A stretch of DNA of 64,000 bases, taken from contig CAZNIO010000005.1 of NCBI GenBank assembly GCA_964573135.1, positions 3,362 through 67,361 of the forward strand, in the 5' to 3' direction. Origin of the DNA: an uncultured Gammaproteobacteria bacterium. Its GTDB lineage: Bacteria; Patescibacteriota; Patescibacteriia; UBA2196; GWA2-42-15. The notes beneath the pieces were generated by a model. It saw only the letters and a program-made list of their open reading frames with translations. It made no database searches and had not been told where the DNA came from. Within the stretch, counting starts at the first letter, position 1, and every line of letters begins with the position of its first letter. This document shows, piece by piece, positions 1-64,000 of the stretch. The translations under genes and the position numbers were made by a program.

Positions 1-258
1 GGCGCCGTGTGGAGTATTGGCATTAGGGTCATATATATAAATTACTAACTCCTGCTGTTCACCATCTCTTTCTTCTACGTCAATATTCCTTTCAGCTGGA
101 TACATGAACTCAAAACCGTATTTATCGTTTTGGTAAATTTTCCAGTTTAGGTTATTCTCTTGCTGATTATTGTCTTGAATTGTTGCTCTGGACCAAAATA
201 GAACAATTAATAATACAACAATAATTATTATGACGAATATTGTAATTATTTTTTTCAT
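1..258 (-). CDS. Partial hypothetical membrane-anchored protein (N-terminus in window, continues past window start)
   Basis: Reverse-strand ATG at 258..256 (MKKIITIFVIIIIVVLLIVLFW...), no stop before the window edge. Hydrophobic N-terminal anchor followed by a polar region. Missing from the ORF track because it is open-ended. Confidence 0.35.
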   Translation of the reverse strand, partial: MKKIITIFVIIIIVVLLIVLFWSRATIQDNNQQENNLNWKIYQNDKYGFEFMYPAERNIDVEERDGEQQELVIYIYDPNANTPHGA

Positions 259-279
259 AAATTTATAAATTATGGTAAG

Positions 280-354
280 TGGAGCGGGTAAGGGGAATCG
301 GACCCCTGTCATCAGGTTGGAAACCTGAGATAATAGCCATTATACGATACCCGC
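280..354 (-). tRNA. tRNA-Gly (anticodon UCC), 75 nt including CCA
   Basis: Reverse complement folds as a cloverleaf. Acceptor GCGGGUA/UACCCGC with G1:C72, C2:G71, G3:C70 and discriminator U73 (Gly identity set). Anticodon stem UCAGG/CCUGA, loop UUUCCAA. T-loop is slightly off-consensus (UCCGAUU) and the D-stem has one mismatch. Confidence 0.55.
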
Positions 355-386
355 TTAATTTAATAATATCCTATCAAAAAATTCTC

Positions 387-416
387 TTGCCGTAAAGACC
401 CCTCAAGTGATATAAT
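387..416 (+). promoter_or_regulatory. Candidate sigma70-type promoter (TTGCCG-18-TGaTATAAT) for the lipoprotein gene
   Basis: -35-like TTGCCG at 387-392, 18 bp spacer, extended -10 TGaTATAAT at 408-416, ATG at 441. Confidence 0.4.
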
Positions 417-440
417 CATAATATCAAATAATCACACAAT

Positions 441-1001
441 ATGAAAAAAATATTTATCCTTGCAACCCTCATTCTTGTCGCTCTTACTGGCTGTAAAAAT
501 CAACCTGCAGAAGAAATTCAAGATGTCCAAATTGCCAATCCCGCCTCTCAGCATTGTGAGGAAAAAGGCGGTAAAATTAAACTTCGTGATCAAACCGGCT
601 GGTGTATTTTCCCCGATAACTCAGAATGTGAAGAATGGGCTTTCTTCCGCGGTGAATGCCTGCCTCAAACTGTACACAAGCTAGAAGAAGGTCAACTACA
701 AAAATGCATTACTGGTTATGACCACTTTGGCAAAAGCCAATTTAAGTTAATTCCCGCGGGAGAGGCCTGCCCTCAAATCACAACTCAAAAAGAGTTGAAT
801 AATTTTTGTGGCAAAGATACCAATCAGGTTATCAAATGCGACAACCTCATTAAACTTATAAGCACAAACCCACAAGCTGGCAATATGTTTTTTCAAGGTA
901 ATAAAATTCTAAGCTGCCCCAACACCAATACTGAAAATACCAGTCAAGATTGCCAAAACGCCCTAAGTGCCTCATGCGATATGACCGTCAACTGCGACTA
1001 A
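441..1001 (+). CDS. Lipoprotein with DUF333 (putative hemolysin-like) Cys-rich domain
   Basis: Signal peptide plus lipobox (LVALTG|C). Motif CEEKGGKIKLRDQTGWCIFPDNSECEEWAFFRGEC matches the DUF333 pattern. Several further Cys pairs in the C-terminal half. Confidence 0.65.
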   Translation: MKKIFILATLILVALTGCKNQPAEEIQDVQIANPASQHCEEKGGKIKLRDQTGWCIFPDNSECEEWAFFRGECLPQTVHKLEEGQLQKCITGYDHFGKSQFKLIPAGEACPQITTQKELNNFCGKDTNQVIKCDNLIKLISTNPQAGNMFFQGNKILSCPNTNTENTSQDCQNALSASCDMTVNCD

Positions 1002-1629
1002 ATAATTTCTTTAAAAAACTTATCCTGCCCGACTTTCTGTCGGGCTTTTTGTTTAAAAAATCTAAAACAGCCTCTTCCACTTCTTTTGCCGCCTCGTCAA
1101 GCCTGCCTTCCTTATTAACTATGCGAACATCATATTTTTTTGATATTCCTATTTCCTTTTTAGCCGTCTCCATTCTCTTCCTAAGGGCATCTCGGTTCAT
1201 ATTCTGATTCCTCTTCTCTATTCGTTTAACCAATTGTTCCTGAGACTCGGGCAATATAAAAATCAAAAGAGTATTCTCCTTGCCCATCATTTGGCGTAAA
1301 TTTAATGCTCCTTTTACCTCAATCTCAAAAAAAGGAACTTTGCCCAAATCATCAATTCTCTTTAATTCAGATTTGGGAGCGCCGTAATAATTACCTGAAA
1401 AAAACTCATATTCAAGTAGCTCACCCCTCTCCATTCTCCTCTTAAATTCTTCTTCTGTTAAAAAATAATAATCCTCACCATCCTCTTCTCCCGGCCTAAT
1501 TTTTCTGATAGTACAAGTAACAACTTTTTCAAGCTCATCAACACTCTCAAGAACCTTTTTGCTCACAGCGTCTTTACCCACCCCAGAAGGCCCAGATATT
1601 ATAACAATTTTTCCTTTATTTTTATCCAT
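988..1629 (-). CDS. gmk: Guanylate kinase
   Basis: P-loop IVIISGPSGVGKDAV, GMP-binding region and overall length fit the guanylate kinase family. The C-terminal ~15 aa are encoded across the neighbour's terminator hairpin and may not be genuine. Confidence 0.88.
   Translation of the reverse strand: MDKNKGKIVIISGPSGVGKDAVSKKVLESVDELEKVVTCTIRKIRPGEEDGEDYYFLTEEEFKRRMERGELLEYEFFSGNYYGAPKSELKRIDDLGKVPFFEIEVKGALNLRQMMGKENTLLIFILPESQEQLVKRIEKRNQNMNRDALRKRMETAKKEIGISKKYDVRIVNKEGRLDEAAKEVEEAVLDFLNKKPDRKSGRISFLKKLFSRS
1027..1054 (+). terminator. Rho-independent terminator hairpin (GCCCGAC-TTTCT-GTCGGGC + T-tract)
   Basis: Perfect 7-bp GC-rich stem followed by TTTTTGTTT directly after the 441..1001 stop. 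It lies inside the 3' coding tail of the convergent gmk ORF. Confidence 0.55.
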
Positions 1630-1635
1630 CTTATC

Positions 1636-2574
1636 TTACTTAATTTCTTTCAAAAATTCTTTAAGCTCTTTAGGAACATCACACTCAAACTCTTGCCACT
1701 CACCGCTCAAATCACTAAAACTTAACTTAGATGCATATAGCCACACTCTGCCCAAATCAACAAATTTATCTTTCTTTTTAACGTCATGTGTTATATACAC
1801 CTTATCCCCCACAATTGGATGTCCAATTGATCTCATGTGTACCCTTATCTGATGTGTTCTACCCGTCAAAATATTAACTTTGATTAAAGTATAATGATTG
1901 AATTTTTCCAAAACTTCATATTCAGTCAAAGCTGATTTAGTTTTTGAAAAAACACTCAAAAAATCAGAAACTGCCACGAATATCCCCTTATTTTTAGAAC
2001 GTTTAATTGGCAAATTAACTTCACCCTCATCTTGCCTCATCACATTGTGCACCAACGCCACATATTCTTTACTAACTTTCCTACTGCTAAATTGACTCTT
2101 TAAATGTTCAAACATTTCCTCACTTAGTGCTATAACCATTAAACCAGAAACTTCCTTATCCAGACGATGTACAATACCTGGGCGTTCATCAACCCCTCCA
2201 ATCCCCTTAGCTTCAGGAAATTTCTTAACCAGCCAATCAACTAGAGTACCGTCTTTATGTATATCATCTCTGTGAGTTACCATACCTGCCGGCTTATTAA
2301 CCACCACATAATTATCACCCTTAAAAACAACATCAACCTTATAATCTTTCACCACGCTATCAATTTTTTCAGATATTTTTTCCTCTAAAACAATAGTTTC
2401 AATTGTATCCCCAGAGTGCAAGAAATAATGTGGGGATCTTTTCTTCCCCAAAACTAACACTCCTCCAGCCTTTATTCTCTTTTTCCACTGTGAACGACTC
2501 ACCTTACTATCAAATTCACTTAAGAATATGTCTAGCCTCTTTCCACTATTGTTTTCCTTAATTTTAATTTCCAT
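1636..2574 (-). CDS. rluD: RluA-family 23S rRNA pseudouridine synthase (RluD-like, S4 domain + catalytic domain)
   Basis: Catalytic-Asp motif HRLDKEVSGLMVIA. N-terminal S4-like region. Family-typical length. Confidence 0.8.
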   Translation of the reverse strand: MEIKIKENNSGKRLDIFLSEFDSKVSRSQWKKRIKAGGVLVLGKKRSPHYFLHSGDTIETIVLEEKISEKIDSVVKDYKVDVVFKGDNYVVVNKPAGMVTHRDDIHKDGTLVDWLVKKFPEAKGIGGVDERPGIVHRLDKEVSGLMVIALSEEMFEHLKSQFSSRKVSKEYVALVHNVMRQDEGEVNLPIKRSKNKGIFVAVSDFLSVFSKTKSALTEYEVLEKFNHYTLIKVNILTGRTHQIRVHMRSIGHPIVGDKVYITHDVKKKDKFVDLGRVWLYASKLSFSDLSGEWQEFECDVPKELKEFLKEIK

Positions 2575-4108
2575 TTTTCTTCTTTAGTTTTTTAATTTCT
2601 TCCTTAGCCTCCTCTTTTGTCCTAATCTTGCCCGCTAATTGCTTTTCACGTAAAGCCTCCATGATCATTCCTACTTTCTTGCCAGGCCTAATACCAAGTA
2701 TCTTCATTACATCTTTACCATTAATTAAAGAATCTGGTAATTTTTTATCCTTGCCCAATTTTTTTAACTCATTAATTCGATCAAACATCATTCCAAAATT
2801 TTCCAAGTCCCCTTCTCCAGTATCTTCACGCACTGATGAAAACATGTCGGCAAACCCAGTTTTAAGTAAGTCCTCACCAGAAAATTTTGAACTAAAAAAA
2901 TACTTTTCAATAGTGGAGTTTTTCATCTCTTTAATGGTTTTAGTATCAAAAAGATGATGTTTCGATATCAGCCAAACTGATTTATCAACATCAAAATCAA
3001 ATTCAGGCGCAGCTGATAGTTTTAATTTCTCAAAATTTACCTTAGCCATCTTAGCGCTTGTCACATCGTGATTATTAAACCTCAATCGATCAGTCCCGTC
3101 CTTTTCGGGTGTCATTATGGTATACGGCTTGCCAACATCATGCCACACCAACGCCATCACAAGATCAGCTCCAACTACTTTACCACTCTTTCCAGAGAAC
3201 ACAAGATTTTTCTTAAATCGATTTTGAAAACTGGTGGATTCTAAATTCTTTAAACACAACCTGGTATGTTCCCACACGTCTCCTTCTGAGTGCCAATTTG
3301 TCGGCTGTGGGCAATCCTTCATTTTCAAAAGCTCAGGCATTAACTGCTCAGTCGCTCCCGATTTGTCGTATAAATCAAAAGCATGTATTGGATTTAAAAC
3401 AAAAGATTTAAGTAATTCAGAAGCGATTACTTCATAAGGAACAATGCGATCCCCGTCTGTGGCCTCATCATTAATATGTGATATCAATTTTACTACTGCC
3501 TCCCAAGTAATTTCTTCAATTTTAAAATCAAGCTGGCAAGCAAATCTAATAGCACGGAGCATTCTTGAATAATCTTCTTCAAATCGACCATATGCATTGC
3601 CGACTGTTCTAATTATCTTATCTTTCAAATCTCTCACTCCATCAAATTCATCAACTAATTCTTTAGAAAATATATTGTATGCTAAAGCATTAATTGTAAA
3701 ATCACGTCTGCCTAAATCTTCTCGTATATCCAACTTCTCATTATATTGAACATCAAAATCCCTATAACCCCCAGTTGCTTTTGAAATTTCTGTACGCGGT
3801 AAAGCAATATCATAGGCCACTTCAATCTTTTTATCCCCTGGTAAAAATTTGTACACTCCAAAAGTCTTACCCACTAAATTAACTTTGCCCAATTTCTCAA
3901 GCTCTTTGCCCAGTTTATCCAAATTCATGCCCCTCACCACGAAATCATAGTCCTTAATATCTTTAATACCTAATAACGCATCGCGCACAGCGCCACCCAC
4001 CAGATACACCTCCACCTTACTATCAATATCACGCAATTTCTCTGCCCAATCCAAAAAACCGCCCTTCTCCATTTCTTCTATTATCTTTTCCAAATTCTTA
4101 TATTTCAT
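2564..4108 (-). CDS. cca: tRNA nucleotidyltransferase (CCA-adding enzyme) / poly(A) polymerase family with HD domain
   Basis: PolyA_pol head motif VYLVGGAVRDALLG...DYDF, RNA-binding and HD-like region (HD...H). 514 aa. Confidence 0.8.
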   Translation of the reverse strand: MKYKNLEKIIEEMEKGGFLDWAEKLRDIDSKVEVYLVGGAVRDALLGIKDIKDYDFVVRGMNLDKLGKELEKLGKVNLVGKTFGVYKFLPGDKKIEVAYDIALPRTEISKATGGYRDFDVQYNEKLDIREDLGRRDFTINALAYNIFSKELVDEFDGVRDLKDKIIRTVGNAYGRFEEDYSRMLRAIRFACQLDFKIEEITWEAVVKLISHINDEATDGDRIVPYEVIASELLKSFVLNPIHAFDLYDKSGATEQLMPELLKMKDCPQPTNWHSEGDVWEHTRLCLKNLESTSFQNRFKKNLVFSGKSGKVVGADLVMALVWHDVGKPYTIMTPEKDGTDRLRFNNHDVTSAKMAKVNFEKLKLSAAPEFDFDVDKSVWLISKHHLFDTKTIKEMKNSTIEKYFFSSKFSGEDLLKTGFADMFSSVREDTGEGDLENFGMMFDRINELKKLGKDKKLPDSLINGKDVMKILGIRPGKKVGMIMEALREKQLAGKIRTKEEAKEEIKKLKKKNGN

Positions 4109-4192
4109 AGCTTAATCCTACCTTTTTTAAAGGTTTTTTACAAGGTTGACCTTGATTTTGAAACATTTTTCTGTTAGTCTAAAAACTAATAT

Positions 4193-4279
4193 GCGGACGT
4201 GGTGAAATTGGTATACACGCAAGCTTGAGGGGCTTGTGGCCGCAAGGCTGTGAGGGTTCAACTCCCTCCGTCCGCACCA
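4193..4279 (+). tRNA. tRNA-Leu (anticodon GAG), type II with long variable arm
   Basis: Acceptor GCGGACG/CGUCCGC. Anticodon stem CAAGC/GCUUG with loop UUGAGGG. Long variable arm, T-arm GAGGG-UUCAACU-CCCUC, discriminator A plus CCA encoded. Confidence 0.8.
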
Positions 4280-4280
4280 C

Positions 4281-4313
4281 AAAAATCGCTTTATCAAAAG
4301 CGATTTTTGTTTA
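4281..4313 (+). terminator. Hairpin plus T-tract after tRNA-Leu
   Basis: AAAATCGCTTT-ATCAAA-AGCGATTTT followed by TGTTT. Confidence 0.45.
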
Positions 4314-4322
4314 TACAAAGAA

Positions 4323-4351
4323 TTGACAAAATACGTTATTTACGATATAAA
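4323..4351 (+). promoter_or_regulatory. Candidate promoter TTGACA-17-TATAAA
   Basis: Consensus -35 at 4323-4328, 17-bp spacer, -10 TATAAA at 4346-4351. Strong SD AAGGAGG at 4386-4392 precedes the ATG at 4396. Confidence 0.5.
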
Positions 4352-4395
4352 AATATAAACACAAAAAACATACACAATCTAATGAAGGAGGCAAA

Positions 4396-4992
4396 ATGTT
4401 ATACCAAATACTCAAAAGGTGGTACCAACTCCGCAACATCGATGTATCGCAATGTGACCTCGTTGTCCCTCTGGGATATGGGCTACTCACGCGGTCAAGT
4501 CTACCTGATGCGGAGTTAAAAGTACTAAAAATGGCAAAACAAATTGCTAAAAAACACCAGGTACCAATTGCCTGGGCCAGTTCCAATTACTTTTGGGATA
4601 ATTGCGAGGGACAAGAAAACCGGCTTAAAGCACATCTTTTAGGTGCTAAATTCAATCCCATAATAGGGGATGGTATCACCAACTCTATCACTGAGGCGTA
4701 CAGTATCCAGACAAAAATAATTGATAAAAAAATTAAATCGGATACAATCGTCCTGGTGGCAGATTGGGCACATGCCAGAAGCGCCAAAAATATCTGGTCT
4801 AAAATATGGCCAGAAGCAAAAATTACGGTGATTAGCATTGATGCAAACTGGCATCAATCATCACCAGTTTTTTTTCAACGTTCCAGGTCAAGATGGCTTG
4901 CCGTCAATTTAGTACGGCACATAGCCCTAAAAATACTTGGAATGAGAATAAAAAAAATTCGGCATCCACTAAAAAATACACATTCGCGCTAG
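4396..4992 (+). CDS. DUF218 / YdcF-ElyC-like protein (tentative)
   Basis: Pattern LVVPLGYG ... IVLVADWAHARSAKNIW resembles the DUF218 core (ivvLGgg ... vTsxyHmxRa). Good RBS. Confidence 0.45.
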   Translation: MLYQILKRWYQLRNIDVSQCDLVVPLGYGLLTRSSLPDAELKVLKMAKQIAKKHQVPIAWASSNYFWDNCEGQENRLKAHLLGAKFNPIIGDGITNSITEAYSIQTKIIDKKIKSDTIVLVADWAHARSAKNIWSKIWPEAKITVISIDANWHQSSPVFFQRSRSRWLAVNLVRHIALKILGMRIKKIRHPLKNTHSR

Positions 4993-5041
4993 TGATTGTG
5001 TATTTTTTGTATTAATCCCATCTTGAGGATATAATGAACAC

Positions 5042-6979
5042 ATGTACAAAGCACCCAATAAATTCCTTAACTTTCTAACAAAAAACAGCTCTTATCTGCT
5101 TTTCTCCTTTATTATCCTCTATATTATCTTCTTCTCTATAATCTGCCTACTCAAATACAACAATTTCCTCTATAATGCCCTTGATCTATCCATTATCAAT
5201 AACGTTTTCTATAATACCCTACACGGCAATGGTCTTTATTCCTCCATTCAAGGACATTCTTACTTGGGTGATCATTTCACACCCGTTATCTTCCTCCTAT
5301 TGCCCCTCTACGCCCTCTATCAGTCGCCAGTCACTCTTTTAGTCCTACAAACCATCTTTCTCGCTCTGGCCTCTTTACCTTTATATAAAATATGTCAAAT
5401 AATTTTAAAAAATAAAATACTACCACTCTTAATCTCTCTACTATGGCTACTAAGCCCCCTGGTCCACAACATCAATCTTTTCGAATTCCACTTTCTCTCC
5501 ATACTTCCCCTTTTCTTTTTCTCCTTTCTCTATTTTTATCTTAAAATTAAAGAAAACCCCCACAATAAGAAACTATTCGTATACTTTTTTATCTTCCTCG
5601 TCCTCTCACTTCTCATACGAGAAGATGTCTCCTTTATCTTCATGGCATTTGGCATAATCTTAATCTTTGATTTTTGGAAAAAAAGAAAAAGATATCAAAT
5701 ATTTATTATCGCCTACTGGCTAACAGCTATCAGCTATTTTATACTTGCAACAAAAACAATATCTCTCTATTCCCCTTCAAATTTCTCTCCATTTCTTTAT
5801 TACTACTCATGGCTAGGCGATACAAGTACTCAAATTATTAAAAATTTCTTTCTAAAATTTGATATGATTTTAAATCATATCTCAACCATAGGTAATTTCG
5901 AAATGGTTATAGGATTACTATTGCCATTCCTATTACTACCAATAATAAAACCAAAATATCTCCTCTTGTGTCTTCTTCCTTTTTCACAAATAATACTCAC
6001 ATCAGCTGGTGGCGGGGCACTCACCTGGCAAACTCATTATGCAGCTTTTTTCCTCCCAGGATTAACTATCTCCTTCGTTTTTGCTTTTAAAAAATTAAAC
6101 AAAATCACTAATCAACAACTCGGTTCTAAATACCTCCTCATCTCTCTTCTAATTATTGCTAATATATTTTTAATATTTTCCATCGGGCCATTAACAGGCA
6201 TAAATAACTTGTACGAAAAAGATAACTCTAAAATACAAAAAATACTCAAATCCATTCCAAAAAATACACCCATTGCCTCAGGCTACAACACCCTTCCTCA
6301 TTTATCCAGTCGTCAATATATCTACTCGCTAAACTACTTGTTTCTCGGACATGGACAATTTGCCACAACAAAATATATTACACAAAAAAATCCACAATAT
6401 ATTATCATCGACTCAAATGACTTAATTCATTATGATATTCAGCTGGCTCATCTTACTTGGAGCAAACCTCATTATGCACAAGGGTATGAACGATTAAGAA
6501 ATCTATTAACAGACTATGGAATCATAAGCTCAGCAGAAAATATAACGCTATTTAAAAAAAACCACCCCAGTAAAACCAAGCTCTATTCAGTACAAACACC
6601 CCCAACTGTCACACAGTCCAAATATAATTTTAATGCCCTTAAACTAATAGATTATAAAATCACAATCAACCCAACCACTGTCTCTTTGTCTTTTCAAATA
6701 GATGAACCAACAGACAATATCTATTATGCAAAAATAAAAACCAATAATCAATCAAAAATATTTCCCCTTGCCTACTTTTATCCAATCAAGGATTGGCACA
6801 ACGATGAAATCGTTACTGTTAATTATCCCCTAGATATAAAAATAGATCTCAATACTGAGATCTATCTGTCCCTTGTAGCCATACAAGGGGGCATTGAAAT
6901 TGATAACTTAAGAAATATTAAATTAGTGATTGATAAAGAAACAAATATCACCGATCAATCAATTAATCTTACTCATTAA
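5042..6979 (+). CDS. Polytopic membrane protein, about 12 TM, plus C-terminal soluble domain (possibly DUF2079-type)
   Basis: 645 aa. N-terminal 400 aa strongly hydrophobic with multiple TM segments (GDHFTPVIFLLLPLY...), C-terminal ~240 aa hydrophilic. Sits adjacent to the glycosylation cluster. Confidence 0.55.
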   Translation: MYKAPNKFLNFLTKNSSYLLFSFIILYIIFFSIICLLKYNNFLYNALDLSIINNVFYNTLHGNGLYSSIQGHSYLGDHFTPVIFLLLPLYALYQSPVTLLVLQTIFLALASLPLYKICQIILKNKILPLLISLLWLLSPLVHNINLFEFHFLSILPLFFFSFLYFYLKIKENPHNKKLFVYFFIFLVLSLLIREDVSFIFMAFGIILIFDFWKKRKRYQIFIIAYWLTAISYFILATKTISLYSPSNFSPFLYYYSWLGDTSTQIIKNFFLKFDMILNHISTIGNFEMVIGLLLPFLLLPIIKPKYLLLCLLPFSQIILTSAGGGALTWQTHYAAFFLPGLTISFVFAFKKLNKITNQQLGSKYLLISLLIIANIFLIFSIGPLTGINNLYEKDNSKIQKILKSIPKNTPIASGYNTLPHLSSRQYIYSLNYLFLGHGQFATTKYITQKNPQYIIIDSNDLIHYDIQLAHLTWSKPHYAQGYERLRNLLTDYGIISSAENITLFKKNHPSKTKLYSVQTPPTVTQSKYNFNALKLIDYKITINPTTVSLSFQIDEPTDNIYYAKIKTNNQSKIFPLAYFYPIKDWHNDEIVTVNYPLDIKIDLNTEIYLSLVAIQGGIEIDNLRNIKLVIDKETNITDQSINLTH

Positions 6980-8504
6980 TATTTACAGGAGGAGTTACTA
7001 CTATTAACTGAGGGCGAACAAAACCACCGAACTGCTCAACATCTTCCAGGCGCCAACCATTCTGCCAAAACCAATCCATAACAATACCCGCGTTGTGTAT
7101 ATTCGCCGCTACAACAGGATAAATAATTAACACGCGCTTGGCATCACCGACCACCTCTCCTACATCTCGCATATTTTCCTCCGTAATTACCGGATACCAA
7201 TTATATTTCACTGCCTTCAATAAAAAATTACTCTCAAGGCCATCTGGCTCATAGCCAATTACCTCTAAATCACCTCGATAATAATAATCAAAGGGCAATT
7301 TATACACAAACGCAGGCGACAATATAACATCGCCTTTTTTTTCTATACTCTCAACATATCGCGCAATTTTATCCCATTCATTTTGGCTGCGCTTGTCAAC
7401 CATCCATAAGTTATATGGAGCAAGGATAACAAAAATCAATATAAGTAAAAAAAATCGAAACTTCTTGCTAATATTTAAGTTATCAAGACCCATGGCAAGT
7501 AATAAATAAAAACCAATAGACCCCACTGTATAATACTTGGCTACCCATACTTGAGTAAAAAATCCAACAAAAAGAGGAAAAAGAAAAAGCATCAACATAA
7601 AAACCAATGCTCTACCCTCTCTCAATTTCATCTCAACCCTTTTTTCCTTTAGGAAAAAAGTAAATTTAAAAAGAGCCAATAAAAACAAACTCCCAACTAT
7701 AACCATGCCAGAAGCGTCAATCAAGTGAAGCTTCTCTCCCAAAAACATAAAAGAGCGGGGCAACTGCCAAAAAAAGAAACCACCACCCTCGGTGTTTAAA
7801 TACCATGCGCCACTATTCACACTGCTCACCGACCTCATCACAAACACCGACAACCATGGCAGAAAAAGAAAAAATACGACCAGCTGTGCCACAATCCATT
7901 CTAAAAGTAAAACACTTTTCTTTTTTAAAAAATAATAATCATACACAAAATATAAACTATGAACTATAAACAAAAACAATGCAGTAATATGTGTATATAT
8001 TGCTAAACACGAAAAAAGAAGATATAAAAACCAATTCAATCTATTCTTATTACCATCAAACAACTCCCAAAAAAAATAACAAGACAAAATACTAAAAAAT
8101 ACTAGCATAGGATACATACGCGCCTCCATAGCAAAAAACAACTGATAAGACGAAAAGGCAAAAAGAAACGCTGCCATCAACCCAATCCGTCGATTAGCCA
8201 ATCGTTTACCTAAAAAATATATAGCTATTATTCCAAAAATACTAAAAAGTACTGACGACAAACGCACTGCCTGCTCTGCTTCACCAAACATTTTAACCCA
8301 AAAATGCAAAAATATATAATGCGCTGGCGGATTATTTTCCCATTCCAGATACTGCCAACTTTCTATCACTCCTTTTTTGGCAATTTCTAAGCTAACTACC
8401 TCGTCAAACCAAAAACTTTTACTGTTTAAAACCGCGGGCATTCTAAAAGCCAGTGCCAAAAAAATAATTAGTATTAAAATTAAAATTGCCTTATTTAATT
8501 TCAT
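6969..8504 (-). CDS. GT-C fold glycosyltransferase, ArnT/PMT (GT39/GT83)-like polyprenol-phosphate-sugar dependent
   Basis: N-terminal TM followed by FWFDEVVS (the DE motif of ArnT/PMT-type GT-C enzymes). About 11 TM segments, C-terminal soluble domain. Confidence 0.75.
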   Translation of the reverse strand: MKLNKAILILILIIFLALAFRMPAVLNSKSFWFDEVVSLEIAKKGVIESWQYLEWENNPPAHYIFLHFWVKMFGEAEQAVRLSSVLFSIFGIIAIYFLGKRLANRRIGLMAAFLFAFSSYQLFFAMEARMYPMLVFFSILSCYFFWELFDGNKNRLNWFLYLLFSCLAIYTHITALFLFIVHSLYFVYDYYFLKKKSVLLLEWIVAQLVVFFLFLPWLSVFVMRSVSSVNSGAWYLNTEGGGFFFWQLPRSFMFLGEKLHLIDASGMVIVGSLFLLALFKFTFFLKEKRVEMKLREGRALVFMLMLFLFPLFVGFFTQVWVAKYYTVGSIGFYLLLAMGLDNLNISKKFRFFLLILIFVILAPYNLWMVDKRSQNEWDKIARYVESIEKKGDVILSPAFVYKLPFDYYYRGDLEVIGYEPDGLESNFLLKAVKYNWYPVITEENMRDVGEVVGDAKRVLIIYPVVAANIHNAGIVMDWFWQNGWRLEDVEQFGGFVRPQLIVVTPPVNINE

Positions 8505-8507
8505 ATA

Positions 8508-9218
8508 TTATTTAGAAAATCTCAACTTAATAACTGTTGTGAAAAATTCAAAAATATCCCCCGTACTCAATTTAGACTTGCCATGCTCTCTGTCAACGAA
8601 TACCACAGGAATCTCTTTTATTCTAAAATTTTTTTTCTCACACAAATAAATCAATTCTTCCTGAAAAGCATAGCCATTGCTTCCTATTTTATCAAGATTA
8701 ATCTTCTTTATGGCTTCAGTCCTAAAACATCTAAATCCAGCCGTTATATCCCTGGTCTTTAACCCAAGAATAAATCGGGCAAAAGCCATAGCACATTTGC
8801 TTTGAAAATTTCTCCTAAAGCCCCAGCCCTTAACCGAACCACCCTTAATGCGACGAGAACCAATTACTACATCATTCCCATTAATAATCTCCTCAATAAG
8901 TCGTGGGATATCTTTGGGATTATGAGAAAAATCAGCATCCATTTCAAAAACCAAATCTGCCCCTTCTAAAAATGCCTTCTTAAAACCTTCAATATATGCT
9001 GACCCTAATCCCAATTTACCTTTTCTATGTATCACTCCAAGACGATCATCGCCATATACTGAAATCAAATCATCAACTATCTTCCCAGTCCCGTCCAAAG
9101 AATTGTCATCCACTACCACAACATGTAAATCAACAATATTTAAATTAAAAATTGCTTCTAATATTTTAGATATATTCTCCTTCTCATTATACGTTGGTAA
9201 TATAATATATTTTTTCAT
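8508..9218 (-). CDS. GT2 polyprenol-phosphate glycosyltransferase (DPM1-like)
   Basis: ILPTYNEKENI ... VVVDDNSLDGTG ... DAD motifs. 236 aa soluble GT-A. Confidence 0.85.
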   Translation of the reverse strand: MKKYIILPTYNEKENISKILEAIFNLNIVDLHVVVVDDNSLDGTGKIVDDLISVYGDDRLGVIHRKGKLGLGSAYIEGFKKAFLEGADLVFEMDADFSHNPKDIPRLIEEIINGNDVVIGSRRIKGGSVKGWGFRRNFQSKCAMAFARFILGLKTRDITAGFRCFRTEAIKKINLDKIGSNGYAFQEELIYLCEKKNFRIKEIPVVFVDREHGKSKLSTGDIFEFFTTVIKLRFSK

Positions 9219-10855
9219 AAAACTTGAAAAACTTGAATTTCTACATTGTTATAAACCAAATTTAAATAATCTTTCTCCATTGGATTAAAATTACCAAAAT
9301 CTTTCTCTCCTAAACCATAAAATACGTAATCAATACCCTCTTTTCTTAAAAACTTCAACTTCATATTATCAGCACTATCACTTTTATAAAACCACTCCAT
9401 CTGATCAAGCTTGCTTTCATAAAATAATGTTTCAACCGCGTGACCAATAAAAACTTTTCTGCCAGATTGACCTGGGATAAAATTGCCATTATACAAATCA
9501 GAAATTATAACGTCATCTTGATCCATATTTTCAGAAAGCCACTCATAGGCCTCCACTTTTTCTTGGGATATATAATAATAAGGGTAAATATCTTTAAATA
9601 ACATTGTCTCCCGTGTCCAATTATACATATGAGACGGCGTAAACAAAAAAATAAACAAAAATAAAAGTAAATATTTATTTGAGGCCAACCAATACAATTT
9701 GCCACTCTGAAAAAAACGCCCATACAAATACCACACACCAGCCACTGCCAGCAAAGCTATCGGCATACTCAAGCCCTGTATCATTCTCCTCTGAAAATTA
9801 AAAGGAGAAAAAATTAATATACTTTGTACTATAAACCAAGTAATTAAAAAAACCTGCCTTTCTCCTGCTTCTTTCCTCTTCACTATATAATAAACTGCTA
9901 TAAATGCCAAGAATAAAACAAATCCATAACTGCCAATAGTCACCCACAGGGATGGAGTCAAACAAATGTTTTGCAATACTCTAATTTGTGTAACAAAATC
10001 ATATTTAATTAATATCACATAATATATCAACGATGGCAATGACAGGATAAATATAACAAAAAAATGCTTCAAATATCTATACAAAATTCTTCTTTTTAAA
10101 ATAGACTGAACCCCAATATATACTCCAAGTACACCAAAAATAGTTGGTACATGGAATGGATGAAATTGGAAAAGCACAAGAGACATTACCCCAGCCCATA
10201 TACTATACCTCCAGCTATTTTTTAAAAAAGCAAAATAAGAAAAAAGAAAAATTAAAACAATAAGTGTACTAGCCAAAATCAAATGAGGCGACTGGAACAT
10301 GGTCAATAGATTATTCGCTTCTGGCGCCCATAAATCAAGTGGCCAGTTATACCAACCCTTTACATAAACACTATTTGTAAGAAACAAAGAAATAGGCACT
10401 CCAAAGCCTGACGCAAAACACATAAAAATTAGGGATATTTTACGCCATTCTTCTTTTTTCCAAAATAAACTACTCAATAAATACAATACGAAAACAAACA
10501 AAGGAATAAATATAATACGTGTCAATTGAAAAACCATTAAATTGGAAAGTCCGGTATATTTACCAACTAGCCCTTGAGCCAGCCAAAAACTATTAACCAT
10601 TGACCGGGACTGACTCTCCCCCGTATATAAATCCTCAAAAACAAAATTTCCCTGCCGCGCCTGTTCCATGTACGAAAAATATACATGTATATCCCCAGGA
10701 GTTAAAGAATGCAAACCAGTATAGACATAGCCGTCTGGCGCTTGTTGCCATCCATATATATATGGCAAGGTTGTAATAATAATTATTAATAAAGAAATTG
10801 CGAACAAAAACCGCCATTCTTTTTTTGTAATTGCTTTTATTAATCCAATAATCAT
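9215..10855 (-). CDS. Polytopic membrane protein, GT-C-like candidate
   Basis: 546 aa, more than 10 predicted TM helices. Start overlaps the upstream methyltransferase stop, stop overlaps the GT2 start. Confidence 0.55.
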   Translation of the reverse strand: MIIGLIKAITKKEWRFLFAISLLIIIITTLPYIYGWQQAPDGYVYTGLHSLTPGDIHVYFSYMEQARQGNFVFEDLYTGESQSRSMVNSFWLAQGLVGKYTGLSNLMVFQLTRIIFIPLFVFVLYLLSSLFWKKEEWRKISLIFMCFASGFGVPISLFLTNSVYVKGWYNWPLDLWAPEANNLLTMFQSPHLILASTLIVLIFLFSYFAFLKNSWRYSIWAGVMSLVLFQFHPFHVPTIFGVLGVYIGVQSILKRRILYRYLKHFFVIFILSLPSLIYYVILIKYDFVTQIRVLQNICLTPSLWVTIGSYGFVLFLAFIAVYYIVKRKEAGERQVFLITWFIVQSILIFSPFNFQRRMIQGLSMPIALLAVAGVWYLYGRFFQSGKLYWLASNKYLLLFLFIFLFTPSHMYNWTRETMLFKDIYPYYYISQEKVEAYEWLSENMDQDDVIISDLYNGNFIPGQSGRKVFIGHAVETLFYESKLDQMEWFYKSDSADNMKLKFLRKEGIDYVFYGLGEKDFGNFNPMEKDYLNLVYNNVEIQVFQVL

Positions 10856-11475
10856 AGGCTCTCTTTCTTAACTTTAAACCAAATATTCATACCCATCTCA
10901 AAATACCCATACTGCATATTTTCAGTTAAAAACCCAGAGGAAGCGCCAAGTGTCACCAACTCATTAAAATTATAATAAGCTTTATGCTCATCTATCTCCT
11001 CCTTACTTACAAGCCCAACTCGAGCCATCACGCGCAATACTTTATCAGCCCTTAAAGCCGGGGTAGTTAAAAAACAAAAACCGCCGGGAGATAAAACTCT
11101 ATGAATTTCACTCACAAGCAATCTAGCGGACTCGGGCTCAAGATGCTCTATCACGGCCATCATTGTCACCATATCAAAATAGTTATCTTCAAAGGACAAC
11201 TTGCAATTTACTTCAAGGTCTTGAGATATTAATTCAACACCAGCCCGAGTAACTACTTCATCTTCCTTAATTCCTGATAATTTATCGATTCCCCATCTCT
11301 CATTAAAACCACTTTCCAATAACAATAAAGGATAATGACCCGAACCAATATCCAAAATACGCCCTGAAAAATTGCAAGAACTGTTCTTTTTTTTAAATAT
11401 CTTTATCCTTTTTTTAGCCAAAAAATTTTCAAGTAACCCTGCGCCACGAGTAACTTTTCTATCTATATTAGTCAT
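10852..11475 (-). CDS. Class I SAM-dependent methyltransferase
   Basis: Motif I ILDIGSGHYP, motif post-II, VLSPGGFCFLTTP. Confidence 0.8.
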   Translation of the reverse strand: MTNIDRKVTRGAGLLENFLAKKRIKIFKKKNSSCNFSGRILDIGSGHYPLLLLESGFNERWGIDKLSGIKEDEVVTRAGVELISQDLEVNCKLSFEDNYFDMVTMMAVIEHLEPESARLLVSEIHRVLSPGGFCFLTTPALRADKVLRVMARVGLVSKEEIDEHKAYYNFNELVTLGASSGFLTENMQYGYFEMGMNIWFKVKKESL

Positions 11476-13195
11476 AAATTACTTGATAAATATAATTATT
11501 GCCAAAATTAATAGCATAATCCAAATAACCGCTATCCTCTATCTCTTGAATAATTCTATCCTTGTCCTCATCTTTTTTTTCAAAATAATCAAAATGAAAA
11601 ACCATATAATTTGTCTTGTATTCTCGTATTGTGGAAATATCTCTATCTAAATTAAAATATTTGAACCTGGTTGCTAATTCAAAATATCCAGGTGAACAAT
11701 ACCCACTATAACCATTAACTATTTTTCTAAAATGCAAACGCGAATTAAACACATAGTTAATGTCATAATTAATAAATAAATCATAGGGTGACGCCATCGG
11801 TAATTCCCAAAACACCATCGTATTAGGCTGATCCTTTATCCATGAATACGTCGCTCTTTCCTGGGGAGTCAATCCAATCAGTCCATACGCTGGTGTTGGT
11901 ATAAAGGTAAGCTCAGTAAATAAAAATATAAACACCCAAAACACCGATAATAACTTAATGAATATACTCTTACCCTGCTTTAGCCACCATGCCATACCAT
12001 AGCCAATAACAACCGCCATACTAAGAAGCAAAAACACACTATAGCGTCCCGCCGCTCGAATACCGTTAAATCCGGGCAATAAATAATAAAGAAGGATATA
12101 AGGGCCAGGTATACCTGACTTATCTACAAAGGTCAATTGAATATAGTAACCAAAGGATATCAAAAAAGCTACGAGCCCAACAGCTCCGTAAATAACAAAA
12201 TTTCGTTTATTATTACCCTCCCTAAAAAATTCACTCCTGTAAAGCGCCATCATTGCCAAAATAAACAACAAAATAATCACTAATCCGGGACTAACAATCA
12301 TCTCAATATGCCCTCTCTCTTGAGAATAAACTTCATACCAGGGAGAAGGTATAAAATAATCCACCAAATCTGGAGAATGCGCCTCAACTTCACCGATAAG
12401 TCTCGTATTAACTCCATATTCATTCTTCACCTGATAATATGGTCGGATCAAAGGCAAAACGATCATCACTAATAATAACATCGCCAATAATATCTTAATT
12501 ATATTCCCCCGATTAAAAGAAAAAGCCCTAACTGAGATAAAAATCACGCCAAAAAAAACAATCACAATGGGCAAAAAAATAAAATAATGCATACTATTTA
12601 AAAATACCAATATCACAAAAAACAACAAAATTAGTACATTCTTCCAGCTCTGTTTCTTGAAAAATTTATGTAAATATAAAAAAACAAAAGGTAACCACAT
12701 GCCAACCAGGTGCAAATGCTCTGCGCTTTGTGCCACCTTAAATGGATTAAAAGCGTAAACCAAAGCAGCCAATAAACTTGCCCACTTATTTTTAGTTAAA
12801 TAATATACAAGCGCATACATGCCCATACCAGAAATTGCAAAAGATAAAAAAATTATCAAATTATATGTTAAAGCAATATTTCCAGTCGCCTTAAGAATTG
12901 GCCAAGCCATAAATGTCGTTCCTAAAAAAGTTTCAGAAAAAGCAAGCGTATTACTAAAAGGAGCATAAATATTTGCCTCAAACAAATTCAAGGGGTTATT
13001 TGCTAAAATCTCCATATTCCACGACCACACCCAAGATATATAGTAAGCGTCACGTTGTGGCATCTTATAATCAATCTCAGACCAAGGAATATCAAGACTC
13101 ATACTTGCAAGTTGCATAAAAACAACACAAATAAAAATATACTGCAATACATTCCCACGTTTTAATAATTTCCAAAATTTAACAATAAAATCCAT
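11468..13195 (-). CDS. Polytopic membrane protein, paralog B (GT-C-like candidate)
   Basis: 575 aa. N-terminal YISWVWSWNMEILANNPLNLFEANIYAPF closely parallels 13926..15617 (YIWSWEMEMLPNDPLNLFHANIFYPF). Further colinear motifs: GMWLPFVFLYL vs GMWLPYVFLWL, SPDLVDYFI in both, GYYIQLT in both. Confidence 0.65.
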   Translation of the reverse strand: MDFIVKFWKLLKRGNVLQYIFICVVFMQLASMSLDIPWSEIDYKMPQRDAYYISWVWSWNMEILANNPLNLFEANIYAPFSNTLAFSETFLGTTFMAWPILKATGNIALTYNLIIFLSFAISGMGMYALVYYLTKNKWASLLAALVYAFNPFKVAQSAEHLHLVGMWLPFVFLYLHKFFKKQSWKNVLILLFFVILVFLNSMHYFIFLPIVIVFFGVIFISVRAFSFNRGNIIKILLAMLLLVMIVLPLIRPYYQVKNEYGVNTRLIGEVEAHSPDLVDYFIPSPWYEVYSQERGHIEMIVSPGLVIILLFILAMMALYRSEFFREGNNKRNFVIYGAVGLVAFLISFGYYIQLTFVDKSGIPGPYILLYYLLPGFNGIRAAGRYSVFLLLSMAVVIGYGMAWWLKQGKSIFIKLLSVFWVFIFLFTELTFIPTPAYGLIGLTPQERATYSWIKDQPNTMVFWELPMASPYDLFINYDINYVFNSRLHFRKIVNGYSGYCSPGYFELATRFKYFNLDRDISTIREYKTNYMVFHFDYFEKKDEDKDRIIQEIEDSGYLDYAINFGNNYIYQVIYD

Positions 13196-13208
13196 TAAAA
13201 AAACTTAA

Positions 13209-13919
13209 TTAATCAAAAAATCTATATCTAATGATGCACCACAAAGCTCTTAGCCCTGTGGGCAAAGCTACTAATTTTTTACCGTCTTCATATGTTCTCC
13301 CGGCATAAGAAATGCCAACTTCATAAAACCTATACTTCGTGCGTGCAGCCTTCATAGTAAACTCATTTTCAAAACCAAATCCATTTTCCTTAATATCCAT
13401 ATTCTTCACTACTTGCGTAGTAAAAGCCTTATAACAAGTCTCAACATCAGTAAGGTTTAAATTAGAAAAAATATTAGAAACAAGCGTTATAAACTTGTTG
13501 CCAACATAATGCCAAAAATAAAGAACTCGATGAGGTTTATATCCAATCAAGCGTGAGCCATAAACTATGTCTGCCCGATTATCAAGTATGGGCCTAACTA
13601 ATTCTTTAATCTCATCAGGATCATACTCCAAATCTGCATCTTGTATAACAACAATGTCGCCACTTACTTTAGCAAGCGCAGTTCTAATCCCAGCTCCTTT
13701 GCCCATATTTTTTTCATGGTGCAATAGTATATACCCCATCTCTTGCGCTTCATCTAAAATCTCGCTCGTTCCGTCTGTCGAGCCATCATTAACGACAATA
13801 ATTTCTTTTTCTAATCCACAAATATCCGCTTTATATAATCGCTCAAGCAATTTTTTAATAAAAACATTTTCATTGTATACCGGGACTATAATAGAAATTT
13901 TCTCTATCTTGCCTGTCAT
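13209..13919 (-). CDS. GT2 glycosyltransferase (DPM1-like)
   Basis: SIIVPVYNENVFI ... VVNDGSTDGT ... QDADLEYDP. Confidence 0.85.
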   Translation of the reverse strand: MTGKIEKISIIVPVYNENVFIKKLLERLYKADICGLEKEIIVVNDGSTDGTSEILDEAQEMGYILLHHEKNMGKGAGIRTALAKVSGDIVVIQDADLEYDPDEIKELVRPILDNRADIVYGSRLIGYKPHRVLYFWHYVGNKFITLVSNIFSNLNLTDVETCYKAFTTQVVKNMDIKENGFGFENEFTMKAARTKYRFYEVGISYAGRTYEDGKKLVALPTGLRALWCIIRYRFFD

Positions 13920-13925
13920 AATATT

Positions 13926-15617
13926 TTAATTAATTTTATACACATAATCATTGTCTTCGATTTTTACTAGCTCAACATACTCATTTTTTTCAATCTCATT
14001 AATCAAATACTCCTTATAACTCTCGGCATAACAATCAAAATGAAATATGATATGCGTCACACCATAATTTAGAACAAAATCAACATCCTCACTGTTAAAT
14101 TTAAATAATTCTTTGTTAAGCTCTGTATAATCATCCGGTGCATACCCACTATACCCATTAACCGTTTTATGAAAAACTCCAATTGAACAATATTCATGCA
14201 AGGCATTATAATTCCTCCGCAGATGATCAATGCCCATCGGCATCTCTAAATAAACGTTATCATCATTTTGATCATTCACCCATTCATAAATAGCCGAACA
14301 GGGCTGACCGATGCTAGCATAATGCCTTGGATGAGCAAAACTAAACTCAAAAGCCAGTAGAGAAATTATAAACAAAGTTATTAATAACTTCTTCCAGTGT
14401 TTCTTAACTATTGAATCGAAAAATTCAGACAAACCATATGATATTATAATACACGATGCAATCAAAAAGAAAATACTAAAACGACCCAAAACCCTAATTC
14501 CATCGGCTCCTGGTACAAAATGATAAAAAAACGCCCACGGACCCATTAAGCCAAAGGTATCTGCCCGAGTCAGTTGTATATAATAACCAAAAGAGAACAA
14601 AACTGCCAAAATACCAATTATATAATAAATTATAGTACGGAAAACTAATTCTTGTCTTTTTTTAAAAATAAACCAACTTGAGAAAAAAAATAAAATTAAT
14701 ACAAACCAACCGGGTCCAATCGCCCATTCAGGAAAAAATACAGGATAAAAATATTTATACACAAAAGGACTTATAAAATAATCAACTAAATCAGGCGACA
14801 GGCCTTCAATTGAACCAATAGCTCTATTAAAATCAAATTCTTGCCCCATGGATATGTAACTCCATGCTATTGGTGCAACCAAAAATAAAAAAATTAAAAA
14901 ACAAAGACCCATTTTAAGCAGATTATTTCTCGATAATTTAAACTTGTTAAGTAAGTAATCACTAAAAAATATTAAAAAAATACACACACACAAAAAAATA
15001 AAATACTGCAGACCATTTAAAAAAGAAAGTGCCACAAAAAAAGTTAGTAATAATATATTTCTCCATGTATTTTCGTTCAAAAATTTTCTCAACCATAAAA
15101 ATACATATGGTAGCCACATCCCACCTAAATTAATATGTTCTAAATGATGGATCTTAAATGGAGCAAAGGCATAAATAAAAGCACCAATCACAGCAACATA
15201 TTTATTTTTCGTTAAATATTCAAGTAATAAATACATACCCAGTCCGCCAATTGCAAAAGACAATAAACTTACCAAATTGAAAGACATCATAATATTATTA
15301 AAAATCAAGAATAATGGCCAAGCCAAAACTAACGACCCGAGCATATGTTCAGTAAAGAGCAGGGTATACTTAAAAGGATAAAAAATATTAGCATGAAATA
15401 AATTCAATGGGTCATTCGGCAGCATTTCCATTTCCCACGACCAAATATAACTCACGAGCATGGGATCCCCATCAGTCGGCAAAACGCTACCAATATTCCC
15501 AAACGGTATTCTTGTAAAAAAAATTGCCAGAATAAAAAACAGAACAAAAACAATAAACGCCCAAGCTCTATTTTGTGAAAAAAACATATTAATCTTTTTT
15601 CCTCGGAAATTTATCAT
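13926..15617 (-). CDS. Polytopic membrane protein, paralog A (GT-C-like candidate)
   Basis: 563 aa. Colinear with 11468..13195 (see that entry). Confidence 0.65.
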   Translation of the reverse strand: MINFRGKKINMFFSQNRAWAFIVFVLFFILAIFFTRIPFGNIGSVLPTDGDPMLVSYIWSWEMEMLPNDPLNLFHANIFYPFKYTLLFTEHMLGSLVLAWPLFLIFNNIMMSFNLVSLLSFAIGGLGMYLLLEYLTKNKYVAVIGAFIYAFAPFKIHHLEHINLGGMWLPYVFLWLRKFLNENTWRNILLLTFFVALSFLNGLQYFIFLCVCIFLIFFSDYLLNKFKLSRNNLLKMGLCFLIFLFLVAPIAWSYISMGQEFDFNRAIGSIEGLSPDLVDYFISPFVYKYFYPVFFPEWAIGPGWFVLILFFFSSWFIFKKRQELVFRTIIYYIIGILAVLFSFGYYIQLTRADTFGLMGPWAFFYHFVPGADGIRVLGRFSIFFLIASCIIISYGLSEFFDSIVKKHWKKLLITLFIISLLAFEFSFAHPRHYASIGQPCSAIYEWVNDQNDDNVYLEMPMGIDHLRRNYNALHEYCSIGVFHKTVNGYSGYAPDDYTELNKELFKFNSEDVDFVLNYGVTHIIFHFDCYAESYKEYLINEIEKNEYVELVKIEDNDYVYKIN

Positions 15618-16927
15618 ACTCTAAAAAATATAGAAAAAAAACCTTCAAGCTTACCGAAAAGAGGAATAAACAATTCCTCACCAAAAAAACTATACGTACC
15701 TCCATACCAAAATGCGCCAAAGCCAATATAGGCAAACAAAAATGAACAAAACAAAATCACAAAAAAATAAAACAAAAATCTTTTATTTAAAAAATTATCC
15801 ATCAAGGTTGATATAAAAAAGAAAATACATGCATAGCAAATAATAAACCACCTAAAGCCATATTCCAAGCCACCGTAATTATTAGTAAACACTGTTAAAC
15901 TAAACAATATTAAGCCCGCAGTAAGGGCTATCCATAATGCTAAGTTATACAAAATATGTTTCCTATCAAATATCACTTTAGTTATACCCCATGCACCAAA
16001 AATTAAAATAGGTGAATACAAAAAAATACCATGCGAACCAATCAATATATTAAATAAATACAATAATTTATTATGCCTCAAAGCATCAATGCCTCTCGGT
16101 TCCAGCCAATAACTACCAGCATATTCATATAACCCACTATTTAAATAAGCCGGAAATATATTTCCTGTAACTTGTAAATTAAACAGTAGATATAATAATA
16201 TAACAGGCAGGGCTCCCCAAATATAATAAAGAGAATATTTTCTTGTCTCTTTGTTCATTAATAAGTATACAAAACAAGTCACAAAAAATATTGATCCCTG
16301 CACCACCTCCGTAGATACAGCCAAAGACATCGATAACCCACACAGCGCAACCAGCTTGTTAATTTTTATTACACCACCAAAATTAATTTTTAACAAACAA
16401 TAAAACGCCCAAAAAACAAATAATGCGGACAATATATGATTGCCAAAACTCGCAGAATAAGTAAATAAAAGCGTCCCAAACCCAAGCGACAAGGTAAATA
16501 GCATTTTATACTCTTCCTTGACCTTCACTAACCCTAAAGCTCTATAAAAAAACACCAACAAAAAAGAAAAGGGCAAAGCTACTGTTAAAACACACAAAAT
16601 ATAATAGACTAAAAATGAAAATTTTAAATCAAAAACATTATATAATATATAATATATGCCAGCCCCCAATATTGACGGAAGTGGCGCCTTAGTAGAATAA
16701 AAATGCCCATCACGATAAATCTTGTCAATTGTGTCCATGTCTGGCACTGACTCAATAGCCAAGGTTCCATGCTCCACTAAAGCACGCACAGTTAATATAC
16801 GAGAAGTAGTTAAGTCCCCCGCATAATGTGCAGTAAGCATAGATACAATAAAAAAACCAATAAAGAATATTAAAAACTGCTTTGATTTCAAAATATCATT
16901 TAATACTGTTAATATCTTCTTTCTCAT
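15614..16927 (-). CDS. Polytopic membrane protein (GT-C-like candidate)
   Basis: 437 aa, about 11 TM. Periplasmic-loop motif RDGHFYSTKAPLPS after TM1. Confidence 0.55.
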   Translation of the reverse strand: MRKKILTVLNDILKSKQFLIFFIGFFIVSMLTAHYAGDLTTSRILTVRALVEHGTLAIESVPDMDTIDKIYRDGHFYSTKAPLPSILGAGIYYILYNVFDLKFSFLVYYILCVLTVALPFSFLLVFFYRALGLVKVKEEYKMLFTLSLGFGTLLFTYSASFGNHILSALFVFWAFYCLLKINFGGVIKINKLVALCGLSMSLAVSTEVVQGSIFFVTCFVYLLMNKETRKYSLYYIWGALPVILLYLLFNLQVTGNIFPAYLNSGLYEYAGSYWLEPRGIDALRHNKLLYLFNILIGSHGIFLYSPILIFGAWGITKVIFDRKHILYNLALWIALTAGLILFSLTVFTNNYGGLEYGFRWFIICYACIFFFISTLMDNFLNKRFLFYFFVILFCSFLFAYIGFGAFWYGGTYSFFGEELFIPLFGKLEGFFSIFFRV

Positions 16928-17207
16928 TTATTTTAACTAAATATAAATTTCTAAAATAAATAACGGTGGACAATATTCCGCTAACAATAAAAACAGGATC
17001 CTTAATATGAAAAGAATAAATCAAAAGCATAATCGCTCCAATAATACTTAAATACCAATAAGTTACTGGAATGACACTTTTTTTAGCTTTCTCAGAAGAT
17101 ATCCACTGAACAAGAACGCGCATAAAAAAAATAAATTGTGCTAAAAAACCAAAAAATATCCAAAAATTAAAATATTGCCAAAAATTAAACATATTATTTT
17201 TTAGCAA
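16896..17207 (-). CDS. Small membrane protein with lipid-A-biosynthesis N-terminal (LAB_N, PF07578-like) domain
   Basis: FMRVLVQWISSEKAKKSVIPVTYWYLSIIGAIMLLIYSF resembles the LAB_N consensus (VQW..SE.aK.SV.P..FW.lS..G). 3 TM. Confidence 0.55.
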   Translation of the reverse strand: MLKNNMFNFWQYFNFWIFFGFLAQFIFFMRVLVQWISSEKAKKSVIPVTYWYLSIIGAIMLLIYSFHIKDPVFIVSGILSTVIYFRNLYLVKINEKEDINSIK

Positions 17208-19050
17208 CTACTAAATAGCAGTGGCTTAAATCTGAATTAATAAAAATCCTTTGTAAAAAATAAAATGGTAACAACACAAAATCATTAAACAGAAAAAAGA
17301 ATTTCCCAGCAATGCCCCTATCAATACCACTCTTGTTGGTATTGTGCTGTTTATCAGATGATGCTGACTCCCATTTCGCTATTCTTTTGCGTATAAACCT
17401 TAAAATATTAACTAACGGAAATCCATAACTGTATATTCTCTCAATTAAAAAACCAGCCGACTCCATCATCTGTTCTATCTCTCTCCTTTCATAACGCCTA
17501 AAATGCCCGGCCCCTTCATCAAGAATACTCCATTCTTTTTTATGAGCCGGCACAGAAAAAATAAAATAACCACCATTATTGATCAAAGAATGTATCTTCG
17601 CTATGGTTGACCTGTCATCTTTAATATGCTCTAGAACTTCAAAAGCAAAAATCATATCATATTTTGCATCTCCTGTTTTTTGCATAATATCTTGGTGCTG
17701 TATCAAAATTTGTTTTGAAAAATCTGCAGTCCTTAATCGAGCAATTGTTACAGCGTCCTCAGATACATCTATGCCTTGGCCAGAAAAACCCATCTTAACT
17801 AGGTCAAGACAAAAACTACCACCCCCAACACCAATTTCTAAAAAAGATTTTGTCAAAGGCATTTCGCTTATAACATCATCAAAAATAATTTTTTTTCTAA
17901 ATCGATAACTAGAGCTATCATGCCATGTTTTTCTTTTCACCAACTCATCAATAATATTTTTAAAATCTTCAGACGTTTTTTCAATAAGAAAATTATTTTT
18001 AAATAATTCTAACGCTCCACAACTAATTCTATCTCTCAACTTTTTATCTACCTTAAGCTTTAAAATAATATCAGCCAAAGCCTGACTGTCACCTACGGGG
18101 CACATCATTGCATTCTCTTTATCTACAAAACCGGCTGAACGCGAAGCCGAAGAATCAGCAACTATAACCGGCTTAGCCATCGCTATCATCTGAAATGTTT
18201 TATTGCTCACAACACGACAAGCTTTATCACTCTTACCAAAATGACCACCGAGACAAATATCTGCTTTAGCAATTTTTTGAGGTAATTTATAAAATTCAAC
18301 CCAGTCTAAAAAAGTAATTTTATGCTCAATATTAAGTTCTTTAGCTAATCCAATTATTTTACTGTGAACTTGACCAGTGCCAACAATTGTAAAATGGACA
18401 TCTTTATTTCTTAATATATTCACAGCCCTGATAATATACTTAATCCCATGAATAGGGGTAAATTTACCATAAAATAATACTTCAAATTTTTTATTATTAT
18501 TTACAGAATTAATTGGAGTAAAAATTTTATCATCTGCCCCAATATAAACAAAGCTTAACTTGCTTTCAGGCACCTTAAACTGTTTACAAAAATACTTAGC
18601 ATGTTCAGGAGTATCTAAAACAATCTTGTTGGCCAACAAGCAGCTGATCTTATCTAATGAATAAACAGCTTTTTTAATCAAATAATTATCACTTATCTTG
18701 CGATCATTAATCATCGTATCATAAAGTGATATCATTGGATTGAATATTATTTTTTTGGTTGGAAACAAAATCCTCGCCAATATCATATCTAATTGACCAG
18801 GGTAACCAACCACGACACAATCGACCTTGGACAGACTCAATCGTCTCCAAATTAGTTTAAAATAACAGAATATTAAATTAAAAAATATTTTTAATTTATT
18901 ACCGAAAGTAATGGAAAATTTATTTTCTATTCCGTCGAATAATGATTCGTGCAACTCGACAACCTGAACTCCTTTCAATCTCAGTCCCAAAATAACATTT
19001 TGGTTACGTGGATATTTGGCTTCATAGGTTCCAAAATAACAAAGTTTCAT
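17194..19050 (-). CDS. Fusion protein: N-terminal glycosyltransferase (GT4-like Rossmann) plus C-terminal class I SAM methyltransferase
   Basis: N-terminal ~380 aa with GT-B-like C-terminal half (GGHFGKS...VIVADS). C-terminal ~230 aa with LEIGVGGGSFCLDL and IFAFEVLEHIKDD methyltransferase motifs. Confidence 0.65.
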   Translation of the reverse strand: MKLCYFGTYEAKYPRNQNVILGLRLKGVQVVELHESLFDGIENKFSITFGNKLKIFFNLIFCYFKLIWRRLSLSKVDCVVVGYPGQLDMILARILFPTKKIIFNPMISLYDTMINDRKISDNYLIKKAVYSLDKISCLLANKIVLDTPEHAKYFCKQFKVPESKLSFVYIGADDKIFTPINSVNNNKKFEVLFYGKFTPIHGIKYIIRAVNILRNKDVHFTIVGTGQVHSKIIGLAKELNIEHKITFLDWVEFYKLPQKIAKADICLGGHFGKSDKACRVVSNKTFQMIAMAKPVIVADSSASRSAGFVDKENAMMCPVGDSQALADIILKLKVDKKLRDRISCGALELFKNNFLIEKTSEDFKNIIDELVKRKTWHDSSSYRFRKKIIFDDVISEMPLTKSFLEIGVGGGSFCLDLVKMGFSGQGIDVSEDAVTIARLRTADFSKQILIQHQDIMQKTGDAKYDMIFAFEVLEHIKDDRSTIAKIHSLINNGGYFIFSVPAHKKEWSILDEGAGHFRRYERREIEQMMESAGFLIERIYSYGFPLVNILRFIRKRIAKWESASSDKQHNTNKSGIDRGIAGKFFFLFNDFVLLPFYFLQRIFINSDLSHCYLVVAKK

Positions 19051-19063
19051 ATAAATAAAAATT

Positions 19064-20008
19064 TTAAATTATTTTCTTAATTGAATAATCTTTATCTCTT
19101 CTAGACATATTGGCAATCATTTCTCCAATTAAGCCGAACAGTACTAATTGAACTCCAATAATAATCAGCAAAACAGCAAAAATAAGTAATGGCCTACCTC
19201 CAATAGGCTGGCCTAATATAATTTTAATGTAAGTCAAGTATAGCCCAACCATGAACCCCGCCAAAAAGAATAAACTGCCCACTCCTCCAAAAAAATGAAG
19301 GGGTCTTTTTAAATAAAAAAATAAAAACCCAACCGTAATTAAATCAAAGAAACCACCAAATATCCTTGAAAAGCCATATTTACTCTTACCGAATTTTCTC
19401 TTCCTGTGGTTTACTTTAACCTCATCTACATTAAATCCCTTAAAATCAGCAAACACGGGAATATACCGGTAAAGACCAGCATATAAATCCAAATACGGAA
19501 TTATCTCGCGCCTCATGCATCTGTAGCCATTATCAAAATCGTGTAAACAAAGCCCCGTCATTCGCCTCAAAATAATATTAAAAAATCTAGACGCCATCAC
19601 TCGAGTCAATCGATCAGCCCTCTTATGCTTCCAGCCAATTACAATGTCATTGCCCTCTTCAAGCTTTGATATAAATTTTCTGATATCCCCCGGATCATCC
19701 TGTAAATCACCATCCATTGTAATAACCAACTCTCCTCGACATTCATTAAATCCCGCCTTATAAGCCGCCGCCTTACCAAAGTTGCGCCTCAACTCTATAA
19801 TTTTTAATCGACTTTCTTCTCGGTTCTTCATTTTTTCCAATATCTTTTGTGACCCGTCAGTTGATCCATCATCTACAAAAATAACCTCATATTTATCCGC
19901 CAATGCGCTTAAATTCTTTTTTAACTCATCATATAAAATTTCTAAATTTTCCTGTTCATTATAAACAGGAATCACCACCGATATTATATATTTATTACTT
20001 TCTATCAT
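19064..20008 (-). CDS. GT2 polyprenol-phosphate glycosyltransferase with C-terminal TM helices (ArnC/GtrB-like)
   Basis: SVVIPVYNEQENL ... FVDDGSTDGS ... MDGDLQDDP. Two C-terminal TM segments typical of GtrB/ArnC. Confidence 0.85.
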   Translation of the reverse strand: MIESNKYIISVVIPVYNEQENLEILYDELKKNLSALADKYEVIFVDDGSTDGSQKILEKMKNREESRLKIIELRRNFGKAAAYKAGFNECRGELVITMDGDLQDDPGDIRKFISKLEEGNDIVIGWKHKRADRLTRVMASRFFNIILRRMTGLCLHDFDNGYRCMRREIIPYLDLYAGLYRYIPVFADFKGFNVDEVKVNHRKRKFGKSKYGFSRIFGGFFDLITVGFLFFYLKRPLHFFGGVGSLFFLAGFMVGLYLTYIKIILGQPIGGRPLLIFAVLLIIIGVQLVLFGLIGEMIANMSRRDKDYSIKKII

Positions 20009-20699
20009 AAATTAAAAAAATATTCTTAATATAATCAAAAACGACTACGATAACCCCCACTTTACTTTTCCTTTCGTTAATAATTGTCTCCTGCCATTTA
20101 ACTGGTATCTCCTTAATTTTCATGTTTAATTTCTGAGATAATACTAACATTTCCGTATCAAAAAACCAAGCTTTATTCTCAACATTGGGTAAAATCTCAT
20201 CTATCACCCGCCTATTAACAGCCTTAAACCCACATGGCGCATCCTTGATTCTTAATCCTAAAAAAATTTTCAACAACAAGCGTAAAACATTAGAATAAAA
20301 TCTACGCAATAAGGATCTCTCGACTTTAGCCCCAGACATAAATCTTGATCCCACTACTATATCAAACCCATCATTCACTCCAGCTATTAATTCTGGCAAT
20401 GCTATCAAATCAGTCGATAAATCAATATCCATATAGACATAAATATTACCAGGAAAACCCTTCCATGCTTCCATTACTCCATAACCCTTACCTTTCTTAC
20501 TAAAACGAAAATATTCTATTTCTTCATACTTCTCAGCTAGATAGCAACCAATTTCTGCCGTTTTATCTGTCGATCCATTATCTGACAATATAATCTGCCA
20601 AACATCATCTAAGTTCTTTTTACAAAAAGAAAATACTCTCAGGGTATTCTCTTCCAAAACTAATTCTTCATTTAAAACAGGTAAAACTATTGTAATCAT
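19995..20699 (-). CDS. GT2 glycosyltransferase
   Basis: ITIVLPVLNEE ... LSDNGSTDKT ... MDIDLSTD. Confidence 0.8.
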   Translation of the reverse strand: MITIVLPVLNEELVLEENTLRVFSFCKKNLDDVWQIILSDNGSTDKTAEIGCYLAEKYEEIEYFRFSKKGKGYGVMEAWKGFPGNIYVYMDIDLSTDLIALPELIAGVNDGFDIVVGSRFMSGAKVERSLLRRFYSNVLRLLLKIFLGLRIKDAPCGFKAVNRRVIDEILPNVENKAWFFDTEMLVLSQKLNMKIKEIPVKWQETIINERKSKVGVIVVVFDYIKNIFLIYDRK

Positions 20700-20769
20700 A
20701 TAAAATAAATAAAAGGCTTATAAAAAGCCAGTGTATAACTTGTAAATTTTAATATAAAACTCATTGGTC

Positions 20770-21888
20770 CTATTTACCTAATCTCTCCTTAAAATAATCA
20801 ACCCAAGGGATAGGAGAAGGGTCAACACCATTCAATATGGCTAAATAAAAACTAACATATGATCCAATTAAAAGCATCTCAAAAGATTGCTCTAACTGAG
20901 TCATGCCTTCTAGCTCAACGCCTATATACCCAATCTTATTCTTCCTCACTACATCTTTAGTAATCTCAATTCTTTTTCTGTTCTTTTCATAATACAAAGA
21001 AGAATCAAAAAACACAAATTTTAAATTTTTACTATTAGTCCCAGGTTTTTTTAATCCCTCCATTAAATGATGATTCAACTCTGAAACAACATAGTAAAAA
21101 GAAAAATTCTTAGCATTCTCATTAATCTGATTGGTCATTACATGGGCATTGCCTGATAAAAAATCAGCCGTAATTATTACAGGAATTTTATCTTTCAAGT
21201 CCAACGCAATTTGCTTCGCTATATTTGCAGATGCCAATCTCCTTATATCAAATTTTTTCTTAACTTTTTTCAAAAATAATATAACACTTTTAATCTCATT
21301 ATCGCTCACATTAACTACCCCCGCCTGTCGCAGTAAACCCAAAAGTCCAGTTACCGAATAGCTTATCCCCATTCTAGGCTCTCCGCACGGATTATGACGC
21401 TCGTCAATTAAATAACCAGCCACCTCGCCATTCTTTATTAATTCTCCTAATCTACCACCAGTAGAAATTCCAAGAATCTGTGACCCCCTCTTCTTTGCCT
21501 CCTTACGTGAAAACAAAACCTCCTCAGTATTACCAGAATAACTCGATAAAATAAATAAAGTATTTTTATCCACCATCCCAGGAACTTGATAGCTGTGAAT
21601 ATTACCAACTGGCACTTTCAATTTTTTAAAAAAAACAGATTGGATAATATGAGCCCCCAGACCAGAACCGCCCATACCATTAATCACCACCTTATCTATC
21701 TTGTTAAAAGAACCGCCTAACTTCACTTTTTTCGTCTCGCTCCAGGCCTGTTCAATTTGCTTATAAAAAGAATCAATTGACCCAATCATATTTGATTGAT
21801 CCATCCTCTCAATCCTCTTTATATTATCCAATATATTCATAAATTTATTGATTATATAACCAACCTCTTGTCTATTTAATTCTATCAT
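20770..21888 (-). CDS. Bifunctional phosphoglucose/phosphomannose isomerase (SIS domain, archaeal-type PGI/PMI)
   Basis: Two SIS-like halves. VINGMGGSGLGAHI, SYSGNTEE. Confidence 0.65.
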   Translation of the reverse strand: MIELNRQEVGYIINKFMNILDNIKRIERMDQSNMIGSIDSFYKQIEQAWSETKKVKLGGSFNKIDKVVINGMGGSGLGAHIIQSVFFKKLKVPVGNIHSYQVPGMVDKNTLFILSSYSGNTEEVLFSRKEAKKRGSQILGISTGGRLGELIKNGEVAGYLIDERHNPCGEPRMGISYSVTGLLGLLRQAGVVNVSDNEIKSVILFLKKVKKKFDIRRLASANIAKQIALDLKDKIPVIITADFLSGNAHVMTNQINENAKNFSFYYVVSELNHHLMEGLKKPGTNSKNLKFVFFDSSLYYEKNRKRIEITKDVVRKNKIGYIGVELEGMTQLEQSFEMLLIGSYVSFYLAILNGVDPSPIPWVDYFKERLGK

Positions 21889-21912
21889 TTTTAACCCTTA
21901 CAAGCAAAAAAA

Positions 21913-22509
21913 TTAACCTCTATAATTACTAGCAATAATATATACTTCAAAACTCCTATCGCGACAAGCCTTAGGTTTAAATACACTCACTTTTTTAAAA
22001 GCTTGTTTCACTTTTCTCAAAAAATCGTCCATATCACTCCCCTGAAAAACCTTTATCACCAACGAACCCTTAAGTGCCAAAAGCTCACATGCTAATTCTA
22101 ATACCCTTTCACCAAGCTCAATCGAACGATAGTGATCAACTTCTTTAACCCCACTTGTTTTAGGCGCTAAATCAGATAAAATCACATCAAACCTCTTTGC
22201 ACATTTTTCTCTAATTACAGATTCTATTTTCTCATCAAAAATATTTATTTGTAAAGTAACAATGCTTTTGCCAATCCCCTGTATATCTGTAGTATCAACA
22301 CCCACCAATTTTGAATTATCCCCAACAACCTCGCGTACAAATTGCAACCAGCTCCCAGGAGCTGCCCCTAAATCCAAAACGTTCATGCCCTTTTTTAAAA
22401 TACGAAATTTTTCTTGAATTTCCTGTAACTTAAAAACACTCCGCGCTAAATAGCCCAGTTTCTTGGCTTTTTGAAAATATTTGTCTTGCACACTAAAACC
22501 TTTCGTCAT
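21913..22509 (-). CDS. rlmE: 23S rRNA 2'-O-ribose methyltransferase RlmE/FtsJ
   Basis: SVFKLQEI ... VLDLGAAPGSWLQ ... DVILSDLAPKTSG. Confidence 0.85.
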   Translation of the reverse strand: MTKGFSVQDKYFQKAKKLGYLARSVFKLQEIQEKFRILKKGMNVLDLGAAPGSWLQFVREVVGDNSKLVGVDTTDIQGIGKSIVTLQINIFDEKIESVIREKCAKRFDVILSDLAPKTSGVKEVDHYRSIELGERVLELACELLALKGSLVIKVFQGSDMDDFLRKVKQAFKKVSVFKPKACRDRSFEVYIIASNYRG

Positions 22510-22605
22510 AATTTAATCTTAGCTAAAAATTTGAAATCAAGCAAAAAATATCAACTTGCAATTTCGTAAAAATAGGAATAAACTACATGTTATACACAAA
22601 AAACT

Positions 22606-23649
22606 ATGGAACTAACCAACAAATTTAAAGATAAAAAAGCATGGGATCAATTTATCTGGCATAATACCAATCCAGCCAGTTTTTTGCAATCCTGGGATTG
22701 GGCTCAATTTAATCAAGAAATATTGGGCAACCAAGTCAAGCGCCTAGCTGTTCTTGAAAACAAAGAACTGGAAATGATTACCATGGCCATTAAAAAAATC
22801 TTACCAGGTAACCAATCTTTTTGGTATTGTCCCCGCGGACCCATTTGGAATAAAAATCACGTAGAGAAAAAAACCTCTAGCTATGGAGCAGTCATTAAAA
22901 GAATAGGTCAAGATTTTAAAAATTCTGTTTTTCTACGTACTTTACCGCCTTATGAAACAAGAGGCCACACCAGTGGTTTTATCCAAAGACTAGGTTTTAA
23001 AACACCAAAAATTTTGACTCACACTAAAGAACCCACCAGTACTATTATACTCGATCTACAAAAAACACAAGATGAATTACTCGCCAAAATGCATCCTAAA
23101 ACTAGATATAATATCCGCCTTGCAGCAAAAAAGGGAGTTACTATCCGAATCTCTAATCCTGACACTATTATCAAAGACACTGCTACTTTCTGCGATCTTA
23201 ATTTAAATACCGCCAAAAGAAACAAAATTCACACTTACCCTCAGGAGTATTACAAAAAACTCATTAACTTTTTTACAAGCAATCAAAAAGAAATTAAATT
23301 AAAACTTTATTTAGCGGAACATGATAATAAGCCCTTGGCCAGTATTATTGTCATCTATTACGGCAAAACCGCCACCTACCTCCACGGTGCTTCCTCTACC
23401 CAAGGCAGACAATTAATGGCGGGCTATCTCATCCAATGGCAGTCCATACAAGACGCCAAGCAAGCCGGCATGACAGTCTACGATTTGTGGGGTATAGATG
23501 AATCAAACACCAAATGGGCAGGCATTACCAAATTTAAAAAAGGATTTGGTGGAAAAACTATAAACTATGTAGGTGCTTGGGACTATATTCTGAACAAAAA
23601 ATGGTATAATATATTCCGAATTTCCCGCATAATTAAAAAAATATTTTAA
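22606..23649 (+). CDS. FemAB-family peptidoglycan interpeptide-bridge aminoacyltransferase
   Basis: 347 aa. GNAT-like duplicated fold signature in the C-terminal half (TATYLHGASSTQGRQLMAGYLIQWQSIQDAKQAGMTVYDLWGI). Confidence 0.65.
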   Translation: MELTNKFKDKKAWDQFIWHNTNPASFLQSWDWAQFNQEILGNQVKRLAVLENKELEMITMAIKKILPGNQSFWYCPRGPIWNKNHVEKKTSSYGAVIKRIGQDFKNSVFLRTLPPYETRGHTSGFIQRLGFKTPKILTHTKEPTSTIILDLQKTQDELLAKMHPKTRYNIRLAAKKGVTIRISNPDTIIKDTATFCDLNLNTAKRNKIHTYPQEYYKKLINFFTSNQKEIKLKLYLAEHDNKPLASIIVIYYGKTATYLHGASSTQGRQLMAGYLIQWQSIQDAKQAGMTVYDLWGIDESNTKWAGITKFKKGFGGKTINYVGAWDYILNKKWYNIFRISRIIKKIF

Positions 23650-23658
23650 CCAATAAAC

Positions 23659-23684
23659 AAAACAAGAAAAATCTTGTTTTTTTG
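23659..23684 (+). terminator. Hairpin AACAAG-aaaaat-CTTGTT plus T-tract
   Basis: Immediately after the FemAB-like stop. Confidence 0.45.
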
Positions 23685-23704
23685 CTAACTATAAATTAAA
23701 CCCT

Positions 23705-24442
23705 ATGACCAATAAAATAGTAGTACTAGCGGCTGGCAAAGGCACCCGTATGCTAGAATTATCCAAAGATAAACCAAAGCATCTAATCCATGTCAAAACC
23801 AAACCATTTATATATTATCTTTTAAAAAATATTAAACGTGCTGGTTTTAAAGAAATAATTCTAGTCATTGGCTATCAGAAAGAAAAAATGCAAGAATTTG
23901 CAGAAAAGTATAAACATAAATTTAATCTGACACTTGTAGACCAATTTGAAATTATAGGGACAAAACGATATGGCACAGCTTGCCCGGTAGAATGTGTAGA
24001 AAAAAATGTGCACAACGAAAACTTCATCGTTGTCAATGGCGATGACCTGTACTCAGCTGAAGACCTTAAAATAATGAGAGCTCTTAAAAATAAATATTGT
24101 TATGTAGCAGGATACCACCACCAAGAGCCTCAGCACTACGGATTACACAAAGTTGATCAACATGGATTTCTACAAAACATTACCGAAAAACCGAAACCAG
24201 GCATAGATTTTGATGACCAGCGACCCCTCGACTATTCAATTAATATTGGCATGTATAAATTCACGCCTGAAATCTTTGAAAGTATCAAAAAAATTAACGA
24301 GTCACCCAGAGGTGAATATGAAATCACTGACGCAATAACACTATTAGCTAAGAAAAAAAAGGTAAAAGTTGTACCAATCAAAGATGGTTGGAAAAGTTTT
24401 ACCAATCCAGATGATATTGATAAAATGGAAAAAGAAATTTAA
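23705..24442 (+). CDS. Sugar-phosphate nucleotidyltransferase (NTP_transferase fold)
   Basis: KIVVLAAGKGTRM N-terminal signature. 245 aa. Confidence 0.75.
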   Translation: MTNKIVVLAAGKGTRMLELSKDKPKHLIHVKTKPFIYYLLKNIKRAGFKEIILVIGYQKEKMQEFAEKYKHKFNLTLVDQFEIIGTKRYGTACPVECVEKNVHNENFIVVNGDDLYSAEDLKIMRALKNKYCYVAGYHHQEPQHYGLHKVDQHGFLQNITEKPKPGIDFDDQRPLDYSINIGMYKFTPEIFESIKKINESPRGEYEITDAITLLAKKKKVKVVPIKDGWKSFTNPDDIDKMEKEI

Positions 24443-24464
24443 TATATACATAACATATTACTTA

Positions 24465-24490
24465 AAAGGCGAGATTTAATCTCGCCTTTT
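24465..24490 (+). terminator. Hairpin AAAGGCGAGAT-tta-ATCTCGCCTTT plus T
   Basis: 11-bp perfect stem after the nucleotidyltransferase stop. Confidence 0.6.
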
Positions 24491-24543
24491 AAATACCTCT
24501 ATAAAATTTACAAATCCCCCCATTTAATATAAACTAAACCTAT

Positions 24544-25752
24544 ATGAAAACCCTCATCAAAAAACTAACTCCCAATTTTATTCTCTCATATTACCATCTA
24601 ATATTAGCTATTTTAGCCAAATTATTTTACAACAACCCATCAAAAAGAATGACAGTTATTGGGGTAACGGGAACCGCTGGTAAATCATCAACCTGCTATT
24701 TTATTGCCCAAGTTCTAGAGGCCTCTGGTTTTAATGTTGGCATGACAACAACCACTCTTTTTAAAATCAAAAACAAAGAGTGGCTAAACGATCAAAAAAT
24801 GACCATGCTTGGTAGATTCCAAACTCAGAAACTTCTAAAAAAAATGGTAAAACAAAATTGCAACATTGCTATCATCGAAACATCCTCTGAAGGCATTAAG
24901 CAATCTCGTCATGTTGGTATTAATTATGATATATTAGTTTTTACCAATATCTATCCTGAACACATCGAAAGTCATGGTAGTTTTGAAAAATATAAGCAAG
25001 CCAAAGGAAGGCTCTTCAAGCACTTAGAAAACTCTTATCACAAAAAAAATATTGAAAAGACAATCATAGTTAATAAAGATGATGAGAATGCAAACTATTT
25101 CTTAAATTTCAAGGCTGATAAAAAAATCACCTACACAAAATCAGATGCTCAAGGGTATAAAATAAATTTACTTGGAAAATATAACATATACAATGCTTTA
25201 GCAGCTGCAAATGTAGCCAGTGTCCTCAAGGTTGATCACCTAAAAATTAAACAAGCCATTACCAACCTCAAGCCATTACCCGGTAGACTCGAATTTATTA
25301 AAAATAATAAAGGGTTTAAAATAATGGTTGACTACAGTTTTGAGCCACAAGCTCTAGAAAAACTCTATCAAACACTAAGCGACGTTAAATACAACAAACT
25401 CATCCACGTCTTGGGCTCTTGTGGTGGTGGGCGCGACAAAGCCAGGCGACCAATACTTGGCAAAATGGCAGAAAAAAAAGCCAATACTATCATCGTCACC
25501 AACGAAGATCCATACGACGAAAATCCACAAACAATCATCGACCAAGTCATTTCTGGCATAAAAGACAAAAGTAAAACATTAAAAATACTAGATCGCCGAC
25601 AAGCCATCCACAAAGCCTTATCAATTGCAAAAGAAAACGATCTCGTCCTAATAACTGGCAAAGGAGCTGAACAAGCAATTTGCACAGCCCATAATAAAAA
25701 AATGCCGTGGGATGACCGACAAATAGTTAAAGAAGAACTAACTAAAATATAA
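24544..25752 (+). CDS. Mur ligase family protein (MurE-like central plus C-terminal domains, short N-terminus)
   Basis: P-loop VIGVTGTAGKSST at residue ~40, PGRLE motif, C-terminal VTNEDPYDENPQ resembling the MurE DNPR region. 402 aa, so it lacks the ~100-aa N-terminal domain of canonical MurE. Confidence 0.7.
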   Translation: MKTLIKKLTPNFILSYYHLILAILAKLFYNNPSKRMTVIGVTGTAGKSSTCYFIAQVLEASGFNVGMTTTTLFKIKNKEWLNDQKMTMLGRFQTQKLLKKMVKQNCNIAIIETSSEGIKQSRHVGINYDILVFTNIYPEHIESHGSFEKYKQAKGRLFKHLENSYHKKNIEKTIIVNKDDENANYFLNFKADKKITYTKSDAQGYKINLLGKYNIYNALAAANVASVLKVDHLKIKQAITNLKPLPGRLEFIKNNKGFKIMVDYSFEPQALEKLYQTLSDVKYNKLIHVLGSCGGGRDKARRPILGKMAEKKANTIIVTNEDPYDENPQTIIDQVISGIKDKSKTLKILDRRQAIHKALSIAKENDLVLITGKGAEQAICTAHNKKMPWDDRQIVKEELTKI

Positions 25753-25773
25753 ATAATACTTGACTAAAAATCT

Positions 25774-26763
25774 ATGTCTAAAAAATTCGATATAATTAGC
25801 ATTGGATCTGCTGTACGTGACATTTTTATCCAAAACAAAGACCTAAGTTGCCAAGGAAAAATATGTCATCCTTTTGATCCAAGCAATCTTGGCAATAAAA
25901 TCACTGTTAAAGAAATGTATTTTGACATTGGGGGTGGCGGATCAAATTCTGCCGCAACTTTCTCAAATATGGGTTTACAAACCGCACTCATAAGCCAAAT
26001 TGCCAATGATCTGCCTGGTAAAGAAATACTTAAAACAATGAAAAAATTTAAGGTAGATACTAGTTTAGTAAATATAAAAAAGAGAGAAGAAACTGGTTAC
26101 TCTGTAATATTTTTAAGCAATACTGGTGATCGCACCGCCCTTATCTTCCGTGGCGCAAGTGACTTTAAAAATTTTAAACTCAAAAAAACCAACATCCACT
26201 CCACCTGGCTTTTTGTAACATCCCTTAACGGCAACTTGCCTCTTCTTAAAAAACTGCTCCAAATTGCCAAAAAAAATAATATAAAAATTGCCTGGAATCC
26301 AGGCAACAAAGAACTACTTTCAAGTAAATCTCAGCTAAAGCCCATATTACAAAAGACTGACGTTCTTCTACTTAACATCAAGGAAGCTCAGGCATTGACC
26401 AACTCTAAAAGCAAAAACATTAAACCTATCGTCTCAAAGCTCTCAAAAATTGCACCAAATGCAATAATCTCTGTAACCGCCGGTAACCGAGGTGCTTTTG
26501 TCAAAGATAAATCCCAGCTCTTGTCTGCCAAAATTCTCGATAAAAAAGTAGTCAACGCCACTGGCGCTGGCGACGCCTTTGGCTCAGGTTTTGTTTCTGG
26601 CCTCCATCTATACAACTACGACATCAAAAAAGCACTCCAGCTAGCCATGCTAAATTCAAATAGTGTAGTCACTAAAATGGGTGCCAAGCACGGTTTACTC
26701 AATAAGCCACCCACTAAAAAAATGTTAGATAAAATCAAAATAAAAGTCACTCTAGCTACTTGA
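25774..26763 (+). CDS. PfkB-family carbohydrate kinase (ribokinase-like)
   Basis: DIGGGGSNSAATFSNMG and NATGAGDAFGSGF signature motifs. Confidence 0.8.
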   Translation: MSKKFDIISIGSAVRDIFIQNKDLSCQGKICHPFDPSNLGNKITVKEMYFDIGGGGSNSAATFSNMGLQTALISQIANDLPGKEILKTMKKFKVDTSLVNIKKREETGYSVIFLSNTGDRTALIFRGASDFKNFKLKKTNIHSTWLFVTSLNGNLPLLKKLLQIAKKNNIKIAWNPGNKELLSSKSQLKPILQKTDVLLLNIKEAQALTNSKSKNIKPIVSKLSKIAPNAIISVTAGNRGAFVKDKSQLLSAKILDKKVVNATGAGDAFGSGFVSGLHLYNYDIKKALQLAMLNSNSVVTKMGAKHGLLNKPPTKKMLDKIKIKVTLAT

Positions 26764-26810
26764 TTTAATCCCCAATCCCTGATACAATAACCTAAATTCA
26801 AAAACAATTC

Positions 26811-29282
26811 ATGACCACTCAAATTAATATCCTAAATAAACTTACTAAAAGCTACAAAAAAACCATAGTACATGCCTATGGGTTATCTTTAGCTAAAAAG
26901 AAAAAAAGTATAGAACCCATTGATCTATTGCAATCACTCGTCAATAATAAGGGGTCACTTGCAAGTGAAGTCCTGACCAAAGTAGGAATTAAACTCTCTG
27001 CTACAAAACAAGCCACAAGAACACGTCAAACAATAGAATTAGAAAAAATATTCTCTCCTGCTAACCAGCAAGCAATCCACGCGATTAAAAACATTATTAT
27101 TAAATCAGTAGAAGTCGCCGCCAAACATAATCATCAATATATTGGCACAGAACATCTTCTCCATAGTCTAGTGACCGCCAAAGACGAAAAAGTATTAAAA
27201 ACACTAACTAAATTTAAAACAAACCCAAAAGTGATCCTAAATCATCTCAAATCTATTCTTGGCTCAACTTCCAATTTTCCAAATATGACCCAAACCATTA
27301 ATGCCATTAAACAAAAAGTGGATAAACACCAAAAAGGACTGCACCAGAAAGAAGAAAGTTTACTTGATTTTTTTGGCCAATGCCTAACTGACCAAGCCGT
27401 TCAAAAGAAAATAGATCCAGTTATTGGGCGGGAGCAAGAGCTAAATCGCATTATTCAAATTCTCTCACGCAAAAACAAAAATAATCCAATTCTTCTCGGC
27501 GAACCAGGCGTAGGCAAAACTGCTATTATAGAGGGTTTGGCTAAAAAAATAATGCAAGGCAATGTACCCGACATATTACTCACTAAAAATATATATAGTC
27601 TTGATATTCCCCTACTCGTAGCTGGCACCAGCTATCGAGGAGAGTTTGAAGCCAGAATTAAACAAATAGTTGATGAGGTTAAAAAAAATCCTGATATAAT
27701 CCTATTTATTGATGAAATCCATAATATTATGGGTGCTGGCTCAGCTTCTGGTACAATGGATGCTGCCAATATTTTAAAACCAGCTCTAGCCAGAGGAGAA
27801 ATAAGATGCATTGGCGCTACAACATACAATGATTACAAAAAACACATTGAACCAGACACTGCTCTCTGCCGACGCTTTCAATCAGTTAAAGTTGATGAAC
27901 CAACTACGCAAGAAACAATCGATATTATTCACGGCATCAAAGAGTCATTTATCAAGCACCACGGCCTAGATATTACCGACGAAGCCATACTCCAAGCCGT
28001 CTATTTAAGTGACCGCTATATCACCGACCAATTCCAACCCGATAAATCAATTGACCTCATTGATGAAGCCCTAGCAAAAAAGAAACTATCACAGCCAGGT
28101 AACAAAAATTATCAACAGTTAATTAATTTAGAAAAAGAACTAGAAGATATTTTTGAACAAAAAAAAGATTTAATCCTCAAAGAAAAATACAAGGAAGCAC
28201 TTGAAATCAAAACCAAAGAGTTTGAGTTAATTAATCAAATATATAAATTAGAGGAAAAAAAGTTGCAAAACAACTTAATTTCAAAAAGTTTAGACAACCA
28301 TATCACTAAAAAAGACATTACCGCCATAGTGGCTGCATCAACTAAAATTGATATTCCAGACTCAAGCCAACCCAAAAAGAATTTAAAAAATCTGACAAAA
28401 AAACTCAAAACAAAAATCGTTGGCCAAGATAAAATATTAGAAGACCTAGTGATCGCCCTGCAAAGATCAGCCATAGGCTTATCTGGCCAAAAACGACCCC
28501 TGGGCTCATTTATCTTCACAGGACCATCTGGTGTGGGTAAAACATATATTGCAGAAACCCTAGCCCAAACAATCTTCCCCAGCAAACAAAACCTCATACG
28601 ATTAGATATGTCAGAATTTAATGAAAAATTCAATGCCAGTAAAATGCTAGGAGCTCCTGCCGGCTATGTTGGTTACACCGAAGGTGGTACTCTAACAGAA
28701 AAAGTTAAACGCAACCCACATTCAGTTGTTCTTTTTGATGAAATAGAAAAAGCTCACCCAGATATATTCAATATTCTACTTCAAATATTAGAAGATGGGC
28801 ATTTAACTGATGCCAAAGGAAAAACCATTAACTTTAAAAATACCATTATTATCATCACCACCAACATAGGCCTAAAAAAATCCAATGAAAATGACTCAAT
28901 TGGCTTTGATAATTCAAACCAAATCCAAAATAATAATTTTCTAGAAAGTCTACATGACTTATTACGCCCTGAATTAATAAATAGAATCGACCAACTACTC
29001 GTCTTCCAACCCCTATCCGCAAAAAGTATTAAAAAAATAATTGAACTTGAGCTACAAAATATTAACCACCAACTCAAGCACCAAAATCTTGTCATCAACT
29101 GGGATAAAAAGGTAATTGATCACTTAGTAAAAGATTATACACCTAAAGAAGGTGCACGCTATGTAAGAAAAATTCTACGCCATAAAATTGAAAATCCACT
29201 AACAACACAATTGATTGAAGGCAATCTCAAAAACAACACAGCTAGTATTAAAGTTCAAAATAATACAATAATCATTAATTAA
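26811..29282 (+). CDS. clpC: ClpC/ClpB-family AAA+ chaperone ATPase (two AAA modules, Clp_N repeats)
   Basis: Clp_N repeats. Walker A LLGEPGVGKTAI (D1) and FTGPSGVGKTYIAE (D2). Short middle domain, ClpC-like. Confidence 0.85.
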   Translation: MTTQINILNKLTKSYKKTIVHAYGLSLAKKKKSIEPIDLLQSLVNNKGSLASEVLTKVGIKLSATKQATRTRQTIELEKIFSPANQQAIHAIKNIIIKSVEVAAKHNHQYIGTEHLLHSLVTAKDEKVLKTLTKFKTNPKVILNHLKSILGSTSNFPNMTQTINAIKQKVDKHQKGLHQKEESLLDFFGQCLTDQAVQKKIDPVIGREQELNRIIQILSRKNKNNPILLGEPGVGKTAIIEGLAKKIMQGNVPDILLTKNIYSLDIPLLVAGTSYRGEFEARIKQIVDEVKKNPDIILFIDEIHNIMGAGSASGTMDAANILKPALARGEIRCIGATTYNDYKKHIEPDTALCRRFQSVKVDEPTTQETIDIIHGIKESFIKHHGLDITDEAILQAVYLSDRYITDQFQPDKSIDLIDEALAKKKLSQPGNKNYQQLINLEKELEDIFEQKKDLILKEKYKEALEIKTKEFELINQIYKLEEKKLQNNLISKSLDNHITKKDITAIVAASTKIDIPDSSQPKKNLKNLTKKLKTKIVGQDKILEDLVIALQRSAIGLSGQKRPLGSFIFTGPSGVGKTYIAETLAQTIFPSKQNLIRLDMSEFNEKFNASKMLGAPAGYVGYTEGGTLTEKVKRNPHSVVLFDEIEKAHPDIFNILLQILEDGHLTDAKGKTINFKNTIIIITTNIGLKKSNENDSIGFDNSNQIQNNNFLESLHDLLRPELINRIDQLLVFQPLSAKSIKKIIELELQNINHQLKHQNLVINWDKKVIDHLVKDYTPKEGARYVRKILRHKIENPLTTQLIEGNLKNNTASIKVQNNTIIIN

Positions 29283-29296
29283 AGTTCAAGGCAACT

Positions 29297-29328
29297 AAAA
29301 ACACCCTTAAAATCTAAGGGTGTTTTTA
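29297..29328. terminator. Bidirectional hairpin AAAACACCCTTA-aaatc-TAAGGGTGTTTT
   Basis: 12-bp stem flanked by A- and T-tracts, between clpC (+) and the tRNA-Ser genes (-). Confidence 0.6.
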
Positions 29329-29330
29329 GT

Positions 29331-29420
29331 TGGCGGTGAGGGTGGGATTCGAACCCACGGGACCCGTGAAGGCCCAATAGTTTTCAAGACTATCTCATTC
29401 GACCACTCTGACACCTCACC
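29331..29420 (-). tRNA. tRNA-Ser (anticodon UGA), type II
   Basis: Reverse complement: acceptor GGUGAGG/CCUCACC. Anticodon stem AUAGU/ACUAU with loop CUUGAAA. Long variable arm, T-arm GUGGG-UUCGAAU-CCCAC, CCA encoded. Confidence 0.8.
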
Positions 29421-29424
29421 TTAT

Positions 29425-29514
<90 letters not shown>

Positions 29515-29587
29515 AAAATAATCTTTTGAAGATGGCGAAACGATCCGTCATCTTCAAAATTTATCGTAACATTTTTAATTTAAAAAA

Positions 29588-30319
29588 TCAACCTCTGGCC
29601 AGAACCATCGCCCATACTCGATGTGCTCCTTTTTTCTTCAAAACTCGTGCACATTCCCCCAAGGTAGCACTCGTAGTTAAAATATCATCAATTAACAACA
29701 CATCACCACTGACGAATTCATCAACATCAAAAATATTTTGAATGCTCTTAACGCGTTTTTTCTTCTTAAGCCCAACCTGGGGTTTAGTATATTTTCTCCG
29801 TACAATCAAATCGGTTCTCACCTGCCAATCAAAAAAATTAGAAACACTACTTGCTAATAATTCTGCCTGATTAAAACCACGCCAGCGCAATCTCTTTTTA
29901 TGCAAAGGAACAGGTGCTACAACAAACCCCCCTGCAAGTAAAAACATATTCCCCTGTTGCTTGGATAATATTATCTTGTTAATAAAAACACGGGATAAAC
30001 CCACATGTAAATCTTGAATAAAATTATACTTAAACTTGCGTATCACATTCTGCAATAGTTTATCACCAGATTCACAGGCAATGATCACTCCATCCAGACT
30101 CGTTTCACTCCGACACTCATCATGCGTTTTGCCAAAATGTACTTTTTGCTTACACACAACACATCTATCTTCAACCCTATATTCAAATCCGTCTAAACAC
30201 TTACTACACAACCAATCATTCTCCTTGCCACACCCCAGACACTCCACAGGGAAAAGAATATTAAGTATAAAAAACTTAATATCTTTAAGAAAGTTAACAA
30301 AAACATTCTTTTCTGCCAT
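29588..30319 (-). CDS. comFC: ComF-family protein (double zinc ribbon plus phosphoribosyltransferase domain)
   Basis: N-terminal CxxC...CxxC...CxxC pairs. C-terminal PRTase motif VLLIDDILTTSATL. Confidence 0.75.
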   Translation of the reverse strand: MAEKNVFVNFLKDIKFFILNILFPVECLGCGKENDWLCSKCLDGFEYRVEDRCVVCKQKVHFGKTHDECRSETSLDGVIIACESGDKLLQNVIRKFKYNFIQDLHVGLSRVFINKIILSKQQGNMFLLAGGFVVAPVPLHKKRLRWRGFNQAELLASSVSNFFDWQVRTDLIVRRKYTKPQVGLKKKKRVKSIQNIFDVDEFVSGDVLLIDDILTTSATLGECARVLKKKGAHRVWAMVLARG

Positions 30320-30409
30320 ACTATCAATATATCAAAAAATACCATAAAATTCTATTGGTTTTTTTATCAATTAATGGTAGAATATAAGTAGAATTTTAAA
30401 TATAAATAT

Positions 30410-30898
30410 ATGGATAAACAACATAAATCTAAAGAAAAGCCAATCAAATGGTCATTCAAAGAATACGAAAAGTATGACCGTAATCGAGGCTGGTATCTAA
30501 TAACCGCAATTATTGGTGGATTAATACTAGTCTACTCTGTCTTGACAGCTAACTTTCTATTCGCTTTAATTACCATAATGATTGGTATTATCTTAGTCAT
30601 CAATCATCATCATGAACCAGCGCAAATTCAATTTGAAATAAACCATCAAGGCATAAAAATCGGCAAAAAAGAATACAAATATAGTGAGCTTGAAAATTTC
30701 TGGATTATCTATCAACCACCAGACGTAAAAAACTTATACCTTAATTTTAAATCTAATATAAGACCAAGGCTTACAGTTCCTCTAGGCGAAGAGGATCCAG
30801 TTCACATCAAAGCTCATCTAAGGCAATGTCTAGAAGAAGATTTAGAACAAGAAAACGAACCAGCTTCCGAAACCTTGGGCAGACTCTTCAAGCTCTAA
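30410..30898 (+). CDS. Hypothetical small membrane protein (2 TM)
   Basis: 162 aa. TM hairpin at residues ~25-65. Confidence 0.4.
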   Translation: MDKQHKSKEKPIKWSFKEYEKYDRNRGWYLITAIIGGLILVYSVLTANFLFALITIMIGIILVINHHHEPAQIQFEINHQGIKIGKKEYKYSELENFWIIYQPPDVKNLYLNFKSNIRPRLTVPLGEEDPVHIKAHLRQCLEEDLEQENEPASETLGRLFKL

Positions 30899-30922
30899 TA
30901 CGCGCTATTCACCTAACTAAAA

Positions 30923-30997
30923 GCCCTCGTAGTTCAACGGATAGAACATAAGCTTGCGGAGCTTACGATCTAGGTTCGATTCCTAGCGAGGGTACCA
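30923..30997 (+). tRNA. tRNA-Arg (anticodon GCG as read from loop UUGCGGA)
   Basis: Acceptor GCCCUCG/CGAGGGU (G1·U72 wobble). Anticodon stem UAAGC/GCUUA, T-arm CUAGG-UUCGAUU-CCUAG, CCA encoded. GCG is an unusual Arg anticodon, so the isoacceptor call is lower confidence than the tRNA call itself. Confidence 0.65.
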
Positions 30998-31013
30998 GTA
31001 CCATTTATTTATA

Positions 31014-31043
31014 AAACCACCTCAATAAAACGAGGTGGTTTTT
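31014..31043. terminator. Bidirectional hairpin AAACCACCTC-aataaaac-GAGGTGGTTT flanked by A/T tracts
   Basis: Between tRNA-Arg (+) and the TrmB-like gene (-). Confidence 0.6.
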
Positions 31044-31063
31044 AAATTATATAAATCATTATA

Positions 31064-31846
31064 CTAAAACTGTTCCAGATCGGCCCACATAAATTCAAAC
31101 CACATCTTAAATGATTTTACGATTGCCGAACTTTCAATAACAATTCCAGACGGATGATCAACCACATCAATAAAAACAATTTTATCTAACCAACATAAAA
31201 CATCAGTAGTAAAATCATCTTCTCCTTTCGGCCAAGCCTTGTAACAATGCTTATTTTGGCTCTTCTTCATTAAATCAACATATTGTCGACCAACCTCTGA
31301 TTCATAAATAATACCTCTTTTTGTCATCTCATGTGCAACATCAATATATTTCTTGCTTTTCATCCATCCTGGCAAAAGAGACTCTAGGCGAGCCGGAGAA
31401 AAAATAGTTAAAAGCTCAGAGCTAAATAACTGCTTTTTCAAATCACGACGAATTTCATCATATATATTTTCAATTCCTTCTTTGCCCTCAAAAAAACGAA
31501 TTTTAGTTCTTTGATTCTTTCCCACCTGAAGAGCGTCAAAGACGCTAGCAGCCTTAATGAAATCATTCTCTAAGAACTGAAGTTCTTTTTGCTGACGCGA
31601 TATATAAGCCAATAAATCTGCATAACCAATTGCCTCGTATTTACGAGTATTTTTCTCTTCAATTTTAGTCAAAAGTCCTTTTTTTTGTAAATCTTCAGCA
31701 ATGTCATAAACATGTGTTCGAGTAACGCCTGATTCATCAGCAATACTGCTCACGCTAGAAGACCCCAGCTTGGTTAAAGCTAAAAAAATCTTAACCTCTT
31801 TTTCACCTAATCCCAAACGTGATAATAATTGGCTAATATTAGTCAT
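31064..31846 (-). CDS. TrmB-family transcriptional regulator (N-terminal wHTH plus C-terminal sensor domain)
   Basis: N-terminal LLSRLGLGEKEVKIFLALTKLG...SIADESGVTRTHVYDIAEDLQKKGLL matches the TrmB HTH. Confidence 0.6.
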   Translation of the reverse strand: MTNISQLLSRLGLGEKEVKIFLALTKLGSSSVSSIADESGVTRTHVYDIAEDLQKKGLLTKIEEKNTRKYEAIGYADLLAYISRQQKELQFLENDFIKAASVFDALQVGKNQRTKIRFFEGKEGIENIYDEIRRDLKKQLFSSELLTIFSPARLESLLPGWMKSKKYIDVAHEMTKRGIIYESEVGRQYVDLMKKSQNKHCYKAWPKGEDDFTTDVLCWLDKIVFIDVVDHPSGIVIESSAIVKSFKMWFEFMWADLEQF

Positions 31847-31882
31847 ATGGTTTAATTGTTGTAAATAATTACCGACAACTTA

Positions 31883-31911
31883 AGTATACACTATCATTTT
31901 AGCCTTGTCAA
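31883..31911 (-). promoter_or_regulatory. Near-consensus promoter TTGACA-17-TATACT driving the TrmB-like gene
   Basis: Reverse strand: TTGACA (31911..31906), 17 bp spacer, TATACT (31888..31883). Confidence 0.6.
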
Positions 31912-31935
31912 TAGGAAAAAAGATGTAAATAATAC

Positions 31936-31964
31936 TTGACAAACTTATCAATATAGTGTATACT
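31936..31964 (+). promoter_or_regulatory. Near-consensus promoter TTGACA-17-TATACT driving the small ORF 32021..32170
   Basis: TTGACA 31936-31941, 17 bp spacer, TATACT 31959-31964. Back-to-back with the minus-strand promoter. Both share the motif ATAGTGTATACT. Confidence 0.6.
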
Positions 31965-32020
31965 ACTCTAATACACAAATAAATAAAATCGTTCATTTCC
32001 TTTAATAAAGAGGTACTATC

Positions 32021-32170
32021 ATGGTACTCCATTATTGGTTATTTATATCAGGATTAAGCATGTTCCTAGTAGGAATAACTCGCGTAATAAAAAATCGGGA
32101 TAAGTATCTCAGCATATTTTGGCTTATCCTTTCTATTGCGCAGTTAATAACTGCGTATGCACTAAAGTAA
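32021..32170 (+). CDS. Unannotated 49-aa small membrane protein (MVLHYWLFISGLSMFLVGITRVIKNRDKYLSIFWLILSIAQLITAYALK)
   Basis: SD AAAGAGG 8 nt upstream of the ATG. Two hydrophobic helices. Near-consensus promoter upstream and a strong hairpin terminator downstream. Below the ORF-track size cutoff. Confidence 0.5.
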   Translation: MVLHYWLFISGLSMFLVGITRVIKNRDKYLSIFWLILSIAQLITAYALK

Positions 32171-32174
32171 AAGT

Positions 32175-32216
32175 AGCTGGCTGTATACTACTCGTATGCA
32201 GCCAGCTCTTTATTTT
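32175..32216 (+). terminator. Hairpin AGCTGGCTG-(15 nt loop)-CAGCCAGCT plus CTTTATTTT
   Basis: 9-bp GC-rich stem immediately after the small ORF stop. Confidence 0.55.
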
Positions 32217-32249
32217 GCCCAAATCCACGCAACCTGTTAACATTAAAAC

Positions 32250-34340
32250 ATGATAAATTTAGATACAGAGGTAGAGGCTATATCCCCTATTGCAAAAAAA
32301 ATAACCCCTAAATTAAAAAAACTTGGCATCCATACTGCTGGGGATCTTTTACATTATTTACCCTTCAGATGGGAAGATTGGACAAAAATCAAACTCATAA
32401 AAGATATCGAGCCAAACACAAACGTAACTATAAAAGGACAAATTGAACTTATTCAAAACAAACGTTCTCAGTGGAAAAAAAGACTAATTACCGAAGCCAT
32501 TATAACTGACGAGACTGACCAAATCAAAGCAATCTGGTTCCATCAACCCTATCTAATTCAAAACCTCCACCCAGGAGATCAGCTTTATCTCTCAGGCAAA
32601 GTAGATCAAAAAGAAGACGGGCTGCAATTTGTCCATCCCAATTTCGAAAAAATTACTAAGTATAAAACAACCACCACTCATACTGCAAGAATAGTGCCCA
32701 TCTATCCTTTAACTAAAAACGTAACCACCAAACAACTCCGTTTCCTTATAAGTAGAATAATCCATTTATCTAATAAAATACCAGAGTGGCTACCTGATGA
32801 TATTATACTAGAAAATAAGTTAAACAAACTACCAATCGCACTAAAACAAATTCACTTCCCAGATAGCCAAAATCTACTCAACCAAGCAAAAGACAGACTA
32901 AAATTCAATGAGTTCTTTCTGCTTCAATTACGCACAAATCTAGCCAAACAAGAACTTAAAAAAAATAAAAGTCTACCCATAAAATTCCACGAAAAAGAAA
33001 CTAAAAAATTCGTGGATTCTCTTCCTTTTACGCTAACCTCAGCCCAAAAAATAGCTGCTTGGGAAATAATAAAAAACATGGGAAAAAATACTCCAATGAA
33101 CCGCTTACTCGAAGGCGATGTTGGGTCAGGTAAAACAATCGTAGCTTGCTTAGCGATTCTCAATAGCACACTGAATAATTGCCAAACAGCCTACATGGCT
33201 CCCACAGAAATTTTAGCTAGCCAACATTTCAATACCATTGCTCAACTATTTAAAGGCTTACCCATAAATATCGCCCTGTTAACTAGAACAGAAAAAAAAC
33301 TAATTAACTGCAAAACAAGCAAAACACAAAATCTCAAATCAGATATATATAAATCTATATCCTCTGGAAAAATTGATCTAGCTATTGGCACACATGCCCT
33401 CATACAAGATAAAGTTACCTTCAATAATTTAGGATTAATTATTATTGATGAACAACACCGCTTTGGCGTTCAGCAAAGAAAAAGCCTAAAACAAAAAAAT
33501 AAAAAGGGGGCTATACCGCACTTGTTATCAATGACGGCCACCCCCATTCCACGCTCACTTGCTCTAACAGCCTACGGAGATTTAGATCTCTCGATCATCA
33601 ATCAGATGCCTAAAGGACGTAAAAAAATAATAACTCAAGTAGTACCGTCTGAAAAACGTCCGGAAAAATATAAATTTATTCAAGAACAAATAAAACAAGG
33701 CAGGCAGGCATTTGTTATTTGTCCCCTAATTGACCCATCAGATAAATTGGGCGTTAAGGCAGTAAAAGATGAATACAAAAAACTAAATGAAAAAATATTT
33801 CCTAATCTCCATATTGGTCTAATGCATGGCAAACTTAAAACCAACGTTAAAGAAAAAGTCATGAATGACTTTTTAAATAATAAAACTCAAATCTTAGTTT
33901 CCACTCCTGTTATTGAAGTTGGTATTGACGTACCTAACGCCACTATTATGCTGATAGAATCAGCTGAGCGCTTTGGTTTGTCTCAATTGCATCAATTCCG
34001 TGGTCGAGTTGGGAGAAGCAACCACCAATCATATTGTTTTCTTCTTACGGAATCTGACTCCGAAGTCTCCATAAAGCGCATGCATGCGCTTATGGAATAT
34101 AATGATGGGTTTAAACTAGCTGAAAAAGACCTAGAATTTCGCGGCCCAGGAGAAGTATATGGCATTTCACAATCCGGCTATCAAGATGAATTAAAAATTG
34201 CTAAACTTACAGATTATCTCATCATAAAAAAATCAAAAAGTGCTGTTGAAAAAATCATCTCAAGAGATCCAAACCTCAAAAAAAACCCTTTAATCCGTCA
34301 AAAAATAGATGAATTTGAAAATAAAATTCATTTAGAATAA
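32250..34340 (+). CDS. recG: ATP-dependent DNA helicase RecG
   Basis: Wedge/OB N-terminus. Helicase motifs LEGDVGSGKTIVA, IIDEQHRFGV, QFRGRVGRS. 696 aa. Confidence 0.9.
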   Translation: MINLDTEVEAISPIAKKITPKLKKLGIHTAGDLLHYLPFRWEDWTKIKLIKDIEPNTNVTIKGQIELIQNKRSQWKKRLITEAIITDETDQIKAIWFHQPYLIQNLHPGDQLYLSGKVDQKEDGLQFVHPNFEKITKYKTTTTHTARIVPIYPLTKNVTTKQLRFLISRIIHLSNKIPEWLPDDIILENKLNKLPIALKQIHFPDSQNLLNQAKDRLKFNEFFLLQLRTNLAKQELKKNKSLPIKFHEKETKKFVDSLPFTLTSAQKIAAWEIIKNMGKNTPMNRLLEGDVGSGKTIVACLAILNSTLNNCQTAYMAPTEILASQHFNTIAQLFKGLPINIALLTRTEKKLINCKTSKTQNLKSDIYKSISSGKIDLAIGTHALIQDKVTFNNLGLIIIDEQHRFGVQQRKSLKQKNKKGAIPHLLSMTATPIPRSLALTAYGDLDLSIINQMPKGRKKIITQVVPSEKRPEKYKFIQEQIKQGRQAFVICPLIDPSDKLGVKAVKDEYKKLNEKIFPNLHIGLMHGKLKTNVKEKVMNDFLNNKTQILVSTPVIEVGIDVPNATIMLIESAERFGLSQLHQFRGRVGRSNHQSYCFLLTESDSEVSIKRMHALMEYNDGFKLAEKDLEFRGPGEVYGISQSGYQDELKIAKLTDYLIIKKSKSAVEKIISRDPNLKKNPLIRQKIDEFENKIHLE

Positions 34341-34360
34341 GCTAAATACAATAGGCCCAA

Positions 34361-34386
34361 AAAAGCACCTTCACAGGTGCTTTTTA
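34361..34386. terminator. Bidirectional hairpin AAAAGCACCT-tcac-AGGTGCTTTT
   Basis: Between convergent recG (+) and the DsbA-like gene (-). Confidence 0.6.
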
Positions 34387-34407
34387 ATTAATATTTTAAA
34401 ATATTTA

Positions 34408-35112
34408 TTAATTCTTAAGTTCTTTTCTGATTACTCCCTCAATTTCCTCTTGGCTAGCCGCAAAATCTATCACACTTTTACCAATAAATAAATATGGGGT
34501 AGCATCTACTCCTAACCTCTGTCCGTCTTCCAGGCCTTGACCAACTTTTTTAATATACTTTTGTGTCTCTAGACAACTATTAAATAATTGTAAATCTAAA
34601 TCCAATTCAAGAGCCAACTGATTATACAGTTCTCGTGACAATTGGTCTTGATTAACAAAAAGATAATCATGATACTGCCAAAATTTACCCTGCTCTTCTG
34701 CACACCTAGATGCCAATGCCGCCAACCTCGCTTGGGGATGTGATGGATTTGGAAAATCTTTCCAAACTAATCCAACTTTCCCATCAAATTTAGCTAATAT
34801 ATTTATTAAAGACTCTTGAATCTGTGAGCAATAAGGACACTCAAAATCTCCAAATTCTAAAATTAACAATTCAATCCCCTGATCACCACGTAATGGGTCG
34901 TCTTCCCCTACAAGCGCCAAATAAACATCTTCTGCAGAGGTGACTAAAGGGTCTATCTGCTGTTGATTATCCTGAACTTCCTCGCTAGACGGCTGTATTA
35001 TATTTATGTCCTCCCCGCCGTCCCAAAATGACATCATCATCCAAATAAAAAAAACACCTACCAGCAAAACAATTGAAACCGTTATAAATGTTACTACAGA
35101 GGATTTATTCAT
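34408..35112 (-). CDS. DsbA-like thiol:disulfide oxidoreductase, membrane-anchored
   Basis: N-terminal TM. Thioredoxin-fold active site FGDFECPYCSQ. Last gene of the long minus-strand array. Confidence 0.75.
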   Translation of the reverse strand: MNKSSVVTFITVSIVLLVGVFFIWMMMSFWDGGEDINIIQPSSEEVQDNQQQIDPLVTSAEDVYLALVGEDDPLRGDQGIELLILEFGDFECPYCSQIQESLINILAKFDGKVGLVWKDFPNPSHPQARLAALASRCAEEQGKFWQYHDYLFVNQDQLSRELYNQLALELDLDLQLFNSCLETQKYIKKVGQGLEDGQRLGVDATPYLFIGKSVIDFAASQEEIEGVIRKELKN

Positions 35113-35116
35113 ATAA

Positions 35117-36427
35117 CTATCTTAATCTTAAATAATATAATTTATTAGTAAAGGCGTCCCAGAAATAAAGTCGGCTGCTATCATCCGTTATAAATATTTT
35201 TTTAACTTGAAAACTATCAATACTCTCAGACAATACAGGATAAGCAACCAGCCGACTCAAGCCAGTTGATAAATCAATTTTATAAAAAACGTCAGCTGAA
35301 TCATTTAATAAATCTGGATAAAAACCAGCACCTTCGGGCAAACTTACCGGCACAGCGCAATACACTGTCTTATTGTCACGTGCAAATACGCATTTGTCCA
35401 CCCATGTTGATAGCCCTAAATTAAAATTATTTCCGCCTATGTTATCCCCTTGCGCATCTGCCACCCAGAGAATTGGATTATAATTATTATCATAATCTAT
35501 CACCTGATAAAGAATTCGATCCCCCTGAGGCGACCATATTCCTTTAAAATTTGACCCTTCAACCACCAATGATTTATTATTCTCATCATTCAAACCAATA
35601 AAAAACACTTCTTCCTTGTTCAATCCTACTGATTTATGATACAAAGCAACAACTTCGTTAGTTGGTGACCAACTAACCTGCACACTGTCTCCCTGATCGC
35701 CCAAATGCTCTACCGCCTCAGTTTTACCACCAGTATCATCTGCTATTAGCAACCAGTTGTCCTCATCATTATCACTTATATATTTATATGCAATCCCCTC
35801 AGAATTATTACGCCAGCTAGGATCAGTCATACCTTGAGGCAAACTTATCTGCTTACCTGAAGCTAAATCATATATGATATTAGCTCCATCTGGATATTCA
35901 AGAATGACTTTTCTATTATCAGGCGAAAAATATGCATCTTCAACATGCGGAAACTCTTTGTCAGACAAAAGCGTTTTACCAGAGCCATCAAGAGAAATGC
36001 GATAAAATTTATCATCTTCAATACTCAAATAGCTAAGGCTACCTTGACCTAAATTAACATCAGCTAACTCATCCTCCATTACTCCAGTGACCTGGGTTAA
36101 AGATCCGCTAGCCACGTTATCAACCTTGCCTTCCACCTCAAAATCAGTAATTAAACCATCTTCTTCTCCTTGACTACCTGGCTCTCCAGGTAGTTGACCG
36201 GGTGGGCTAATAAGTCCAATAACGCCACCAACCCCAGTGCCAGGCAACTCACCACCAACTCCTACAGCCACATCGCCTCCAGCAGGGGCGTCTTCCGCCG
36301 GTTGTCGAAAAAATACCAACCACAAAACACCAATTATCAAACCAACTCCAATAATCAAAATCAAACCCCCTAAAATTATTCTCTTATAATCCAAATTAGG
36401 CATGTATTTAATATTATTTCCACTCAA
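35117..36427 (-). CDS. Membrane-anchored extracytoplasmic protein with Gly/Pro-rich linker and PD40/TolB-like beta-propeller repeats (tentative)
   Basis: N-terminal TM. Linker GVGGELPGTGVGGVIGLISPPGQLPGEPG. Repeated S(W)SPD/SPQ-type blades (YFSPDNRKVILEY, SWSPTNEVVALYH, IWSPQGDRILYQ). Confidence 0.45.
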   Translation of the reverse strand: MSGNNIKYMPNLDYKRIILGGLILIIGVGLIIGVLWLVFFRQPAEDAPAGGDVAVGVGGELPGTGVGGVIGLISPPGQLPGEPGSQGEEDGLITDFEVEGKVDNVASGSLTQVTGVMEDELADVNLGQGSLSYLSIEDDKFYRISLDGSGKTLLSDKEFPHVEDAYFSPDNRKVILEYPDGANIIYDLASGKQISLPQGMTDPSWRNNSEGIAYKYISDNDEDNWLLIADDTGGKTEAVEHLGDQGDSVQVSWSPTNEVVALYHKSVGLNKEEVFFIGLNDENNKSLVVEGSNFKGIWSPQGDRILYQVIDYDNNYNPILWVADAQGDNIGGNNFNLGLSTWVDKCVFARDNKTVYCAVPVSLPEGAGFYPDLLNDSADVFYKIDLSTGLSRLVAYPVLSESIDSFQVKKIFITDDSSRLYFWDAFTNKLYYLRLR

Positions 36428-36998
36428 TACTATCCACTAGCCACTCATCTTGCGCCCTTGTCATGGACACAAGCGCATTCTGATTGTATAAAGTAGTTTT
36501 ACCTTGATCGACCCTCTCTCTTCTCGTATAAACCAAAATATTAATATTTGAACCACTACTATTTAAGGTTTCAAGCTTAAAAGCCTGAGTGGTTATTCTT
36601 TCTTGGCTATCTTTACCCGAATTTCTTTCAATAAAATCATCAGCCCAAACTTTCATGCGATATGTCATCATTCCCCTTAATTCAGTAATATTTAGAAAAC
36701 CAGATTCAGGAGAATAACTACCAAGCATCTCAACAAAAAACTTAGCCCTGTTCTTAGCTACCACCTCTCGCTTGTCAAAATCCGACAGTTCTTTTTCTTC
36801 TTCATTCTTTTGTTCCTCGTCTCTAGCCGGAGGCAGTAAGCTACCACCAGGCTGATCATTCAAATTGATATCATTCAGCTTCTTAATTGGATTCTCTTGA
36901 CTGCCCTCTCTGTTAATTAAAAAATATCCTCCCACTCCAAGGAGTATAATAACCACAACAACCACTAGCGCTATAATAAACAACTTTTTTTTATCCAT
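36414..36998 (-). CDS. Bitopic membrane protein (possible VirB8-like position, function unknown)
   Basis: 194 aa. Single N-terminal TM then ~160-aa extracytoplasmic domain, immediately downstream of the VirB4-like gene. Placement by position and topology only. Confidence 0.3.
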   Translation of the reverse strand: MDKKKLFIIALVVVVVIILLGVGGYFLINREGSQENPIKKLNDINLNDQPGGSLLPPARDEEQKNEEEKELSDFDKREVVAKNRAKFFVEMLGSYSPESGFLNITELRGMMTYRMKVWADDFIERNSGKDSQERITTQAFKLETLNSSGSNINILVYTRRERVDQGKTTLYNQNALVSMTRAQDEWLVDSIEWK

Positions 36999-37015
36999 AA
37001 ATTTCTAGTTTAAAA

Positions 37016-38908
37016 TTATTTCATCTTCCCTTCTCCTTCTTCTTTGTCAAACTCATCTTTAGCCTCCTCAATCTCAAGTAACTGCCGAGGATCTGAGGTT
37101 ATTATCTGGTCTTCGGTATATGATGCCACTACTTTAATTGCTACATGCTTAGACCCAGCAAAAAATATTCCCTCTCCCACACCTGATTCAAGTAATAAAT
37201 ATCTTTCACCCTGAGTTAACATAAACGTCTTAGAAACTACATCAATAGCAGCGGTTGATTGTCGCAATAACAACTGAATAGCCGAATTGGTTACAATCGC
37301 CTTTCCATATGGCGAATTTAAAAAATCGTTCACATCTTGAGTAATAGTAGTTAGTCCAAGATAATACTTACGGCACCTCTTAGCTAAAGCAAAAAGAAAT
37401 TTAGCACTATCTTCATACTGCATCAGCCACCAAGCTTCATCTACCACCAAAACTCTTTTCTTGAGTTCACTCCTTACAATATTCCATATATAATTAACAA
37501 TTGTATAAATAGCTATCGGTCGCAGCTCATCTTCCAAATCCCTCACAGAAAACACAACCAACTGATTAGCTACGTTAATATTGGTTTTATGATTCAATAA
37601 TCCAGAAAACGTACCTTGGGTATACTTACCCAATCTTTGAGCAACTGCATGCCCTCCCTCCATACCTTCGAGCACTTGTTCTAAATCAGACAAAATAGGA
37701 GGATCAACCTGTGATAAATCTGATCCAGGCGTAATATCATTTTTTGCATAAGTTTCAAGCAAAGCTTTATCAAGTAATGAATCTTCCTCATGGCTCAATT
37801 CGCCAACCATTAGCCGAACCAATCCTTTAACTGTAATAACAGCAGAACGTATAATATCCCCAGTTTTCTCCCCCTCCATCAAATTAGCCGGTAAATCAAA
37901 AGGATTAATTTTACTTTCAGAGCTTAAGGCAATATTAATATATGTTCCGCCAACCGCCTCGGATAAATACTGATATTCCCTTTCTGGATCAATAATAATT
38001 ACATCAGTGCCTTGCATCATTGAGCGCAACACCTCTAATTTGATAGCATAACTTTTACCAGCTCCAGACGTAGCAAAAACAACTGTATTGGCATTTTGTA
38101 AACTAAAACGATCAAACAAAATTAAACTATTATTATGTCGATTAATGCCATAAAGTATTCCATTATCTGAAGTTAGTTCTGATGACACAAAAGGGAAAGT
38201 CGAGGCAATCGGCGATGTATTCAAATTTGTATAGACCTGTAACTCATCACGGCCTAACGGCAACGTAGAATTAAACCCTCGCTCTGTTTGCCAAATAGCC
38301 CGTCTGGTATAAACTAGTTTCGAATTAATAGTTGATTCTATCCATTCCATGGCCTCTTCTAACTCTTTTTCAGAATCTGTATAAACAGTTAGATATAAGC
38401 CAAACTGGAAAAAATGTTCAACACCTTGAGTTAAGTCATCCCTTAATTTCTCAATGTCTTGATAAGCTGTCTCTTGCAAAGGATCTCTGGGCGCGCCTTT
38501 CTCTCGATCTGCCATAATTTGAGCGCCAACAGAACCAATTTTTTTCTTTAATTGCTTAAGCACGACCCCAGAAACTATAGGAAAAAAATACATAGATATA
38601 TCCATGGTAAAACTCGAATCAACCAACGAGTCAAACCAACCAACGGAGATATAACGAGGATAAGTGGTCACAAAAATAGTTGACACAAACTTACCATTGA
38701 GTTCCAAAAAGGTCGATTCAACCCGCATAGCCGCAGGCGCCATCAAGTCTTTTAATGTTACCACTCCTCGCTGATAAATTCGCTGGGCTTCTAAAATTTC
38801 TTTCTCTTGCTCAATTTGCACCTCTTCATTAACTGGGGCAACCTGGCTAGCCGGTACTTCTTCTTTTTTACCCGTCGTTTGTTTTTTTATTTCTGCCGGA
38901 TTAAACAT
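37016..38908 (-). CDS. VirB4/TrbE-family type IV secretion ATPase
   Basis: Walker A FATSGAGKSYAIK. IIDPEREY motif. Walker B LVVDEAWWLM. C-terminal RKYYLGLTTITQDVNDF. 630 aa. Confidence 0.85.
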   Translation of the reverse strand: MFNPAEIKKQTTGKKEEVPASQVAPVNEEVQIEQEKEILEAQRIYQRGVVTLKDLMAPAAMRVESTFLELNGKFVSTIFVTTYPRYISVGWFDSLVDSSFTMDISMYFFPIVSGVVLKQLKKKIGSVGAQIMADREKGAPRDPLQETAYQDIEKLRDDLTQGVEHFFQFGLYLTVYTDSEKELEEAMEWIESTINSKLVYTRRAIWQTERGFNSTLPLGRDELQVYTNLNTSPIASTFPFVSSELTSDNGILYGINRHNNSLILFDRFSLQNANTVVFATSGAGKSYAIKLEVLRSMMQGTDVIIIDPEREYQYLSEAVGGTYINIALSSESKINPFDLPANLMEGEKTGDIIRSAVITVKGLVRLMVGELSHEEDSLLDKALLETYAKNDITPGSDLSQVDPPILSDLEQVLEGMEGGHAVAQRLGKYTQGTFSGLLNHKTNINVANQLVVFSVRDLEDELRPIAIYTIVNYIWNIVRSELKKRVLVVDEAWWLMQYEDSAKFLFALAKRCRKYYLGLTTITQDVNDFLNSPYGKAIVTNSAIQLLLRQSTAAIDVVSKTFMLTQGERYLLLESGVGEGIFFAGSKHVAIKVVASYTEDQIITSDPRQLLEIEEAKDEFDKEEGEGKMK

Positions 38909-38984
38909 AAAATCACATTAATATTTTAATATCTAAACACAATACTTAAAATTCAATATTCTATAAACACATCAACACACTAAA

Positions 38985-39668
38985 TTATTCCACATTTAAT
39001 TTACCAACATCAGTCATCTTTTGTCTTTTTGCAACCTCTGGGTTGTAAGTATTATAATACAGCTCTATCAAGCCTTGTGTATCAAGAAGCTGACTATTGA
39101 TCATCATACTAGATAATCCTCCTTGAACAACATTAACCCTTCTATCAATCTCTTGTTTGTATTTTAAAAATTGTTCTTTTTTTAAACCAATTGTCTTAAC
39201 TGCCTTAAAAGAATTAAAAAGCTTGCCGACCTTGCCTTGTTTCTTTTCGCCCTCTTGCGGATTATATGGAATCACTACATAAAATCTCTTTGATACAATA
39301 TCCCCCATCTCAACAAGATCTGCCACATATTTTCGATATTCACGAATCTGTATCTTTAAAAGTTCATTTGTTTGTTCTTTTTCTTTAGATTTCATTTCTT
39401 CCAAATATTTAGAAATATCTAAAGTCCTTGACTGTATTAATATTTGTACAGGAAAACTAATTGAATTAATAAAGGACATGTAGCCCTGAATAATAGCATT
39501 TTGTTCCTCTTCTGATTTCAACGCAAAATTTATGGAAGACGCTAAAAGCACAACAACCAAAGTATTATCTTTCATCACAACTGTGCTATCATGAATTTCC
39601 GCAATATCAATATATTGCTGGGTGGAAACTCTAAAATCACTCTTTTTCTTTTTTGTTTTTTCTGCCAT
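38985..39668 (-). CDS. Hypothetical cytoplasmic protein between the PrgI-like gene and VirB4
   Basis: 227 aa, K/E-rich, no TM. Confidence 0.4.
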   Translation of the reverse strand: MAEKTKKKKSDFRVSTQQYIDIAEIHDSTVVMKDNTLVVVLLASSINFALKSEEEQNAIIQGYMSFINSISFPVQILIQSRTLDISKYLEEMKSKEKEQTNELLKIQIREYRKYVADLVEMGDIVSKRFYVVIPYNPQEGEKKQGKVGKLFNSFKAVKTIGLKKEQFLKYKQEIDRRVNVVQGGLSSMMINSQLLDTQGLIELYYNTYNPEVAKRQKMTDVGKLNVE

Positions 39669-39685
39669 AAATATTAATTAATTGA

Positions 39686-40114
39686 TCAACCCTCATACCG
39701 ACCACCAGTATCAACCATCAATGCCAACTCAGCCAATCGCTGAGAGCTAGTAACCTTCTTTTTTGGCCCAATATCAGATTTAATTTCTCGTACATTTTCT
39801 TCTTCCTGCAATTTAGCTAAATCAGCCTGAGTTACCTGCTTGTGCCATACACGCACCTTAGGTCTTTTAATTGCCTCAATCATGCTACTTACAAATTGAG
39901 AAAAATTACGACCATTAACTTTCACAAATCCAAATACAATAATAAAAACTACGACAATAAAAGTTATCAAAGCGAATGCGCCAGTATCCAATAATTTAAA
40001 TGAACCAAAACACACTATCCCCCCAATTACCATCATTATAAACTGTCTAGTGGTAATAGGGCCAATAATTCTATCCTCAACATTTATAAATTGTGGTGCT
40101 ACAAATCTATCCAT
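39686..40114 (-). CDS. PrgI/VirB3-like small membrane protein
   Basis: IIGPITTRQFIMMVIGGIVCFGSF followed by a second TM, resembling the PrgI-family signature (GLTLRQF + TM hairpin). Located just upstream of the VirB4-like gene. Confidence 0.5.
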   Translation of the reverse strand: MDRFVAPQFINVEDRIIGPITTRQFIMMVIGGIVCFGSFKLLDTGAFALITFIVVVFIIVFGFVKVNGRNFSQFVSSMIEAIKRPKVRVWHKQVTQADLAKLQEEENVREIKSDIGPKKKVTSSQRLAELALMVDTGGRYEG

Positions 40115-40119
40115 AAAAA

Positions 40120-41094
40120 TTAATATGCTAATTTTCTATTTAAATCCGCAATAACATCAAATTCTTCTTTAGTTAAATATGGCTTACCCTCCTCTTTATA
40201 CTTATCAATAACGTCACTCACTGTCTTCCCTTCTGCCATACTAGTGGCTCCAAGCGTCAAATATACCCTATAAGTACCTGATTTTTTCCAGGCTTCAATA
40301 CCTTCTGCTTTTTTAGATACCGACTCATCCTCGAGTAAATTAATTTTCTGCAAAATTCTATCTGTCGCTTCATCTGGATTTTTTCCCATTTTGCGAAAAT
40401 ATTCAAGGGTCAATCCTTGTATTTCTTCAACTGCCCCTGTACTTTGATGTGAAAAAATATCTCTCTCTTCTTTATATAAATTCCGATGTTCATCATGTAC
40501 TACACTTTTCTTCTCCACTTTAGCCGGCTCTGCCTTTACTGGCAAAACCTGTTTTTTATCTTCTTCCACCAAAAGACCCTTTCCTCCACTCAAGATAGCT
40601 TCTTCAACTTTCCTTCTCTCAATCTCAATCAAGCTTATCACCTTACTTTGTGCTTCCTGATCTAACCCAACCCCACCAAGTTCAACAGCCTTAATCAATG
40701 CTTCCCTGGTATCAGCCAACCCTCGTACATTTCTAAATCTAGAAATAATAATATTACGTAAATTACGCGTTCTCATCTCCTCTCCATCAACCCCAGATTG
40801 TTCAACTATTTGGACTGCCAATTTCTCAATAAATTGAGAAATTGCCCGATTACCATCAACCACAGGTGCCTCAGTAATTTTCTTTACTTCTTCCTCGTCA
40901 TCAATCGAAAAATAAAAACCAGCTTGAGTGCTCCCAGGTTTAGTTATTTCCACTGGTGTATGAGGGATAATATCATCTTGGCGCACTATTACATCGTCTT
41001 CTTTTAAATCAATCAAATGATTATCCTTTAACAATTTAAAATCACCCTCACGGGTCTTAACTACAATTCCATTTTGTAAATCTTCTTTGAGCAT
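40120..41094 (-). CDS. Hypothetical acidic cytoplasmic protein
   Basis: 324 aa, no TM, E/K-rich. Confidence 0.4.
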   Translation of the reverse strand: MLKEDLQNGIVVKTREGDFKLLKDNHLIDLKEDDVIVRQDDIIPHTPVEITKPGSTQAGFYFSIDDEEEVKKITEAPVVDGNRAISQFIEKLAVQIVEQSGVDGEEMRTRNLRNIIISRFRNVRGLADTREALIKAVELGGVGLDQEAQSKVISLIEIERRKVEEAILSGGKGLLVEEDKKQVLPVKAEPAKVEKKSVVHDEHRNLYKEERDIFSHQSTGAVEEIQGLTLEYFRKMGKNPDEATDRILQKINLLEDESVSKKAEGIEAWKKSGTYRVYLTLGATSMAEGKTVSDVIDKYKEEGKPYLTKEEFDVIADLNRKLAY

Positions 41095-41153
41095 AAATTA
41101 GCTAAATTAATTATACCAAATATCAACAATTCCGCCTAAATTCACCTGCTTTT

Positions 41154-42533
41154 CTATCCCAAAATTTCCCAATAACCACCTTTGGTTGGGCCAGTTCTTC
41201 TTAAAATGCCTTTTTGCTTGAGTTTTGAAATATTATTTTTAGTGTTTCTAAGATTGATATTAAGCAAACAAGACAACTTTTCCGCAGTGATTTGAGGATC
41301 TTTTTTCATCTCTTTTAATGCTACCCTTTCGTTTTTAGACAATAATTTTATGGTGTCTTTTATGGTGTCTTTTATGGTGTCTTTTATGGTGTCTTTTCCA
41401 AATTTTTTCAAATATGTTTTGTCAGATAAAGTTACATAAAAAGAATGTTCATAAAATTCAAAATTCGGCTTTGGTAATTTTGCCAAATCCATCGCATCGT
41501 TTATTCTTTTAATGCCAGTTCCTAATTTCTCAACAAATATCGTTTTAGATAAAAGCGAAGCAATAATAGGGTTTCTGGTCTTGCTTACTTTTCCGAATTC
41601 ATCAGCTTTCAACCACTTAACCAGTCCTCCTGGATTAAACGCAACCAATTTATTCTTATACACCTCCACCAGAATATCAGAAGATTTATCAAAATAATCT
41701 CTATGCATAATCGCATTAACAATCGCTTCTCTGTATGCTTGTTCTGGATACTGAGATATTTCTTTTCTTCGAGCTGTTTTTATTTCAAATTCCACTTTTA
41801 CTCTTCTCTTTACAAAATTGATTGCCTGCTTTATATTTTCCAGCAAGCCATCATCATATATCTTCCTATCAAGAATATTCACTTTTTCATTTGTCTGATA
41901 TTCAGCGCAAACAACTTTTGAAGTTAAAAAAAATTTAGACGGGTTTTTCGCAAAAAAAAGAATGCCGGTATTATTAAATTTTAATGCGCCATCTATTTTT
42001 TGGGCAACGCCTAAATTAATAAGTATTGACCTCCTATCAAGATTTTTTGTTATTCCTGCTTCTTTTAAATAAATATTTAATTTTTCTGCGTCAAAATCTT
42101 CAGGATACCTAAAATCATTATTAATCTGTTCATCAAACCTTATTTTTCCTTCGCCAATTGCAAAATCCAATATTTCATCCCTGGTCATTTTCTGTGAATT
42201 TGCGACCTGCCTTAAATAAAATCCAGACGAACATTTGTATGGCTTATCTTTTCCTTCATCAACTTTAATAATCAAAATATTTTCAAATTCTTCTAAAGCT
42301 ATTTTTATTGACGGGTCGCAATTTCTCGCGATGTCTTGAATTTGTGATCTCAACTTGTTGGCGACATTAACACCTTTTACTTTTCCTTTATCATCCACTC
42401 CCAAAAATATACTACCACCGTTAGAATTGGCAAAAGCAATAATTTCTTTATCAATACTGCCAGCGCTTTCCTTAAACTCTAATTTCAATCCTTCGCCTTG
42501 CTGTAAAATAAATTGTAGTTCTTTTTTTGTCAT
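41154..42533 (-). CDS. Schlafen/AlbA_2 (divergent AAA, PF04326) domain protein with C-terminal HATPase_c_4-like region and wHTH; contains a (KDTI)n repeat
   Basis: N-terminal ELQFILQQGEGLKLEFKES is the hallmark AlbA_2 start. C-terminal HTH (ALKEMKKDPQITAEKLSCLLNINLRNTKNNISKLKQKGILRR). Internal KDTIKDTIKDTIKDTIK repeat. Confidence 0.7.
   Translation of the reverse strand: MTKKELQFILQQGEGLKLEFKESAGSIDKEIIAFANSNGGSIFLGVDDKGKVKGVNVANKLRSQIQDIARNCDPSIKIALEEFENILIIKVDEGKDKPYKCSSGFYLRQVANSQKMTRDEILDFAIGEGKIRFDEQINNDFRYPEDFDAEKLNIYLKEAGITKNLDRRSILINLGVAQKIDGALKFNNTGILFFAKNPSKFFLTSKVVCAEYQTNEKVNILDRKIYDDGLLENIKQAINFVKRRVKVEFEIKTARRKEISQYPEQAYREAIVNAIMHRDYFDKSSDILVEVYKNKLVAFNPGGLVKWLKADEFGKVSKTRNPIIASLLSKTIFVEKLGTGIKRINDAMDLAKLPKPNFEFYEHSFYVTLSDKTYLKKFGKDTIKDTIKDTIKDTIKLLSKNERVALKEMKKDPQITAEKLSCLLNINLRNTKNNISKLKQKGILRRTGPTKGGYWEILG
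41348..41397. repeat. Perfect tandem repeat, 12-bp unit (TTATGGTGTCTT), about 4 copies, in frame within the AlbA_2 gene
   Basis: Read directly from the sequence at 41347-41398. It encodes the KDTI tetrapeptide repeat on the minus strand. Confidence 0.9.
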
Positions 42534-42661
42534 ATATACTTTAAGACGGTTACAAAAATCTGTTTTCTACTACGAAACTGTCACCAAATACTATTATGAC
42601 TATAATTCCAAAAATTCAATCAAATTTTTCATCCCGTGGCCACAGGATCTACAAAAATTAT

Positions 42662-44065
42662 TTAATAATTCCACTTAAACCTCCCTGTCTCTAAATCACC
42701 ATAAGCCAAACTCTCATATTCCATCTCTCCTGCCTTTCTAGCTAAATTAGCCATTGATACTCCCACAAGAACTGCATCTTCTTTCGTCATATTTAAACGT
42801 TTTTCTAAAATATACTGTAAAAACATAGCCACATATTTAACCGCGGCCACATCCTTTATAAATTCCTCTGCGTTTAAACCTTGTTTTTTTAAATATTCAC
42901 TCCAAAACTTCTTAAATCTATCATCTCTCTCAAAAACTTCTCTGATTTGCCTATTTTCTGCCAGAATAAACAAAGCGCCTAAAACTGCCTCTATTTGTCC
43001 CTCATTAATTGCATGATAAAATACATTTTTCAAATTCCCCACATCTCCTTTAGTATCTTTATTAATTGATTCTCCTTGAGTAAAAGCTCTAACAACCATT
43101 GGATTTACCAAAAACCCGCTAAAAGCGCTTTGCAACCTGGCTTGCGAAGAGATAGCTTGTGGTTTTTCTTTAATTAATTCCTCGTTTTGGCTAACAGGGC
43201 TCAAAACGTCTTTTTTTGTTACAGGCATTTTCTGATCAACTCCAATCGATGACTTTTTTCTGGGAACTAAAGTTTCTGGGATATCATCGATTAATCCTTT
43301 CTCTTTCATTTTCTTCAACGCATCTATAATTCTTGGATCAATAAAATCAAAGTGACCCTGTCTTAAAATAGCCAGCTTACCATTCACTGTCGTTATAACG
43401 GGATCCTCAAGCCCCGCTGGTTCAAAAGATGATAATTTAAGCCTTTCATATATTTTTACAAGATAGCCAATCTTTTTACGATCATTAATATTAAGAAGCT
43501 TAATATTAATGCCATTAATTAAATATTCCTCACTTTTAAGCTTATCAACCCTTCCTGTTCCCAAGGTTCGGTTATAATCCTGTAACCAATTACCAACTGT
43601 TCCTTTATATTTCTTACTACCAACTTCCAAATCAATTTCAGTAATCCTCTGCGTATTATCAAGCAGTGCTTTGCGTAATGCTGCTTTCAACTTATCTCTT
43701 TCTTCAAAAATAAGGATACTTTGTAATTTTGCAAATACCTTATCCATTATATCTATGTTCTCAGGTAACTCATAAACATATACAAAATTTTCCTTAAACA
43801 AATTAACAATATCTTCATGTGAACGCAGGGGCAAAGATATTAATTTATTCAATTTAATTAACTTTTCATATCTCTTATAACCGTCAGCCCCTAAAACACC
43901 AATCAACTCCACCCTATTTCGATAAATAACCGCACCAATTTTTTTAACAAACCAATCAGCATCCTCAGCGTTATCAAAAAACGCCACATTTTCTTTAAAA
44001 TGCTTTTCATATAACTCAAGTAGTTTCACATTCTTCAAATCTTCTAATGTAGTTTCACTTGCCAT
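42662..44065 (-). CDS. Hypothetical cytoplasmic protein
   Basis: 467 aa, no recognisable motifs. Confidence 0.4.
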   Translation of the reverse strand: MASETTLEDLKNVKLLELYEKHFKENVAFFDNAEDADWFVKKIGAVIYRNRVELIGVLGADGYKRYEKLIKLNKLISLPLRSHEDIVNLFKENFVYVYELPENIDIMDKVFAKLQSILIFEERDKLKAALRKALLDNTQRITEIDLEVGSKKYKGTVGNWLQDYNRTLGTGRVDKLKSEEYLINGINIKLLNINDRKKIGYLVKIYERLKLSSFEPAGLEDPVITTVNGKLAILRQGHFDFIDPRIIDALKKMKEKGLIDDIPETLVPRKKSSIGVDQKMPVTKKDVLSPVSQNEELIKEKPQAISSQARLQSAFSGFLVNPMVVRAFTQGESINKDTKGDVGNLKNVFYHAINEGQIEAVLGALFILAENRQIREVFERDDRFKKFWSEYLKKQGLNAEEFIKDVAAVKYVAMFLQYILEKRLNMTKEDAVLVGVSMANLARKAGEMEYESLAYGDLETGRFKWNY

Positions 44066-44078
44066 AATTTATCTTAAA

Positions 44079-47000
44079 TTATATATGTTTCATAAACTCA
44101 GCCTTATCTTTCAAGGACGAATAATTAGCATAAACGCCTCTTTGTCTGAACCCTTTTGCCATAGACCCTAAAATTTCTGACATTTTCATACCTTGATATT
44201 TAGATCCAACCCCACGCGCAGTAATCAACCCTTGCTCTTCAAGTTTTTTTATCTCTCCCAACTGCTCCATAGCAATTTTTTGAAAAGCACTGCCATTAAA
44301 CTCACCCCTCTCAAAACGGTTCATCAAATCGTCTTGCGTGCCTATTAACATCAATTTTCCTGATAATGCCAACTCATAATCACCGCCAGCTGTCTCTCCG
44401 CCGTACCCCAATCTATTAGTATTTTGCAAAAATGCACGAGAAGGTTGTTTTAATACCTCATTAGCCACTGCAGCCGCATGTTCTTCTTCCTTCATCCACT
44501 TTGGCATACCTTTTTCAAAAGTTATTAACCGACTTGTCTCAGTATGACCCCTCGATTCATTAATATAGGCAATTTCATTCATTAACCCCAAAGCCTGATT
44601 CTTCGTCATGCCGGCTTTGCCCTCAAGTATTTCGTTAGAAAAACTTTGCATGCCTTTAGCATTACTGGTATATCCACTATGATTTAAAAATTCATTATCA
44701 TTATAATCTTGAGCTGCTTTTTTCAACAAAACTGCCAATCTTGGCCTATCCCTATTTTTGACAGCATCGTCAATCAGTGAATTCAACTCTTCTGCTTCCA
44801 TAGAATCCTTAGGTAAATTCTGCAACTCCTCACTCTCAAGCAAACGATAGGCGTTATCAGCCTGCAAGGTTCGAGGAATATTGGATACTTCGGCTAAAAT
44901 AGACTTTTTAATCCCCGTCAATTTCTTAGATTCTTCTTTGACGTCATCTTTTGTTTTTATGTCTTGGCCACCGATTCCTTTCATGTTCCCGTTAGCAAAA
45001 ACAACGGCTCCCTGCATTTCCCAAATATTTTTCTGCATCTTCCTAGCTTCCCCTGATATTTTTCCCTCCTCGTTTTTAACTGATTTTTTATTTACCTTAA
45101 GCTCTTCCTTAGACAACTTAGCAATCCACTCTCCCTTGCTATCTTTACGCGCCATTTTTTTCTGTTCTTTCAATTTTTCAGCAAGCTCATATCCAACGTT
45201 CTCCCTTTCTCCCTCTTTTCCTTCTTTTCTCAACTTTTTCATCTCTTGTTTCAGCGCGCCCATCTCCTCTTCCAATTCAGTTGCTCTACCTATTTTAACT
45301 TCCTTTTGATTAGCCGTTAATCCCCCTTTTTCAACTTCTTCTAATTCTTTCTTCTTTTCACTAACCTTCTCATTTAAACTATCAATACCCCTTTTTTTCA
45401 ATTCACTTTCATCTTTTTGATTTATACGAGCCTTTTGTCTTTCTTGCCAATCTTCATCTCTATCAACCTGCATCTTTGCAATATCCTTCTTAACTATGCT
45501 ATTAAAATCCCTTATCTCAGTAATTGGTTTACCATCATCACCTGTTGTTGTAATTAGCGCAATACCATTTTTTTTATTAGCATAATCATCAGCTATTTTA
45601 TCGCGAACCATATCTTTCTTTTTCTGTTTATCTTCCGTACTATCTCCCAATGCCGCATATTGAACAGTGTTTTCCAATTCCTTTGCATATGCCGATCTTA
45701 ATCTACTATAAGCTGGGTCATCTTCATCCATGTCTCCCTGCACGATATCGCCCTTTTCGTCAATCAAAATTACTCGCCCCTGTCCTCCCGTAATCTGCCG
45801 CTCATTATAGTTGGTCCTGTTCTCTTTTTCTTGTTTAAAAAGCGCATCCTTGCCTTCTTCAACCGCATCTATATGCTTTGCCCCAGCTTGATAATTCAAA
45901 AGCTCATCCATTCCCATATCCTCAAGCTTCTCATCAGCTTTATCCTGCGCCTTTGTTCCATATTTTTCAGCTCCAGACCAAGTTCTCATCATCTTTAATT
46001 TACCTCTAAGCCCACCATAGTATTTATCATAATCGTCTTGATCTCCTTGTCGCATATACGTCATTCCTAACCTGCCCCAACCCTCTCTGTAAAGTGCTTG
46101 ACTCACATCTCCTGCTTTTTTCTGTCCCTCAATCTCATCCATTGCTTTATTTTTTTCTTTAATAGCTTTTCTCTTGCGATGTTTCCTCATTGGATTAAGC
46201 GCACTAAAACCAGTTGTTTTATACAGTTTTCGTTCCCCATAAGCTGCCAACTGAAATGGTTTTTTAGCTGTCCATTTGGCGGCAGACACAAGTCCTCTCT
46301 GCGCCACATCTTTAACCTTGGTTACTGCGTTCATGCCAATATTTCCACCCATCACCCCCATTTGTTGAGTGATTAATAACGAGGCTATAAGAAGAGCAAT
46401 CGTTGTCATATAGTCAAACATCCTCTGAGGACTCGAAATTTTCGATGCCAAATACTCAACATATTTAGCCCTGTCAACATGACCTTCCGGTTTTTGCCGA
46501 TATAGCTCTATAACATGACTTTTATCTTCCTCTCCAATCTGCTGCAATATTCCAAAAGAAAGCCACAGGAAAAAAGCCAGAATAGGGCCAACTATTATAT
46601 ATTTTGTTAAATACGACCAATACTGACCAAACATTCCAATTTTGTCCAAAGGCCCATTTGGCATGGCTGAAGCAATGAAAACAATAGGGGAGAAAATAAG
46701 TAAAATCCATAACATTATAATCCTAGCCAAAAGAACAGCAATCATCGTCAAAATAACCAAAGCCGCAATCAAAAGCATAATAAATGCCAATATAACAGAG
46801 CCAGCAATAGCATAATGATCTATCTCCTGATCAGTTTTACCTATAACATCACGAAGCTGTAACATTTGTTCTACCCCAAGGGCATTAAGAAATCCTCCAG
46901 CTGCCCCATCGGCCCAGGCATTTACAAAGGTCATCATAACCGTTTGACCCAAATCAATGAATAACCCAACAATCATCTTAGAAAAATTGACCAAAACAGC

Positions 47001-47453
47001 CGCTATTATAAGCTTAGGTAAAAGTTTTTTATACTGATAAGTCTCAATATTAAATAAAGTCCCAAAGGCAATTAAAAGAATTATTACTATAAAAAACATA
47101 TTAGCAAGATCTCGCACCATCACCCAACCCAAAGCCACAGCCCGTGAATCAACAAAATTATTAAACTCAAGCACTCCAATCACCACGCTAATAAAAAGAG
47201 TTAACAGTTTACCAACTACGCTTATAAAAAAAGCAAACAAATCTGCCAAAAGCTTAGCCAGTCTCTGCCCCGGCAAATTGCCACCTTGCGGCTCCGTCAT
47301 GGTAGCTGTACCTCCGGTAGCTGTACCTTGCCCTAAAGCAGTATCAGCAAAAACGCCAAAAACAACCATTATGACTAATAATAGCAAGCCAGTGACAATA
47401 AATAGTTTTCTTTTTTGATTAATTTTTCTAAACATAATTATAAATCGGAACAA
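44079..47453 (-). CDS. VirB6/TrbL-like polytopic membrane protein with ~700-aa C-terminal charged coiled-coil extension
   Basis: The first ~400 aa contain 6-8 TM helices with a Gly/Thr-rich periplasmic loop after the signal anchor, as in TrbL/VirB6. The remainder is K/E-rich with heptad-like periodicity. Confidence 0.55.
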   Translation of the reverse strand: MFRFIIMFRKINQKRKLFIVTGLLLLVIMVVFGVFADTALGQGTATGGTATMTEPQGGNLPGQRLAKLLADLFAFFISVVGKLLTLFISVVIGVLEFNNFVDSRAVALGWVMVRDLANMFFIVIILLIAFGTLFNIETYQYKKLLPKLIIAAVLVNFSKMIVGLFIDLGQTVMMTFVNAWADGAAGGFLNALGVEQMLQLRDVIGKTDQEIDHYAIAGSVILAFIMLLIAALVILTMIAVLLARIIMLWILLIFSPIVFIASAMPNGPLDKIGMFGQYWSYLTKYIIVGPILAFFLWLSFGILQQIGEEDKSHVIELYRQKPEGHVDRAKYVEYLASKISSPQRMFDYMTTIALLIASLLITQQMGVMGGNIGMNAVTKVKDVAQRGLVSAAKWTAKKPFQLAAYGERKLYKTTGFSALNPMRKHRKRKAIKEKNKAMDEIEGQKKAGDVSQALYREGWGRLGMTYMRQGDQDDYDKYYGGLRGKLKMMRTWSGAEKYGTKAQDKADEKLEDMGMDELLNYQAGAKHIDAVEEGKDALFKQEKENRTNYNERQITGGQGRVILIDEKGDIVQGDMDEDDPAYSRLRSAYAKELENTVQYAALGDSTEDKQKKKDMVRDKIADDYANKKNGIALITTTGDDGKPITEIRDFNSIVKKDIAKMQVDRDEDWQERQKARINQKDESELKKRGIDSLNEKVSEKKKELEEVEKGGLTANQKEVKIGRATELEEEMGALKQEMKKLRKEGKEGERENVGYELAEKLKEQKKMARKDSKGEWIAKLSKEELKVNKKSVKNEEGKISGEARKMQKNIWEMQGAVVFANGNMKGIGGQDIKTKDDVKEESKKLTGIKKSILAEVSNIPRTLQADNAYRLLESEELQNLPKDSMEAEELNSLIDDAVKNRDRPRLAVLLKKAAQDYNDNEFLNHSGYTSNAKGMQSFSNEILEGKAGMTKNQALGLMNEIAYINESRGHTETSRLITFEKGMPKWMKEEEHAAAVANEVLKQPSRAFLQNTNRLGYGGETAGGDYELALSGKLMLIGTQDDLMNRFERGEFNGSAFQKIAMEQLGEIKKLEEQGLITARGVGSKYQGMKMSEILGSMAKGFRQRGVYANYSSLKDKAEFMKHI

Positions 47454-47767
47454 ATACTTAATGGTCCATCTCCCCCAAAAAGAGAGTAAACAGAGCTAAT
47501 AGCCTGGACTGATGGAAGATAGCATGCTCCATAGGCAAGAAATACAATAAAAGCAACTAAAACCCCCACACCAAATAATACCAAAGCATAAGCTAATATT
47601 AAAACCAATCCCTTATTTTCTTTCCCTAATTTAGCCCAAGAAAAAATATTAGTTCCACCAGATAAAGCAATCCCAGCAACCGCCTTAGCTGTCTCTTTCT
47701 TTTTTTTTATACTAGCATTTTTTTTCTTATTTTGATTATCATTTTTCGGCATAAAATTATTACTCAT
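47438..47767 (-). CDS. Small K-rich membrane protein (one long TM), possible pilin/VirB2-like candidate
   Basis: 109 aa. Lys-rich N-terminus, 28-aa hydrophobic span, short C-terminal tail with Cys. Overlaps neighbours on both sides. Confidence 0.35.
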   Translation of the reverse strand: MSNNFMPKNDNQNKKKNASIKKKKETAKAVAGIALSGGTNIFSWAKLGKENKGLVLILAYALVLFGVGVLVAFIVFLAYGACYLPSVQAISSVYSLFGGDGPLSICSDL

Positions 47768-48848
47768 ATTCTTTACATTTATTCATTAATTGACCAACAA
47801 GTATCAGCTTACTAGCAGCAGCCTTCCAGCCAGAGGTTGCTTCGTTGGCTGTCATAAACCAATTAATTCTCAGCTCATTACTTTCATCCACAGATATAGT
47901 ACAATGCTCATCTTTACCACAAAGGTTGCCTAAATAATAATTCCATTTAAGTGGAAAACTCAAAAATTTAGACTGAACATATAAAAAACCACATCCTTTC
48001 ATATTAGTATTACTATAATCAATAGACCAAGTATTTGTACCAAATCCAAATCCAACATTATCCTTAAAGGTTAATTCAGATACCTTTTGGACTGACTCTG
48101 GGTCATCTTTAGTCATATAGCAAATATCTTTTGAAACACCAAGCCCCATACAAAACTGATCTTCTTTCTTCGGCTCTGTTTGTTCTAACAACATATATAA
48201 ATTGCCACACTCAGGGACTTCACCTTCGTCTAAATCTGGAATTAATTTTTGACTTTTTTTACAAATTCCAATAACATTTTTATTATCCTTAAGCGTAATA
48301 CTAGCTGGCTGCAACTTCAATTCAGTCAAAGCCGGATTAATCCATGATAATATACTATACGATCCAAGTGCTAATACTAATCCCATTATAGCTGATATTA
48401 TAGTAGTTTTAGCTCCTGCTATCTTTTGAGCGTTACCAGCTGCAAGCAACCATTTAAAACCTCCCAGCATTATCATAACTACTGCTAACAATCCGACAAC
48501 ACCGATAAACAAATTATATATACCTCTTATGTATTGAGGGAAGCCTGCTACGCAATGACGGGTACCAGTCTTATTTTGCTCAAGAGTATGTTTATCTAAA
48601 TTATACACCGAATATGTATATGTACAATCATGTGTTGCTCCAGGTATGCCAATCTGTAGTTCAATAGGAAAAGTCTCAGGGCACTTGTCCTGACATGTTC
48701 GCGCCATTACATCCATCCCGACAATAAACACTCCCACTAAAACAATATTTAAAATCAATAATTTATAAAAAATTAATTTCATATTTTTATGTCTTCGACC
48801 CAGGCAATAACTCCTCATTCCGACTAATTTTAATAATATAAATTTCAT
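47760..48848 (-). CDS. Modular membrane protein, paralog 1: variable Cys-containing N- and C-terminal ectodomains around a conserved two-helix hydrophobic core (TrbC/VirB2-like hairpin, tentative)
   Basis: Core HCVAGFPQYIRGIYNLFIGVVGLLAVVMIMLGGFKWLLAAGNAQKIAGAKTTIISAIMGLVLALGSYSILSWINPALTELKLQPASITL is identical to paralog 2. The flanking domains differ. Confidence 0.55.
   Translation of the reverse strand: MKFILLKLVGMRSYCLGRRHKNMKLIFYKLLILNIVLVGVFIVGMDVMARTCQDKCPETFPIELQIGIPGATHDCTYTYSVYNLDKHTLEQNKTGTRHCVAGFPQYIRGIYNLFIGVVGLLAVVMIMLGGFKWLLAAGNAQKIAGAKTTIISAIMGLVLALGSYSILSWINPALTELKLQPASITLKDNKNVIGICKKSQKLIPDLDEGEVPECGNLYMLLEQTEPKKEDQFCMGLGVSKDICYMTKDDPESVQKVSELTFKDNVGFGFGTNTWSIDYSNTNMKGCGFLYVQSKFLSFPLKWNYYLGNLCGKDEHCTISVDESNELRINWFMTANEATSGWKAAASKLILVGQLMNKCKEYE
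48150..48559. repeat. Direct repeat copy A (~410 bp, near-identical to 49241..49649; last ~270 bp perfectly identical)
   Basis: Read directly: ...ACTAGCTGGCTGCAACTTCAATTCAGTCAAAGCCGGATTAATCCATGATAATATACTATACGATCCAAGTGC...GCTACGCAATGA occurs in both genes. Confidence 0.9.
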
Positions 48849-48862
48849 TAGCTAACTTCGTC

Positions 48863-49921
48863 TTATTGACAGTCCTCTGCTCCACTAAACATAGCAACAT
48901 TAACCCACCCCCTTAACTCGCTCGGCCAATTACTCCTGCCATAATGCCAATGAATCTTATGTTTTGACATATCAACAGCACAATACTTGCCCGTCGGACA
49001 CCTCTCACTAATTGCTGATCCAGTTCTCTCGCCATCGTCATTAATAAAAAAATACATATCCCCACATTTAGAATCTGGAATTGGATCCGTGCCTCCCAAC
49101 TCTCTGGCTATAACACTGTAAGGAACAGCGAGCCCACCAATAGCAGCAATATTGAGTGTCCGTACGGGGGTAACAGTACCGTTTTTATCACGAAAACATA
49201 TATAGGGTGACATTGAATTAAACGGCGGTTTATATCCCTCACAAAACTGATCTTCTTTCTTAGGCTCTGTTTGTTCTAATAACATATATAACTTGCCACA
49301 CTCAGGGACTTCACCTTCGTCTAAATCTGGAATTAATTTTTGATTTTTTTTACAAAAACCAATAACATTTTGACTGCCCGTAAGCGTAATACTAGCTGGC
49401 TGCAACTTCAATTCAGTCAAAGCCGGATTAATCCATGATAATATACTATACGATCCAAGTGCTAATACTAATCCCATTATAGCTGATATTATAGTAGTTT
49501 TAGCTCCTGCTATCTTTTGAGCGTTACCAGCTGCAAGCAACCATTTAAAACCTCCCAGCATTATCATAACTACTGCTAACAATCCGACAACACCGATAAA
49601 CAAATTATATATACCTCTTATGTATTGAGGGAAGCCTGCTACGCAATGAGTCGTAACCGTCTTAACATCCATACCAGCCTTAGGCTTTTTATCAAAATTA
49701 TAATAATCAGCCAAACAACTGTAAGATGTAGATACTCCGGGTATACCAATTTGTAATTTTATCGGAGTAGGATCAAGGCAAGCTTTTGGCTTATTATTTA
49801 CACATTTACTCACTGCCAAAGCGTTATTTACCGAAAACGCACCAAAACCGACAAATACAATAATAGTTAAAAATAATGCCAATAGAATACGCACACTTAC
49901 TCTTTTCTTAACAATCTTCAT
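48863..49921 (-). CDS. Modular membrane protein, paralog 2 (same conserved core, different termini)
   Basis: See paralog 1. N-terminal signal anchor, Cys-rich N-terminal domain, identical core, distinct C-terminal Cys-containing domain. Confidence 0.55.
   Translation of the reverse strand: MKIVKKRVSVRILLALFLTIIVFVGFGAFSVNNALAVSKCVNNKPKACLDPTPIKLQIGIPGVSTSYSCLADYYNFDKKPKAGMDVKTVTTHCVAGFPQYIRGIYNLFIGVVGLLAVVMIMLGGFKWLLAAGNAQKIAGAKTTIISAIMGLVLALGSYSILSWINPALTELKLQPASITLTGSQNVIGFCKKNQKLIPDLDEGEVPECGKLYMLLEQTEPKKEDQFCEGYKPPFNSMSPYICFRDKNGTVTPVRTLNIAAIGGLAVPYSVIARELGGTDPIPDSKCGDMYFFINDDGERTGSAISERCPTGKYCAVDMSKHKIHWHYGRSNWPSELRGWVNVAMFSGAEDCQ
49241..49649. repeat. Direct repeat copy B
   Basis: See copy A. 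A few substitutions and a 1-bp indel in the first ~140 bp, then perfect identity. Confidence 0.9.
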
Positions 49922-50007
49922 GAATATATAATAATTCGTTGATAATAAAATTTATTTATCCTACCTCTTGCCAAAGCCGATAAGGCCATTCAAATAATCC
50001 CTCTGTT

Positions 50008-53000
50008 TTACCTCACAACAATCTCTATCTCATCACTAGTAAGTTCATTACCCCCGTGGTCAGTAATAGTTAATGACGCGAAATAAATACCAGCCAATGG
50101 ATAACTATGTGTTCTCAAAATATGACTATCAATATCATCAGCAATAGTAGTTTCATAAGAATCATTATCACCAAAATCCAAAAAAACAAGCATTGGATAT
50201 TCACCCACTGAAACAAACACATCTGCGTCAAAATTAACAGTTAAAGGCGCTACTCCAAGTATAGGACTAGCAACAAAATCCTGAATAACCAATCCATTAT
50301 CAGGTATAACTGGTAGTATAACGGGTGGTTGATTTGCAGCCCTTATAACCAAAGTTACAGGTATTGTTGCAGTTCCTCCATTACTTAAAATCCGTAATTC
50401 ACCAGAATGATTACCAACAGACATTCCCGATATTCCTGCAACTGTTACTACTATTGGTTCGTCGTCTTTCCCGCCCATCGGATCAATCGTCATCCACGCC
50501 ACATCTTCTCTAACAGACCAGACCAAGACTCCTTCGCCATTGTTGGATATATTAATTATCTGATCGTTATCATCTACAGCCCCATCATTGATGGCTGTAA
50601 AAACCAACTCACTTTGGTCAAGGCTTAAAATAGGAGGGTTCTCAATGGCCCTTTTTTCCTTATAAACCACAACTCTCATCAGTGGCTCATGCCACTCATC
50701 CCTGCCCTGCCCCCAATTATCTTCAAGCTGAATTCTTATATTAAACTCACATTTACCAAGAGTATCATCACAAGCCGGATCACTCGCATCATATTTATAA
50801 TGATGCACTAAAATATGAGGATTACTCATATCGCGCCCAGCAATTCTAAGCCCAGCCTCTGTAGATTTTTCATCGTCTCCCCAATCAACTGTATATCGTA
50901 CCAAAGGAATTTGATTAGGATTAACAAATGAATCAAATTTGAGCACTGCAGTACCCTCAATAAATATGGTTCTATCTAAAAAATTACTATTATTAATTAA
51001 AATATTTTTAACCTGGGGCGGACTGCCATAATAGTCAGTTAAGTCATAATTATCCCTATTATTCATCTTCACATACCGATATCTGTGTATACCACTGGTG
51101 TTATCAAATTTCCACTCCCAAACATCAAATGATTTAGCAAATATCTTACTCAAATTATATTCACCCTTAGATAAATTCATCGGTCTTAACACGAGATCAG
51201 TATTAATTAAATCATTGCCACCCTGCCCCACGACCAAACTATTTAGCTTGTCAAATTCGTCATCCTCAGAAATATCATTAAAATACACTTGGGAAGCACT
51301 AATACCAACACATAATCCATACTTGCCAGTCACTATGTCCAGCTCGCAATCTTCTCTTCCATTTCGACAAGGCTGTCCAATTTTTGATCCTGAAACACAA
51401 GTAGCTGGACCAAAAAACTCAGGTGGTGGATTAGATAAGCTATATTTTTCACAAACGCTTGTAACACAATTACCCCTTATTAAACCATAAGCCCCACCTG
51501 CTCGTGGCTGATAAGGGCTCACTTCCCCCATTGTCTTATCAGCTGGCTCTACATAAATAGCGCTTGTCCATATTGACGGATCCTCAACAGGATCTGGCGG
51601 AATAATTGAACCAAATAGCATATAGTCATCACCTTTGGTATAACCCACCCATGATGGATCGTCAACATTCCCAGAATTCAATCTCTTCAGCCACGCCGCA
51701 TTAAAACCATCTAAATCAACCACTTGAGCAATTTTTAAACAAGGCTCGCTTAAATAAAAAGTTAAACTTAAGGTAGCTTTATCTGTCCCGTCACCTGAAT
51801 CTGATGGATCATCACACTCTTTAAAATAAATTTCATATAAATCCCCGGTATCTTCATAAAAACTTAATTTCATTCCCAAAAAATTACCTATCTTGCCATC
51901 ATTATCATTACCGCAATCCAGATAAGTATCACTAAATATATCTTCACCCTCTCTCTCTCCTTCATTATATTGAAAAACCCAAGTGTTACCCTCCCAAAAA
52001 TAACCTGTATACCCCATTTTATTTGATTCGCCACCTCTTGGAGCAGTTTCATTCATGCCTAAAGGCCCATCACTCTTGGCGTTCAACAAGCTCCCGCTCA
52101 AATTCCATTGGCTACCACTGCCATTAGTATGTAACCTAACTCCCAATATTTCACTCCGGTTCAACCTAGACCCATCAAAATTCCAAAATATATAGCTAGC
52201 TTCTCCAACATTACGATCCATAATTGTAACGGGATACTCATAAGTCACCCTATACTCTCCAGATTCATAAGGAGAAATATATGACTGTCTATCTTCTGTC
52301 TCCAAAATATTATTATCACTTTCTCTTCTACTTACCCACTCACACCCAGACTTAGTGTTACACACCTCTCGGGTTTTATTTCCCCCACACGTCATCTGTG
52401 GCGAACACGCCCCTAAGTCAACATTCTCCCTCTTGTAATTCCCAGCTGCTTCGAGACAATAGTATAATGGTTTTCTACCTGTATACCCAGCTACATCATC
52501 CACTCCAAAAACATTAGATTCACCTCGTACCACATCTACCGGCCACCACTGTAAACACATTGGCTGACTGGTATATTGTCTATCTGTCCATCCTGGATCA
52601 GGCTCCACGCAATAACCTTTCCACCCTTTATAATCTTTACCCTCATCTTCATCATAATAGTCGCATGCCGGTGCATTTTCACGCGGATAAAGACGACAAG
52701 AACGGGAAATAAAATTTAAATCATCTCCAATTTGTAAAGCACCTTTCATCGATACATTATCAAGATAAAAGGTATCCATATTTGCCTTAATATCACCACT
52801 TACAAAAGCAACGTTTAATTTATTCAAATTACTGCTCCCGCCATAGTCCACAGGTCCGTTCACTCGCATAATAAATTCCTGCCAATATGGCTCCAGCCTC
52901 ACCTTTTTCTTTACTGGGCTTACCAACGGATCTATTTCATTAAAATCATAATAAGTAAAAGGTATATAACCACCTGTTCCACCATCTCTATCCGGTGCCA

Positions 53001-55905
53001 ATTCTACTATAATATCCTGCCCATCCCAATTATCAGTTCGTGCCCTAAAACTAATAATATAATCCTTGCCAGCCTTAACCTCTTTAGCCAAACCCGTGAG
53101 CACAACACCTGGAAATGGCTGATCCTTATCAAGATCAACTTGCAATACTCGATTAGAAGTATTTCTTTCATCAATCACATTTAAAATATACTTATCAATA
53201 TTATTATAAGCTGACCATGGTCTAGTAGTACCATCTTCAAAATTAAAATTAGCAATATTAACTGGTACACCAGCTTCTGTCATACTACTATATGGATAAT
53301 TCCCCCGTATTTTAGCTTCAACACACTGGCCTTCGCCACACACGCTCTTGACTGATTGGCACGTCTCTAAACGGCAATCTCGATTAGAGGTACACGCTCC
53401 ATGACTGATGACACCCCCGCAATAACCACAAATTGATCCAGTATTACTACATCGATATCCCCAATCTAACCCCGCCTTAGAATAACCAGATAAATTAGCG
53501 ATGGATTCTGCATCGCCAGGATGCTGACGGGTTAGCTCGTTAGTTGATGAGTCAACACTATGTGCACAACCACCAGCCTCATCTAGTTCATCACACAATC
53601 CAACAGAAAAACACACTTCTTCATTACCTGGCTTTTGTCCCACTTGAAAAATTTCTGTATTCTGTCTTGGCACTTCAACATAAGCATTACAATATAGCCA
53701 CGTGTCACACGTCCTATCAGGATCAACCCGTAAAATAATATTAGAGTCCGGCGAAGATAACTCATCATCAGTTGTAAAAGTTAATACCTTAAAATCACAA
53801 GTAGCAGAAGAGGAGCATCCACCGCCAGCAGTCCGGTTTAGAGTCTCTTTTGTGGTATGCGAACTTATAACAACCCTATAATCTGTATCATCTAAAAGAC
53901 CTGTTAGTTTTACCTCGTGTCCTGATACTAACTCTGCCTTTTTTATCTCCGCATATTCTCCACCTGAAGGCCTATAATAAACAACAGTATTTGATAATCC
54001 ATTTTTGTTTATACCCTTTCTTGTCCACCATGAAACCACCGCACTATTAGCCTTAATTTTACTTTTAGGAACAATATGATCATAAATCTCCAACTTATCA
54101 ATTTGTACCGCTGTAAATTCACCACTCACAGGCGGAGTCAAGGATGTGAGCCCAGAACCACTAGCTCCATTACATATAATAGTATAATTATAAGCCTGAC
54201 CGGACGTTAACCCAATTACCTTATAACTATGAACTGTACTTGCGCTACTATCAATTGAAGGCGCTACCTGTCCACCCACCACATTCAATCTACAAATAGC
54301 ATCTAAGTTCGTCGAAAAACCGGCAGTGGCTGCTGTCTCACTTACTGTTATGTTTACCTGTCCATCTATAACTATCTCTTTTTTAATAATTTTATATATT
54401 CCTTCACCTTTACTAGAAATCAGCACTACATCATTACCGCTCTTTATTTGCGTACCATTCTCAAAAGTTATTTTAGTTGAATCAATTTCCACAAATTTCG
54501 CTCCAAAATCCATATCAGCCAATTTAACTTCCCCTGTTCCCCCTGTATATCCTCGTAATTTAATAGTTACTTTTCCACTACCAGCACTTTCCTCCGCAAC
54601 GCTATTAGCAATACTACTATTTACATCTAATCTATTATCACTCATGCTCCAGTGGCTATTAGTATAATCTAAAACCACATCAATATCTGTTACATTTGAA
54701 TTATTATTATTCAAAATTAATTCAATAGGTAAAGTTGTCCCAGCATTTACCGTCACCCGCGAAGGTGAAAGTAAAAGTGCTGCCGTACCAGGTGGCGGAG
54801 TAAAACAGTCTCGCGTACAACATCTATGAATTTCACTTAACCACATACTGCCAGGACACATCTCGTCTTGACTACAAATTTTTTCAGATGCACAAGTTAA
54901 ACACGCTTCCTCACAACACTCATTTATCTCATCCATCCAATTATTCTCAGGGCACAATTCATTCTGATCACATATATTATCTACAGAACATACAAAACAC
55001 GTCTGTCCACAACACCTAGTTGCTTCATCTAACCAAGTATTTACAGGGCACAATTCATTTTGCGCACAAACGTCTCCTGTGCAAACCACAGGTGGCTCAC
55101 AAGCCACCGCGCAACACCTCGTAGTCTCGTCCTCCCAATTATTACAAGTCTCCACCGAATTACACAACTCTCCGGAACAACCCTCCTCGCCTCCACCGCC
55201 GCCTCCCCCATCACAACTCAAGGTGATATCATAATTACCACCGCTACCGTCCACGGAATAATCCACACCTAATACAATCCCAGTCTCTTCCATGCCGAAA
55301 CCAGATGTCTGCTCCGACGCATCCCCTGATTGATTACCAAAAAACCTCATTTGAGTACTGCCACTCGCGCTTGGAGCCACTGTCACATTTAAAATTGCTA
55401 ACAACCTATTATCCTCATTCAGAGGTGACGAGGAAGCGCGTACTACCTGAATCAATCCCGCACCATCATCCACGAATTCAAGCGCATCTCCTCCTATACC
55501 ATAATGAGACAAACTACTATCAATAGATATATTACTAAATTTAGATGAGTCGTATGATATAAAAGAACCAGCAGTTATCACACCAAAACCATTCTGATTT
55601 GAATGATTAGCCGGATTAACATCTGTCATAATCCTAATAGAATAAGTTTGCCCACACTTCATCGTTCTATCCTCAATCTCCTGCCCCATCCCATCAGTTA
55701 ACCTCATCACTGGATCGCCAGATACAGCCAAAGCAAAAATTAATCCTAAAGCAAGCACTATTACCAACAAGGGCAACATAAAATATATCACCTTCTTTTT
55801 AGGAGACATCCATTTTATTTTCTGTTTCAACCTAAACCACCTTGAAGTCTTATATACCTCAAGGCTCTCAGGTGTTTGGCTATTCACATCGTTAACCTCT
55901 GGCAT
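50008..55905 (-). CDS. Giant (1965 aa) membrane-anchored surface protein: cohesin-like N-terminal domain, four tandem Cys-rich ~33-aa modules, Ig-like/beta-rich regions, C-terminal PKD-like domain
   Basis: N-terminal TM anchor. Poly-Gly then modules CxxxxCxxxELCPxNxWxDExxxCCxxxC repeated four times (aa ~265-370; DNA ~54798-55113). C-terminal ...FGDNDSYETT...THSYPLAGIYFASLTITDHGGNELTSDEIEIVV resembles PKD. Confidence 0.7.
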   Translation of the reverse strand: MPEVNDVNSQTPESLEVYKTSRWFRLKQKIKWMSPKKKVIYFMLPLLVIVLALGLIFALAVSGDPVMRLTDGMGQEIEDRTMKCGQTYSIRIMTDVNPANHSNQNGFGVITAGSFISYDSSKFSNISIDSSLSHYGIGGDALEFVDDGAGLIQVVRASSSPLNEDNRLLAILNVTVAPSASGSTQMRFFGNQSGDASEQTSGFGMEETGIVLGVDYSVDGSGGNYDITLSCDGGGGGGGEEGCSGELCNSVETCNNWEDETTRCCAVACEPPVVCTGDVCAQNELCPVNTWLDEATRCCGQTCFVCSVDNICDQNELCPENNWMDEINECCEEACLTCASEKICSQDEMCPGSMWLSEIHRCCTRDCFTPPPGTAALLLSPSRVTVNAGTTLPIELILNNNNSNVTDIDVVLDYTNSHWSMSDNRLDVNSSIANSVAEESAGSGKVTIKLRGYTGGTGEVKLADMDFGAKFVEIDSTKITFENGTQIKSGNDVVLISSKGEGIYKIIKKEIVIDGQVNITVSETAATAGFSTNLDAICRLNVVGGQVAPSIDSSASTVHSYKVIGLTSGQAYNYTIICNGASGSGLTSLTPPVSGEFTAVQIDKLEIYDHIVPKSKIKANSAVVSWWTRKGINKNGLSNTVVYYRPSGGEYAEIKKAELVSGHEVKLTGLLDDTDYRVVISSHTTKETLNRTAGGGCSSSATCDFKVLTFTTDDELSSPDSNIILRVDPDRTCDTWLYCNAYVEVPRQNTEIFQVGQKPGNEEVCFSVGLCDELDEAGGCAHSVDSSTNELTRQHPGDAESIANLSGYSKAGLDWGYRCSNTGSICGYCGGVISHGACTSNRDCRLETCQSVKSVCGEGQCVEAKIRGNYPYSSMTEAGVPVNIANFNFEDGTTRPWSAYNNIDKYILNVIDERNTSNRVLQVDLDKDQPFPGVVLTGLAKEVKAGKDYIISFRARTDNWDGQDIIVELAPDRDGGTGGYIPFTYYDFNEIDPLVSPVKKKVRLEPYWQEFIMRVNGPVDYGGSSNLNKLNVAFVSGDIKANMDTFYLDNVSMKGALQIGDDLNFISRSCRLYPRENAPACDYYDEDEGKDYKGWKGYCVEPDPGWTDRQYTSQPMCLQWWPVDVVRGESNVFGVDDVAGYTGRKPLYYCLEAAGNYKRENVDLGACSPQMTCGGNKTREVCNTKSGCEWVSRRESDNNILETEDRQSYISPYESGEYRVTYEYPVTIMDRNVGEASYIFWNFDGSRLNRSEILGVRLHTNGSGSQWNLSGSLLNAKSDGPLGMNETAPRGGESNKMGYTGYFWEGNTWVFQYNEGEREGEDIFSDTYLDCGNDNDGKIGNFLGMKLSFYEDTGDLYEIYFKECDDPSDSGDGTDKATLSLTFYLSEPCLKIAQVVDLDGFNAAWLKRLNSGNVDDPSWVGYTKGDDYMLFGSIIPPDPVEDPSIWTSAIYVEPADKTMGEVSPYQPRAGGAYGLIRGNCVTSVCEKYSLSNPPPEFFGPATCVSGSKIGQPCRNGREDCELDIVTGKYGLCVGISASQVYFNDISEDDEFDKLNSLVVGQGGNDLINTDLVLRPMNLSKGEYNLSKIFAKSFDVWEWKFDNTSGIHRYRYVKMNNRDNYDLTDYYGSPPQVKNILINNSNFLDRTIFIEGTAVLKFDSFVNPNQIPLVRYTVDWGDDEKSTEAGLRIAGRDMSNPHILVHHYKYDASDPACDDTLGKCEFNIRIQLEDNWGQGRDEWHEPLMRVVVYKEKRAIENPPILSLDQSELVFTAINDGAVDDNDQIINISNNGEGVLVWSVREDVAWMTIDPMGGKDDEPIVVTVAGISGMSVGNHSGELRILSNGGTATIPVTLVIRAANQPPVILPVIPDNGLVIQDFVASPILGVAPLTVNFDADVFVSVGEYPMLVFLDFGDNDSYETTIADDIDSHILRTHSYPLAGIYFASLTITDHGGNELTSDEIEIVVR

Positions 55906-55911
55906 AGTTGC

Positions 55912-56544
55912 CTAATTAATTAAAAAATTTAAATCCATTAAGTCAAGATTCATCAAAGTTGCCTGCCCATCATCAACTGCCACTTGAGTCTCCTGATTAT
56001 CAAGCCAGACTCTTGCCTCACCAGATTCTAGAGCGCGTAAAACAACGCTACTCAAAATACCATCACTCCCAGTATATCCGTCATCACTATCATCCACGTT
56101 ATTATCCCCTGGCTCACCTCTCACAATCTCCACATACCCATCTTCTTTGTTCTCAATGGCTCCAATAGATAAAACTGAATTTTCACTGTCCACTTCAACT
56201 ACCTCCCATTTACTCTTATCGTAATTTAATCTAATATTAACCGCTACTATATTTGTACCCAAAGTATCAAGCAAAACATTAGCTACTATCTCATCCCCAA
56301 CCTTCACTTCATTAACCATCGACTCTAAGTACATTTTACCCGCATAATCGCCAACTGGCTCTTGCTTATCATCAACTACAACTACCTCTACCTCTTCTTG
56401 CGGTTTATTAAAAATTAATATACCACCGATAACAATCAGGATAATAAGGACAATCAAACCAGGAATCCATACCTTTTTATTCTTCAACATGCCACAGCAC
56501 TTCTTCTCCTCCACTTCCCCCTCTTTTTTTTCTAAATTTTCCAT
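55912..56544 (-). CDS. Membrane-anchored cohesin-like domain protein (tentative)
   Basis: N-terminal TM. Beta-rich domain VKVGDEIVANVLLDTLGTNIVAVNIRLNYDKSKWEVVEVD resembling cohesin type folds. Confidence 0.4.
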   Translation of the reverse strand: MENLEKKEGEVEEKKCCGMLKNKKVWIPGLIVLIILIVIGGILIFNKPQEEVEVVVVDDKQEPVGDYAGKMYLESMVNEVKVGDEIVANVLLDTLGTNIVAVNIRLNYDKSKWEVVEVDSENSVLSIGAIENKEDGYVEIVRGEPGDNNVDDSDDGYTGSDGILSSVVLRALESGEARVWLDNQETQVAVDDGQATLMNLDLMDLNFLIN

Positions 56545-56566
56545 ATAATTATATATTAATTAAAAA

Positions 56567-59500
56567 TTAATTTGCTATCGGCATTGGCACGTTATAGCTG
56601 CAAATACCACTCAATTGACGATTAAATACCTTACAATCATTAATTGTCCGACAAGTCCTCCCCCATATATTACTACAAGTATTTGTCTTTGAATTGCAAC
56701 TACCAGTCTCGCCAGAAGCCACACAGTCACTATCCATCTCACACGGCTGATAAGGCGAAATAAAATTAGAACAATGCTTAGTACTAAAATATTTAAAATC
56801 TCCTCCGCCAACTTCATTAAATGGCAAACATCCTTTGCTTGGATCAACAGTGGTACAAGTATCCAGCGTATTGCTTAGATAATAATAATAATCGCAATAA
56901 GGATCCACGCCATATTCTCCATAAACAGATAATTTATCACATCCCTTAGGTCTTGAACGATCTTGAAATTCAGTACACGTATCCTGACCTACAGGGCAAG
57001 TGGCCGTCCAGCCACTGCATAATCCAGGAGAAGTTCCACGCGCATAATCTGCACACTCATCATTGCTTGAACACACATTCTCATTTACTCCCCCCAAATT
57101 ATTATTTGGCATACTTCTACCGCCCATGCAGTACCCTTCTTCACCGCCAAATACAAAGGGACAAAATTCAAGAGTTCCTATCTTATACCATGCATAACTA
57201 TTGTTATCATCTTTCTTGTACTCACACTCTTTACCATGAGGGTCTTCAAAATATTCCAATGCTCCAGAACTATCCATAAATTCATCACACCACATCTTAT
57301 CTGATGTGCATAAAGGACTTCCAGGAGTAGAAAAATCGTCTGGATCAACTATCATATATTTTGTTTCATAACTTATATAGCCGCTCAAACCAGAAACATC
57401 TGGCCACATCATACCAAGGGACATGCACCCATTGGTCGTACATTTCTTGCTTTCATCATAAACAATATATTCCAAAGAATCAGCTAAAACTGTAACTAAA
57501 CCATATGTTTCCCCTTCATGATTACTAGAATTTTTTGTATCAATCATTGGCTCACATCCGACCACCTCATCTCTGCATAATCCATCAAATGATTTTAGAT
57601 AAACTTCTCTATTTCTCATATCCTTATATTTCTCACAACCCACCATAGATCCTTCTGCTGGCTCATCACACGAGTCAGGCGTAACCCACGAATCACGAAT
57701 TAAATACAGGCTATCTTGAGTTTCAGTTAAGACAATGTTGTCGATATAAAATCCACTACCAGAATCAAGCATAATAGATAAAAGTTCTTTGCCCATCAAG
57801 TCTCTATCCAAGCTCTTTATATCAAACATATAGAATCCCCAATCTTCAGTTAAACTCACATCAGTTGACCCTTCAAATTCAGGATTACCAGTAAAAGAAA
57901 CTTCGCTAATTACTGCCGCTGTCTCAGCTCGTGCCCAAAATGATATTCTGTATGCTCGTCCCTGCTCTATAGCTCCAGTCACGTCTTTGGCAATACCATA
58001 AGTTGAAAACAAAGAATGACCACCCACTATTAAAGAGGTATTATCAGGCGTTCCGCCCTCCCAGTCTTGCTTAGTACCGTCTTCAAAATCATCATACAAT
58101 AAATTCGTCGTATTATTGCTCTTACTTCCCTTGTATTCTCGACAACCAACCGATCTAGCACCACACGTATCGCTTTGAGATAAAATAGCAGCATAATATG
58201 TCTGATCCTCTGTTCTGCGTAACAAAGTACAATCCTTAGAAGCAAAAACCACTTTTGACTGCTCAATCTTATACTTACTACCGCTTAAATCAGTAAACTC
58301 AATGCATTCTGGACTATAATCAATATCACCCACATTAGTTGAACAGCTATCAATACTTGTATCAGCACAAGTCACCTCGCCATTTGCCGTCGTTATTGGA
58401 TTTGTACATGGAGCATCACCCAAATTAGATTTAAGCAAAGACCAACTACGTAATCTATTTCCTCCCACTTTTTCCGTTGACTCCCAAGTATAATAGACGC
58501 TCACTCCAGATTCACCTGGACCCACACATGCTCGCAAATATGAATAATTTTCTATTCGTTCTCCCTCAATTCCCTCTGATAAATTAGTAAATTCTTCACA
58601 CCCCACATCAGCTGCCGGACAAGTCGAAGCCGTTGTATCAATTAAATTAACAAATTCATCAGTTGCCTCTGGTGGATCAAAAAATGTAGTTTTCTCAACA
58701 TATGTCTTATACCCAACACATTCACCGGGACACTTGTCGTCTTCTACCACAACTCCAGGCACGTCTGGACCCAAATATGATATTGGTTTATAAAACTCAC
58801 AATTAGCATCGCTTGAATTACAATACAAAGCATAACTTGCACACTCAAGAACCCCACTCTCCACACATGCCTGTATATCCTCACGCCACAAATAACCTGC
58901 CATCTGACAACCCTCTTCATCCTGCGCAACACCCTCAGCAACATCAGTAAATCCCTGGCAACTCAAATAGCTAGGAGCTTTACGCAAATTAATAGGATAA
59001 ACGGACTCATAAACTTCAATAGCACTAAATGTACCGGCCACTACTGCATCTAGATCAGCTTGTGACCCTATCCTATAAAATAAGCTACATCCTTCTTCCT
59101 CGGGAGAGCACTCCTTATCACTTGCATTTCGATTTAAATACTTTCTTTCGTTGTTTGGATCATCGCAACCCCACCCTCCATTATCCACATCAAAATAAGC
59201 ACAATATTCACGACACCCGGCATTAGAAGCATCACACGCCCCATCACTTCTACCCCGCAGAGTATTTGTTAAATAATTAACCTGTCCCCCAGCTCTTGTA
59301 GTAAATGATTTACATGTGTTATAAACCGCTGAACATTCTGTACCGTGTATATCCCAAACTGATTTTTCCTCAACACAATAACCATAGAAATCACATCGAG
59401 AACCATCTGCACTTTCCTTAATACAAGCCCTCTCATCAGCACAATACTCAGAGTTCCTATACACTACCATTTTGTCCTCATCGCGAGGATCGACATGAGT

Positions 59501-61060
59501 AGATACAACATGTTCGCCAGACCCTTCTCTGCGACACACAGTTTCCGGCACTTTAACTACCCAGCTTGGATCAACTAATTTATAATATGGCGACTGTGGA
59601 TTGTTATAATCATTAATTAATTTACTTAAAGTTAAAGGCCCCCCTGAATTATCAAATTGCCTAAAATATTCTGCAGCCAACTCCCAACCAACTGGTATTA
59701 TCCTATATTTGCGCATAATAACTAAGGAACGATACGAATATATCCGTTCACCAGCATCCTCTATCCCGCCTGTCTTGTCAGCCCGATAACCAAAATCCCA
59801 GTTACCATGTAAAAAATCTTCGTCCAATGCCTGACGAACAGTTAAAGGTGGCTCTTGCAAAAGAGCCGTCTCAAGCGATTGATCAACAGTACACGCATAC
59901 TGGCTTACTTCATTATTACAACTCAAACTATTAACTACATCATAGGGGCCACTAAAAACATAATCTGGCCTACCTAGATCAGCATATATCTCCTCAGCTG
60001 CTGCTCGTCCACTAGCTTTTAACAAGCTCAACCCTGACAAGCCAGGAATATTTGAAATATTTTTTCCATTTCCATCAGGATTAAACCCACGTTTAAAAAT
60101 ATTACTTATTACCCTGCTGGTCAAAGTATTAGTAAATATACCGATAGCGTCAGCTGCAGCCTCCCCTGTATATATCCCATAAGGAATAAGTGACTGATCA
60201 ATCCAAGAAACAGCTCGTGAGCTATACATTTGTGCTACAGTTATTGTATTACCACTCACTTTACTAGTTTTAGACTTAAACTCACCCTCAGCAGTTTTCT
60301 TCAATTTAAGAACCTCCAAAACATCAAACTTTTTCTGATGAGCCCCCGATATAATGGTTAAAGTTTGCCCCAATTCATTGCCAGAAGGGTTAAAAAAAGA
60401 AGAAAATTCAACTAGCTGACTGATATTTAAATGCTCAAGGTCTTTAATATTTTTCAAAATAGTTTTCCAACTACACCTAGGTGGCCCAGGCGCCCACACT
60501 CTTCTAGCCGTTGTCTCAACACGCACCTTAGCCAAAGGGTTTAAGGGCTTGCATAAATCTTTACCCCACATTCTACCGATTGTATTATTTAAATAGTCAC
60601 CCACTGCCCCTTGCCATTCATCATCAATAAGTTTTTTCCAGTTAGTCTCAATCGCTGGTTTTTGACCGTTTATATCAGTAGCAAGATCAATGGCTCCCTG
60701 ATAAGCAATACGAGATAACATCCTTTGTAAAGCATTCTTATATGCTATAGCGCCCACCTTCTTAAAAGCATCTTTAAATTTCTGCCACAAACTTGTTTTA
60801 ATTTTATCCACATAAGTTATTCCCATCTCCTGCATTTTTAACTGCGTTAACGGAATATCCATAACAGGAGTAAAAGGAAGAAATTGAGCATTGGCAACCG
60901 ATCTAAGCTCAACACGATCTCCGCCCTCTTCTTTCATCAATACACTAGGCGACACAAAAAACACTCCCAAACTAGAAAACACAAAAATCAAAAAAAACCA
61001 AACAGCCAAAGCTCTTTTTATATTTCTGGTCTTTTTTAATTTTTTAATATAGTCCAGCAT
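56567..61060 (-). CDS. Giant (1497 aa) Cys-rich secreted/membrane-anchored surface protein
   Basis: N-terminal signal anchor. More than 90 Cys spread across the ectodomain, no catalytic motifs recognised. Confidence 0.65.
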   Translation of the reverse strand: MLDYIKKLKKTRNIKRALAVWFFLIFVFSSLGVFFVSPSVLMKEEGGDRVELRSVANAQFLPFTPVMDIPLTQLKMQEMGITYVDKIKTSLWQKFKDAFKKVGAIAYKNALQRMLSRIAYQGAIDLATDINGQKPAIETNWKKLIDDEWQGAVGDYLNNTIGRMWGKDLCKPLNPLAKVRVETTARRVWAPGPPRCSWKTILKNIKDLEHLNISQLVEFSSFFNPSGNELGQTLTIISGAHQKKFDVLEVLKLKKTAEGEFKSKTSKVSGNTITVAQMYSSRAVSWIDQSLIPYGIYTGEAAADAIGIFTNTLTSRVISNIFKRGFNPDGNGKNISNIPGLSGLSLLKASGRAAAEEIYADLGRPDYVFSGPYDVVNSLSCNNEVSQYACTVDQSLETALLQEPPLTVRQALDEDFLHGNWDFGYRADKTGGIEDAGERIYSYRSLVIMRKYRIIPVGWELAAEYFRQFDNSGGPLTLSKLINDYNNPQSPYYKLVDPSWVVKVPETVCRREGSGEHVVSTHVDPRDEDKMVVYRNSEYCADERACIKESADGSRCDFYGYCVEEKSVWDIHGTECSAVYNTCKSFTTRAGGQVNYLTNTLRGRSDGACDASNAGCREYCAYFDVDNGGWGCDDPNNERKYLNRNASDKECSPEEEGCSLFYRIGSQADLDAVVAGTFSAIEVYESVYPINLRKAPSYLSCQGFTDVAEGVAQDEEGCQMAGYLWREDIQACVESGVLECASYALYCNSSDANCEFYKPISYLGPDVPGVVVEDDKCPGECVGYKTYVEKTTFFDPPEATDEFVNLIDTTASTCPAADVGCEEFTNLSEGIEGERIENYSYLRACVGPGESGVSVYYTWESTEKVGGNRLRSWSLLKSNLGDAPCTNPITTANGEVTCADTSIDSCSTNVGDIDYSPECIEFTDLSGSKYKIEQSKVVFASKDCTLLRRTEDQTYYAAILSQSDTCGARSVGCREYKGSKSNNTTNLLYDDFEDGTKQDWEGGTPDNTSLIVGGHSLFSTYGIAKDVTGAIEQGRAYRISFWARAETAAVISEVSFTGNPEFEGSTDVSLTEDWGFYMFDIKSLDRDLMGKELLSIMLDSGSGFYIDNIVLTETQDSLYLIRDSWVTPDSCDEPAEGSMVGCEKYKDMRNREVYLKSFDGLCRDEVVGCEPMIDTKNSSNHEGETYGLVTVLADSLEYIVYDESKKCTTNGCMSLGMMWPDVSGLSGYISYETKYMIVDPDDFSTPGSPLCTSDKMWCDEFMDSSGALEYFEDPHGKECEYKKDDNNSYAWYKIGTLEFCPFVFGGEEGYCMGGRSMPNNNLGGVNENVCSSNDECADYARGTSPGLCSGWTATCPVGQDTCTEFQDRSRPKGCDKLSVYGEYGVDPYCDYYYYLSNTLDTCTTVDPSKGCLPFNEVGGGDFKYFSTKHCSNFISPYQPCEMDSDCVASGETGSCNSKTNTCSNIWGRTCRTINDCKVFNRQLSGICSYNVPMPIAN

Positions 61061-61092
61061 CTAAGTATATTAAAAATAAATTTTAACTTCTC

Positions 61093-61698
61093 CTATTGAC
61101 TCTGCAATGTCTCTAAATAAAAAGCCATCAAAGTTTCATCATCTATCTGACTCAAATCCTCCTCAGTAACTCCTCCACTCTCAAGTAAAAGTTGTCGCAC
61201 ATCTTCAGCTGTTAAATCTTTTAATTGATCCTTAAGCTCTGGCGTTAATTCCGCCCCTTCCCCTGTATTCTCATCCTCGTATTGGTAATCCTCTACATAG
61301 CCCCCGCTATCATCCACTCTCTGCTCACGACAATTCACGCCTTTGGGACAATTTGGATCATAACCATCATCAACTTCATCTTTGTCTAAATATCCATCAG
61401 AGTCTGTATCCTCCAAATACATCGATGTTTTATAAATATATAATTCTTCAAAATCAGATAAACCATCACCATCTGTATCTGCCACCTGTAATTCCTCCAC
61501 GCTCCTTGCGTCTGTTTCTAAACTGTCGCCATAATCAATCTCATCTCCACTCGGAGCATAATTACCACCCGCTAAATTAATAGTTTTACTCACTTGCAAA
61601 ATACCAAGAACAATAGCCGAAATACCAAAAAAACACAAAGCAATAAACATCACTTTAGTCCATGTATTTTTTGGTGTTTTATTTAAATCATCTGTCAT
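61093..61698 (-). CDS. Membrane-anchored acidic protein with thrombospondin type-3-like calcium-binding repeats
   Basis: TM anchor. DTDGDGLSDFEE and DTDSDGYLDKDEVDDGYDPNCP (DxDxDGxxDxxE). Very acidic C-terminus. Confidence 0.6.
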   Translation of the reverse strand: MTDDLNKTPKNTWTKVMFIALCFFGISAIVLGILQVSKTINLAGGNYAPSGDEIDYGDSLETDARSVEELQVADTDGDGLSDFEELYIYKTSMYLEDTDSDGYLDKDEVDDGYDPNCPKGVNCREQRVDDSGGYVEDYQYEDENTGEGAELTPELKDQLKDLTAEDVRQLLLESGGVTEEDLSQIDDETLMAFYLETLQSQ

Positions 61699-61774
61699 TT
61701 ATAAGGCAGATTACTTCCTATTTATTATACAATATTTTTACTCGATTAGCTAATTAAATGCACTGTGCATAACA

Positions 61775-62572
61775 CTAATCAATTTTTTTTAATTTTTCTG
61801 CTAATCTTATCCAATCTTCCACCCCTAAATCCTCTGCTCGTACCTTTAAATTAAGTCCCAAATCAATTATTAATTTTTCACTTTCTTCCTTGCCATATAC
61901 TGATGCGAAATTATTCTTTAACATCTTCCTTTTTGAAGAAAATCCAATACGCACCACTCGAAAAAAAACATCATTACGTTCTCTTTGATTAACTTCAATG
62001 AAAACAACAGCGCTATCAACTTTCGGCACTGGCCAAAAACTATTCTTGCCAACTTCTCGTACAATTTTCAAACTCCCATAATACTGACACATCACAGACA
62101 GTACTGACATATCTCCATTTTTGGCACACATTCGATCAGCTACCTCTTTTTGCACCATTACTAATATAGATTTAGGCCTATTTTCAGACTCGAGTAACAC
62201 CCTTAAAACCCTTGATGTTATACTATATGGTAAATTAGCCACAACCCTGTAATCTGCAAAACCCTTAAACCAAACAAGAAAATCTCCCTCAATCAAATCC
62301 AAATGGTCTTCCCCATTAAATCTGTCCTTTAAATACTCATAAAGTCGATTATCTTTTTCAATTGCAATCACCTTACCCGCTCTTTTAACCAATTCCTCGG
62401 TTAATGCCCCAAAACCAGGTCCAATCTCTAAAACCGTGTCCTCTTTTCTCAAATCAGCTACCTTAATAATATCCCCTAAAACAGTCTCATCAACTAAAAA
62501 ATTCTGACCCAATCCTTTAAAAGGGGAAATATCTAATTCTTTACATAATCTTTGTATATCTAATTCTGTCAT
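61775..62572 (-). CDS. rsmA: 16S rRNA (adenine1518/1519-N6)-dimethyltransferase RsmA/KsgA
   Basis: LGQNFLVD ... VLEIGPGFGALT ... VVANLPYSI. Confidence 0.9.
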   Translation of the reverse strand: MTELDIQRLCKELDISPFKGLGQNFLVDETVLGDIIKVADLRKEDTVLEIGPGFGALTEELVKRAGKVIAIEKDNRLYEYLKDRFNGEDHLDLIEGDFLVWFKGFADYRVVANLPYSITSRVLRVLLESENRPKSILVMVQKEVADRMCAKNGDMSVLSVMCQYYGSLKIVREVGKNSFWPVPKVDSAVVFIEVNQRERNDVFFRVVRIGFSSKRKMLKNNFASVYGKEESEKLIIDLGLNLKVRAEDLGVEDWIRLAEKLKKID

Positions 62573-62732
62573 TAAATTTATTCTAAATACCTCATAAAAA
62601 TATAATCATACTACAAGTATAGCTCAACAACGCGTGACTAACAACTATACTCAAAAACCCTAATTTAGAAAAAACTGCCATTTTTAGTCAAAAATAAGTC
62701 CCAATAAACTCATATCTAATGATATAATAAAC

Positions 62733-62760
62733 TTGACTTTAACTTTATCTATGATATAAT
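62733..62760 (+). promoter_or_regulatory. Promoter TTGACT-16-TGaTATAAT (extended -10)
   Basis: -35 at 62733-62738. TG at 62752-62753 and TATAAT at 62755-62760. ATG at 62794. Confidence 0.55.
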
Positions 62761-62793
62761 TAAAATAGACTTTAACAATATCATACTTAATAT

Positions 62794-64000
62794 ATGTACA
62801 ATCTACTAAAATTACAAAATGAACACTGGGAAAAGGCCAATATTAGCCAATCAGGTATAAAACGTACTCTAATGGGCCCCCTATTCCAGGAAAAAGACAA
62901 AAACAATATCACAGTCTTAAAAGGAGCCAGACAAACCGGCAAGTCTTTTCTATTTAAAATGATTATCTCCAAATTAATTAAAAACGGCGTTAACCCGCAC
63001 CATATATATTATATTAATTTTGATGATACCAGCCTAAGAGATAAAACCAACGAAAATTTAGATGTTTTCAAAAATTTTATTTTAAACGAAATAAAACAAC
63101 ACCAAGGCAGTAAACTATATTTTTTTATAGATGAATTTCAAAAAGTCAAAAATATTACTGATTTAATCAAAATTCTTTTTGAAAGCACTAATCATGTAAA
63201 ATTCTATTTATCCGGTTCATCATCTTTGGTTATTTCAGAAAAAATAAGTGAGAGCCTACTCGGTCGGACTTCTGAATATATCTTAAATACTCTCTCCTTC
63301 AAAGAACTAATAGACTGCAAATATCAACTACCAACTATTAATCTAGAACAATTATTAAATGATCCACAAAGAATTATTAAAAAATTTAATCTGTACAAAG
63401 AAGATATAATTCATGAATTCAAGCAGTTTATGCTATACGGAGGATACCCGAAGCTAACCGAAACAAACAATAGGTTAGAAAAAATAAAAATCCTTAAAGA
63501 CAATATTGATAATTATATTAATAAAGATATTTTAGGAGAGTTAAAAATAGAAAGAATAAATGAGTATAAAAAATTAATGCAGTACCTAAGCTCTACAACT
63601 GGTAGCCTGTTAAACATGAACAACATGGGCAATGATTTGGGATTGTCTTTTGTAACCACCAAAAAATATCTTAATATTTTAAGTAATACATATATCACGA
63701 ATCTACTCTCTCCTTATTCATCAAATGTTATAAACACTATCAAAAAGGCCAACAAAAACTATTTCCTAGACAGCGGGCTTCGCAATGTATTAGCCGAAGA
63801 ATATGAACAAGAAAGCTTAAGCATGGGCCAAGTATTAGAAAATTTGCTATGGCTAAAGCTATACCAATATAATAATTATTCCAAACTTTTTTTGGGCAAT
63901 ATTTTTTACTTGCGCACTAGCAATAATTCAGAAATAGATTTTGTATATAAATATCAAAAAAAACTCTATTTATTTGAAAGCAAAATCAAATTTGGAATTA
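62794..64000 (+). CDS. AAA+ ATPase of the AAA_14/DUF4143 family (partial, continues past window end)
   Basis: Translation MYNLLKLQNEHW...LKGARQTGKSFLFK (Walker A) ... YFFIDEFQKV (Walker B) ... LSGSSSL...ESLLGRTSEY, typical of DUF4143 ATPases. No stop before 64000. Confidence 0.75.
   Translation, partial: MYNLLKLQNEHWEKANISQSGIKRTLMGPLFQEKDKNNITVLKGARQTGKSFLFKMIISKLIKNGVNPHHIYYINFDDTSLRDKTNENLDVFKNFILNEIKQHQGSKLYFFIDEFQKVKNITDLIKILFESTNHVKFYLSGSSSLVISEKISESLLGRTSEYILNTLSFKELIDCKYQLPTINLEQLLNDPQRIIKKFNLYKEDIIHEFKQFMLYGGYPKLTETNNRLEKIKILKDNIDNYINKDILGELKIERINEYKKLMQYLSSTTGSLLNMNNMGNDLGLSFVTTKKYLNILSNTYITNLLSPYSSNVINTIKKANKNYFLDSGLRNVLAEEYEQESLSMGQVLENLLWLKLYQYNNYSKLFLGNIFYLRTSNNSEIDFVYKYQKKLYLFESKIKFGI

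Follow-up and report, generated by a model that had tools for sequence, protein, structure and literature searches.

The open reading frame on the minus strand at 44079..47453 of the window (the whole stretch of 64,000 nucleotides that was analysed) probably encodes a polytopic VirB6/TrbL subunit of the extended subtype, belonging to a chromosomal, non-conjugative Patescibacteria T4SS, with a tail that would act as a three-part docking or adaptor appendage in the cytoplasm. The tail is not one coiled coil; it consists of a juxtamembrane segment, a flexible linker and a conserved helical C-terminal domain (CTD). The gene and the parts of its product are:

44079..47435, minus strand: whole gene of the extended VirB6-like protein, 1118 aa from ATG
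47331..47435, minus strand: residues 1-35, basic N-terminus and first hydrophobic segment, resembling a signal peptide or signal anchor
46311..47435, minus strand: residues 1-375, polytopic VirB6/TrbL-like domain with ~8 hydrophobic helices (AF2, Foldseek, family Pfam matches)
45936..46310, minus strand: residues 376-500, helical juxtamembrane segment, basic and in part conserved across the family (K+R ~23%, mean pLDDT 73, 81% helix)
44946..45935, minus strand: residues 501-830, K/E/D-rich linker, poorly conserved (few family matches), made up of broken helices and two short beta-hairpins
44823..45410, minus strand: residues ~676-871, heptad-like hydrophobic spacing in four predicted helices of 25-39 aa
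44136..44945, minus strand: residues 831-1100, conserved alpha-helical CTD of ~270 aa (family conservation, pLDDT ~89)

The reading frame is uninterrupted and gives 1124 aa when counted from the mechanically assigned TTG start (47453). All public gene calls start at the ATG at 47435, which lies 2 nt past the upstream stop and 18 nt inside the TTG start, and which agrees with the N-termini of the homologues. The homologue search identified a 100% identical protein of 1118 aa (P0001) and more than 200 homologues (best E 1e-134) from Kuenen-, Uhr-, Falkow-, Buchanan- and Kerfeldbacteria; since nearly all of these share a common architecture, the frame is not a chance one. A tail of typically ~550-790 aa follows a polytopic domain of ~350 aa in nearly all of the 120 homologues compared. 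The 1118-aa protein contains no Cys, and the median number of Cys in the family tails is likewise zero. A search for tandem repeats in the protein returned none, which excludes a tandem-repeat origin of the tail. Promoter and terminator scans gave no signal above chance level.

The genes surrounding the VirB6-like gene are those of a T4SS locus:

47760..49921, minus strand: tandem pair of VirB2-like T4SS_pilin genes (362 aa and 352 aa) with Cys-rich ectodomains
47438..47767, minus strand: small membrane protein of 109 aa, upstream, its stop codon 2 nt before the VirB6-like ATG
42662..44065, minus strand: conserved partner gene for a soluble protein of 467 aa, downstream, starting 13 nt after the VirB6-like stop
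42668..43072, minus strand: sub-domain of the 467-aa protein (residues 332-466); by hhalign it is a homologue of the CTD's N-terminal half
40120-41094, minus strand: conserved 324-aa protein, T4SS core
39686-40114, minus strand: PrgI/VirB3 (PrgI match E 2.5e-11)
38985-39668, minus strand: TraC-like protein, T4SS core
37016-38908, minus strand: VirB4-like ATPase of the CD1110 family (E 1e-105)
36414-36998, minus strand: conserved 194-aa membrane protein, T4SS core

The part of the T4SS core beyond the partner gene thus spans 36414..41094 on the minus strand. The VirB6-like gene lies in one cluster with VirB4-, VirB3- and VirB2-type genes, and this synteny recurs in a close relative as well as in Uhrbacteria and Falkowbacteria. 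Among the window ORFs scanned (~27/60), none showed a relaxase or T4CP domain, and within the same scope the locus combines VirB4, TrsD/TraC-like, PrgI, VirB6 and pilin genes with no adjacent relaxase or T4CP, as in the Patescibacteria-type T4SS. The locus is hence read as a chromosomal, non-conjugative T4SS, its context being in agreement with the published Patescibacteria loci (PMC12102498). The small membrane-protein gene, which the first-pass annotation had placed downstream, is situated upstream (5') of the VirB6-like gene, and the 16-bp overlap reported between the two arises only from the TTG start; with the ATG the genes are separated by 2 nt, and the suggested tight coupling holds. 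A gene for a 144-aa small membrane protein occupies the same position in a related locus (L010), and no sequence similarity was detected between the 109-aa and 144-aa proteins. The 467-aa protein, which contains no Cys, no Pfam match and no signal peptide, is encoded after the virB6-like gene in every related locus examined.

The N-terminal ~375 aa are supported as a remote VirB6/TrbL homologue. The polytopic character noted earlier was confirmed: ~8 hydrophobic segments are present within the first ~375 aa, where at least five hydrophobic helices in a very hydrophobic, all-helical domain are expected of VirB6/TrbL. The AF2 model of the domain is all-helical (pLDDT 84.6, pTM 0.78), and its invariant residues include W104, N112, N150, F151, Q164, R238, W243, P250, G283, F288 and W291. 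In the family, the N-terminus is basic (K+R 2.6, net charge +2.4) and the consensus shows AxA after the first hydrophobic segment. A direct TrbL match of the window protein was absent even at E<=10 (hmmscan, Pfam); NCBIfam at E<=1 and Pfam at E<=10 gave zero matches for its VirB6 part, tail or CTD, and a precomputed TrbL_3 (PF19590) match is recorded as weak. Some of its close homologues, on the other hand, do match the TrbL model: PF04610 (TrbL) was hit by 8 of 17 family N-domains (best E 9.9e-8), the full-length homologue P0090 exceeded the gathering threshold of 25.9 with a score of 26.5 bits, and the family consensus scored E 4e-4 (20.6 bits). Membership is therefore assigned by transitive homology, and it is in this remote sense, together with the TrwI fold matches and the T4SS locus, that the VirB6/TrbL assignment is supported. 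Foldseek against the PDB placed R388 TrwI/VirB6 in all top five positions (probability 0.92-1.0, ~300 columns), with E values of only 0.02-0.05 and TM-scores of 0.25-0.48. The PDB sequence-profile search gave zero matches for the N-domain family profile and only low-complexity matches for the full-length family.

The tail is hydrophilic and charged as previously described, with a length of ~740 aa, K+R 18% and D+E 17%, rising in the region 600-800 to as much as K+R 23-27% and D+E 23%, and the peptides quoted from it are present in the translation. A VirB6 domain joined to at least one large hydrophilic domain, in a central or C-proximal position, is the published definition of an extended VirB6 (PMC12857230), and the present protein fits it. 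The tail had been described as a coiled coil of some 700 residues, a description that is not borne out, as the tail is made up of different parts and its helices are short and interrupted. Sustained heptads and long unbroken helices over ~700 residues were absent by both Fourier analysis and AF2 helix lengths: Fourier power at period 3.5 stayed at z<1 in four of the five tail segments and over the tail taken as a whole, and the longest helix in the AF2 tail model is 40 aa, with Gly-containing loops interrupting the helices. The heptad-like periodicity reported earlier is real for residues ~676-871, the only part to exceed the 95th percentile of shuffled sequences for 3.5-residue periodicity, and does not extend to the tail overall. 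Mean pLDDT was 49 for residues 491-670 and 72 for residues 671-800. Foldseek of the tail model against PDB and BFVD yielded nothing below E 0.05, and only generic long-helix proteins. A stalk or ruler role, one of those suggested at first pass, was not supported, as no long continuous helix or coiled coil was found.

The CTD is a globular domain, not a low-complexity one, and holds invariant polar residues (N, E, K, R, G) within the motifs NDNE, GY..D..G...F, LGM..Q.A, HW..AR, E..K...R....NRLAxGGE and R.EFN. It was found in 572 protein clusters at E<=1e-3 and in 490 at E<=1e-10, in most cases as the C-terminal part of proteins of 900-1250 aa, and neither Pfam, PDB sequence profiles nor the fold search gave a credible match to it. 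A likeness of its NDNE...GMQ residues to SLT/lysozyme-like domains was rejected: the residues are unconserved in the family, Pfam and fold searches gave no support, and the stand-alone forms have no signal peptide. The CTD is separable from VirB6. Stand-alone CTD genes (P0214 in L005, P0189 in L008, also P0236 in L009) are complete, encode neither signal peptide nor TM segment and sit between a CTD-less virB6-like gene and a homologue of the 467-aa protein. Two further 'tail-only' proteins, P0241 and P0202, were not accepted as splits after the membrane domain, L011 being open in frame to the contig edge and L012 truncated. The domain can be dispensed with in close relatives, being absent in 76 of the 120 nearest family members; one of these, P0006, has an N-domain ~50% identical to the present one (50-53% by alignment) in a locus with no separate CTD gene. 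The CTD is also paralogous to the neighbouring gene product, as hhalign of the CTD half against the C-terminus of the 467-aa protein (A4 vs A5) gave a probability of 90% (E 1.6e-6, 111 columns), and the tail of P0049 matches the residue 332-466 region of the 467-aa protein (E 4e-8).

The first-pass annotation had left open whether the tail projects outward or forms a cytoplasmic scaffold, and the latter is now better supported. The cytoplasm is favoured as the location of tail and CTD, which we infer from the stand-alone CTD proteins without signal peptide, the paralogy with the downstream gene, the tail composition and the lack of Cys. The ~8 hydrophobic segments and the basic N-terminus would put the C-terminus on the N-terminal side, the tail begins with a K/R-rich stretch, and by composition log-odds all three tail parts fall inside the range of the window's cytoplasmic proteins. 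Cytoplasmic VirB6 C-termini have been described for A. tumefaciens, Brucella and ComB6 (PMC7648143). Loop charges, with the tail left out, did not discriminate between the two topologies. Only two VirB6 helices span the membrane in the R388 structure (PMC12857230), and AF2 predicted residues 207-247 as a single 41-residue helix; as hydropathy counts of TM segments are unreliable for VirB6, the number of TM segments and the side of the tail are uncertain, and a single crossing by residues 207-257 would flip the tail to the other side. The tail would then be extracellular, a stalk, spacer or adhesin passing through the cell wall and displaying the CTD to the host bacterium, in the manner of Anaplasma VirB6-3/-4 or F-plasmid TraG. 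Extended VirB6 C-termini of Anaplasma are surface exposed, those of VirB6-3/-4 reportedly being trypsin-accessible, and the site of action of the TraG C-domain is likewise not the cytoplasm (PMC7648143). Cys is absent from the tail of the present protein, while all clearly exported proteins of the locus are rich in it (12-63 Cys; a DsbA-like gene is present); the stand-alone CTD proteins and the 467-aa paralogue lack signal peptides, the composition is cytoplasm-like, and the short helices provide no rigid ruler. In P0124, the CTD is joined to a VirB2-like two-TM pilin hairpin, and the C-terminus of such a hairpin normally lies outside. This protein is known from a single contig, its gene lies between a pilin gene and a homologue of the 467-aa-protein gene, just where virB6, the small TM gene and pilin 2 would be expected, and its last TM segment leads into K/R-rich sequence; a deletion or fusion is therefore its probable origin, and it was given reduced weight as proof of an extracellular tail. 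An extracellular tail is thus considered unlikely.

It is very improbable that the tail or CTD is cargo, an effector that is split off the VirB6 platform, or synthesised on its own, and then delivered into the host cell by the T4SS. In T4SS loci the CTD is encoded both in fused form and as a free protein lacking a signal peptide, a pattern typical of T4SS substrates, and it is a conserved domain behind a variable linker. Release or cleavage has also been proposed for the C-termini of Rickettsiales extended VirB6 proteins (PMC7648143). No cleavage site stood out on inspection of the sequence or the family alignments, though, and the CTD is missing without replacement in many close relatives, while its paralogue in a conserved neighbour of the core genes suits an apparatus component better. 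Host-facing effectors usually diversify; the CTD is strongly conserved across ~490 clusters. We regard as equally doubtful that the tail is a non-specific, disordered charged spacer, neutral baggage or an entropic bristle, ending in a domain without dedicated function. Such a spacer would account for the poor conservation and low-confidence model of the mid-tail, for family tail lengths that typically vary from ~550 to ~790 aa and for the absence of the CTD from many relatives. It would not account for the invariant polar residues and pLDDT of ~89 of the CTD, its recovery in 490 clusters at E<=1e-10, its retention as a separate gene where split from virB6, or the conservation of the juxtamembrane segment; a long tail is, moreover, kept by nearly every family member examined despite strongly reduced genomes.

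Under the favoured reading of a cytoplasmic docking or adaptor appendage, the N-terminal ~375 residues may, by analogy with R388 TrwI, form a central platform for the assembly of the VirB2-like pilins encoded nearby and for the passage of substrate. The linker, fast-evolving, highly charged and mostly helical with interruptions, would serve as a tether that holds the CTD close to the apparatus on its cytoplasmic side, with perhaps several copies in each machine. The CTD itself may be a docking or adaptor module acting together with the paralogous soluble 467-aa protein; since no coupling protein was detected near these loci, its partner could be VirB4 or cargo. A bolder proposal, which we hold to be quite unlikely, is that the CTD and the 467-aa protein make up a cytoplasmic module specific to Patescibacteria, which VirB6 would tether or recruit and which would assume the substrate-docking or gating role of the coupling protein or VirB11 of other systems. 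If so, the repeated fusion and fission of CTD and virB6 would be a Rosetta-stone signal of physical VirB6-CTD interaction, and the machine served would be an essential, non-conjugative one that may move host-derived macromolecules.

The Patescibacteria T4SS is reportedly the first T4SS found to be indispensable to the bacterium that carries it, its transported substrate being unknown (PMC12857230, PMC12102498); virB6 is essential in Ca. Southlakia epibionticum (Wang et al. 2023, as cited in PMC12102498). According to a recent review, the role of the large extensions of extended VirB6 proteins is not yet known. The present analysis adds no new kind of system; it resolves a long charged tail into defined, testable parts, namely an unannotated conserved domain of ~270 residues in hundreds of CPR lineages, which can also be a separate polypeptide, and a paralogous module in an invariably adjacent gene. 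Both are concrete targets for the study of CPR T4SS.

The kind of protein is already known, as both extended VirB6 proteins and Patescibacteria T4SS have been published. 'Extended VirB6' is a named subtype, and VirB6 proteins of monoderm MPF_FA systems reach 700-900 aa, so the first-pass annotation's view of a long VirB6 as exceptional is out of date (PMC12857230). The locus resembles the Patescibacteria T4SS of Quinonero-Coronel et al. 2025 (PMC12102498) in gene set and order (VirB2-like pilins, VirB6, PrgI/VirB3, TrsD/TraC-like, VirB4) as well as in being chromosomal and in showing neither a relaxase nor a T4CP in its vicinity; VirB6 is reported there by HMM only, and the long tail, the CTD and the 467-aa neighbour are unmentioned. 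R388 TrwI/VirB6 (PDB 7O3V, 8RT9), the source of the five best fold matches, is similarly all-helical and very hydrophobic, and its gene also adjoins VirB2-, VirB3- and VirB4-type genes; its PDB chains, however, comprise ~260-270 residues with no hydrophilic tail, HMM similarity is undetectable and the TM-scores are 0.25-0.48.

Among monoderm MPF_FA systems, TcpH of pCW3, Orf15 of Tn916 and ConG of ICEBs1 combine a polytopic N-terminal region with hydrophilic or unstructured regions in 700-900 aa (PMC12857230). NCBIfam (E<=1) and Pfam models of the TcpH, CD1112/Orf15 and ConG type did not match the window protein. The VirB4 of the present locus is closest to the CD1110 family, yet the locus is not a conjugative element, and the CTD, apart from the P0124 fusion, was seen only in proteins of this VirB6-like architecture or as stand-alone neighbours. 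F-plasmid TraG likewise carries a large separable C-terminal domain behind a VirB6-like membrane part; that domain is periplasmic, acts in mating-pair stabilisation and entry exclusion, and no sequence or fold relation between it and the CTD was found. The extended VirB6 proteins of Rickettsiales (RvhB6, Anaplasma VirB6-3/-4 and the Ehrlichia paralogues) share the arrangement of a TrbL/VirB6 domain with a large hydrophilic C-terminal extension. Their tails are repeat-rich, up to thousands of residues long and reported to be surface exposed, and they belong to diderm P-type systems with multiple paralogues, whereas the present VirB6 is a single-copy protein free of tandem repeats, its tail ending in a conserved domain and probably lying in the cytoplasm.

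The virB6-like gene belongs to a minus-strand cluster that is ordered, 5' to 3', as follows.

56567-61060 (-): giant Cys-rich protein, 1497 aa, 63 Cys
50008-55905 (-): giant Cys-rich protein, 1965 aa, 63 Cys
48863-49921 (-): T4SS_pilin (VirB2-like) gene
47760-48848 (-): T4SS_pilin (VirB2-like) gene
47438-47767 (-): 109-aa small membrane protein
44079-47435 (-): VirB6-like protein, 1118 aa
42662-44065 (-): 467-aa soluble protein, no Pfam match
41154-42533 (-): Schlafen AlbA_2/HATPase_c_4/HTH gene
then, in order (-): 324-aa protein, PrgI (VirB3-like), TraC-like protein, VirB4-like ATPase, 194-aa membrane protein, 436-aa protein
34408-35112 (-): DsbA-like thioredoxin, closing the cluster

The VirB4-like ATPase matched the NCBIfam CD1110 family (E 1e-105), and the closest named relatives were from Candidatus Kuenenbacteria, Uhrbacteria, Falkowbacteria, Buchananbacteria and Kerfeldbacteria. 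The cluster is the Patescibacteria T4SS of Quinonero-Coronel et al. (2025; PMC12102498), which comprises VirB4, TrsD, PrgI/VirB3, VirB6 and VirB2-like pilins as a rule without a T4CP or relaxase next to them, and is essential in Ca. Southlakia epibionticum. Relaxase and coupling-protein domains were absent among the scanned window ORFs (about 27 of 60); those scanned outside the cluster were housekeeping genes (RecG, ClpB, glycosyltransferases, CCA enzyme, KsgA). The order VirB6-like protein, 467-aa protein, a variable slot, 324-aa protein and PrgI was repeated in a Falkowbacteria contig and in a close relative (L010), and in the former it runs on through the TraC-like, VirB4 and 194-aa genes. 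The VirB6-like/467-aa pair was also retained in an Uhrbacteria contig that ends early. L010 carries a 144-aa membrane protein at the position equivalent to the 109-aa gene, with no detectable sequence similarity between the two, and the 109-aa protein may be PrgF/VirB2-like or another small T4SS component.

Further features of the locus were observed. The position that separates the 467-aa gene from the 324-aa gene appears to be a variable insertion slot, as it is occupied by the Schlafen gene in the window, a SAM synthetase in the Falkowbacteria locus L007 and 23S_rRNA_IVP genes in L010. Over 230 aa the two tandem pilins are 69% identical, including long stretches at 100% identity, and their central blocks are nearly the same, but the Cys-rich N- and C-terminal parts differ (13 vs 12 Cys). 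This pattern suggests a recent duplication, or gene conversion, in which the ectodomains diversified. Immediately 5' of the pilin genes are the giant proteins and a cohesin-domain protein (55912-56544); the T4SS cluster is likewise preceded by giant proteins in the related loci L006 (2750 aa), L007 (3049 aa) and L010 (CBM_4_9). The DsbA-like gene fits disulfide formation in the Cys-rich ectodomains of the pilins and giant proteins; the VirB6 tail, by contrast, is Cys-free.

The ORF at 44079..47453 (-), the span given in the first-pass annotation, is uninterrupted and encodes 1124 aa when counted from a TTG. The ATG of codon 7, at 47435, is favoured as the real start because it lies 2 nt past the stop codon (TAA) of the 109-aa gene upstream, is the start in every public gene call (P0001, 1118 aa, 100% identical) and agrees with the N-termini of homologues, in which M1 was nearly invariant in one alignment and invariant in another. 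Residues are numbered from this ATG. The 16-bp overlap previously described with a "downstream" small TM gene therefore arises only from the mechanical TTG start, with a 2-nt gap from the ATG, and that gene is in fact upstream (5'). The proposed tight coupling holds, with gaps of 2 nt upstream and 13 nt to the next gene.

Residues 1 to ~375 (the N-domain) contain about eight hydrophobic segments. The direct HMM test did not bear out the VirB6/TrbL assignment, as hmmscan of the window sequence left TrbL unmatched even at E<=10, NCBIfam gave no match, and a precomputed TrbL_3 match was recorded as "weak". Homologues of the protein at E 1e-50 to 1e-134, however, matched PF04610, with scores of 26.5 bits for P0090 (above the 25.9 cutoff) and 25.6 bits for P0004; eight of 17 family N-domains matched it (best E 9.9e-8), and the family consensus matched TrbL at E 4e-4. 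The AF2 model of residues 1-400 (pLDDT 84.6, pTM 0.78) had five R388 TrwI/VirB6 chains as its five best PDB matches, with probability 0.92-1.0 across about 300 columns but E values of only 0.02-0.05 and TM-scores of 0.25-0.48. A search of the N-domain profile against PDB sequences found nothing. On the indirect evidence, which is stronger than the direct test, and in the context of the T4SS locus, the protein is accepted as a remote VirB6 homologue. This is in agreement with the classing of such Patescibacteria proteins by Quinonero-Coronel et al. (PMC12102498).

The tail spans ~740 hydrophilic residues (K+R 18%, D+E 17%, with peaks of 23-27% and 23%). Among the 120 closest homologues, the combination of a ~350-aa polytopic domain with a tail of typically ~550-790 aa is nearly universal. 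Conservation in the family alignment is uneven along the tail, which comprises three parts.

residues 376-500: basic, helical, partly conserved, pLDDT about 73
residues ~501-830: K/E/D-rich, poorly conserved, pLDDT 49 (491-670) and 72 (671-800)
residues 831-1100: conserved alpha-helical globular C-terminal domain (CTD), pLDDT about 89

The long charged tail reported in the first-pass annotation is thus present; its reading as a 700-residue coiled coil is not sustained. A permutation test of a/d hydrophobic spacing and the Fourier power at period 3.5 revealed no whole-tail periodicity (z = -0.3), the heptad-like signal being confined to about residues 676-871, and tandem repeats were absent from the protein. 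The predicted structure is largely helical (73% of the tail), with a longest helix of 40 residues and interruptions by Gly-containing loops, so that in the model the tail is a jointed tether with a terminal domain rather than a rod or ruler. Two short, mutually similar beta-hairpin motifs, GRVILIDEKGDIVQG and ALITTTGDDGKPITEIR (residues ~553-567 and ~626-642; about 45510-45777), were seen in low-confidence models within the otherwise helical charged linker.

In the CTD, certain N, E, K, R and G residues are invariant, and its motifs include NDNE, LGM..Q.A, HW..AR and NRLAxGGE. It matched neither Pfam nor PDB sequences, and the whole-tail model gave no fold match for it in PDB or BFVD. Against 1.84 billion cluster representatives, its profile retrieved 572 clusters at E<=1e-3 (490 at E<=1e-10), the majority being proteins of 900-1250 aa that carry the CTD C-terminally. 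About 15 representatives were Met-initiated proteins of 340-500 aa with no hydrophobic segment beyond the CTD itself, and three were examined in contig context.

P0214: contig L005, 499-1764
P0189: contig L008, 1830-3029
P0236: contig L009, 53-1543

P0214 and P0189 are complete genes, each flanked on one side by a virB6-like gene with a charged tail that lacks the CTD and on the other by a homologue of the 467-aa protein. This arrangement indicates that the tail domain has undergone gene fission or fusion. The ORF of P0236 is also complete and is preceded by an intergenic region. The CTD can thus exist as a separate polypeptide without a signal peptide. Of the 120 relatives closest in the N-domain, 76 lacked the CTD, among them P0006 (N-domain about 50% identical), which also had no separate CTD gene at its locus. 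In all related loci examined (L001, L005, L006, L007, L008, L010), the virB6-like gene was followed by a homologue of the 467-aa protein. The C-terminal ~135 residues of the 467-aa protein share homology with the CTD's N-terminal half (hhalign probability 90%, E 1.6e-6; only E 0.004 against the single sequence).

The tail could alternatively be an extracellular stalk or adhesin, or a released or exported fragment. Surface exposure has been reported for the extended VirB6 tails of Anaplasma (PMC7648143), TM counting is known to mislead for VirB6, with only two helices of the R388 protein crossing the membrane (PMC12857230), and residues 207-247 form one long helix in the AF2 model. P0124 (L001 1195-2865), a 556-aa protein, joins a T4SS_pilin (VirB2-like) hairpin to a K/E-rich linker and the CTD; if genuine, it argues for an extracellular CTD. 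It is, however, a singleton with a K/R-rich stretch behind the last TM segment, and its gene is flanked by a pilin gene and a 467-aa-protein homologue, exactly at the place of pilin 2, the small gene and virB6, so that it is probably a deletion or fusion product that has lost the VirB6 membrane domain. Loop charges alone did not discriminate between the two topologies. In favour of a cytoplasmic tail, the basic N-terminus is followed by eight hydrophobic segments and a K/R-rich stretch after the last, and in classical VirB6 (Agrobacterium, Brucella, ComB6) the N-terminus is periplasmic and the C-terminus cytoplasmic (PMC7648143). Signal peptides are missing from the stand-alone CTD proteins and the paralogous 467-aa protein. 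Cys is absent from all 1118 residues (family tails, median 0), in contrast to 12-13 in the pilins and 63 in each giant protein of a cluster with a DsbA-like gene, and a small composition classifier, trained on the window's own proteins, placed all three tail parts within the cytoplasmic range. On balance, the evidence leans towards a cytoplasmic tail. A non-specific disordered spacer would suit the poorly conserved, low-pLDDT middle part, and is set against the conserved, confidently modelled CTD.

As to mechanism, the N-domain would be, by analogy with R388 and pCF10 PrgH/PrgF, the VirB6 platform that carries the adjacent VirB2-like pilins and lets the substrate through. The tail would hold one CTD per subunit close to the cytoplasmic face, where the CTD and the paralogous 467-aa protein would jointly provide a docking or adaptor function for VirB4 or cargo. 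In Patescibacteria the T4CP is usually unlinked to the T4SS locus and is not essential in Southlakia (PMC12102498).

Contrary to what the earlier reading had assumed, a VirB6 protein of more than 400 aa is not exceptional: extended VirB6 is a named subtype, the role of its extensions being given as unknown, MPF_FA VirB6 proteins measure 700-900 aa (PMC12857230), and Patescibacteria VirB6 homologues are already catalogued (PMC12102498). The long VirB6 described here is therefore of an already known kind. The literature searched held no account of a dissection of the tail into parts, of a CTD family with fused and free forms, or of CTD paralogy with an adjacent conserved gene, and these three features offer modest, concrete starting points for work on this T4SS, its cargo and its mechanism.

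What the first reader, a model, noticed from the sequence alone, without database searches (positions are those of the whole stretch)
47760..49921. Tandem paralogs share a 410-bp near-identical DNA core (270 bp perfect) but have unrelated N- and C-terminal ectodomains
Copies at 48150..48559 and 49241..49649 are nearly identical at the nucleotide level in an otherwise divergent gene pair. Third-codon positions are identical too, which points to recent gene conversion or recombination rather than purifying selection alone. The shared core encodes a two-helix hydrophobic hairpin (FKWLLAAGNAQKIAGAKTTIISAIMGLVLALGSYSIL). The flanking Cys-containing domains, presumably extracellular, are completely different. 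This is the architecture of a cassette system in which a constant membrane/assembly module carries alternative surface-exposed heads. It could be a pilin-like or adhesin subunit family whose specificity varies, with the repeat acting as a recombination substrate.
Basis: seen in the sequence. Interest (0 to 1): 0.8.

Follow-up and report, generated by a model that had tools for sequence, protein, structure and literature searches.

The report
Gene-converted tandem T4SS pilin paralogs
Two neighbouring genes for pilin-like subunits of a type IV secretion system in an ultrasmall (Patescibacteria) bacterium keep their middle 409 bp nearly identical, most likely by copying it from one another, while their outward-facing ends have drifted far apart; this is a clean but not unprecedented case of one shared core carrying two different surfaces.

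Summary
Window 48150-48558 and 49241-49649 are 97.3% identical (398/409), with a perfect 269-bp run (48290-48558 = 49381-49649) and abrupt edges. The two genes (47760-48848 and 48863-49921, minus strand) both match Pfam T4SS_pilin (PF18895) and lie in a chromosomal Patescibacteria type IV secretion gene row (VirB6-like, PrgI/VirB3, split VirB4). No codon with the same amino acid differs in the perfect block (0/89), against about 45% in the flanks and 56-78% in orthologous cores of other genomes. That points to DNA-level homogenisation (gene conversion), not purifying selection alone. A contig from another sample differs from gene B at eight clustered sites, and all eight carry the gene A base, which suggests ongoing conversion. 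The claim of "unrelated" ends is wrong. The N-terminal regions are 34% identical, all 12 cysteines align, and a family profile recognises both C-terminal domains. No silent cassettes occur in the window. The closest relatives have one copy. Tandem VirB2-like arrays in Patescibacteria are already published; the converted core and the long variable heads add detail. In other lineages the partner's head is a cell-wall hydrolase. Head function is unknown, and interest is moderate.

The parts
48863..49921 (-). Gene B: 352-aa long-form VirB2-like pilin paralog. It has a signal peptide, a Cys-containing beta-hairpin N-domain, a T4SS_pilin helical hairpin, a linker and a Cys-rich beta-rich C-terminal head. 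Its head is the more divergent of the two.
   Evidence: ORF. PF18895 at E 2.5e-9, 37.5 bits against cut-off 26.6. AlphaFold2 model m96c561ceef00, pLDDT 71. The family tail profile scores only 17.4 bits on its head.
47760..48848 (-). Gene A: 362-aa long-form VirB2-like pilin paralog with the same architecture. Its head is of the type common in the family. The true start may be Met23.
   Evidence: ORF. PF18895 at E 2.7e-9, 37.4 bits. AlphaFold2 model m0c27adba818a, pLDDT 74.6, head about 85. The tail profile scores 55 bits. It is adjacent to the small membrane-protein gene, as is the single pilin of relatives.
48290..48558 (-). Perfectly identical block, copy in gene A (codons 97-186). It covers the conserved Cys99, the whole helical hairpin, the NP motif and the start of the linker.
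   Evidence: Offset-1091 comparison. 0/89 synonymous differences.
49381..49649 (-). Perfectly identical block, copy in gene B.
48150..48289 (-). Near-identical extension in gene A (codons 187-233: linker plus the first part of the C-terminal domain up to Cys233). It has 11 differences in 140 nt.
49241..49380 (-). Near-identical extension in gene B. Its part 49344-49380 is the polymorphic patch: in contig L001 all 8 differences there carry the gene A base.
47438..47767 (-). 109-aa small membrane protein directly downstream of gene A. Relatives keep it as a 104-120-aa gene in the same position. No family match.
44079..47453 (-). 1124-aa polytopic membrane protein, the VirB6/TrbL-like channel component of the same gene row.
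   Evidence: A near-identical 1118-aa product in L012 carries a weak precomputed PF19590 TrbL_3 hit. Conserved synteny, 47-61% identity in relatives. No direct Pfam hit.
39686..40114 (-). PrgI (VirB3-like) component.
   Evidence: PF12666 at E 2.5e-11.
37016..39668 (-). Split VirB4 ATPase: a 227-aa TrsD-like N-terminal piece (38985-39668) and a 630-aa ATPase (37016-38908).
   Evidence: NF045971 CD1110-family VirB4 at 354.6 bits against cut-off 325. NF041427 TrsD and VirB4_plasma hit the 227-aa protein. PF19044 and PF12846.
34408..35112 (-). DsbA-like thioredoxin at the end of the gene row. It is a plausible oxidase for the 12-Cys ectodomains (inferred).
   Evidence: PF13462 at E 8e-22 and PF01323 at E 3.5e-10.
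50008..61060 (-). Upstream giant surface proteins (1965 aa, 210-aa cohesin-domain protein, 1497 aa), syntenic with the pilin gene in relatives.
   Evidence: BACON_2, CBM_4_9, PKD_4 and Cohesin hits. Synteny.

Best explanation
The two genes are tandem paralogs of a long-form VirB2-like pilin (Pfam T4SS_pilin). They sit in the chromosomal, monoderm-type type IV secretion gene row of a Patescibacteria genome whose closest named relatives are Candidatus Kuenenbacteria.

Each protein has a signal peptide and a small Cys-containing beta-hairpin. A two-helix membrane/assembly hairpin follows, then a flexible linker and a roughly 170-aa Cys-rich beta-rich head. Both ectodomains would face outward.

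The paralogs are homologous along their whole length and anciently diverged; silent sites in the flanks are saturated. The central 409 bp, from Cys99 to Cys233, is kept identical or nearly so by non-reciprocal homologous recombination (gene conversion) between the direct repeats. Purifying selection on the hairpin preserves enough DNA identity to seed recombination. The diverged flanks stop the heteroduplex, which explains the sharp edges.

The inferred consequence is one shared core that fits the single-copy machine (VirB6-like, PrgI, VirB4) and two different exposed surfaces, co-transcribed from one gene row. These surfaces presumably make contact with host-cell or other target surfaces.

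Shown here: the identity pattern, family membership, the genomic context, the homology of the ends, the single copy in the closest relatives, and the paralog-state variant in another sample. Inferred: the topology, co-expression, and what the heads bind.
For: Sequence identity. The perfect block is 269 bp and the near-identical block 409 bp, both with abrupt edges. In the perfect block 0/89 identical-amino-acid codons differ synonymously and in the extension 3/40, against 13/28 and 10/22 in the flanks. None of 200,000 permutations reached the observed run. The same amino-acid-conserved core in other genomes is only 49-58% identical in DNA, with 56-78% of identical-amino-acid codons differing. 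Protein-level selection therefore does not explain DNA identity.

Population variant. L001, from another sample, is 99.5% identical to the window. Eight of its nine differences lie in 49344-49380, and all eight equal the gene A base.

Family and context. PF18895 scores above its cut-off for both genes. The T4SS context is shown. Both AlphaFold2 models give a helical hairpin plus a beta-rich head.

Homology of the ends.

Copy number. The syntenic loci of the closest relatives hold one pilin gene.

Recurrence. Weaker core homogenisation is seen in tandem long-pilin pairs of other lineages. There 22-32% of identical-amino-acid codons differ in the core in five of the seven pairs, against 42-69% in the rest of the gene across all seven.

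Literature. Tandem VirB2-like arrays are common in Patescibacteria, and the T4SS is essential for epibiotic growth in one cultivated species (PMC12102498, PMC12857230).
Against: All sequences are short-read metagenome assemblies. An assembler that collapses small differences and walks the same edge twice could turn about 97-99% identity into 100%. L001's mosaic could in principle be an assembly or library chimera, and I could not inspect reads.

Shared codon preference within one genome accounts for part of the lower synonymous divergence in the weaker cases of other lineages.

The age of the duplication is unknown, and acquisition of a foreign allele followed by conversion gives the same pattern.

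There are no expression data. Neither a promoter nor a terminator stands out.

The heads have no detectable relative among solved or viral structures, so their role is a guess. A 170-aa head on every subunit may be sterically incompatible with a VirB2-type filament, so these proteins may not polymerise at all.
Confidence: 0.8

Rival explanations
1. Assembly artefact. A single gene, or two moderately similar genes, was duplicated or homogenised by the assembler, so the identical block is not biological.
For: All data are short-read assemblies. Several contigs break inside the repeat (L007 at 49479, L008 at 49343, L010 at 49349, L012 at 48409). Exact gene B with both flanks was seen on only two contigs.
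Against: Copy A with both unique flanks is reproduced at 99.9-100% identity in six further contigs from different samples and pipelines (JGI and ENA). Copy B with both flanks is reproduced in L001. L002, L007, L008 and L010 run from gene B sequence into complete gene A, confirming the tandem order. The flanks are far too different (41-50% nt) to be collapsed variants. Breaks inside the repeat are what a real repeat produces.
Confidence: 0.05
2. Recent tandem duplication followed by very fast, selection-driven divergence of the two ends. The core would be identical only because too little time has passed.
For: The heads are the most variable part of the family. An allelic head-tip replacement exists in a related lineage (L019/L020). 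The closest relatives have a single copy.
Against: Silent sites in the flanks are as diverged as between distant genomes: 45% of identical-amino-acid codons differ and third-position identity is 0.40-0.42, while the core has none. Point-mutational divergence cannot saturate silent sites on both sides of a 269-bp block that has zero changes. The edges are step-like, not graded.
Confidence: 0.04
3. Programmed cassette (antigenic or phase) variation of the Neisseria pilE/pilS or Anaplasma msp2 type. The core would be the recombination handle through which silent head cassettes elsewhere in the genome are moved into an expression site.
For: The layout is a constant core with variable exposed ends. 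There is a segmental paralog-state variant in another sample and a nonsense variant truncating the gene A head in a third sample. An allelic head-tip swap occurs in a relative.
Against: The 64-kb window holds only two copies of the core, both full-length ORFs in one gene row. The 5.8-billion-cluster protein search found no other head joined to this core; after P0001 and P0002 the next hit is 49% identical, although the species is sampled in at least 8 assemblies. The observed variant changes the constant part, not a head. Contigs from eight samples are otherwise 99.5-100% identical, so the heads are not shuffling.
Confidence: 0.06
4. The identical DNA is conserved for a nucleic-acid-level function, such as an embedded RNA or regulatory element, an overlapping gene, or extreme codon constraint for membrane insertion.
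For: Perfect conservation includes silent sites.
Against: No Rfam family matches at E up to 1 in 47000-50500. No substantial overlapping ORF lies in the perfect block. Promoter-like and terminator-like sites are at chance level. Orthologous cores in other genomes vary freely at silent sites, so no such constraint acts on the family.
Confidence: 0.03

Closest known systems
Tandem VirB2-like pilin arrays of Patescibacteria T4SS loci (Quinonero-Coronel et al. 2025, PMC12102498; essential pilin array of Ca. Southlakia epibionticum, Wang et al. 2023 as cited in PMC12857230)
   Same: Same Pfam family (PF18895). Same monoderm-type T4SS context with PrgI/VirB3, VirB4, TrsD and VirB6-like genes and no relaxase seen nearby. 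Tandem arrangement. Paralogs differ strongly outside the hairpin. The paper reports 441 arrays of 2-11 genes with within-array identity averaging 25% and reaching at most 54%; this pair is 54% identical overall.
   Different: These proteins are about three times longer than typical VirB2-like pilins and carry a 170-aa Cys-rich C-terminal domain. The core is identical at the DNA level, which indicates gene conversion. The paper mentions neither conversion nor pilin-hydrolase fusions. The closest relatives of this locus have a single pilin gene, not an array.
virB2 paralog clusters of Anaplasma phagocytophilum and A. marginale (PMC3556328); Bartonella as cited in PMC12102498
   Same: Several tandem virB2 genes lie next to virB4. 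The two hydrophobic helices are conserved. Diversity is concentrated in two hypervariable regions, one near an N-terminal cysteine and one near the C-terminus. Proposed roles are antigenic variation or a broader range of host-surface interactions.
   Different: Those are short, classical diderm VirB2 proteins in intracellular pathogens of animals. The variable regions are short segments, not folded domains. From what I read, DNA-identical cores were not reported.
Gene conversion between paralogous surface-protein genes, e.g. Helicobacter pylori babA/babB and Neisseria pilE/pilS (recalled from general knowledge, not tested here)
   Same: Paralogs share near-identical segments that act as recombination substrates while other segments stay divergent. 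Population samples show mosaic variants.
   Different: In those systems conversion moves the variable, surface-exposed part and generates antigenic or adhesive variants. Here conversion acts on the constant part and the heads stay put. No silent donor copies were found.
Mbov_0395 family pilin-like conjugal transfer protein of Mycoplasma ICEs (NCBIfam NF045849)
   Same: This is the only NCBIfam model that the hairpin touches: residues 99-169, E 5e-5 to 1e-4. It is a pilin-like two-helix protein in a monoderm conjugation system.
   Different: The score is 22-23 bits against a cut-off of 40, so these genes are not members. That family is about 80 aa long and has no ectodomains.

Membership tests
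T4SS_pilin (Pfam PF18895), VirB2-like pilins | Match to the family HMM above the curated gathering score | tested here: met
   Gene A scores 37.4 bits and gene B 37.5 bits against a cut-off of 26.6, covering profile positions 7-70 of 71.
T4SS_pilin (Pfam PF18895), VirB2-like pilins | Two long hydrophobic helices forming a hairpin with a short polar loop, preceded by a signal sequence | tested here: met
   AlphaFold2 gives helices 103-136 and 140-170 in A and 97-130 and 134-164 in B, with an N-terminal hydrophobic helix followed by VMA/ALA. No dedicated signal-peptide predictor was available.
T4SS_pilin (Pfam PF18895), VirB2-like pilins | Encoded beside core T4SS genes (VirB4, VirB3, VirB6) | tested here: met
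   VirB4 CD1110 family scores 354.6 bits against a cut-off of 325, PrgI has E 2.5e-11, and a TrbL_3-like 1124-aa protein is present, all on the same strand within 11 kb.
T4SS_pilin (Pfam PF18895), VirB2-like pilins | Small protein (roughly 100-130 aa precursor) consisting essentially of the hairpin | tested here: not met
   The proteins are 352 and 362 aa, with a roughly 55-aa N-domain and a roughly 170-aa C-terminal domain. About 20 database homologs share this long form.
T4SS_pilin (Pfam PF18895), VirB2-like pilins | Polymerises into an extracellular conjugative-type pilus | not testable with these tools
   This needs microscopy or biochemistry. It is not established for any Patescibacteria pilin; PMC12857230 speaks of 'potential to elaborate conjugative pili'.
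Classical TrbC/VirB2 (Pfam PF04956) and solved VirB2/TraA pilins | Sequence or fold match to TrbC/VirB2 or to solved pilin structures | tested here: not met
Programmed cassette variation (pilE/pilS, msp2 type) | Silent, truncated or promoter-less donor copies in addition to an expression site | tested here: not met
   Only two core copies occur in 64 kb, and both are complete ORFs. No further head on this core was found in the protein database. The rest of the genome was not available.
Programmed cassette variation (pilE/pilS, msp2 type) | Population variants produced by segmental transfer of the variable region | tested here: not met
   The one segmental variant (L001) lies in the constant block. 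The heads are 100% identical across samples apart from one nonsense SNP.
Concerted evolution by gene conversion between paralogs | Paralogs within a genome are more alike at silent sites than orthologs or their own flanks, the tract edges are sharp, and variants carry the paralog's state | tested here: met
   Silent differences are 0/89 in the block against about 45% in the flanks and 56-78% between genomes. The edges are step-like. In L001, 8 of 8 clustered differences equal the paralog base. The strict test, orthologs of A and of B in a sister strain, was not possible because no close two-copy relative was found.
Polymorphic toxin / contact-dependent effector with exchangeable C-terminal tip | Variable C-terminal toxin domain followed by a cognate immunity gene, often with orphan tips | tested here: not met
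   The downstream gene is a conserved 104-120-aa membrane protein in all relatives. The heads match no toxin family. Head-tip replacement in L019/L020 leaves the downstream gene unchanged.

The most novel reading that the evidence does not exclude
In Patescibacteria the VirB2-like hairpin may be a general display or delivery module for the type IV secretion machine rather than only a filament subunit. On this reading it carries interchangeable extracellular heads: Cys-rich binding domains as in this window, or peptidoglycan hydrolases (amidase, M15 peptidase, NlpC/P60) in other lineages. Gene conversion would keep the module uniform among paralogs so that every head fits the single machine. 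Duplication, head replacement and conversion together would then set which host cells the epibiont can attach to or breach.
Probability: 0.25. Interest if true: 0.7.

Novelty: new variant of a known kind. Interest (0 to 1): 0.45.

Why it matters
The T4SS is the one system shown to be essential for the host-dependent life of a cultivated Patescibacterium, and its pilin arrays are suspected to set host range (PMC12102498, PMC12857230). This locus gives a clean natural example of how such arrays may evolve. The part that must fit the machine is kept uniform by recombination, while the exposed parts are free to diverge. It also shows that some of these 'pilins' are large multi-domain proteins. The related pilin-hydrolase fusions hint at where the missing VirB1-type cell-wall activity of these systems may reside. 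Both points lead to testable experiments on head binding and host specificity. The underlying genetics, gene conversion between tandem paralogs, is ordinary.

Tried and rejected

2. An exact-match scan of metagenome contigs for a 47-nt core probe found nothing, although JGI contigs with this sequence exist. That collection evidently lacks them, so the scan says nothing about extra copies.

3. A homolog search with the gene B head alone returned nothing, not even P0001, which contains it. This negative is uninformative.

4. A look-up of exact gene B (P0031) found no contig on record, so the source genome could not be named. The genome-contig scan gave only 5 distant loci and not the source genome.

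5. An embedded RNA element was rejected: no Rfam match. Promoter and terminator scans were at chance level.

6. The polymorphic-toxin reading was rejected because the downstream gene is conserved and there is no toxin domain.

7. The 109-aa downstream protein is not a third pilin by the core HMM.
Full report
**1. Observation**

The minus strand carries two adjacent ORFs: gene B (48863-49921, 352 aa) and gene A (47760-48848, 362 aa). They are 14 nt apart.

At a constant offset of 1091 nt, window 48290-48558 equals 49381-49649 exactly, a run of 269 bp. The near-identical block is 48150-48558 against 49241-49649, with 398 of 409 positions identical. On both sides identity drops in one step to about 41-50%. 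A 53-nt probe from the core occurs only at these two places in the 64-kb window, with none expected by chance. An HMM of the core finds no third copy among all six-frame ORFs.

**2. Is it real?**

Independent assemblies from other samples reproduce the locus.
- L002, L007, L008, L009, L010 and L011 contain complete gene A with both unique flanks at 99.9-100% identity.
- L001 contains complete gene B with both flanks at 99.5%.
- L002, L007, L008 and L010 run from gene B sequence into complete gene A.
- Four contigs begin inside the repeat: L007 at 49479, L008 at 49343, L010 at 49349, and the 51.8-kb contig behind L012 at 48409. This is what a genuine repeat does to short-read assemblers.

All of this is still short-read data. 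An assembler could have polished, say, 98% identity to 100%. The contrast with the flanks is not at risk.

**3. What the genes are**

Both proteins match Pfam PF18895 (T4SS_pilin) above the gathering score, at 37.4 and 37.5 bits against 26.6. NCBI names a homolog 'pilin'.

The genes lie in a minus-strand gene row made of the following, in order:
- giant surface proteins (50008-61060; BACON, CBM, PKD and cohesin domains);
- gene B and gene A;
- a 109-aa membrane protein;
- a 1124-aa polytopic protein, whose near-identical copy carries a weak TrbL_3 (VirB6-like) hit;
- two proteins without family matches;
- an inserted Schlafen/AlbA_2 protein;
- PrgI (VirB3-like);
- a TrsD-like N-terminal VirB4 piece;
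- a VirB4 ATPase of the CD1110 family (354.6 bits against cut-off 325);
- a DsbA-like thioredoxin.

This is the monoderm-type T4SS described for Patescibacteria (PMC12102498). The named homologs are from Candidatus Kuenenbacteria.

**4. Architecture**

AlphaFold2 with a 23-sequence family alignment gives the following for gene A (pLDDT 74.6):
- an N-terminal hydrophobic helix, 19-44;
- a beta-hairpin, 62-100;
- two long helices, 103-136 and 140-170;
- a disordered linker, 177-188;
- a beta-rich C-terminal domain, 192-360, with pLDDT around 85.

Gene B gives the same order of elements; this is not independent, because the alignment was the same.

The homogenised block runs from the nearly invariant Cys99 to the invariant Cys233.

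**5. The ends are divergent homologs, not unrelated**

- The N-terminal regions align at 34% identity (E 3e-8), including the motif LQIGIPG.
- The last roughly 125 residues are not significantly similar by pairwise BLASTP (E 3.5). However, a profile built from the corresponding tails of 16 family members, excluding A and B, detects A at 55 bits and B at 17.4 bits (E 2e-7 for a single comparison).
- In the family alignment the cysteines C56, C214, C233, C243, C286 and C358 are invariant and C99 and C196 nearly so (gene A numbering). After the signal peptide, A and B each have 12 cysteines at aligned positions.
- Gene A has the common head type; gene B is the derived one.

The DsbA-like gene in the same row fits disulfide-bonded ectodomains. 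This is an inference.

**6. Why gene conversion**

| Region | Identical-amino-acid codons that differ synonymously |
|---|---|
| Perfect block | 0 of 89 |
| Near-identical extension | 3 of 40 |
| N-terminal flank | 13 of 28 |
| C-terminal flank | 10 of 22 |

Third-position identity is 1.00 in the perfect block against 0.40-0.42 in the flanks. Permuting the 26 synonymous differences over the 170 informative codons never gave a clean run of 87; the maximum was 69 in 200,000 trials.

The hairpin is strongly conserved as protein across the family. Even so, its DNA in other genomes is only 49-58% identical to the window, and 56-78% of identical-amino-acid codons differ. Purifying selection on the protein therefore does not produce DNA identity. 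A recent duplication cannot explain saturated silent sites immediately next to a block with none. No RNA family, overlapping ORF or regulatory signal accounts for it either.

**7. Suggestive evidence that conversion is ongoing**

The population is nearly clonal across samples, at 99.5-100% over 1.4-6.7 kb. L001 (ENA ERZ27316021) differs from the window at nine positions in 1856. Eight of them lie within 37 nt (49344-49380), at the edge of the perfect block, and all eight carry the gene A base. The next three paralog-distinguishing sites (49292, 49280, 49262) keep the gene B base. In that sample the identical tract is therefore at least 88 nt longer. This is the expected footprint of a conversion tract with a different end point.

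The caveat is that I could not examine reads. A chimera would need a switch back within a 51-nt identical stretch, which is hard to obtain at k = 141 but not impossible.

**8. Copy number in relatives**

The syntenic loci of the nearest relatives I could fetch have the order giant proteins, one pilin, small protein, VirB6-like. These are P0009 on a 133-kb contig, P0017 in Kuenenbacteria RIFCSPHIGHO2_02_FULL_39_13, and L018-L026. The second copy is therefore lineage-specific. Gene A keeps the ancestral position next to the small protein.

Whether gene B arose by an old duplication or by capture of a foreign allele cannot be told. No closer relative of its head exists in the database.

**9. The pattern recurs**

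Among 97 fetched loci, 26 have two or more pilin ORFs, with arrays of up to 11. This agrees with the 441 arrays reported in PMC12102498. In tandem pairs of long pilins from other lineages (L055, L043, L056, L042, L062, L039):
- the 70-codon core is 72-89% identical in DNA, against 39-48% for the rest of the gene;
- in five of the seven pairs 22-32% of identical-amino-acid codons differ in the core; the figures for L042 and L039 are 36% and 48%. In the rest of the gene the figure is 42-69%.

Part of that difference may be shared codon preference. The window's pair is the extreme case.

In three of these pairs the partner's head is not homologous at all but is a cell-wall hydrolase: Amidase_2 (E 2.7e-17), Peptidase_M15_4 (1.8e-19) and NlpC/P60 (1.8e-10).

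Separately, two orthologous single-copy loci, L019 and L020, are 99.6% and 98.9% identical on either side of a roughly 240-nt stretch of the head that is unalignable. This is an allelic replacement of the head tip. In this window it takes the form of two fixed, co-oriented genes rather than a cassette system.

**10. Mechanism proposed**

Selection on the hairpin keeps stretches of DNA similar enough to start homologous recombination between the direct repeats, which lie 1091 nt apart. Each event copies one core onto the other. The diverged flanks block extension, giving sharp edges that vary slightly between events. These steps are partly shown and partly inferred.

The result is that both paralogs keep one and the same interface for the single-copy machine and for each other, while the N-domain and most of the head differ. 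This part is inferred.

What the heads do is not known. No relative was found among solved or viral structures. Contact with host-cell surfaces is the most economical guess, given the epibiotic lifestyle and the published proposals for VirB2 arrays. Whether proteins with a 170-aa head per subunit can form a VirB2-type filament is open. They may instead be membrane-anchored or tip-located.

**11. Comparison with what is known, and novelty**

Tandem, divergent VirB2-like arrays in Patescibacteria are published, with a reported maximum within-array identity of 54%, the same value as this pair. Anaplasma virB2 clusters show the same logic: conserved helices with hypervariable N- and C-proximal regions. 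Gene conversion between paralogous surface-protein genes is classical. I found no paper that links Patescibacteria pilins with gene conversion. The 2025 survey mentions neither conversion nor pilin-hydrolase fusions.

I therefore rate this a new variant of a known kind. It is well documented and mechanistically ordinary, and of moderate interest mainly to people working on Patescibacteria-host contact and T4SS evolution.

Noticed in passing
L019:1012-1251 versus L020:997-1245: Two orthologous single-copy long-pilin loci from different metagenomes are 99.6% and 98.9% identical on either side of a roughly 240-nt unalignable stretch that encodes the distal part of the C-terminal head. This looks like an allelic head-tip replacement by recombination. 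The donor is unknown.
   Followed up: partly
L043:3875-5026, L042:1467-2810, L062:5057-6394: These long T4SS_pilin proteins have a peptidoglycan hydrolase as C-terminal head (Amidase_2, Peptidase_M15_4 and NlpC/P60 respectively). Each is paired in its locus with a longer-tailed pilin whose core is similar in DNA: adjacent in L043 and L042, about 1.3 kb away in L062. They might supply the VirB1-type activity reported as mostly missing near Patescibacteria T4SS loci. I did not find this described in PMC12102498.
   Followed up: partly
window 48065 (L002 position 1095): In the contig from sample ERZ27315835 a single AAG-to-TAG change truncates gene A at residue 261, removing most of its head. It could be a real loss-of-head variant or a sequencing error.
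   Followed up: no
window 41154-42533: A Schlafen AlbA_2 / HATPase_c_4 / HTH protein sits inside the T4SS gene row at the position where Kuenenbacteria relatives carry an AAA_14/DUF4143 ATPase. This suggests a variable insertion slot within the row.
   Followed up: no
window 37016-39668: VirB4 appears split into a 227-aa TrsD-like N-terminal protein and a 630-aa ATPase. The same two-gene layout (224 aa plus about 630 aa) is seen in relatives.
   Followed up: partly
window 50008-61060: Two giant secreted proteins (1965 and 1497 aa, with Cys-rich repeats and BACON, CBM_4_9 and PKD domains) and a 210-aa cohesin-domain protein lie directly upstream of the pilin genes. They are syntenic with the pilin in relatives, so they may belong to the same surface apparatus.
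   Followed up: no
window 34408-35112: A DsbA-like thioredoxin gene closes the T4SS gene row. It may serve the 12-cysteine pilin ectodomains and the Cys-rich giant proteins.
   Followed up: no
window 6969-20699: A long minus-strand run encodes large membrane proteins and glycosyltransferases (PMT_2, DUF2079 nearby, PTPS_related, a GT1-methyltransferase fusion), several without any family match. It is probably a surface glycosylation cluster.
   Followed up: no

Follow-up and report, generated by a model that had tools for sequence, protein, structure and literature searches.

A split giant cysteine-rich protein family at the head of a type IV secretion gene cluster in Patescibacteria

On pCF10, genes for surface proteins lie upstream of prgH, prgI and prgJ, which encode the VirB6-, VirB3- and VirB4-like parts of a type IV secretion system (T4SS) of the MPF-FATA type. 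Surface adhesins of Gram-positive T4SSs are believed to bring cells into contact and to stabilise that contact (PMC12102498). In Saccharibacteria, a T4SS without relaxase and coupling protein is essential for epibiotic growth (PMC10633639), and a phylum-wide survey did not find a PrgB-like adhesin and stated that adhesins were undetected (PMC12102498).

We analysed a stretch of 64,000 nucleotides from a Patescibacteria contig (the window), in which two giant Cys-rich proteins head a chromosomal, CPR-type T4SS cluster. Its 18 genes lie on one strand with operon-like gaps of -16 to 128 bp. The main features are as follows.

61093-61698, minus strand: small protein of 201 aa, membrane-anchored, with a tandem pair of TSP3-type DxDxDG calcium-binding motifs (Pfam TSP3_bac)
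56567-61060, minus strand: 1497-aa giant, N-terminal half of a conserved giant family
55912-56544, minus strand: 210-aa membrane-anchored cohesin-domain protein between the halves (TM aa 20-50)
50008-55905, minus strand: 1965-aa giant, C-terminal family half (core aa 717-1755) with lineage-specific additions at both ends
47760-49921, minus strand: tandem pair of genes (352 and 362 aa) with VirB2-like T4SS pilin domains and Cys-containing C-terminal domains
44079-47453, minus strand: 1124-aa polytopic VirB6/TrbL-like membrane protein without Cys, which follows the giant in relatives
34408-44065, minus strand: remaining T4SS-like cluster (Pfam and NCBIfam scans), colinear in relatives

As in the CPR T4SSs of Wang et al. 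2023 (PMC10633639) and Quinonero-Coronel et al. 2025 (PMC12102498), VirB4, a TrsD-like N-terminal fragment, PrgI/VirB3, a VirB6-like protein and VirB2-like pilins are present, and Pfam and NCBIfam scans revealed no relaxase in the window cluster. The pilin genes match Pfam T4SS_pilin at 37.5 and 37.4 bits (cut-off 26.6). The VirB6-like protein has six to eight hydrophobic segments within its first 370 aa, and its homolog in L002 gives a weak Pfam TrbL_3 match. From 44065 toward 34408, the remaining cluster begins with genes for a conserved 467-aa protein, an inserted Schlafen/AlbA_2 protein, a conserved 324-aa protein and PrgI (VirB3-like), followed by a TrsD/TraC-like 227-aa protein, a VirB4-like ATPase (630 aa), proteins of 194 and 436 aa and a DsbA-like thioredoxin. 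In contrast to the published systems, whose component lists lack a giant Cys-rich protein, the giant and the TSP3 protein are conserved members of the window-type locus, joined in this clade by the cohesin protein.

The order from ksgA through the small TSP3 protein, the giant, the VirB6-like protein, PrgI and TrsD to VirB4 is colinear in 82 loci, and clusters complete through VirB4 were found in L003 and others. The module's conserved first gene encodes the TSP3 protein (27.4 bits, cut-off 25; TM aa 12-40): 64 of the 69 relatives' loci with enough flank carry a homolog within 1.5 kb upstream of the giant, with a spacing of 23 residues between the two motifs in most relatives. Among the 37 loci with 6 kb or more of flank, 34 have a VirB6-like homolog downstream of the giant, and ksgA is present in 57 of 66 with enough flank. 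Synteny that includes ksgA could partly reflect vertical inheritance and not functional coupling.

The ORFs for the 1965-aa (50008-55905), 210-aa (55912-56544) and 1497-aa (56567-61060) proteins contain no internal stops. Since an ENA contig from an independent assembly matches 14,492 bp of the window, spanning all three, at 100% identity, frameshift artefacts are unlikely and the ORFs can be taken as real and intact, as first described. The source is a metagenome, and assembly can collapse or expand repeats, but exactly the same proteins are held in several public sources, the giants have full-length homologs, and the four copies of the Cys module described below (mean column identity ~68% in DNA) are too divergent for mis-assembly. 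The probability that assembly or annotation produced the long ORFs or the repeat array as artefacts is close to negligible.

The two giants had been regarded as separate proteins. Alignment by BLASTP shows them instead to correspond to the two halves of one conserved Patescibacteria giant protein family, the halves being fused in most relatives into a single polypeptide of 2350-3500 aa that joins a 1497-like part to the equivalent of aa 717-1755 of the 1965-aa protein. For example, aa 3-1407 of homolog P0002 match the 1497-aa protein and aa 1665-2517 match aa 717-1750 of the 1965-aa protein, and 15 fused homologs show this both-halves mapping. Likewise, aa 717-1750 match the C-terminal parts of fused homologs of 2350-2620 aa, the N-terminal parts of which match the 1497-aa protein. 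In all, 43 homologs were found, and at least 369 species-representative genomes encode a relative, under record titles that include Kuenen-, Komeili-, Magasanik-, Veblen-, Buchanan- and Kerfeldbacteria. As no Saccharibacteria member was seen among the 80 loci listed, the Saccharibacteria T4SS essentiality data do not concern the giant protein. The family is not previously described.

The gene is split in the clade of the window, where its halves flank a gene for a membrane-anchored cohesin protein. Our sequence-only reading of the 210-aa protein as cohesin-like was borne out by a Pfam Cohesin match over threshold (32.9 bits, cut-off 24.1, E 8.7e-8). The fetched loci contained 34 fused ORFs and 16 ORFs with the second-half core only, the latter in 15 split loci; a cohesin-type gene separates the halves in 11 of these 15 split loci versus 0 of the 34 fused loci (p 4.7e-8, a value that overstates independence, the link between split form and cohesin gene being probably a single evolutionary event). 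The restriction of cohesins to split giant genes suggests a role in assembling the parts of the giant and not in recruiting enzymes.

In the split clade, the second half has also acquired a TM anchor of its own as well as a stalk, which runs from a cohesin-like domain through a poly-Gly hinge and six-Cys modules to a second cohesin-like domain and fn3-like domains. The 1965-aa protein is laid out as follows.

55717-55785, minus strand: N-terminal TM anchor (aa 41-63; hydropathy), kept in split-form relatives
55216-55698, minus strand: weaker cohesin-like domain (aa ~70-230)
54805-55179, minus strand: four six-Cys modules of ~32 aa each (aa 243-367; regex and HMM scans)
54382-54795, minus strand: cohesin-like domain (aa 371-508; hhalign)
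53758-54348, minus strand: fn3-like beta-sandwich region (aa 520-716; Pfam), which aligns with relatives
50641-53757, minus strand: conserved core (aa 717-1755; 26-sequence alignment and Pfam)
50014-50622, minus strand: variable C-terminal tip with BACON_2 (aa 1762-1853) and PKD_4-like (aa 1888-1964) domains (Pfam)

The TM anchor, the only one in this protein (~aa 41-63, hydropathy peak 2.96), follows a 40-aa basic cytoplasmic tail, and the hinge is a GGGGGG run at aa 233-238; both features had been called correctly. Comparison of the 210-aa cohesin family with aa 371-508 by hhalign gave a probability of 99.3% (E 4.2e-20), and BLASTP with the 210-aa protein itself matched aa 33-166 (E 0.001) and aa 357-455 (E 0.005). 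At aa 616-686, Pfam Pur_ac_phosph_N (E 1.5e-5) and fn3 (E 1.4e-3) both fall under their curated cut-offs. The core comprises a Cys-hairpin region, a CBM_4_9-like domain (aa 884-984; 24.2 bits, cut-off 25.9), a beta-rich region and a putative PKD-like domain (aa ~1640-1750) with the motif VDWGDD as read from the sequence. Its invariant motif in the 26-sequence alignment is CRLYP...CDYYDE...GWKGYCVE...WWPVD, and an AF2 model is mostly beta but of low confidence (mean pLDDT 42). The terminal PKD-like domain noted earlier is present as a BACON/PKD-like end (BACON_2 28.7 bits, over the cut-off of 25; PKD_4 23.4 bits, just under the cut-off of 27), for which tblastn found no match in the nearest relatives.

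The 1497-aa protein is divided as follows.

aa 17-38: signal or anchor segment
aa 44-373: helical region
aa 374-508: conserved alpha/beta subdomain with the invariant motif RKYRIIPVGWELAAEY
aa 509-980: first Cys-hairpin region
aa ~985-1115: CBM_4_9-like domain, scoring under the Pfam curated cut-off
aa 1120-1497: second Cys-hairpin region

No fold match was found for the N-domain structure model (mean pLDDT 63.5). We counted 63 cysteines in this protein, not the more than 90 originally reported. Cysteine makes up 3.2% and 4.2% of the two giants, 3.5-4.6 times the window median of 0.91%, and ~45 Cys are invariant in the family.

Taken with the gene context, these features suggest, with a probability that we put at roughly 55%, that the giant serves the T4SS as an extracellular scaffold stapled by disulfides, or as its host-contact arm. 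The sequence-only reading had proposed a modular adhesin or cell-cell contact apparatus. Its extracytoplasmic, modular, Cys-rich and contact aspects hold, and the contact aspect is strengthened by a T4SS cluster that is syntenic in dozens of relatives, whereas adhesion as such we only infer. Domain and sequence searches gave no homology of the giants to characterised adhesins or T4SS subunits. In relatives, identity is 40-46% for the 1497-aa protein, 37-41% for the core and 47-48% for ksgA, with a variable stalk (26-33%). The core changes slowly, at about the pace of ksgA, as would be expected of a structural part of a machine more than of a fast-evolving adhesin.

Each of the four proteins (201, 1497, 210 and 1965 aa) has one N-terminal hydrophobic segment, and all would be exported or anchored with their bulk outside the cell. 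Their ~130 cysteines could be oxidised to disulfides with the aid of the DsbA-like protein at the cluster end, yielding a rigid, protease-resistant extracellular scaffold. This scaffold would bear two CBM_4_9-like domains together with PKD-, BACON- and fn3-like beta-sandwich modules, which could bind host envelope glycans, and could hold the VirB2-like pilus or the VirB6 channel against the host cell. Where the gene is split, the stalk would restore the distance of the core from the membrane, and cohesin-type domains may join the parts non-covalently. On pCF10, the aggregation substance PrgB as well as PrgA and PrgC are likewise large proteins exported to the surface, and their genes lie immediately upstream of channel genes. 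However, the giants share no sequence similarity with them and have neither an LPXTG anchor nor the glucan-binding, Ig-like adhesin domains of PrgB. The giants are 3-5 times larger, extremely rich in Cys, chromosomal and conserved at housekeeping-gene level; they also coexist with VirB2-like pilins, which Gram-positive T4SSs lack.

Alternatively, the giant might be a general envelope or S-layer-type structural protein that sits beside the T4SS through vertical inheritance and does not work with secretion. A core conserved like ksgA would fit a housekeeping envelope component, ksgA itself belongs to the conserved neighbourhood, and nothing links the giant physically to T4SS parts. We nevertheless consider this unlikely, since the order giant, VirB6-like, PrgI, TrsD, VirB4 is kept down to 25-30% giant identity, the genes are tightly packed on one strand, and in the window's clade an insertion of pilin genes separates the giant from the VirB6-like gene. 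Sec-type N-terminal signal or anchor segments, and dozens of invariant cysteines that imply folding and oxidation outside the cytoplasm, make it quite improbable that the giant is no part of the apparatus but an effector or toxin which the T4SS delivers into the host cell as a substrate. Genes for T4SS substrates do often adjoin machine genes, and CPR T4SSs, which are without relaxases, are thought to export proteins (PMC10633639, PMC12102498), but a toxin or enzyme domain was looked for in the four proteins and 19 family members and not found, and slow evolution is unlike that of effectors.

The Cohesin match over threshold, the CBM_4_9-like domains in both halves (CBM_4_9 occurs in 14 of the 19 family members), a true Dockerin_1 in homolog P0022 (E 2.5e-7) and a xylanase CBM (4xup) as the sole PDB sequence match recall a cellulosome-like complex, in which cohesin, dockerin and CBM modules assemble on the cell surface to bind or degrade polysaccharides and harvest glycans. 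The resemblance to cellulosomal scaffoldins extends to a Pfam Cohesin domain on a membrane-anchored protein and to cohesin- and CBM-like modules in a large surface protein. Yet a Pfam scan of the window revealed no dockerin-like partner, enzymes were likewise not found in the window, none of the four proteins and 19 family members has a glycoside hydrolase or other catalytic domain, and the cohesin gene, confined to the split clade, does not define the family. Glycan harvesting of this kind is therefore very improbable.

The Cys modules of the stalk lie between the poly-Gly run and a TPPPG segment, at aa 243-269, 275-303, 306-335 and 338-367, and the six Cys and single Trp of every copy follow the pattern C-x4/5-C-x5-C-x2-4-W-x6-CC-x3-C. 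The array of four tandem units stands as first described, but with a period of 31-32 aa, not ~33 aa; the corresponding 96/93/96 bp also replace the claimed ~105-bp DNA repeat. Because Tandem Repeats Finder detects no DNA-level tandem repeat here and the copies are just 68% identical, the periodicity is a protein-level feature. With ~32 aa, six conserved Cys and a tandem arrangement in an extracellular protein, the module resembles EGF-like, TNFR/CRD, granulin and knottin repeats and could, like these, form three disulfides. It differs from them in a spacing with an invariant Trp and a CC pair that is unmatched in Pfam Cys-rich models and the PDB: Pfam gave no Cys-rich or disulfide domain family, its sole match being a chance-level spectrin repeat (E 0.063, 13.7 bits), and neither a single sequence nor a 13-copy profile matched PDB sequences at E<=10, in agreement with the initial view that the module belongs to no named family. 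In the 13-copy alignment, the Cys and Trp positions are invariant. The distribution among homologs indicates that the array is a small, clade-confined addition and not the core of the system; the module could act as a rigid spacer. Among eight close relatives, one module occupies the same position in L009, L013, L015, P0049, P0051, P0053 and P0055, and two are found in P0050, raising the possibility that the stalk was lengthened by amplification from one copy to four.

The sequence-only reading had described two giant Cys-rich surface proteins with a cohesin-like protein encoded between them, and all three ORFs were found exactly where it had placed them, with no internal stops:

50008-55905 (-): 1965-aa giant, uninterrupted ORF
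55912-56544 (-): 210-aa cohesin protein, uninterrupted ORF
56567-61060 (-): 1497-aa giant, uninterrupted ORF

The concern that these ORFs might be frameshifted was checked and is not borne out, as the frames are open and, over 14,492 bp spanning all three ORFs, an independently assembled ENA contig matches the window at 100% identity. Several public sources also contain identical protein sequences, and artefacts of frameshift or assembly can be discounted. Cysteine accounts for 3.2% and 4.2% of the two giants versus a window median of 0.91%, and the 1497-aa protein contains 63 cysteines, not the more than 90 first counted. Between aa 509 and 1497 of this protein (56567-59536, -), a dispersed second Cys motif, C-x6-C followed by [RSED]-[ELP]-[FYM], recurs at least seven times (for example CDASNAGCREY, CPAADVGCEEF and CGARSVGCREY). 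C-x6-C is also the commonest Cys spacing there, occurring 12 times, which suggests that this region may be made of many small disulfide hairpins and not of one large domain. The 1965-aa protein begins with 40 aa of basic character followed by a single transmembrane (TM) segment at approximately aa 41-63; six Gly in a row (GGGGGG) occupy aa 233-238. [quoted passage not shown] A promoter and terminator scan gave counts close to shuffled expectation and was uninformative.

The two giants had been taken for separate proteins. Homologs of the 1497-aa protein (43 in all) fall into two length classes, ∼1400-1650 aa and ∼2350-2620 aa. In BLASTP comparisons, the N-terminal ∼1400 aa of the long homologs match the 1497-aa protein and their C-terminal 850-1000 aa match aa 717-1750 of the 1965-aa protein, so that both giants are spanned by one polypeptide. 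Judged from these alignments, the two giants are halves of one conserved protein family that is split in the window. The idea that they are duplicates of each other was rejected, as BLASTP between them gave no significant paralogy. Word-indexed searching for homologs with the entire 1965-aa protein returned only the protein itself and one fused homolog, and aa 66-716 alone returned nothing, the protein itself included; we read this as a limit of the search, with candidate lists probably crowded by low-complexity words, and not as absence. When one genome per species was scanned, at least 369 genomes proved to encode a relative of the giant. The record titles of the 78 distinct loci that were fetched name Kuenen-, Komeili-, Magasanik-, Veblen-, Buchanan- and Kerfeldbacteria, which we take to belong mostly to GTDB class ABY1, as well as unclassified Patescibacteria. 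L008, L010, L012, L014 and ∼30 other loci have the typical Patescibacteria arrangement under species-representative records titled 'uncultured Gammaproteobacteria bacterium', and these titles look like mislabels.

Among the fetched loci there were 34 fused ORFs (the longest 3525 aa) and 15 split loci in which the second-half core (aa 717-1755 of the 1965-aa protein) stands alone (16 ORFs). An intervening cohesin gene of ∼200-250 aa was present in 11/15 split loci versus 0/34 fused loci, although the Fisher p of 4.7e-8 overstates the independence of these cases, since the association of split and cohesin gene probably reflects a single evolutionary event. The second half in its split form has its own N-terminal TM anchor and one or more cohesin-like domains. 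Comparison of the two forms indicates that three things were gained along with the split: the cohesin gene, the new anchor and the stalk (the extra N-terminal region of the 1965-aa protein). In L005 (10001-23660), the giant is apparently split further into ORFs of 1836, 1355, 798 and 395 aa, with the core shared out between the last two, so there is more than one fission point.

The giants' region heads a same-strand block of 18 genes spaced by -16 to 128 bp. Gene identities were assigned from Pfam and NCBIfam scans, and the order is as follows:

1: ksgA
2: 61093-61698 (-), 201-aa TM protein with two TSP3 calcium-binding repeats (TSP3 protein)
3-5: 1497-aa giant, cohesin protein, 1965-aa giant
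6: 47760-49921 (-), two VirB2-like T4SS_pilin genes (T4SS_pilin, each ∼37 bits)
7: 109-aa TM protein
8: 1124-aa polytopic VirB6-like protein, identified only by topology and a homolog's weak TrbL_3 match
9: two conserved function-unassigned proteins, separated by an inserted Schlafen/AlbA_2 gene
10: PrgI (VirB3-like), 44.4 bits
11: TrsD/VirB4 N-terminal-like protein
12: VirB4 ATPase (P-loop_TraG, 96.6 bits; AAA_10; DUF87)
13: two further proteins without assigned function
14: 34408-35112 (-), DsbA-like thioredoxin

VirB4, PrgI/VirB3, a VirB6-like protein and VirB2-like pilins thus occur in one cluster, the combination that marks a CPR-type (MPF-FATA-like) T4SS locus. By gene content, this is the Gram-positive-like T4SS of CPR type that Wang et al. 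2023 (PMC10633639) described and Quinonero-Coronel et al. 2025 (PMC12102498) surveyed. The sequence-only reading had proposed a cell-contact apparatus, a proposal that is partly supported; it had not used the surrounding T4SS cluster. The DsbA-like gene, which ends the block on the same strand, could plausibly supply disulfides to the Cys-rich giants and pilins. The Schlafen gene (459 aa; AlbA_2, HATPase_c_4 and wHTH domains; 41154-42533, -) was not found at that position in relatives and so looks like an insertion.

Gene order is colinear throughout the loci of the relatives. Counting only loci with enough flank, the TSP3 gene lies directly upstream of the giant in 64/69, ksgA lies upstream in 57/66 and the VirB6-like gene lies downstream in 34/37; PrgI, TrsD and VirB4 come next where the flank extends further. 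We define the family by PVGWELAA in the N-terminal domain, ∼45 invariant cysteines with recurring C-x6-C hairpins, a central domain resembling a carbohydrate-binding module (CBM) and a position between the TSP3 and VirB6-like genes. Alignment invariants, a pattern scan and synteny place all of these features in the window giants. We conclude that the CPR T4SS cluster is headed by one conserved giant extracytoplasmic protein family. Compared with the nearest relatives, identity is 40-46% for the 1497-aa protein and 37-41% for the core, against 47-48% for ksgA; by this measure, the giant is conserved to about the same degree as a housekeeping gene. Values are 30-32% for the 210-aa cohesin protein and 26-33% for the stalk, and the BACON/PKD tip (the C-terminus of the 1965-aa protein) has no match in the nearest relatives. 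This identity profile is that expected of a conserved scaffold with variable ends.

Domain searches bear out the description of the 210-aa protein as cohesin-like: it matches Pfam Cohesin (PF00963) at 32.9 bits, over the gathering cut-off of 24.1 (E 8.7e-8), and most of the domain is covered (profile positions 8-124 of 139). In profile-profile comparison, aa 371-508 of the 1965-aa protein are homologous to this cohesin protein (99.3% probability, E 4e-20), and a weaker cohesin-like signal is present at aa ∼70-230. In the tip, BACON_2 (PF19190) matches aa 1762-1853 at 28.7 bits (cut-off 25; profile positions 4-92 of 94). The terminal PKD-like domain proposed earlier has the motif LDFGDND, but the Pfam score of PKD (PF18911; aa 1888-1964, E 6.3e-5) is 23.4 bits, below the 27-bit threshold. 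Matches to fn3/Pur_ac_phosph_N in the 1965-aa protein are just under the Pfam thresholds. CBM_4_9 (PF02018; cut-off 25.9 bits) is likewise below threshold in both giants, at 24.2 bits in the 1965-aa protein and 17.8 bits in the 1497-aa protein, where it is the only Pfam match. At the same position it exceeds the cut-off in the homologs P0022 (39.2 bits) and P0024 (26.2 bits), 14/19 family members match it (best E 2.7e-7), and the family profile finds the CBM of xylanase 4xup in the PDB (E 3.7e-4). At the family level, the CBM_4_9 assignment seems sound. An AF2 model of the conserved core from a 16-sequence alignment had a mean pLDDT of 42 and was unfit for fold search.

Tandem Cys-rich modules had been proposed for the 1965-aa protein, and pattern and HMM scans located them as a head-to-tail array:

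54805-55179 (-): four six-Cys modules, at aa 243-269, 275-303, 306-335 and 338-367

The four copies are thus confirmed, but their period is 31-32 aa (96/93/96 bp) and not 105 bp, and the periodic repeat claimed at the DNA level was not detectable there, Tandem Repeats Finder having found no module repeat; column identity among the four copies is only ∼68%. The module follows the pattern C-x4/5-C-x5-C-x2-4-W-x6-CC-x3-C. It had been assigned to no named family, and this holds: in Pfam, the array matched no Cys-rich or disulfide family (models of the EGF, TNFR and knottin type included), giving only a chance-level hit to Spectrin_Dys-1 (E 0.063, 13.7 bits), a single module matched nothing at E<=10, and neither the array nor a 13-copy profile matched any PDB sequence at E<=10. 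When 1.84 billion representative proteins were searched exhaustively with HMMER, using aa 66-520 as query, 11 proteins reached E<=1e-3: the query and 10 others. In the full-length hits and in three fetched loci, the module sits at one common position (aa ∼230-280), with one copy in seven relatives, two in P0050 and four in the window protein. A module HMM run over 83 loci found it at this position in relatives and nowhere else. Since the copies share one position, their Cys and Trp residues are invariant over 13 aligned copies and the module is absent elsewhere, it is a real mini-domain, confined to the clade of the window and amplified in the window protein. The array is flanked by the poly-Gly run and a Pro-rich segment, and cohesin-type domains lie on both sides of it, making it a linker between the two. 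The modules may act as a spacer of adjustable length; this is a small domain without detectable relatives whose copy number changes from 1 to 4 between close relatives.

How might such a protein work? The giant would be exported by Sec, oxidised with the aid of the cluster's DsbA-like protein, and build a rigid extracellular scaffold displaying CBM-like and Ig-like modules. This scaffold could connect the host envelope with the pilus and the channel, and the cohesin-type domains may help to keep the split parts together. On the most far-reaching reading, the giant, fused or split, would be an unrecognised, Patescibacteria-specific structural core component of the T4SS, a disulfide-stapled extracellular bridge standing in for the missing VirB8, VirB9 and VirB10 and for an adhesin, and tying the host envelope physically to the VirB6 channel and the VirB2-like pilus. 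The split clade would reassemble it non-covalently via cohesin-type modules, with the six-Cys module as a new fold and length-adjustable spacer. We regard this composite as tentative, with a probability of roughly 0.3. The narrower proposal, that the giant is a lineage-specific structural component of the T4SS machine, has a fair chance of being right.

The leading alternative is a general protein of the envelope or S-layer, in which case the giant would merely be a neighbour of the T4SS genes in conserved gene order. A secreted effector is less likely, considering the Sec-type signal or anchor segments, the invariant cysteines and the slow evolution, and no toxin or catalytic domain was found. 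Cohesin-type domains might also point to a cellulosome-like complex harvesting glycans. Such systems, however, have a dockerin-bearing partner, usually an enzyme, whereas none of the four window proteins matches Dockerin_1 and no catalytic domain was found in these four or in 19 family members, making this reading less likely as well. The only dockerin occurs in a distant homolog of the 1497-aa protein, P0022 (L084 10001-15391), where a genuine Dockerin_1 (E 2.5e-7) is inserted after CBM_4_9; its contig ends before the downstream genes. The TSP3 proteins of the window (61093-61698, -) and of L002-L083 have two DxDxDG motifs, exactly 23 residues apart in most relatives. A role for them as a dockerin-like cohesin partner was considered and is left as speculation, since this spacing is that of ordinary tandem TSP3 repeats and Dockerin_1 does not match.

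Nor do the giants resemble PrgB/aggregation-substance adhesins, whose domains were unmatched in Pfam and NCBIfam scans; they lack the LPXTG sorting signal of the PrgB type, and what forms their C-termini is a PKD-like domain in one case and a Cys-rich tail in the other. Published surveys of Patescibacteria T4SS list no such giant component, and the most recent phylum-wide one reports no adhesin (PMC12102498); a literature search for a giant or Cys-rich T4SS-associated protein in Patescibacteria returned no description. We rate the family as undescribed and as belonging with surface proteins associated with T4SS. In Saccharibacteria, the sole lineage tested genetically, the T4SS is essential for epibiotic growth (PMC10633639). 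Because it heads the locus in at least 369 species with housekeeping-like conservation, the giant stands out as a specific candidate for the missing part that touches the host or spans the envelope. Patescibacteria account for much of bacterial diversity, and they live as cells attached to hosts. Split and fused variants exist naturally, with cohesin modules confined to the split form, and amount to a natural experiment in how the parts come together.

Two further observations concern genes within these clusters. The tandem pilin-domain genes (352 and 362 aa; 47760-49921, -) share a near-identical central block, a 300-nt direct repeat of 96% identity, while their C-terminal Cys-containing domains of ∼125 aa are mutually unrelated; the pilin 'heads' look like products of cassette-style variation or gene conversion. 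Small 23S_rRNA_IVP/bAvd-like genes lie within the T4SS clusters of two relatives (L002 8555-8740; L003 22633-22995), bAvd being an accessory protein of diversity-generating retroelements.
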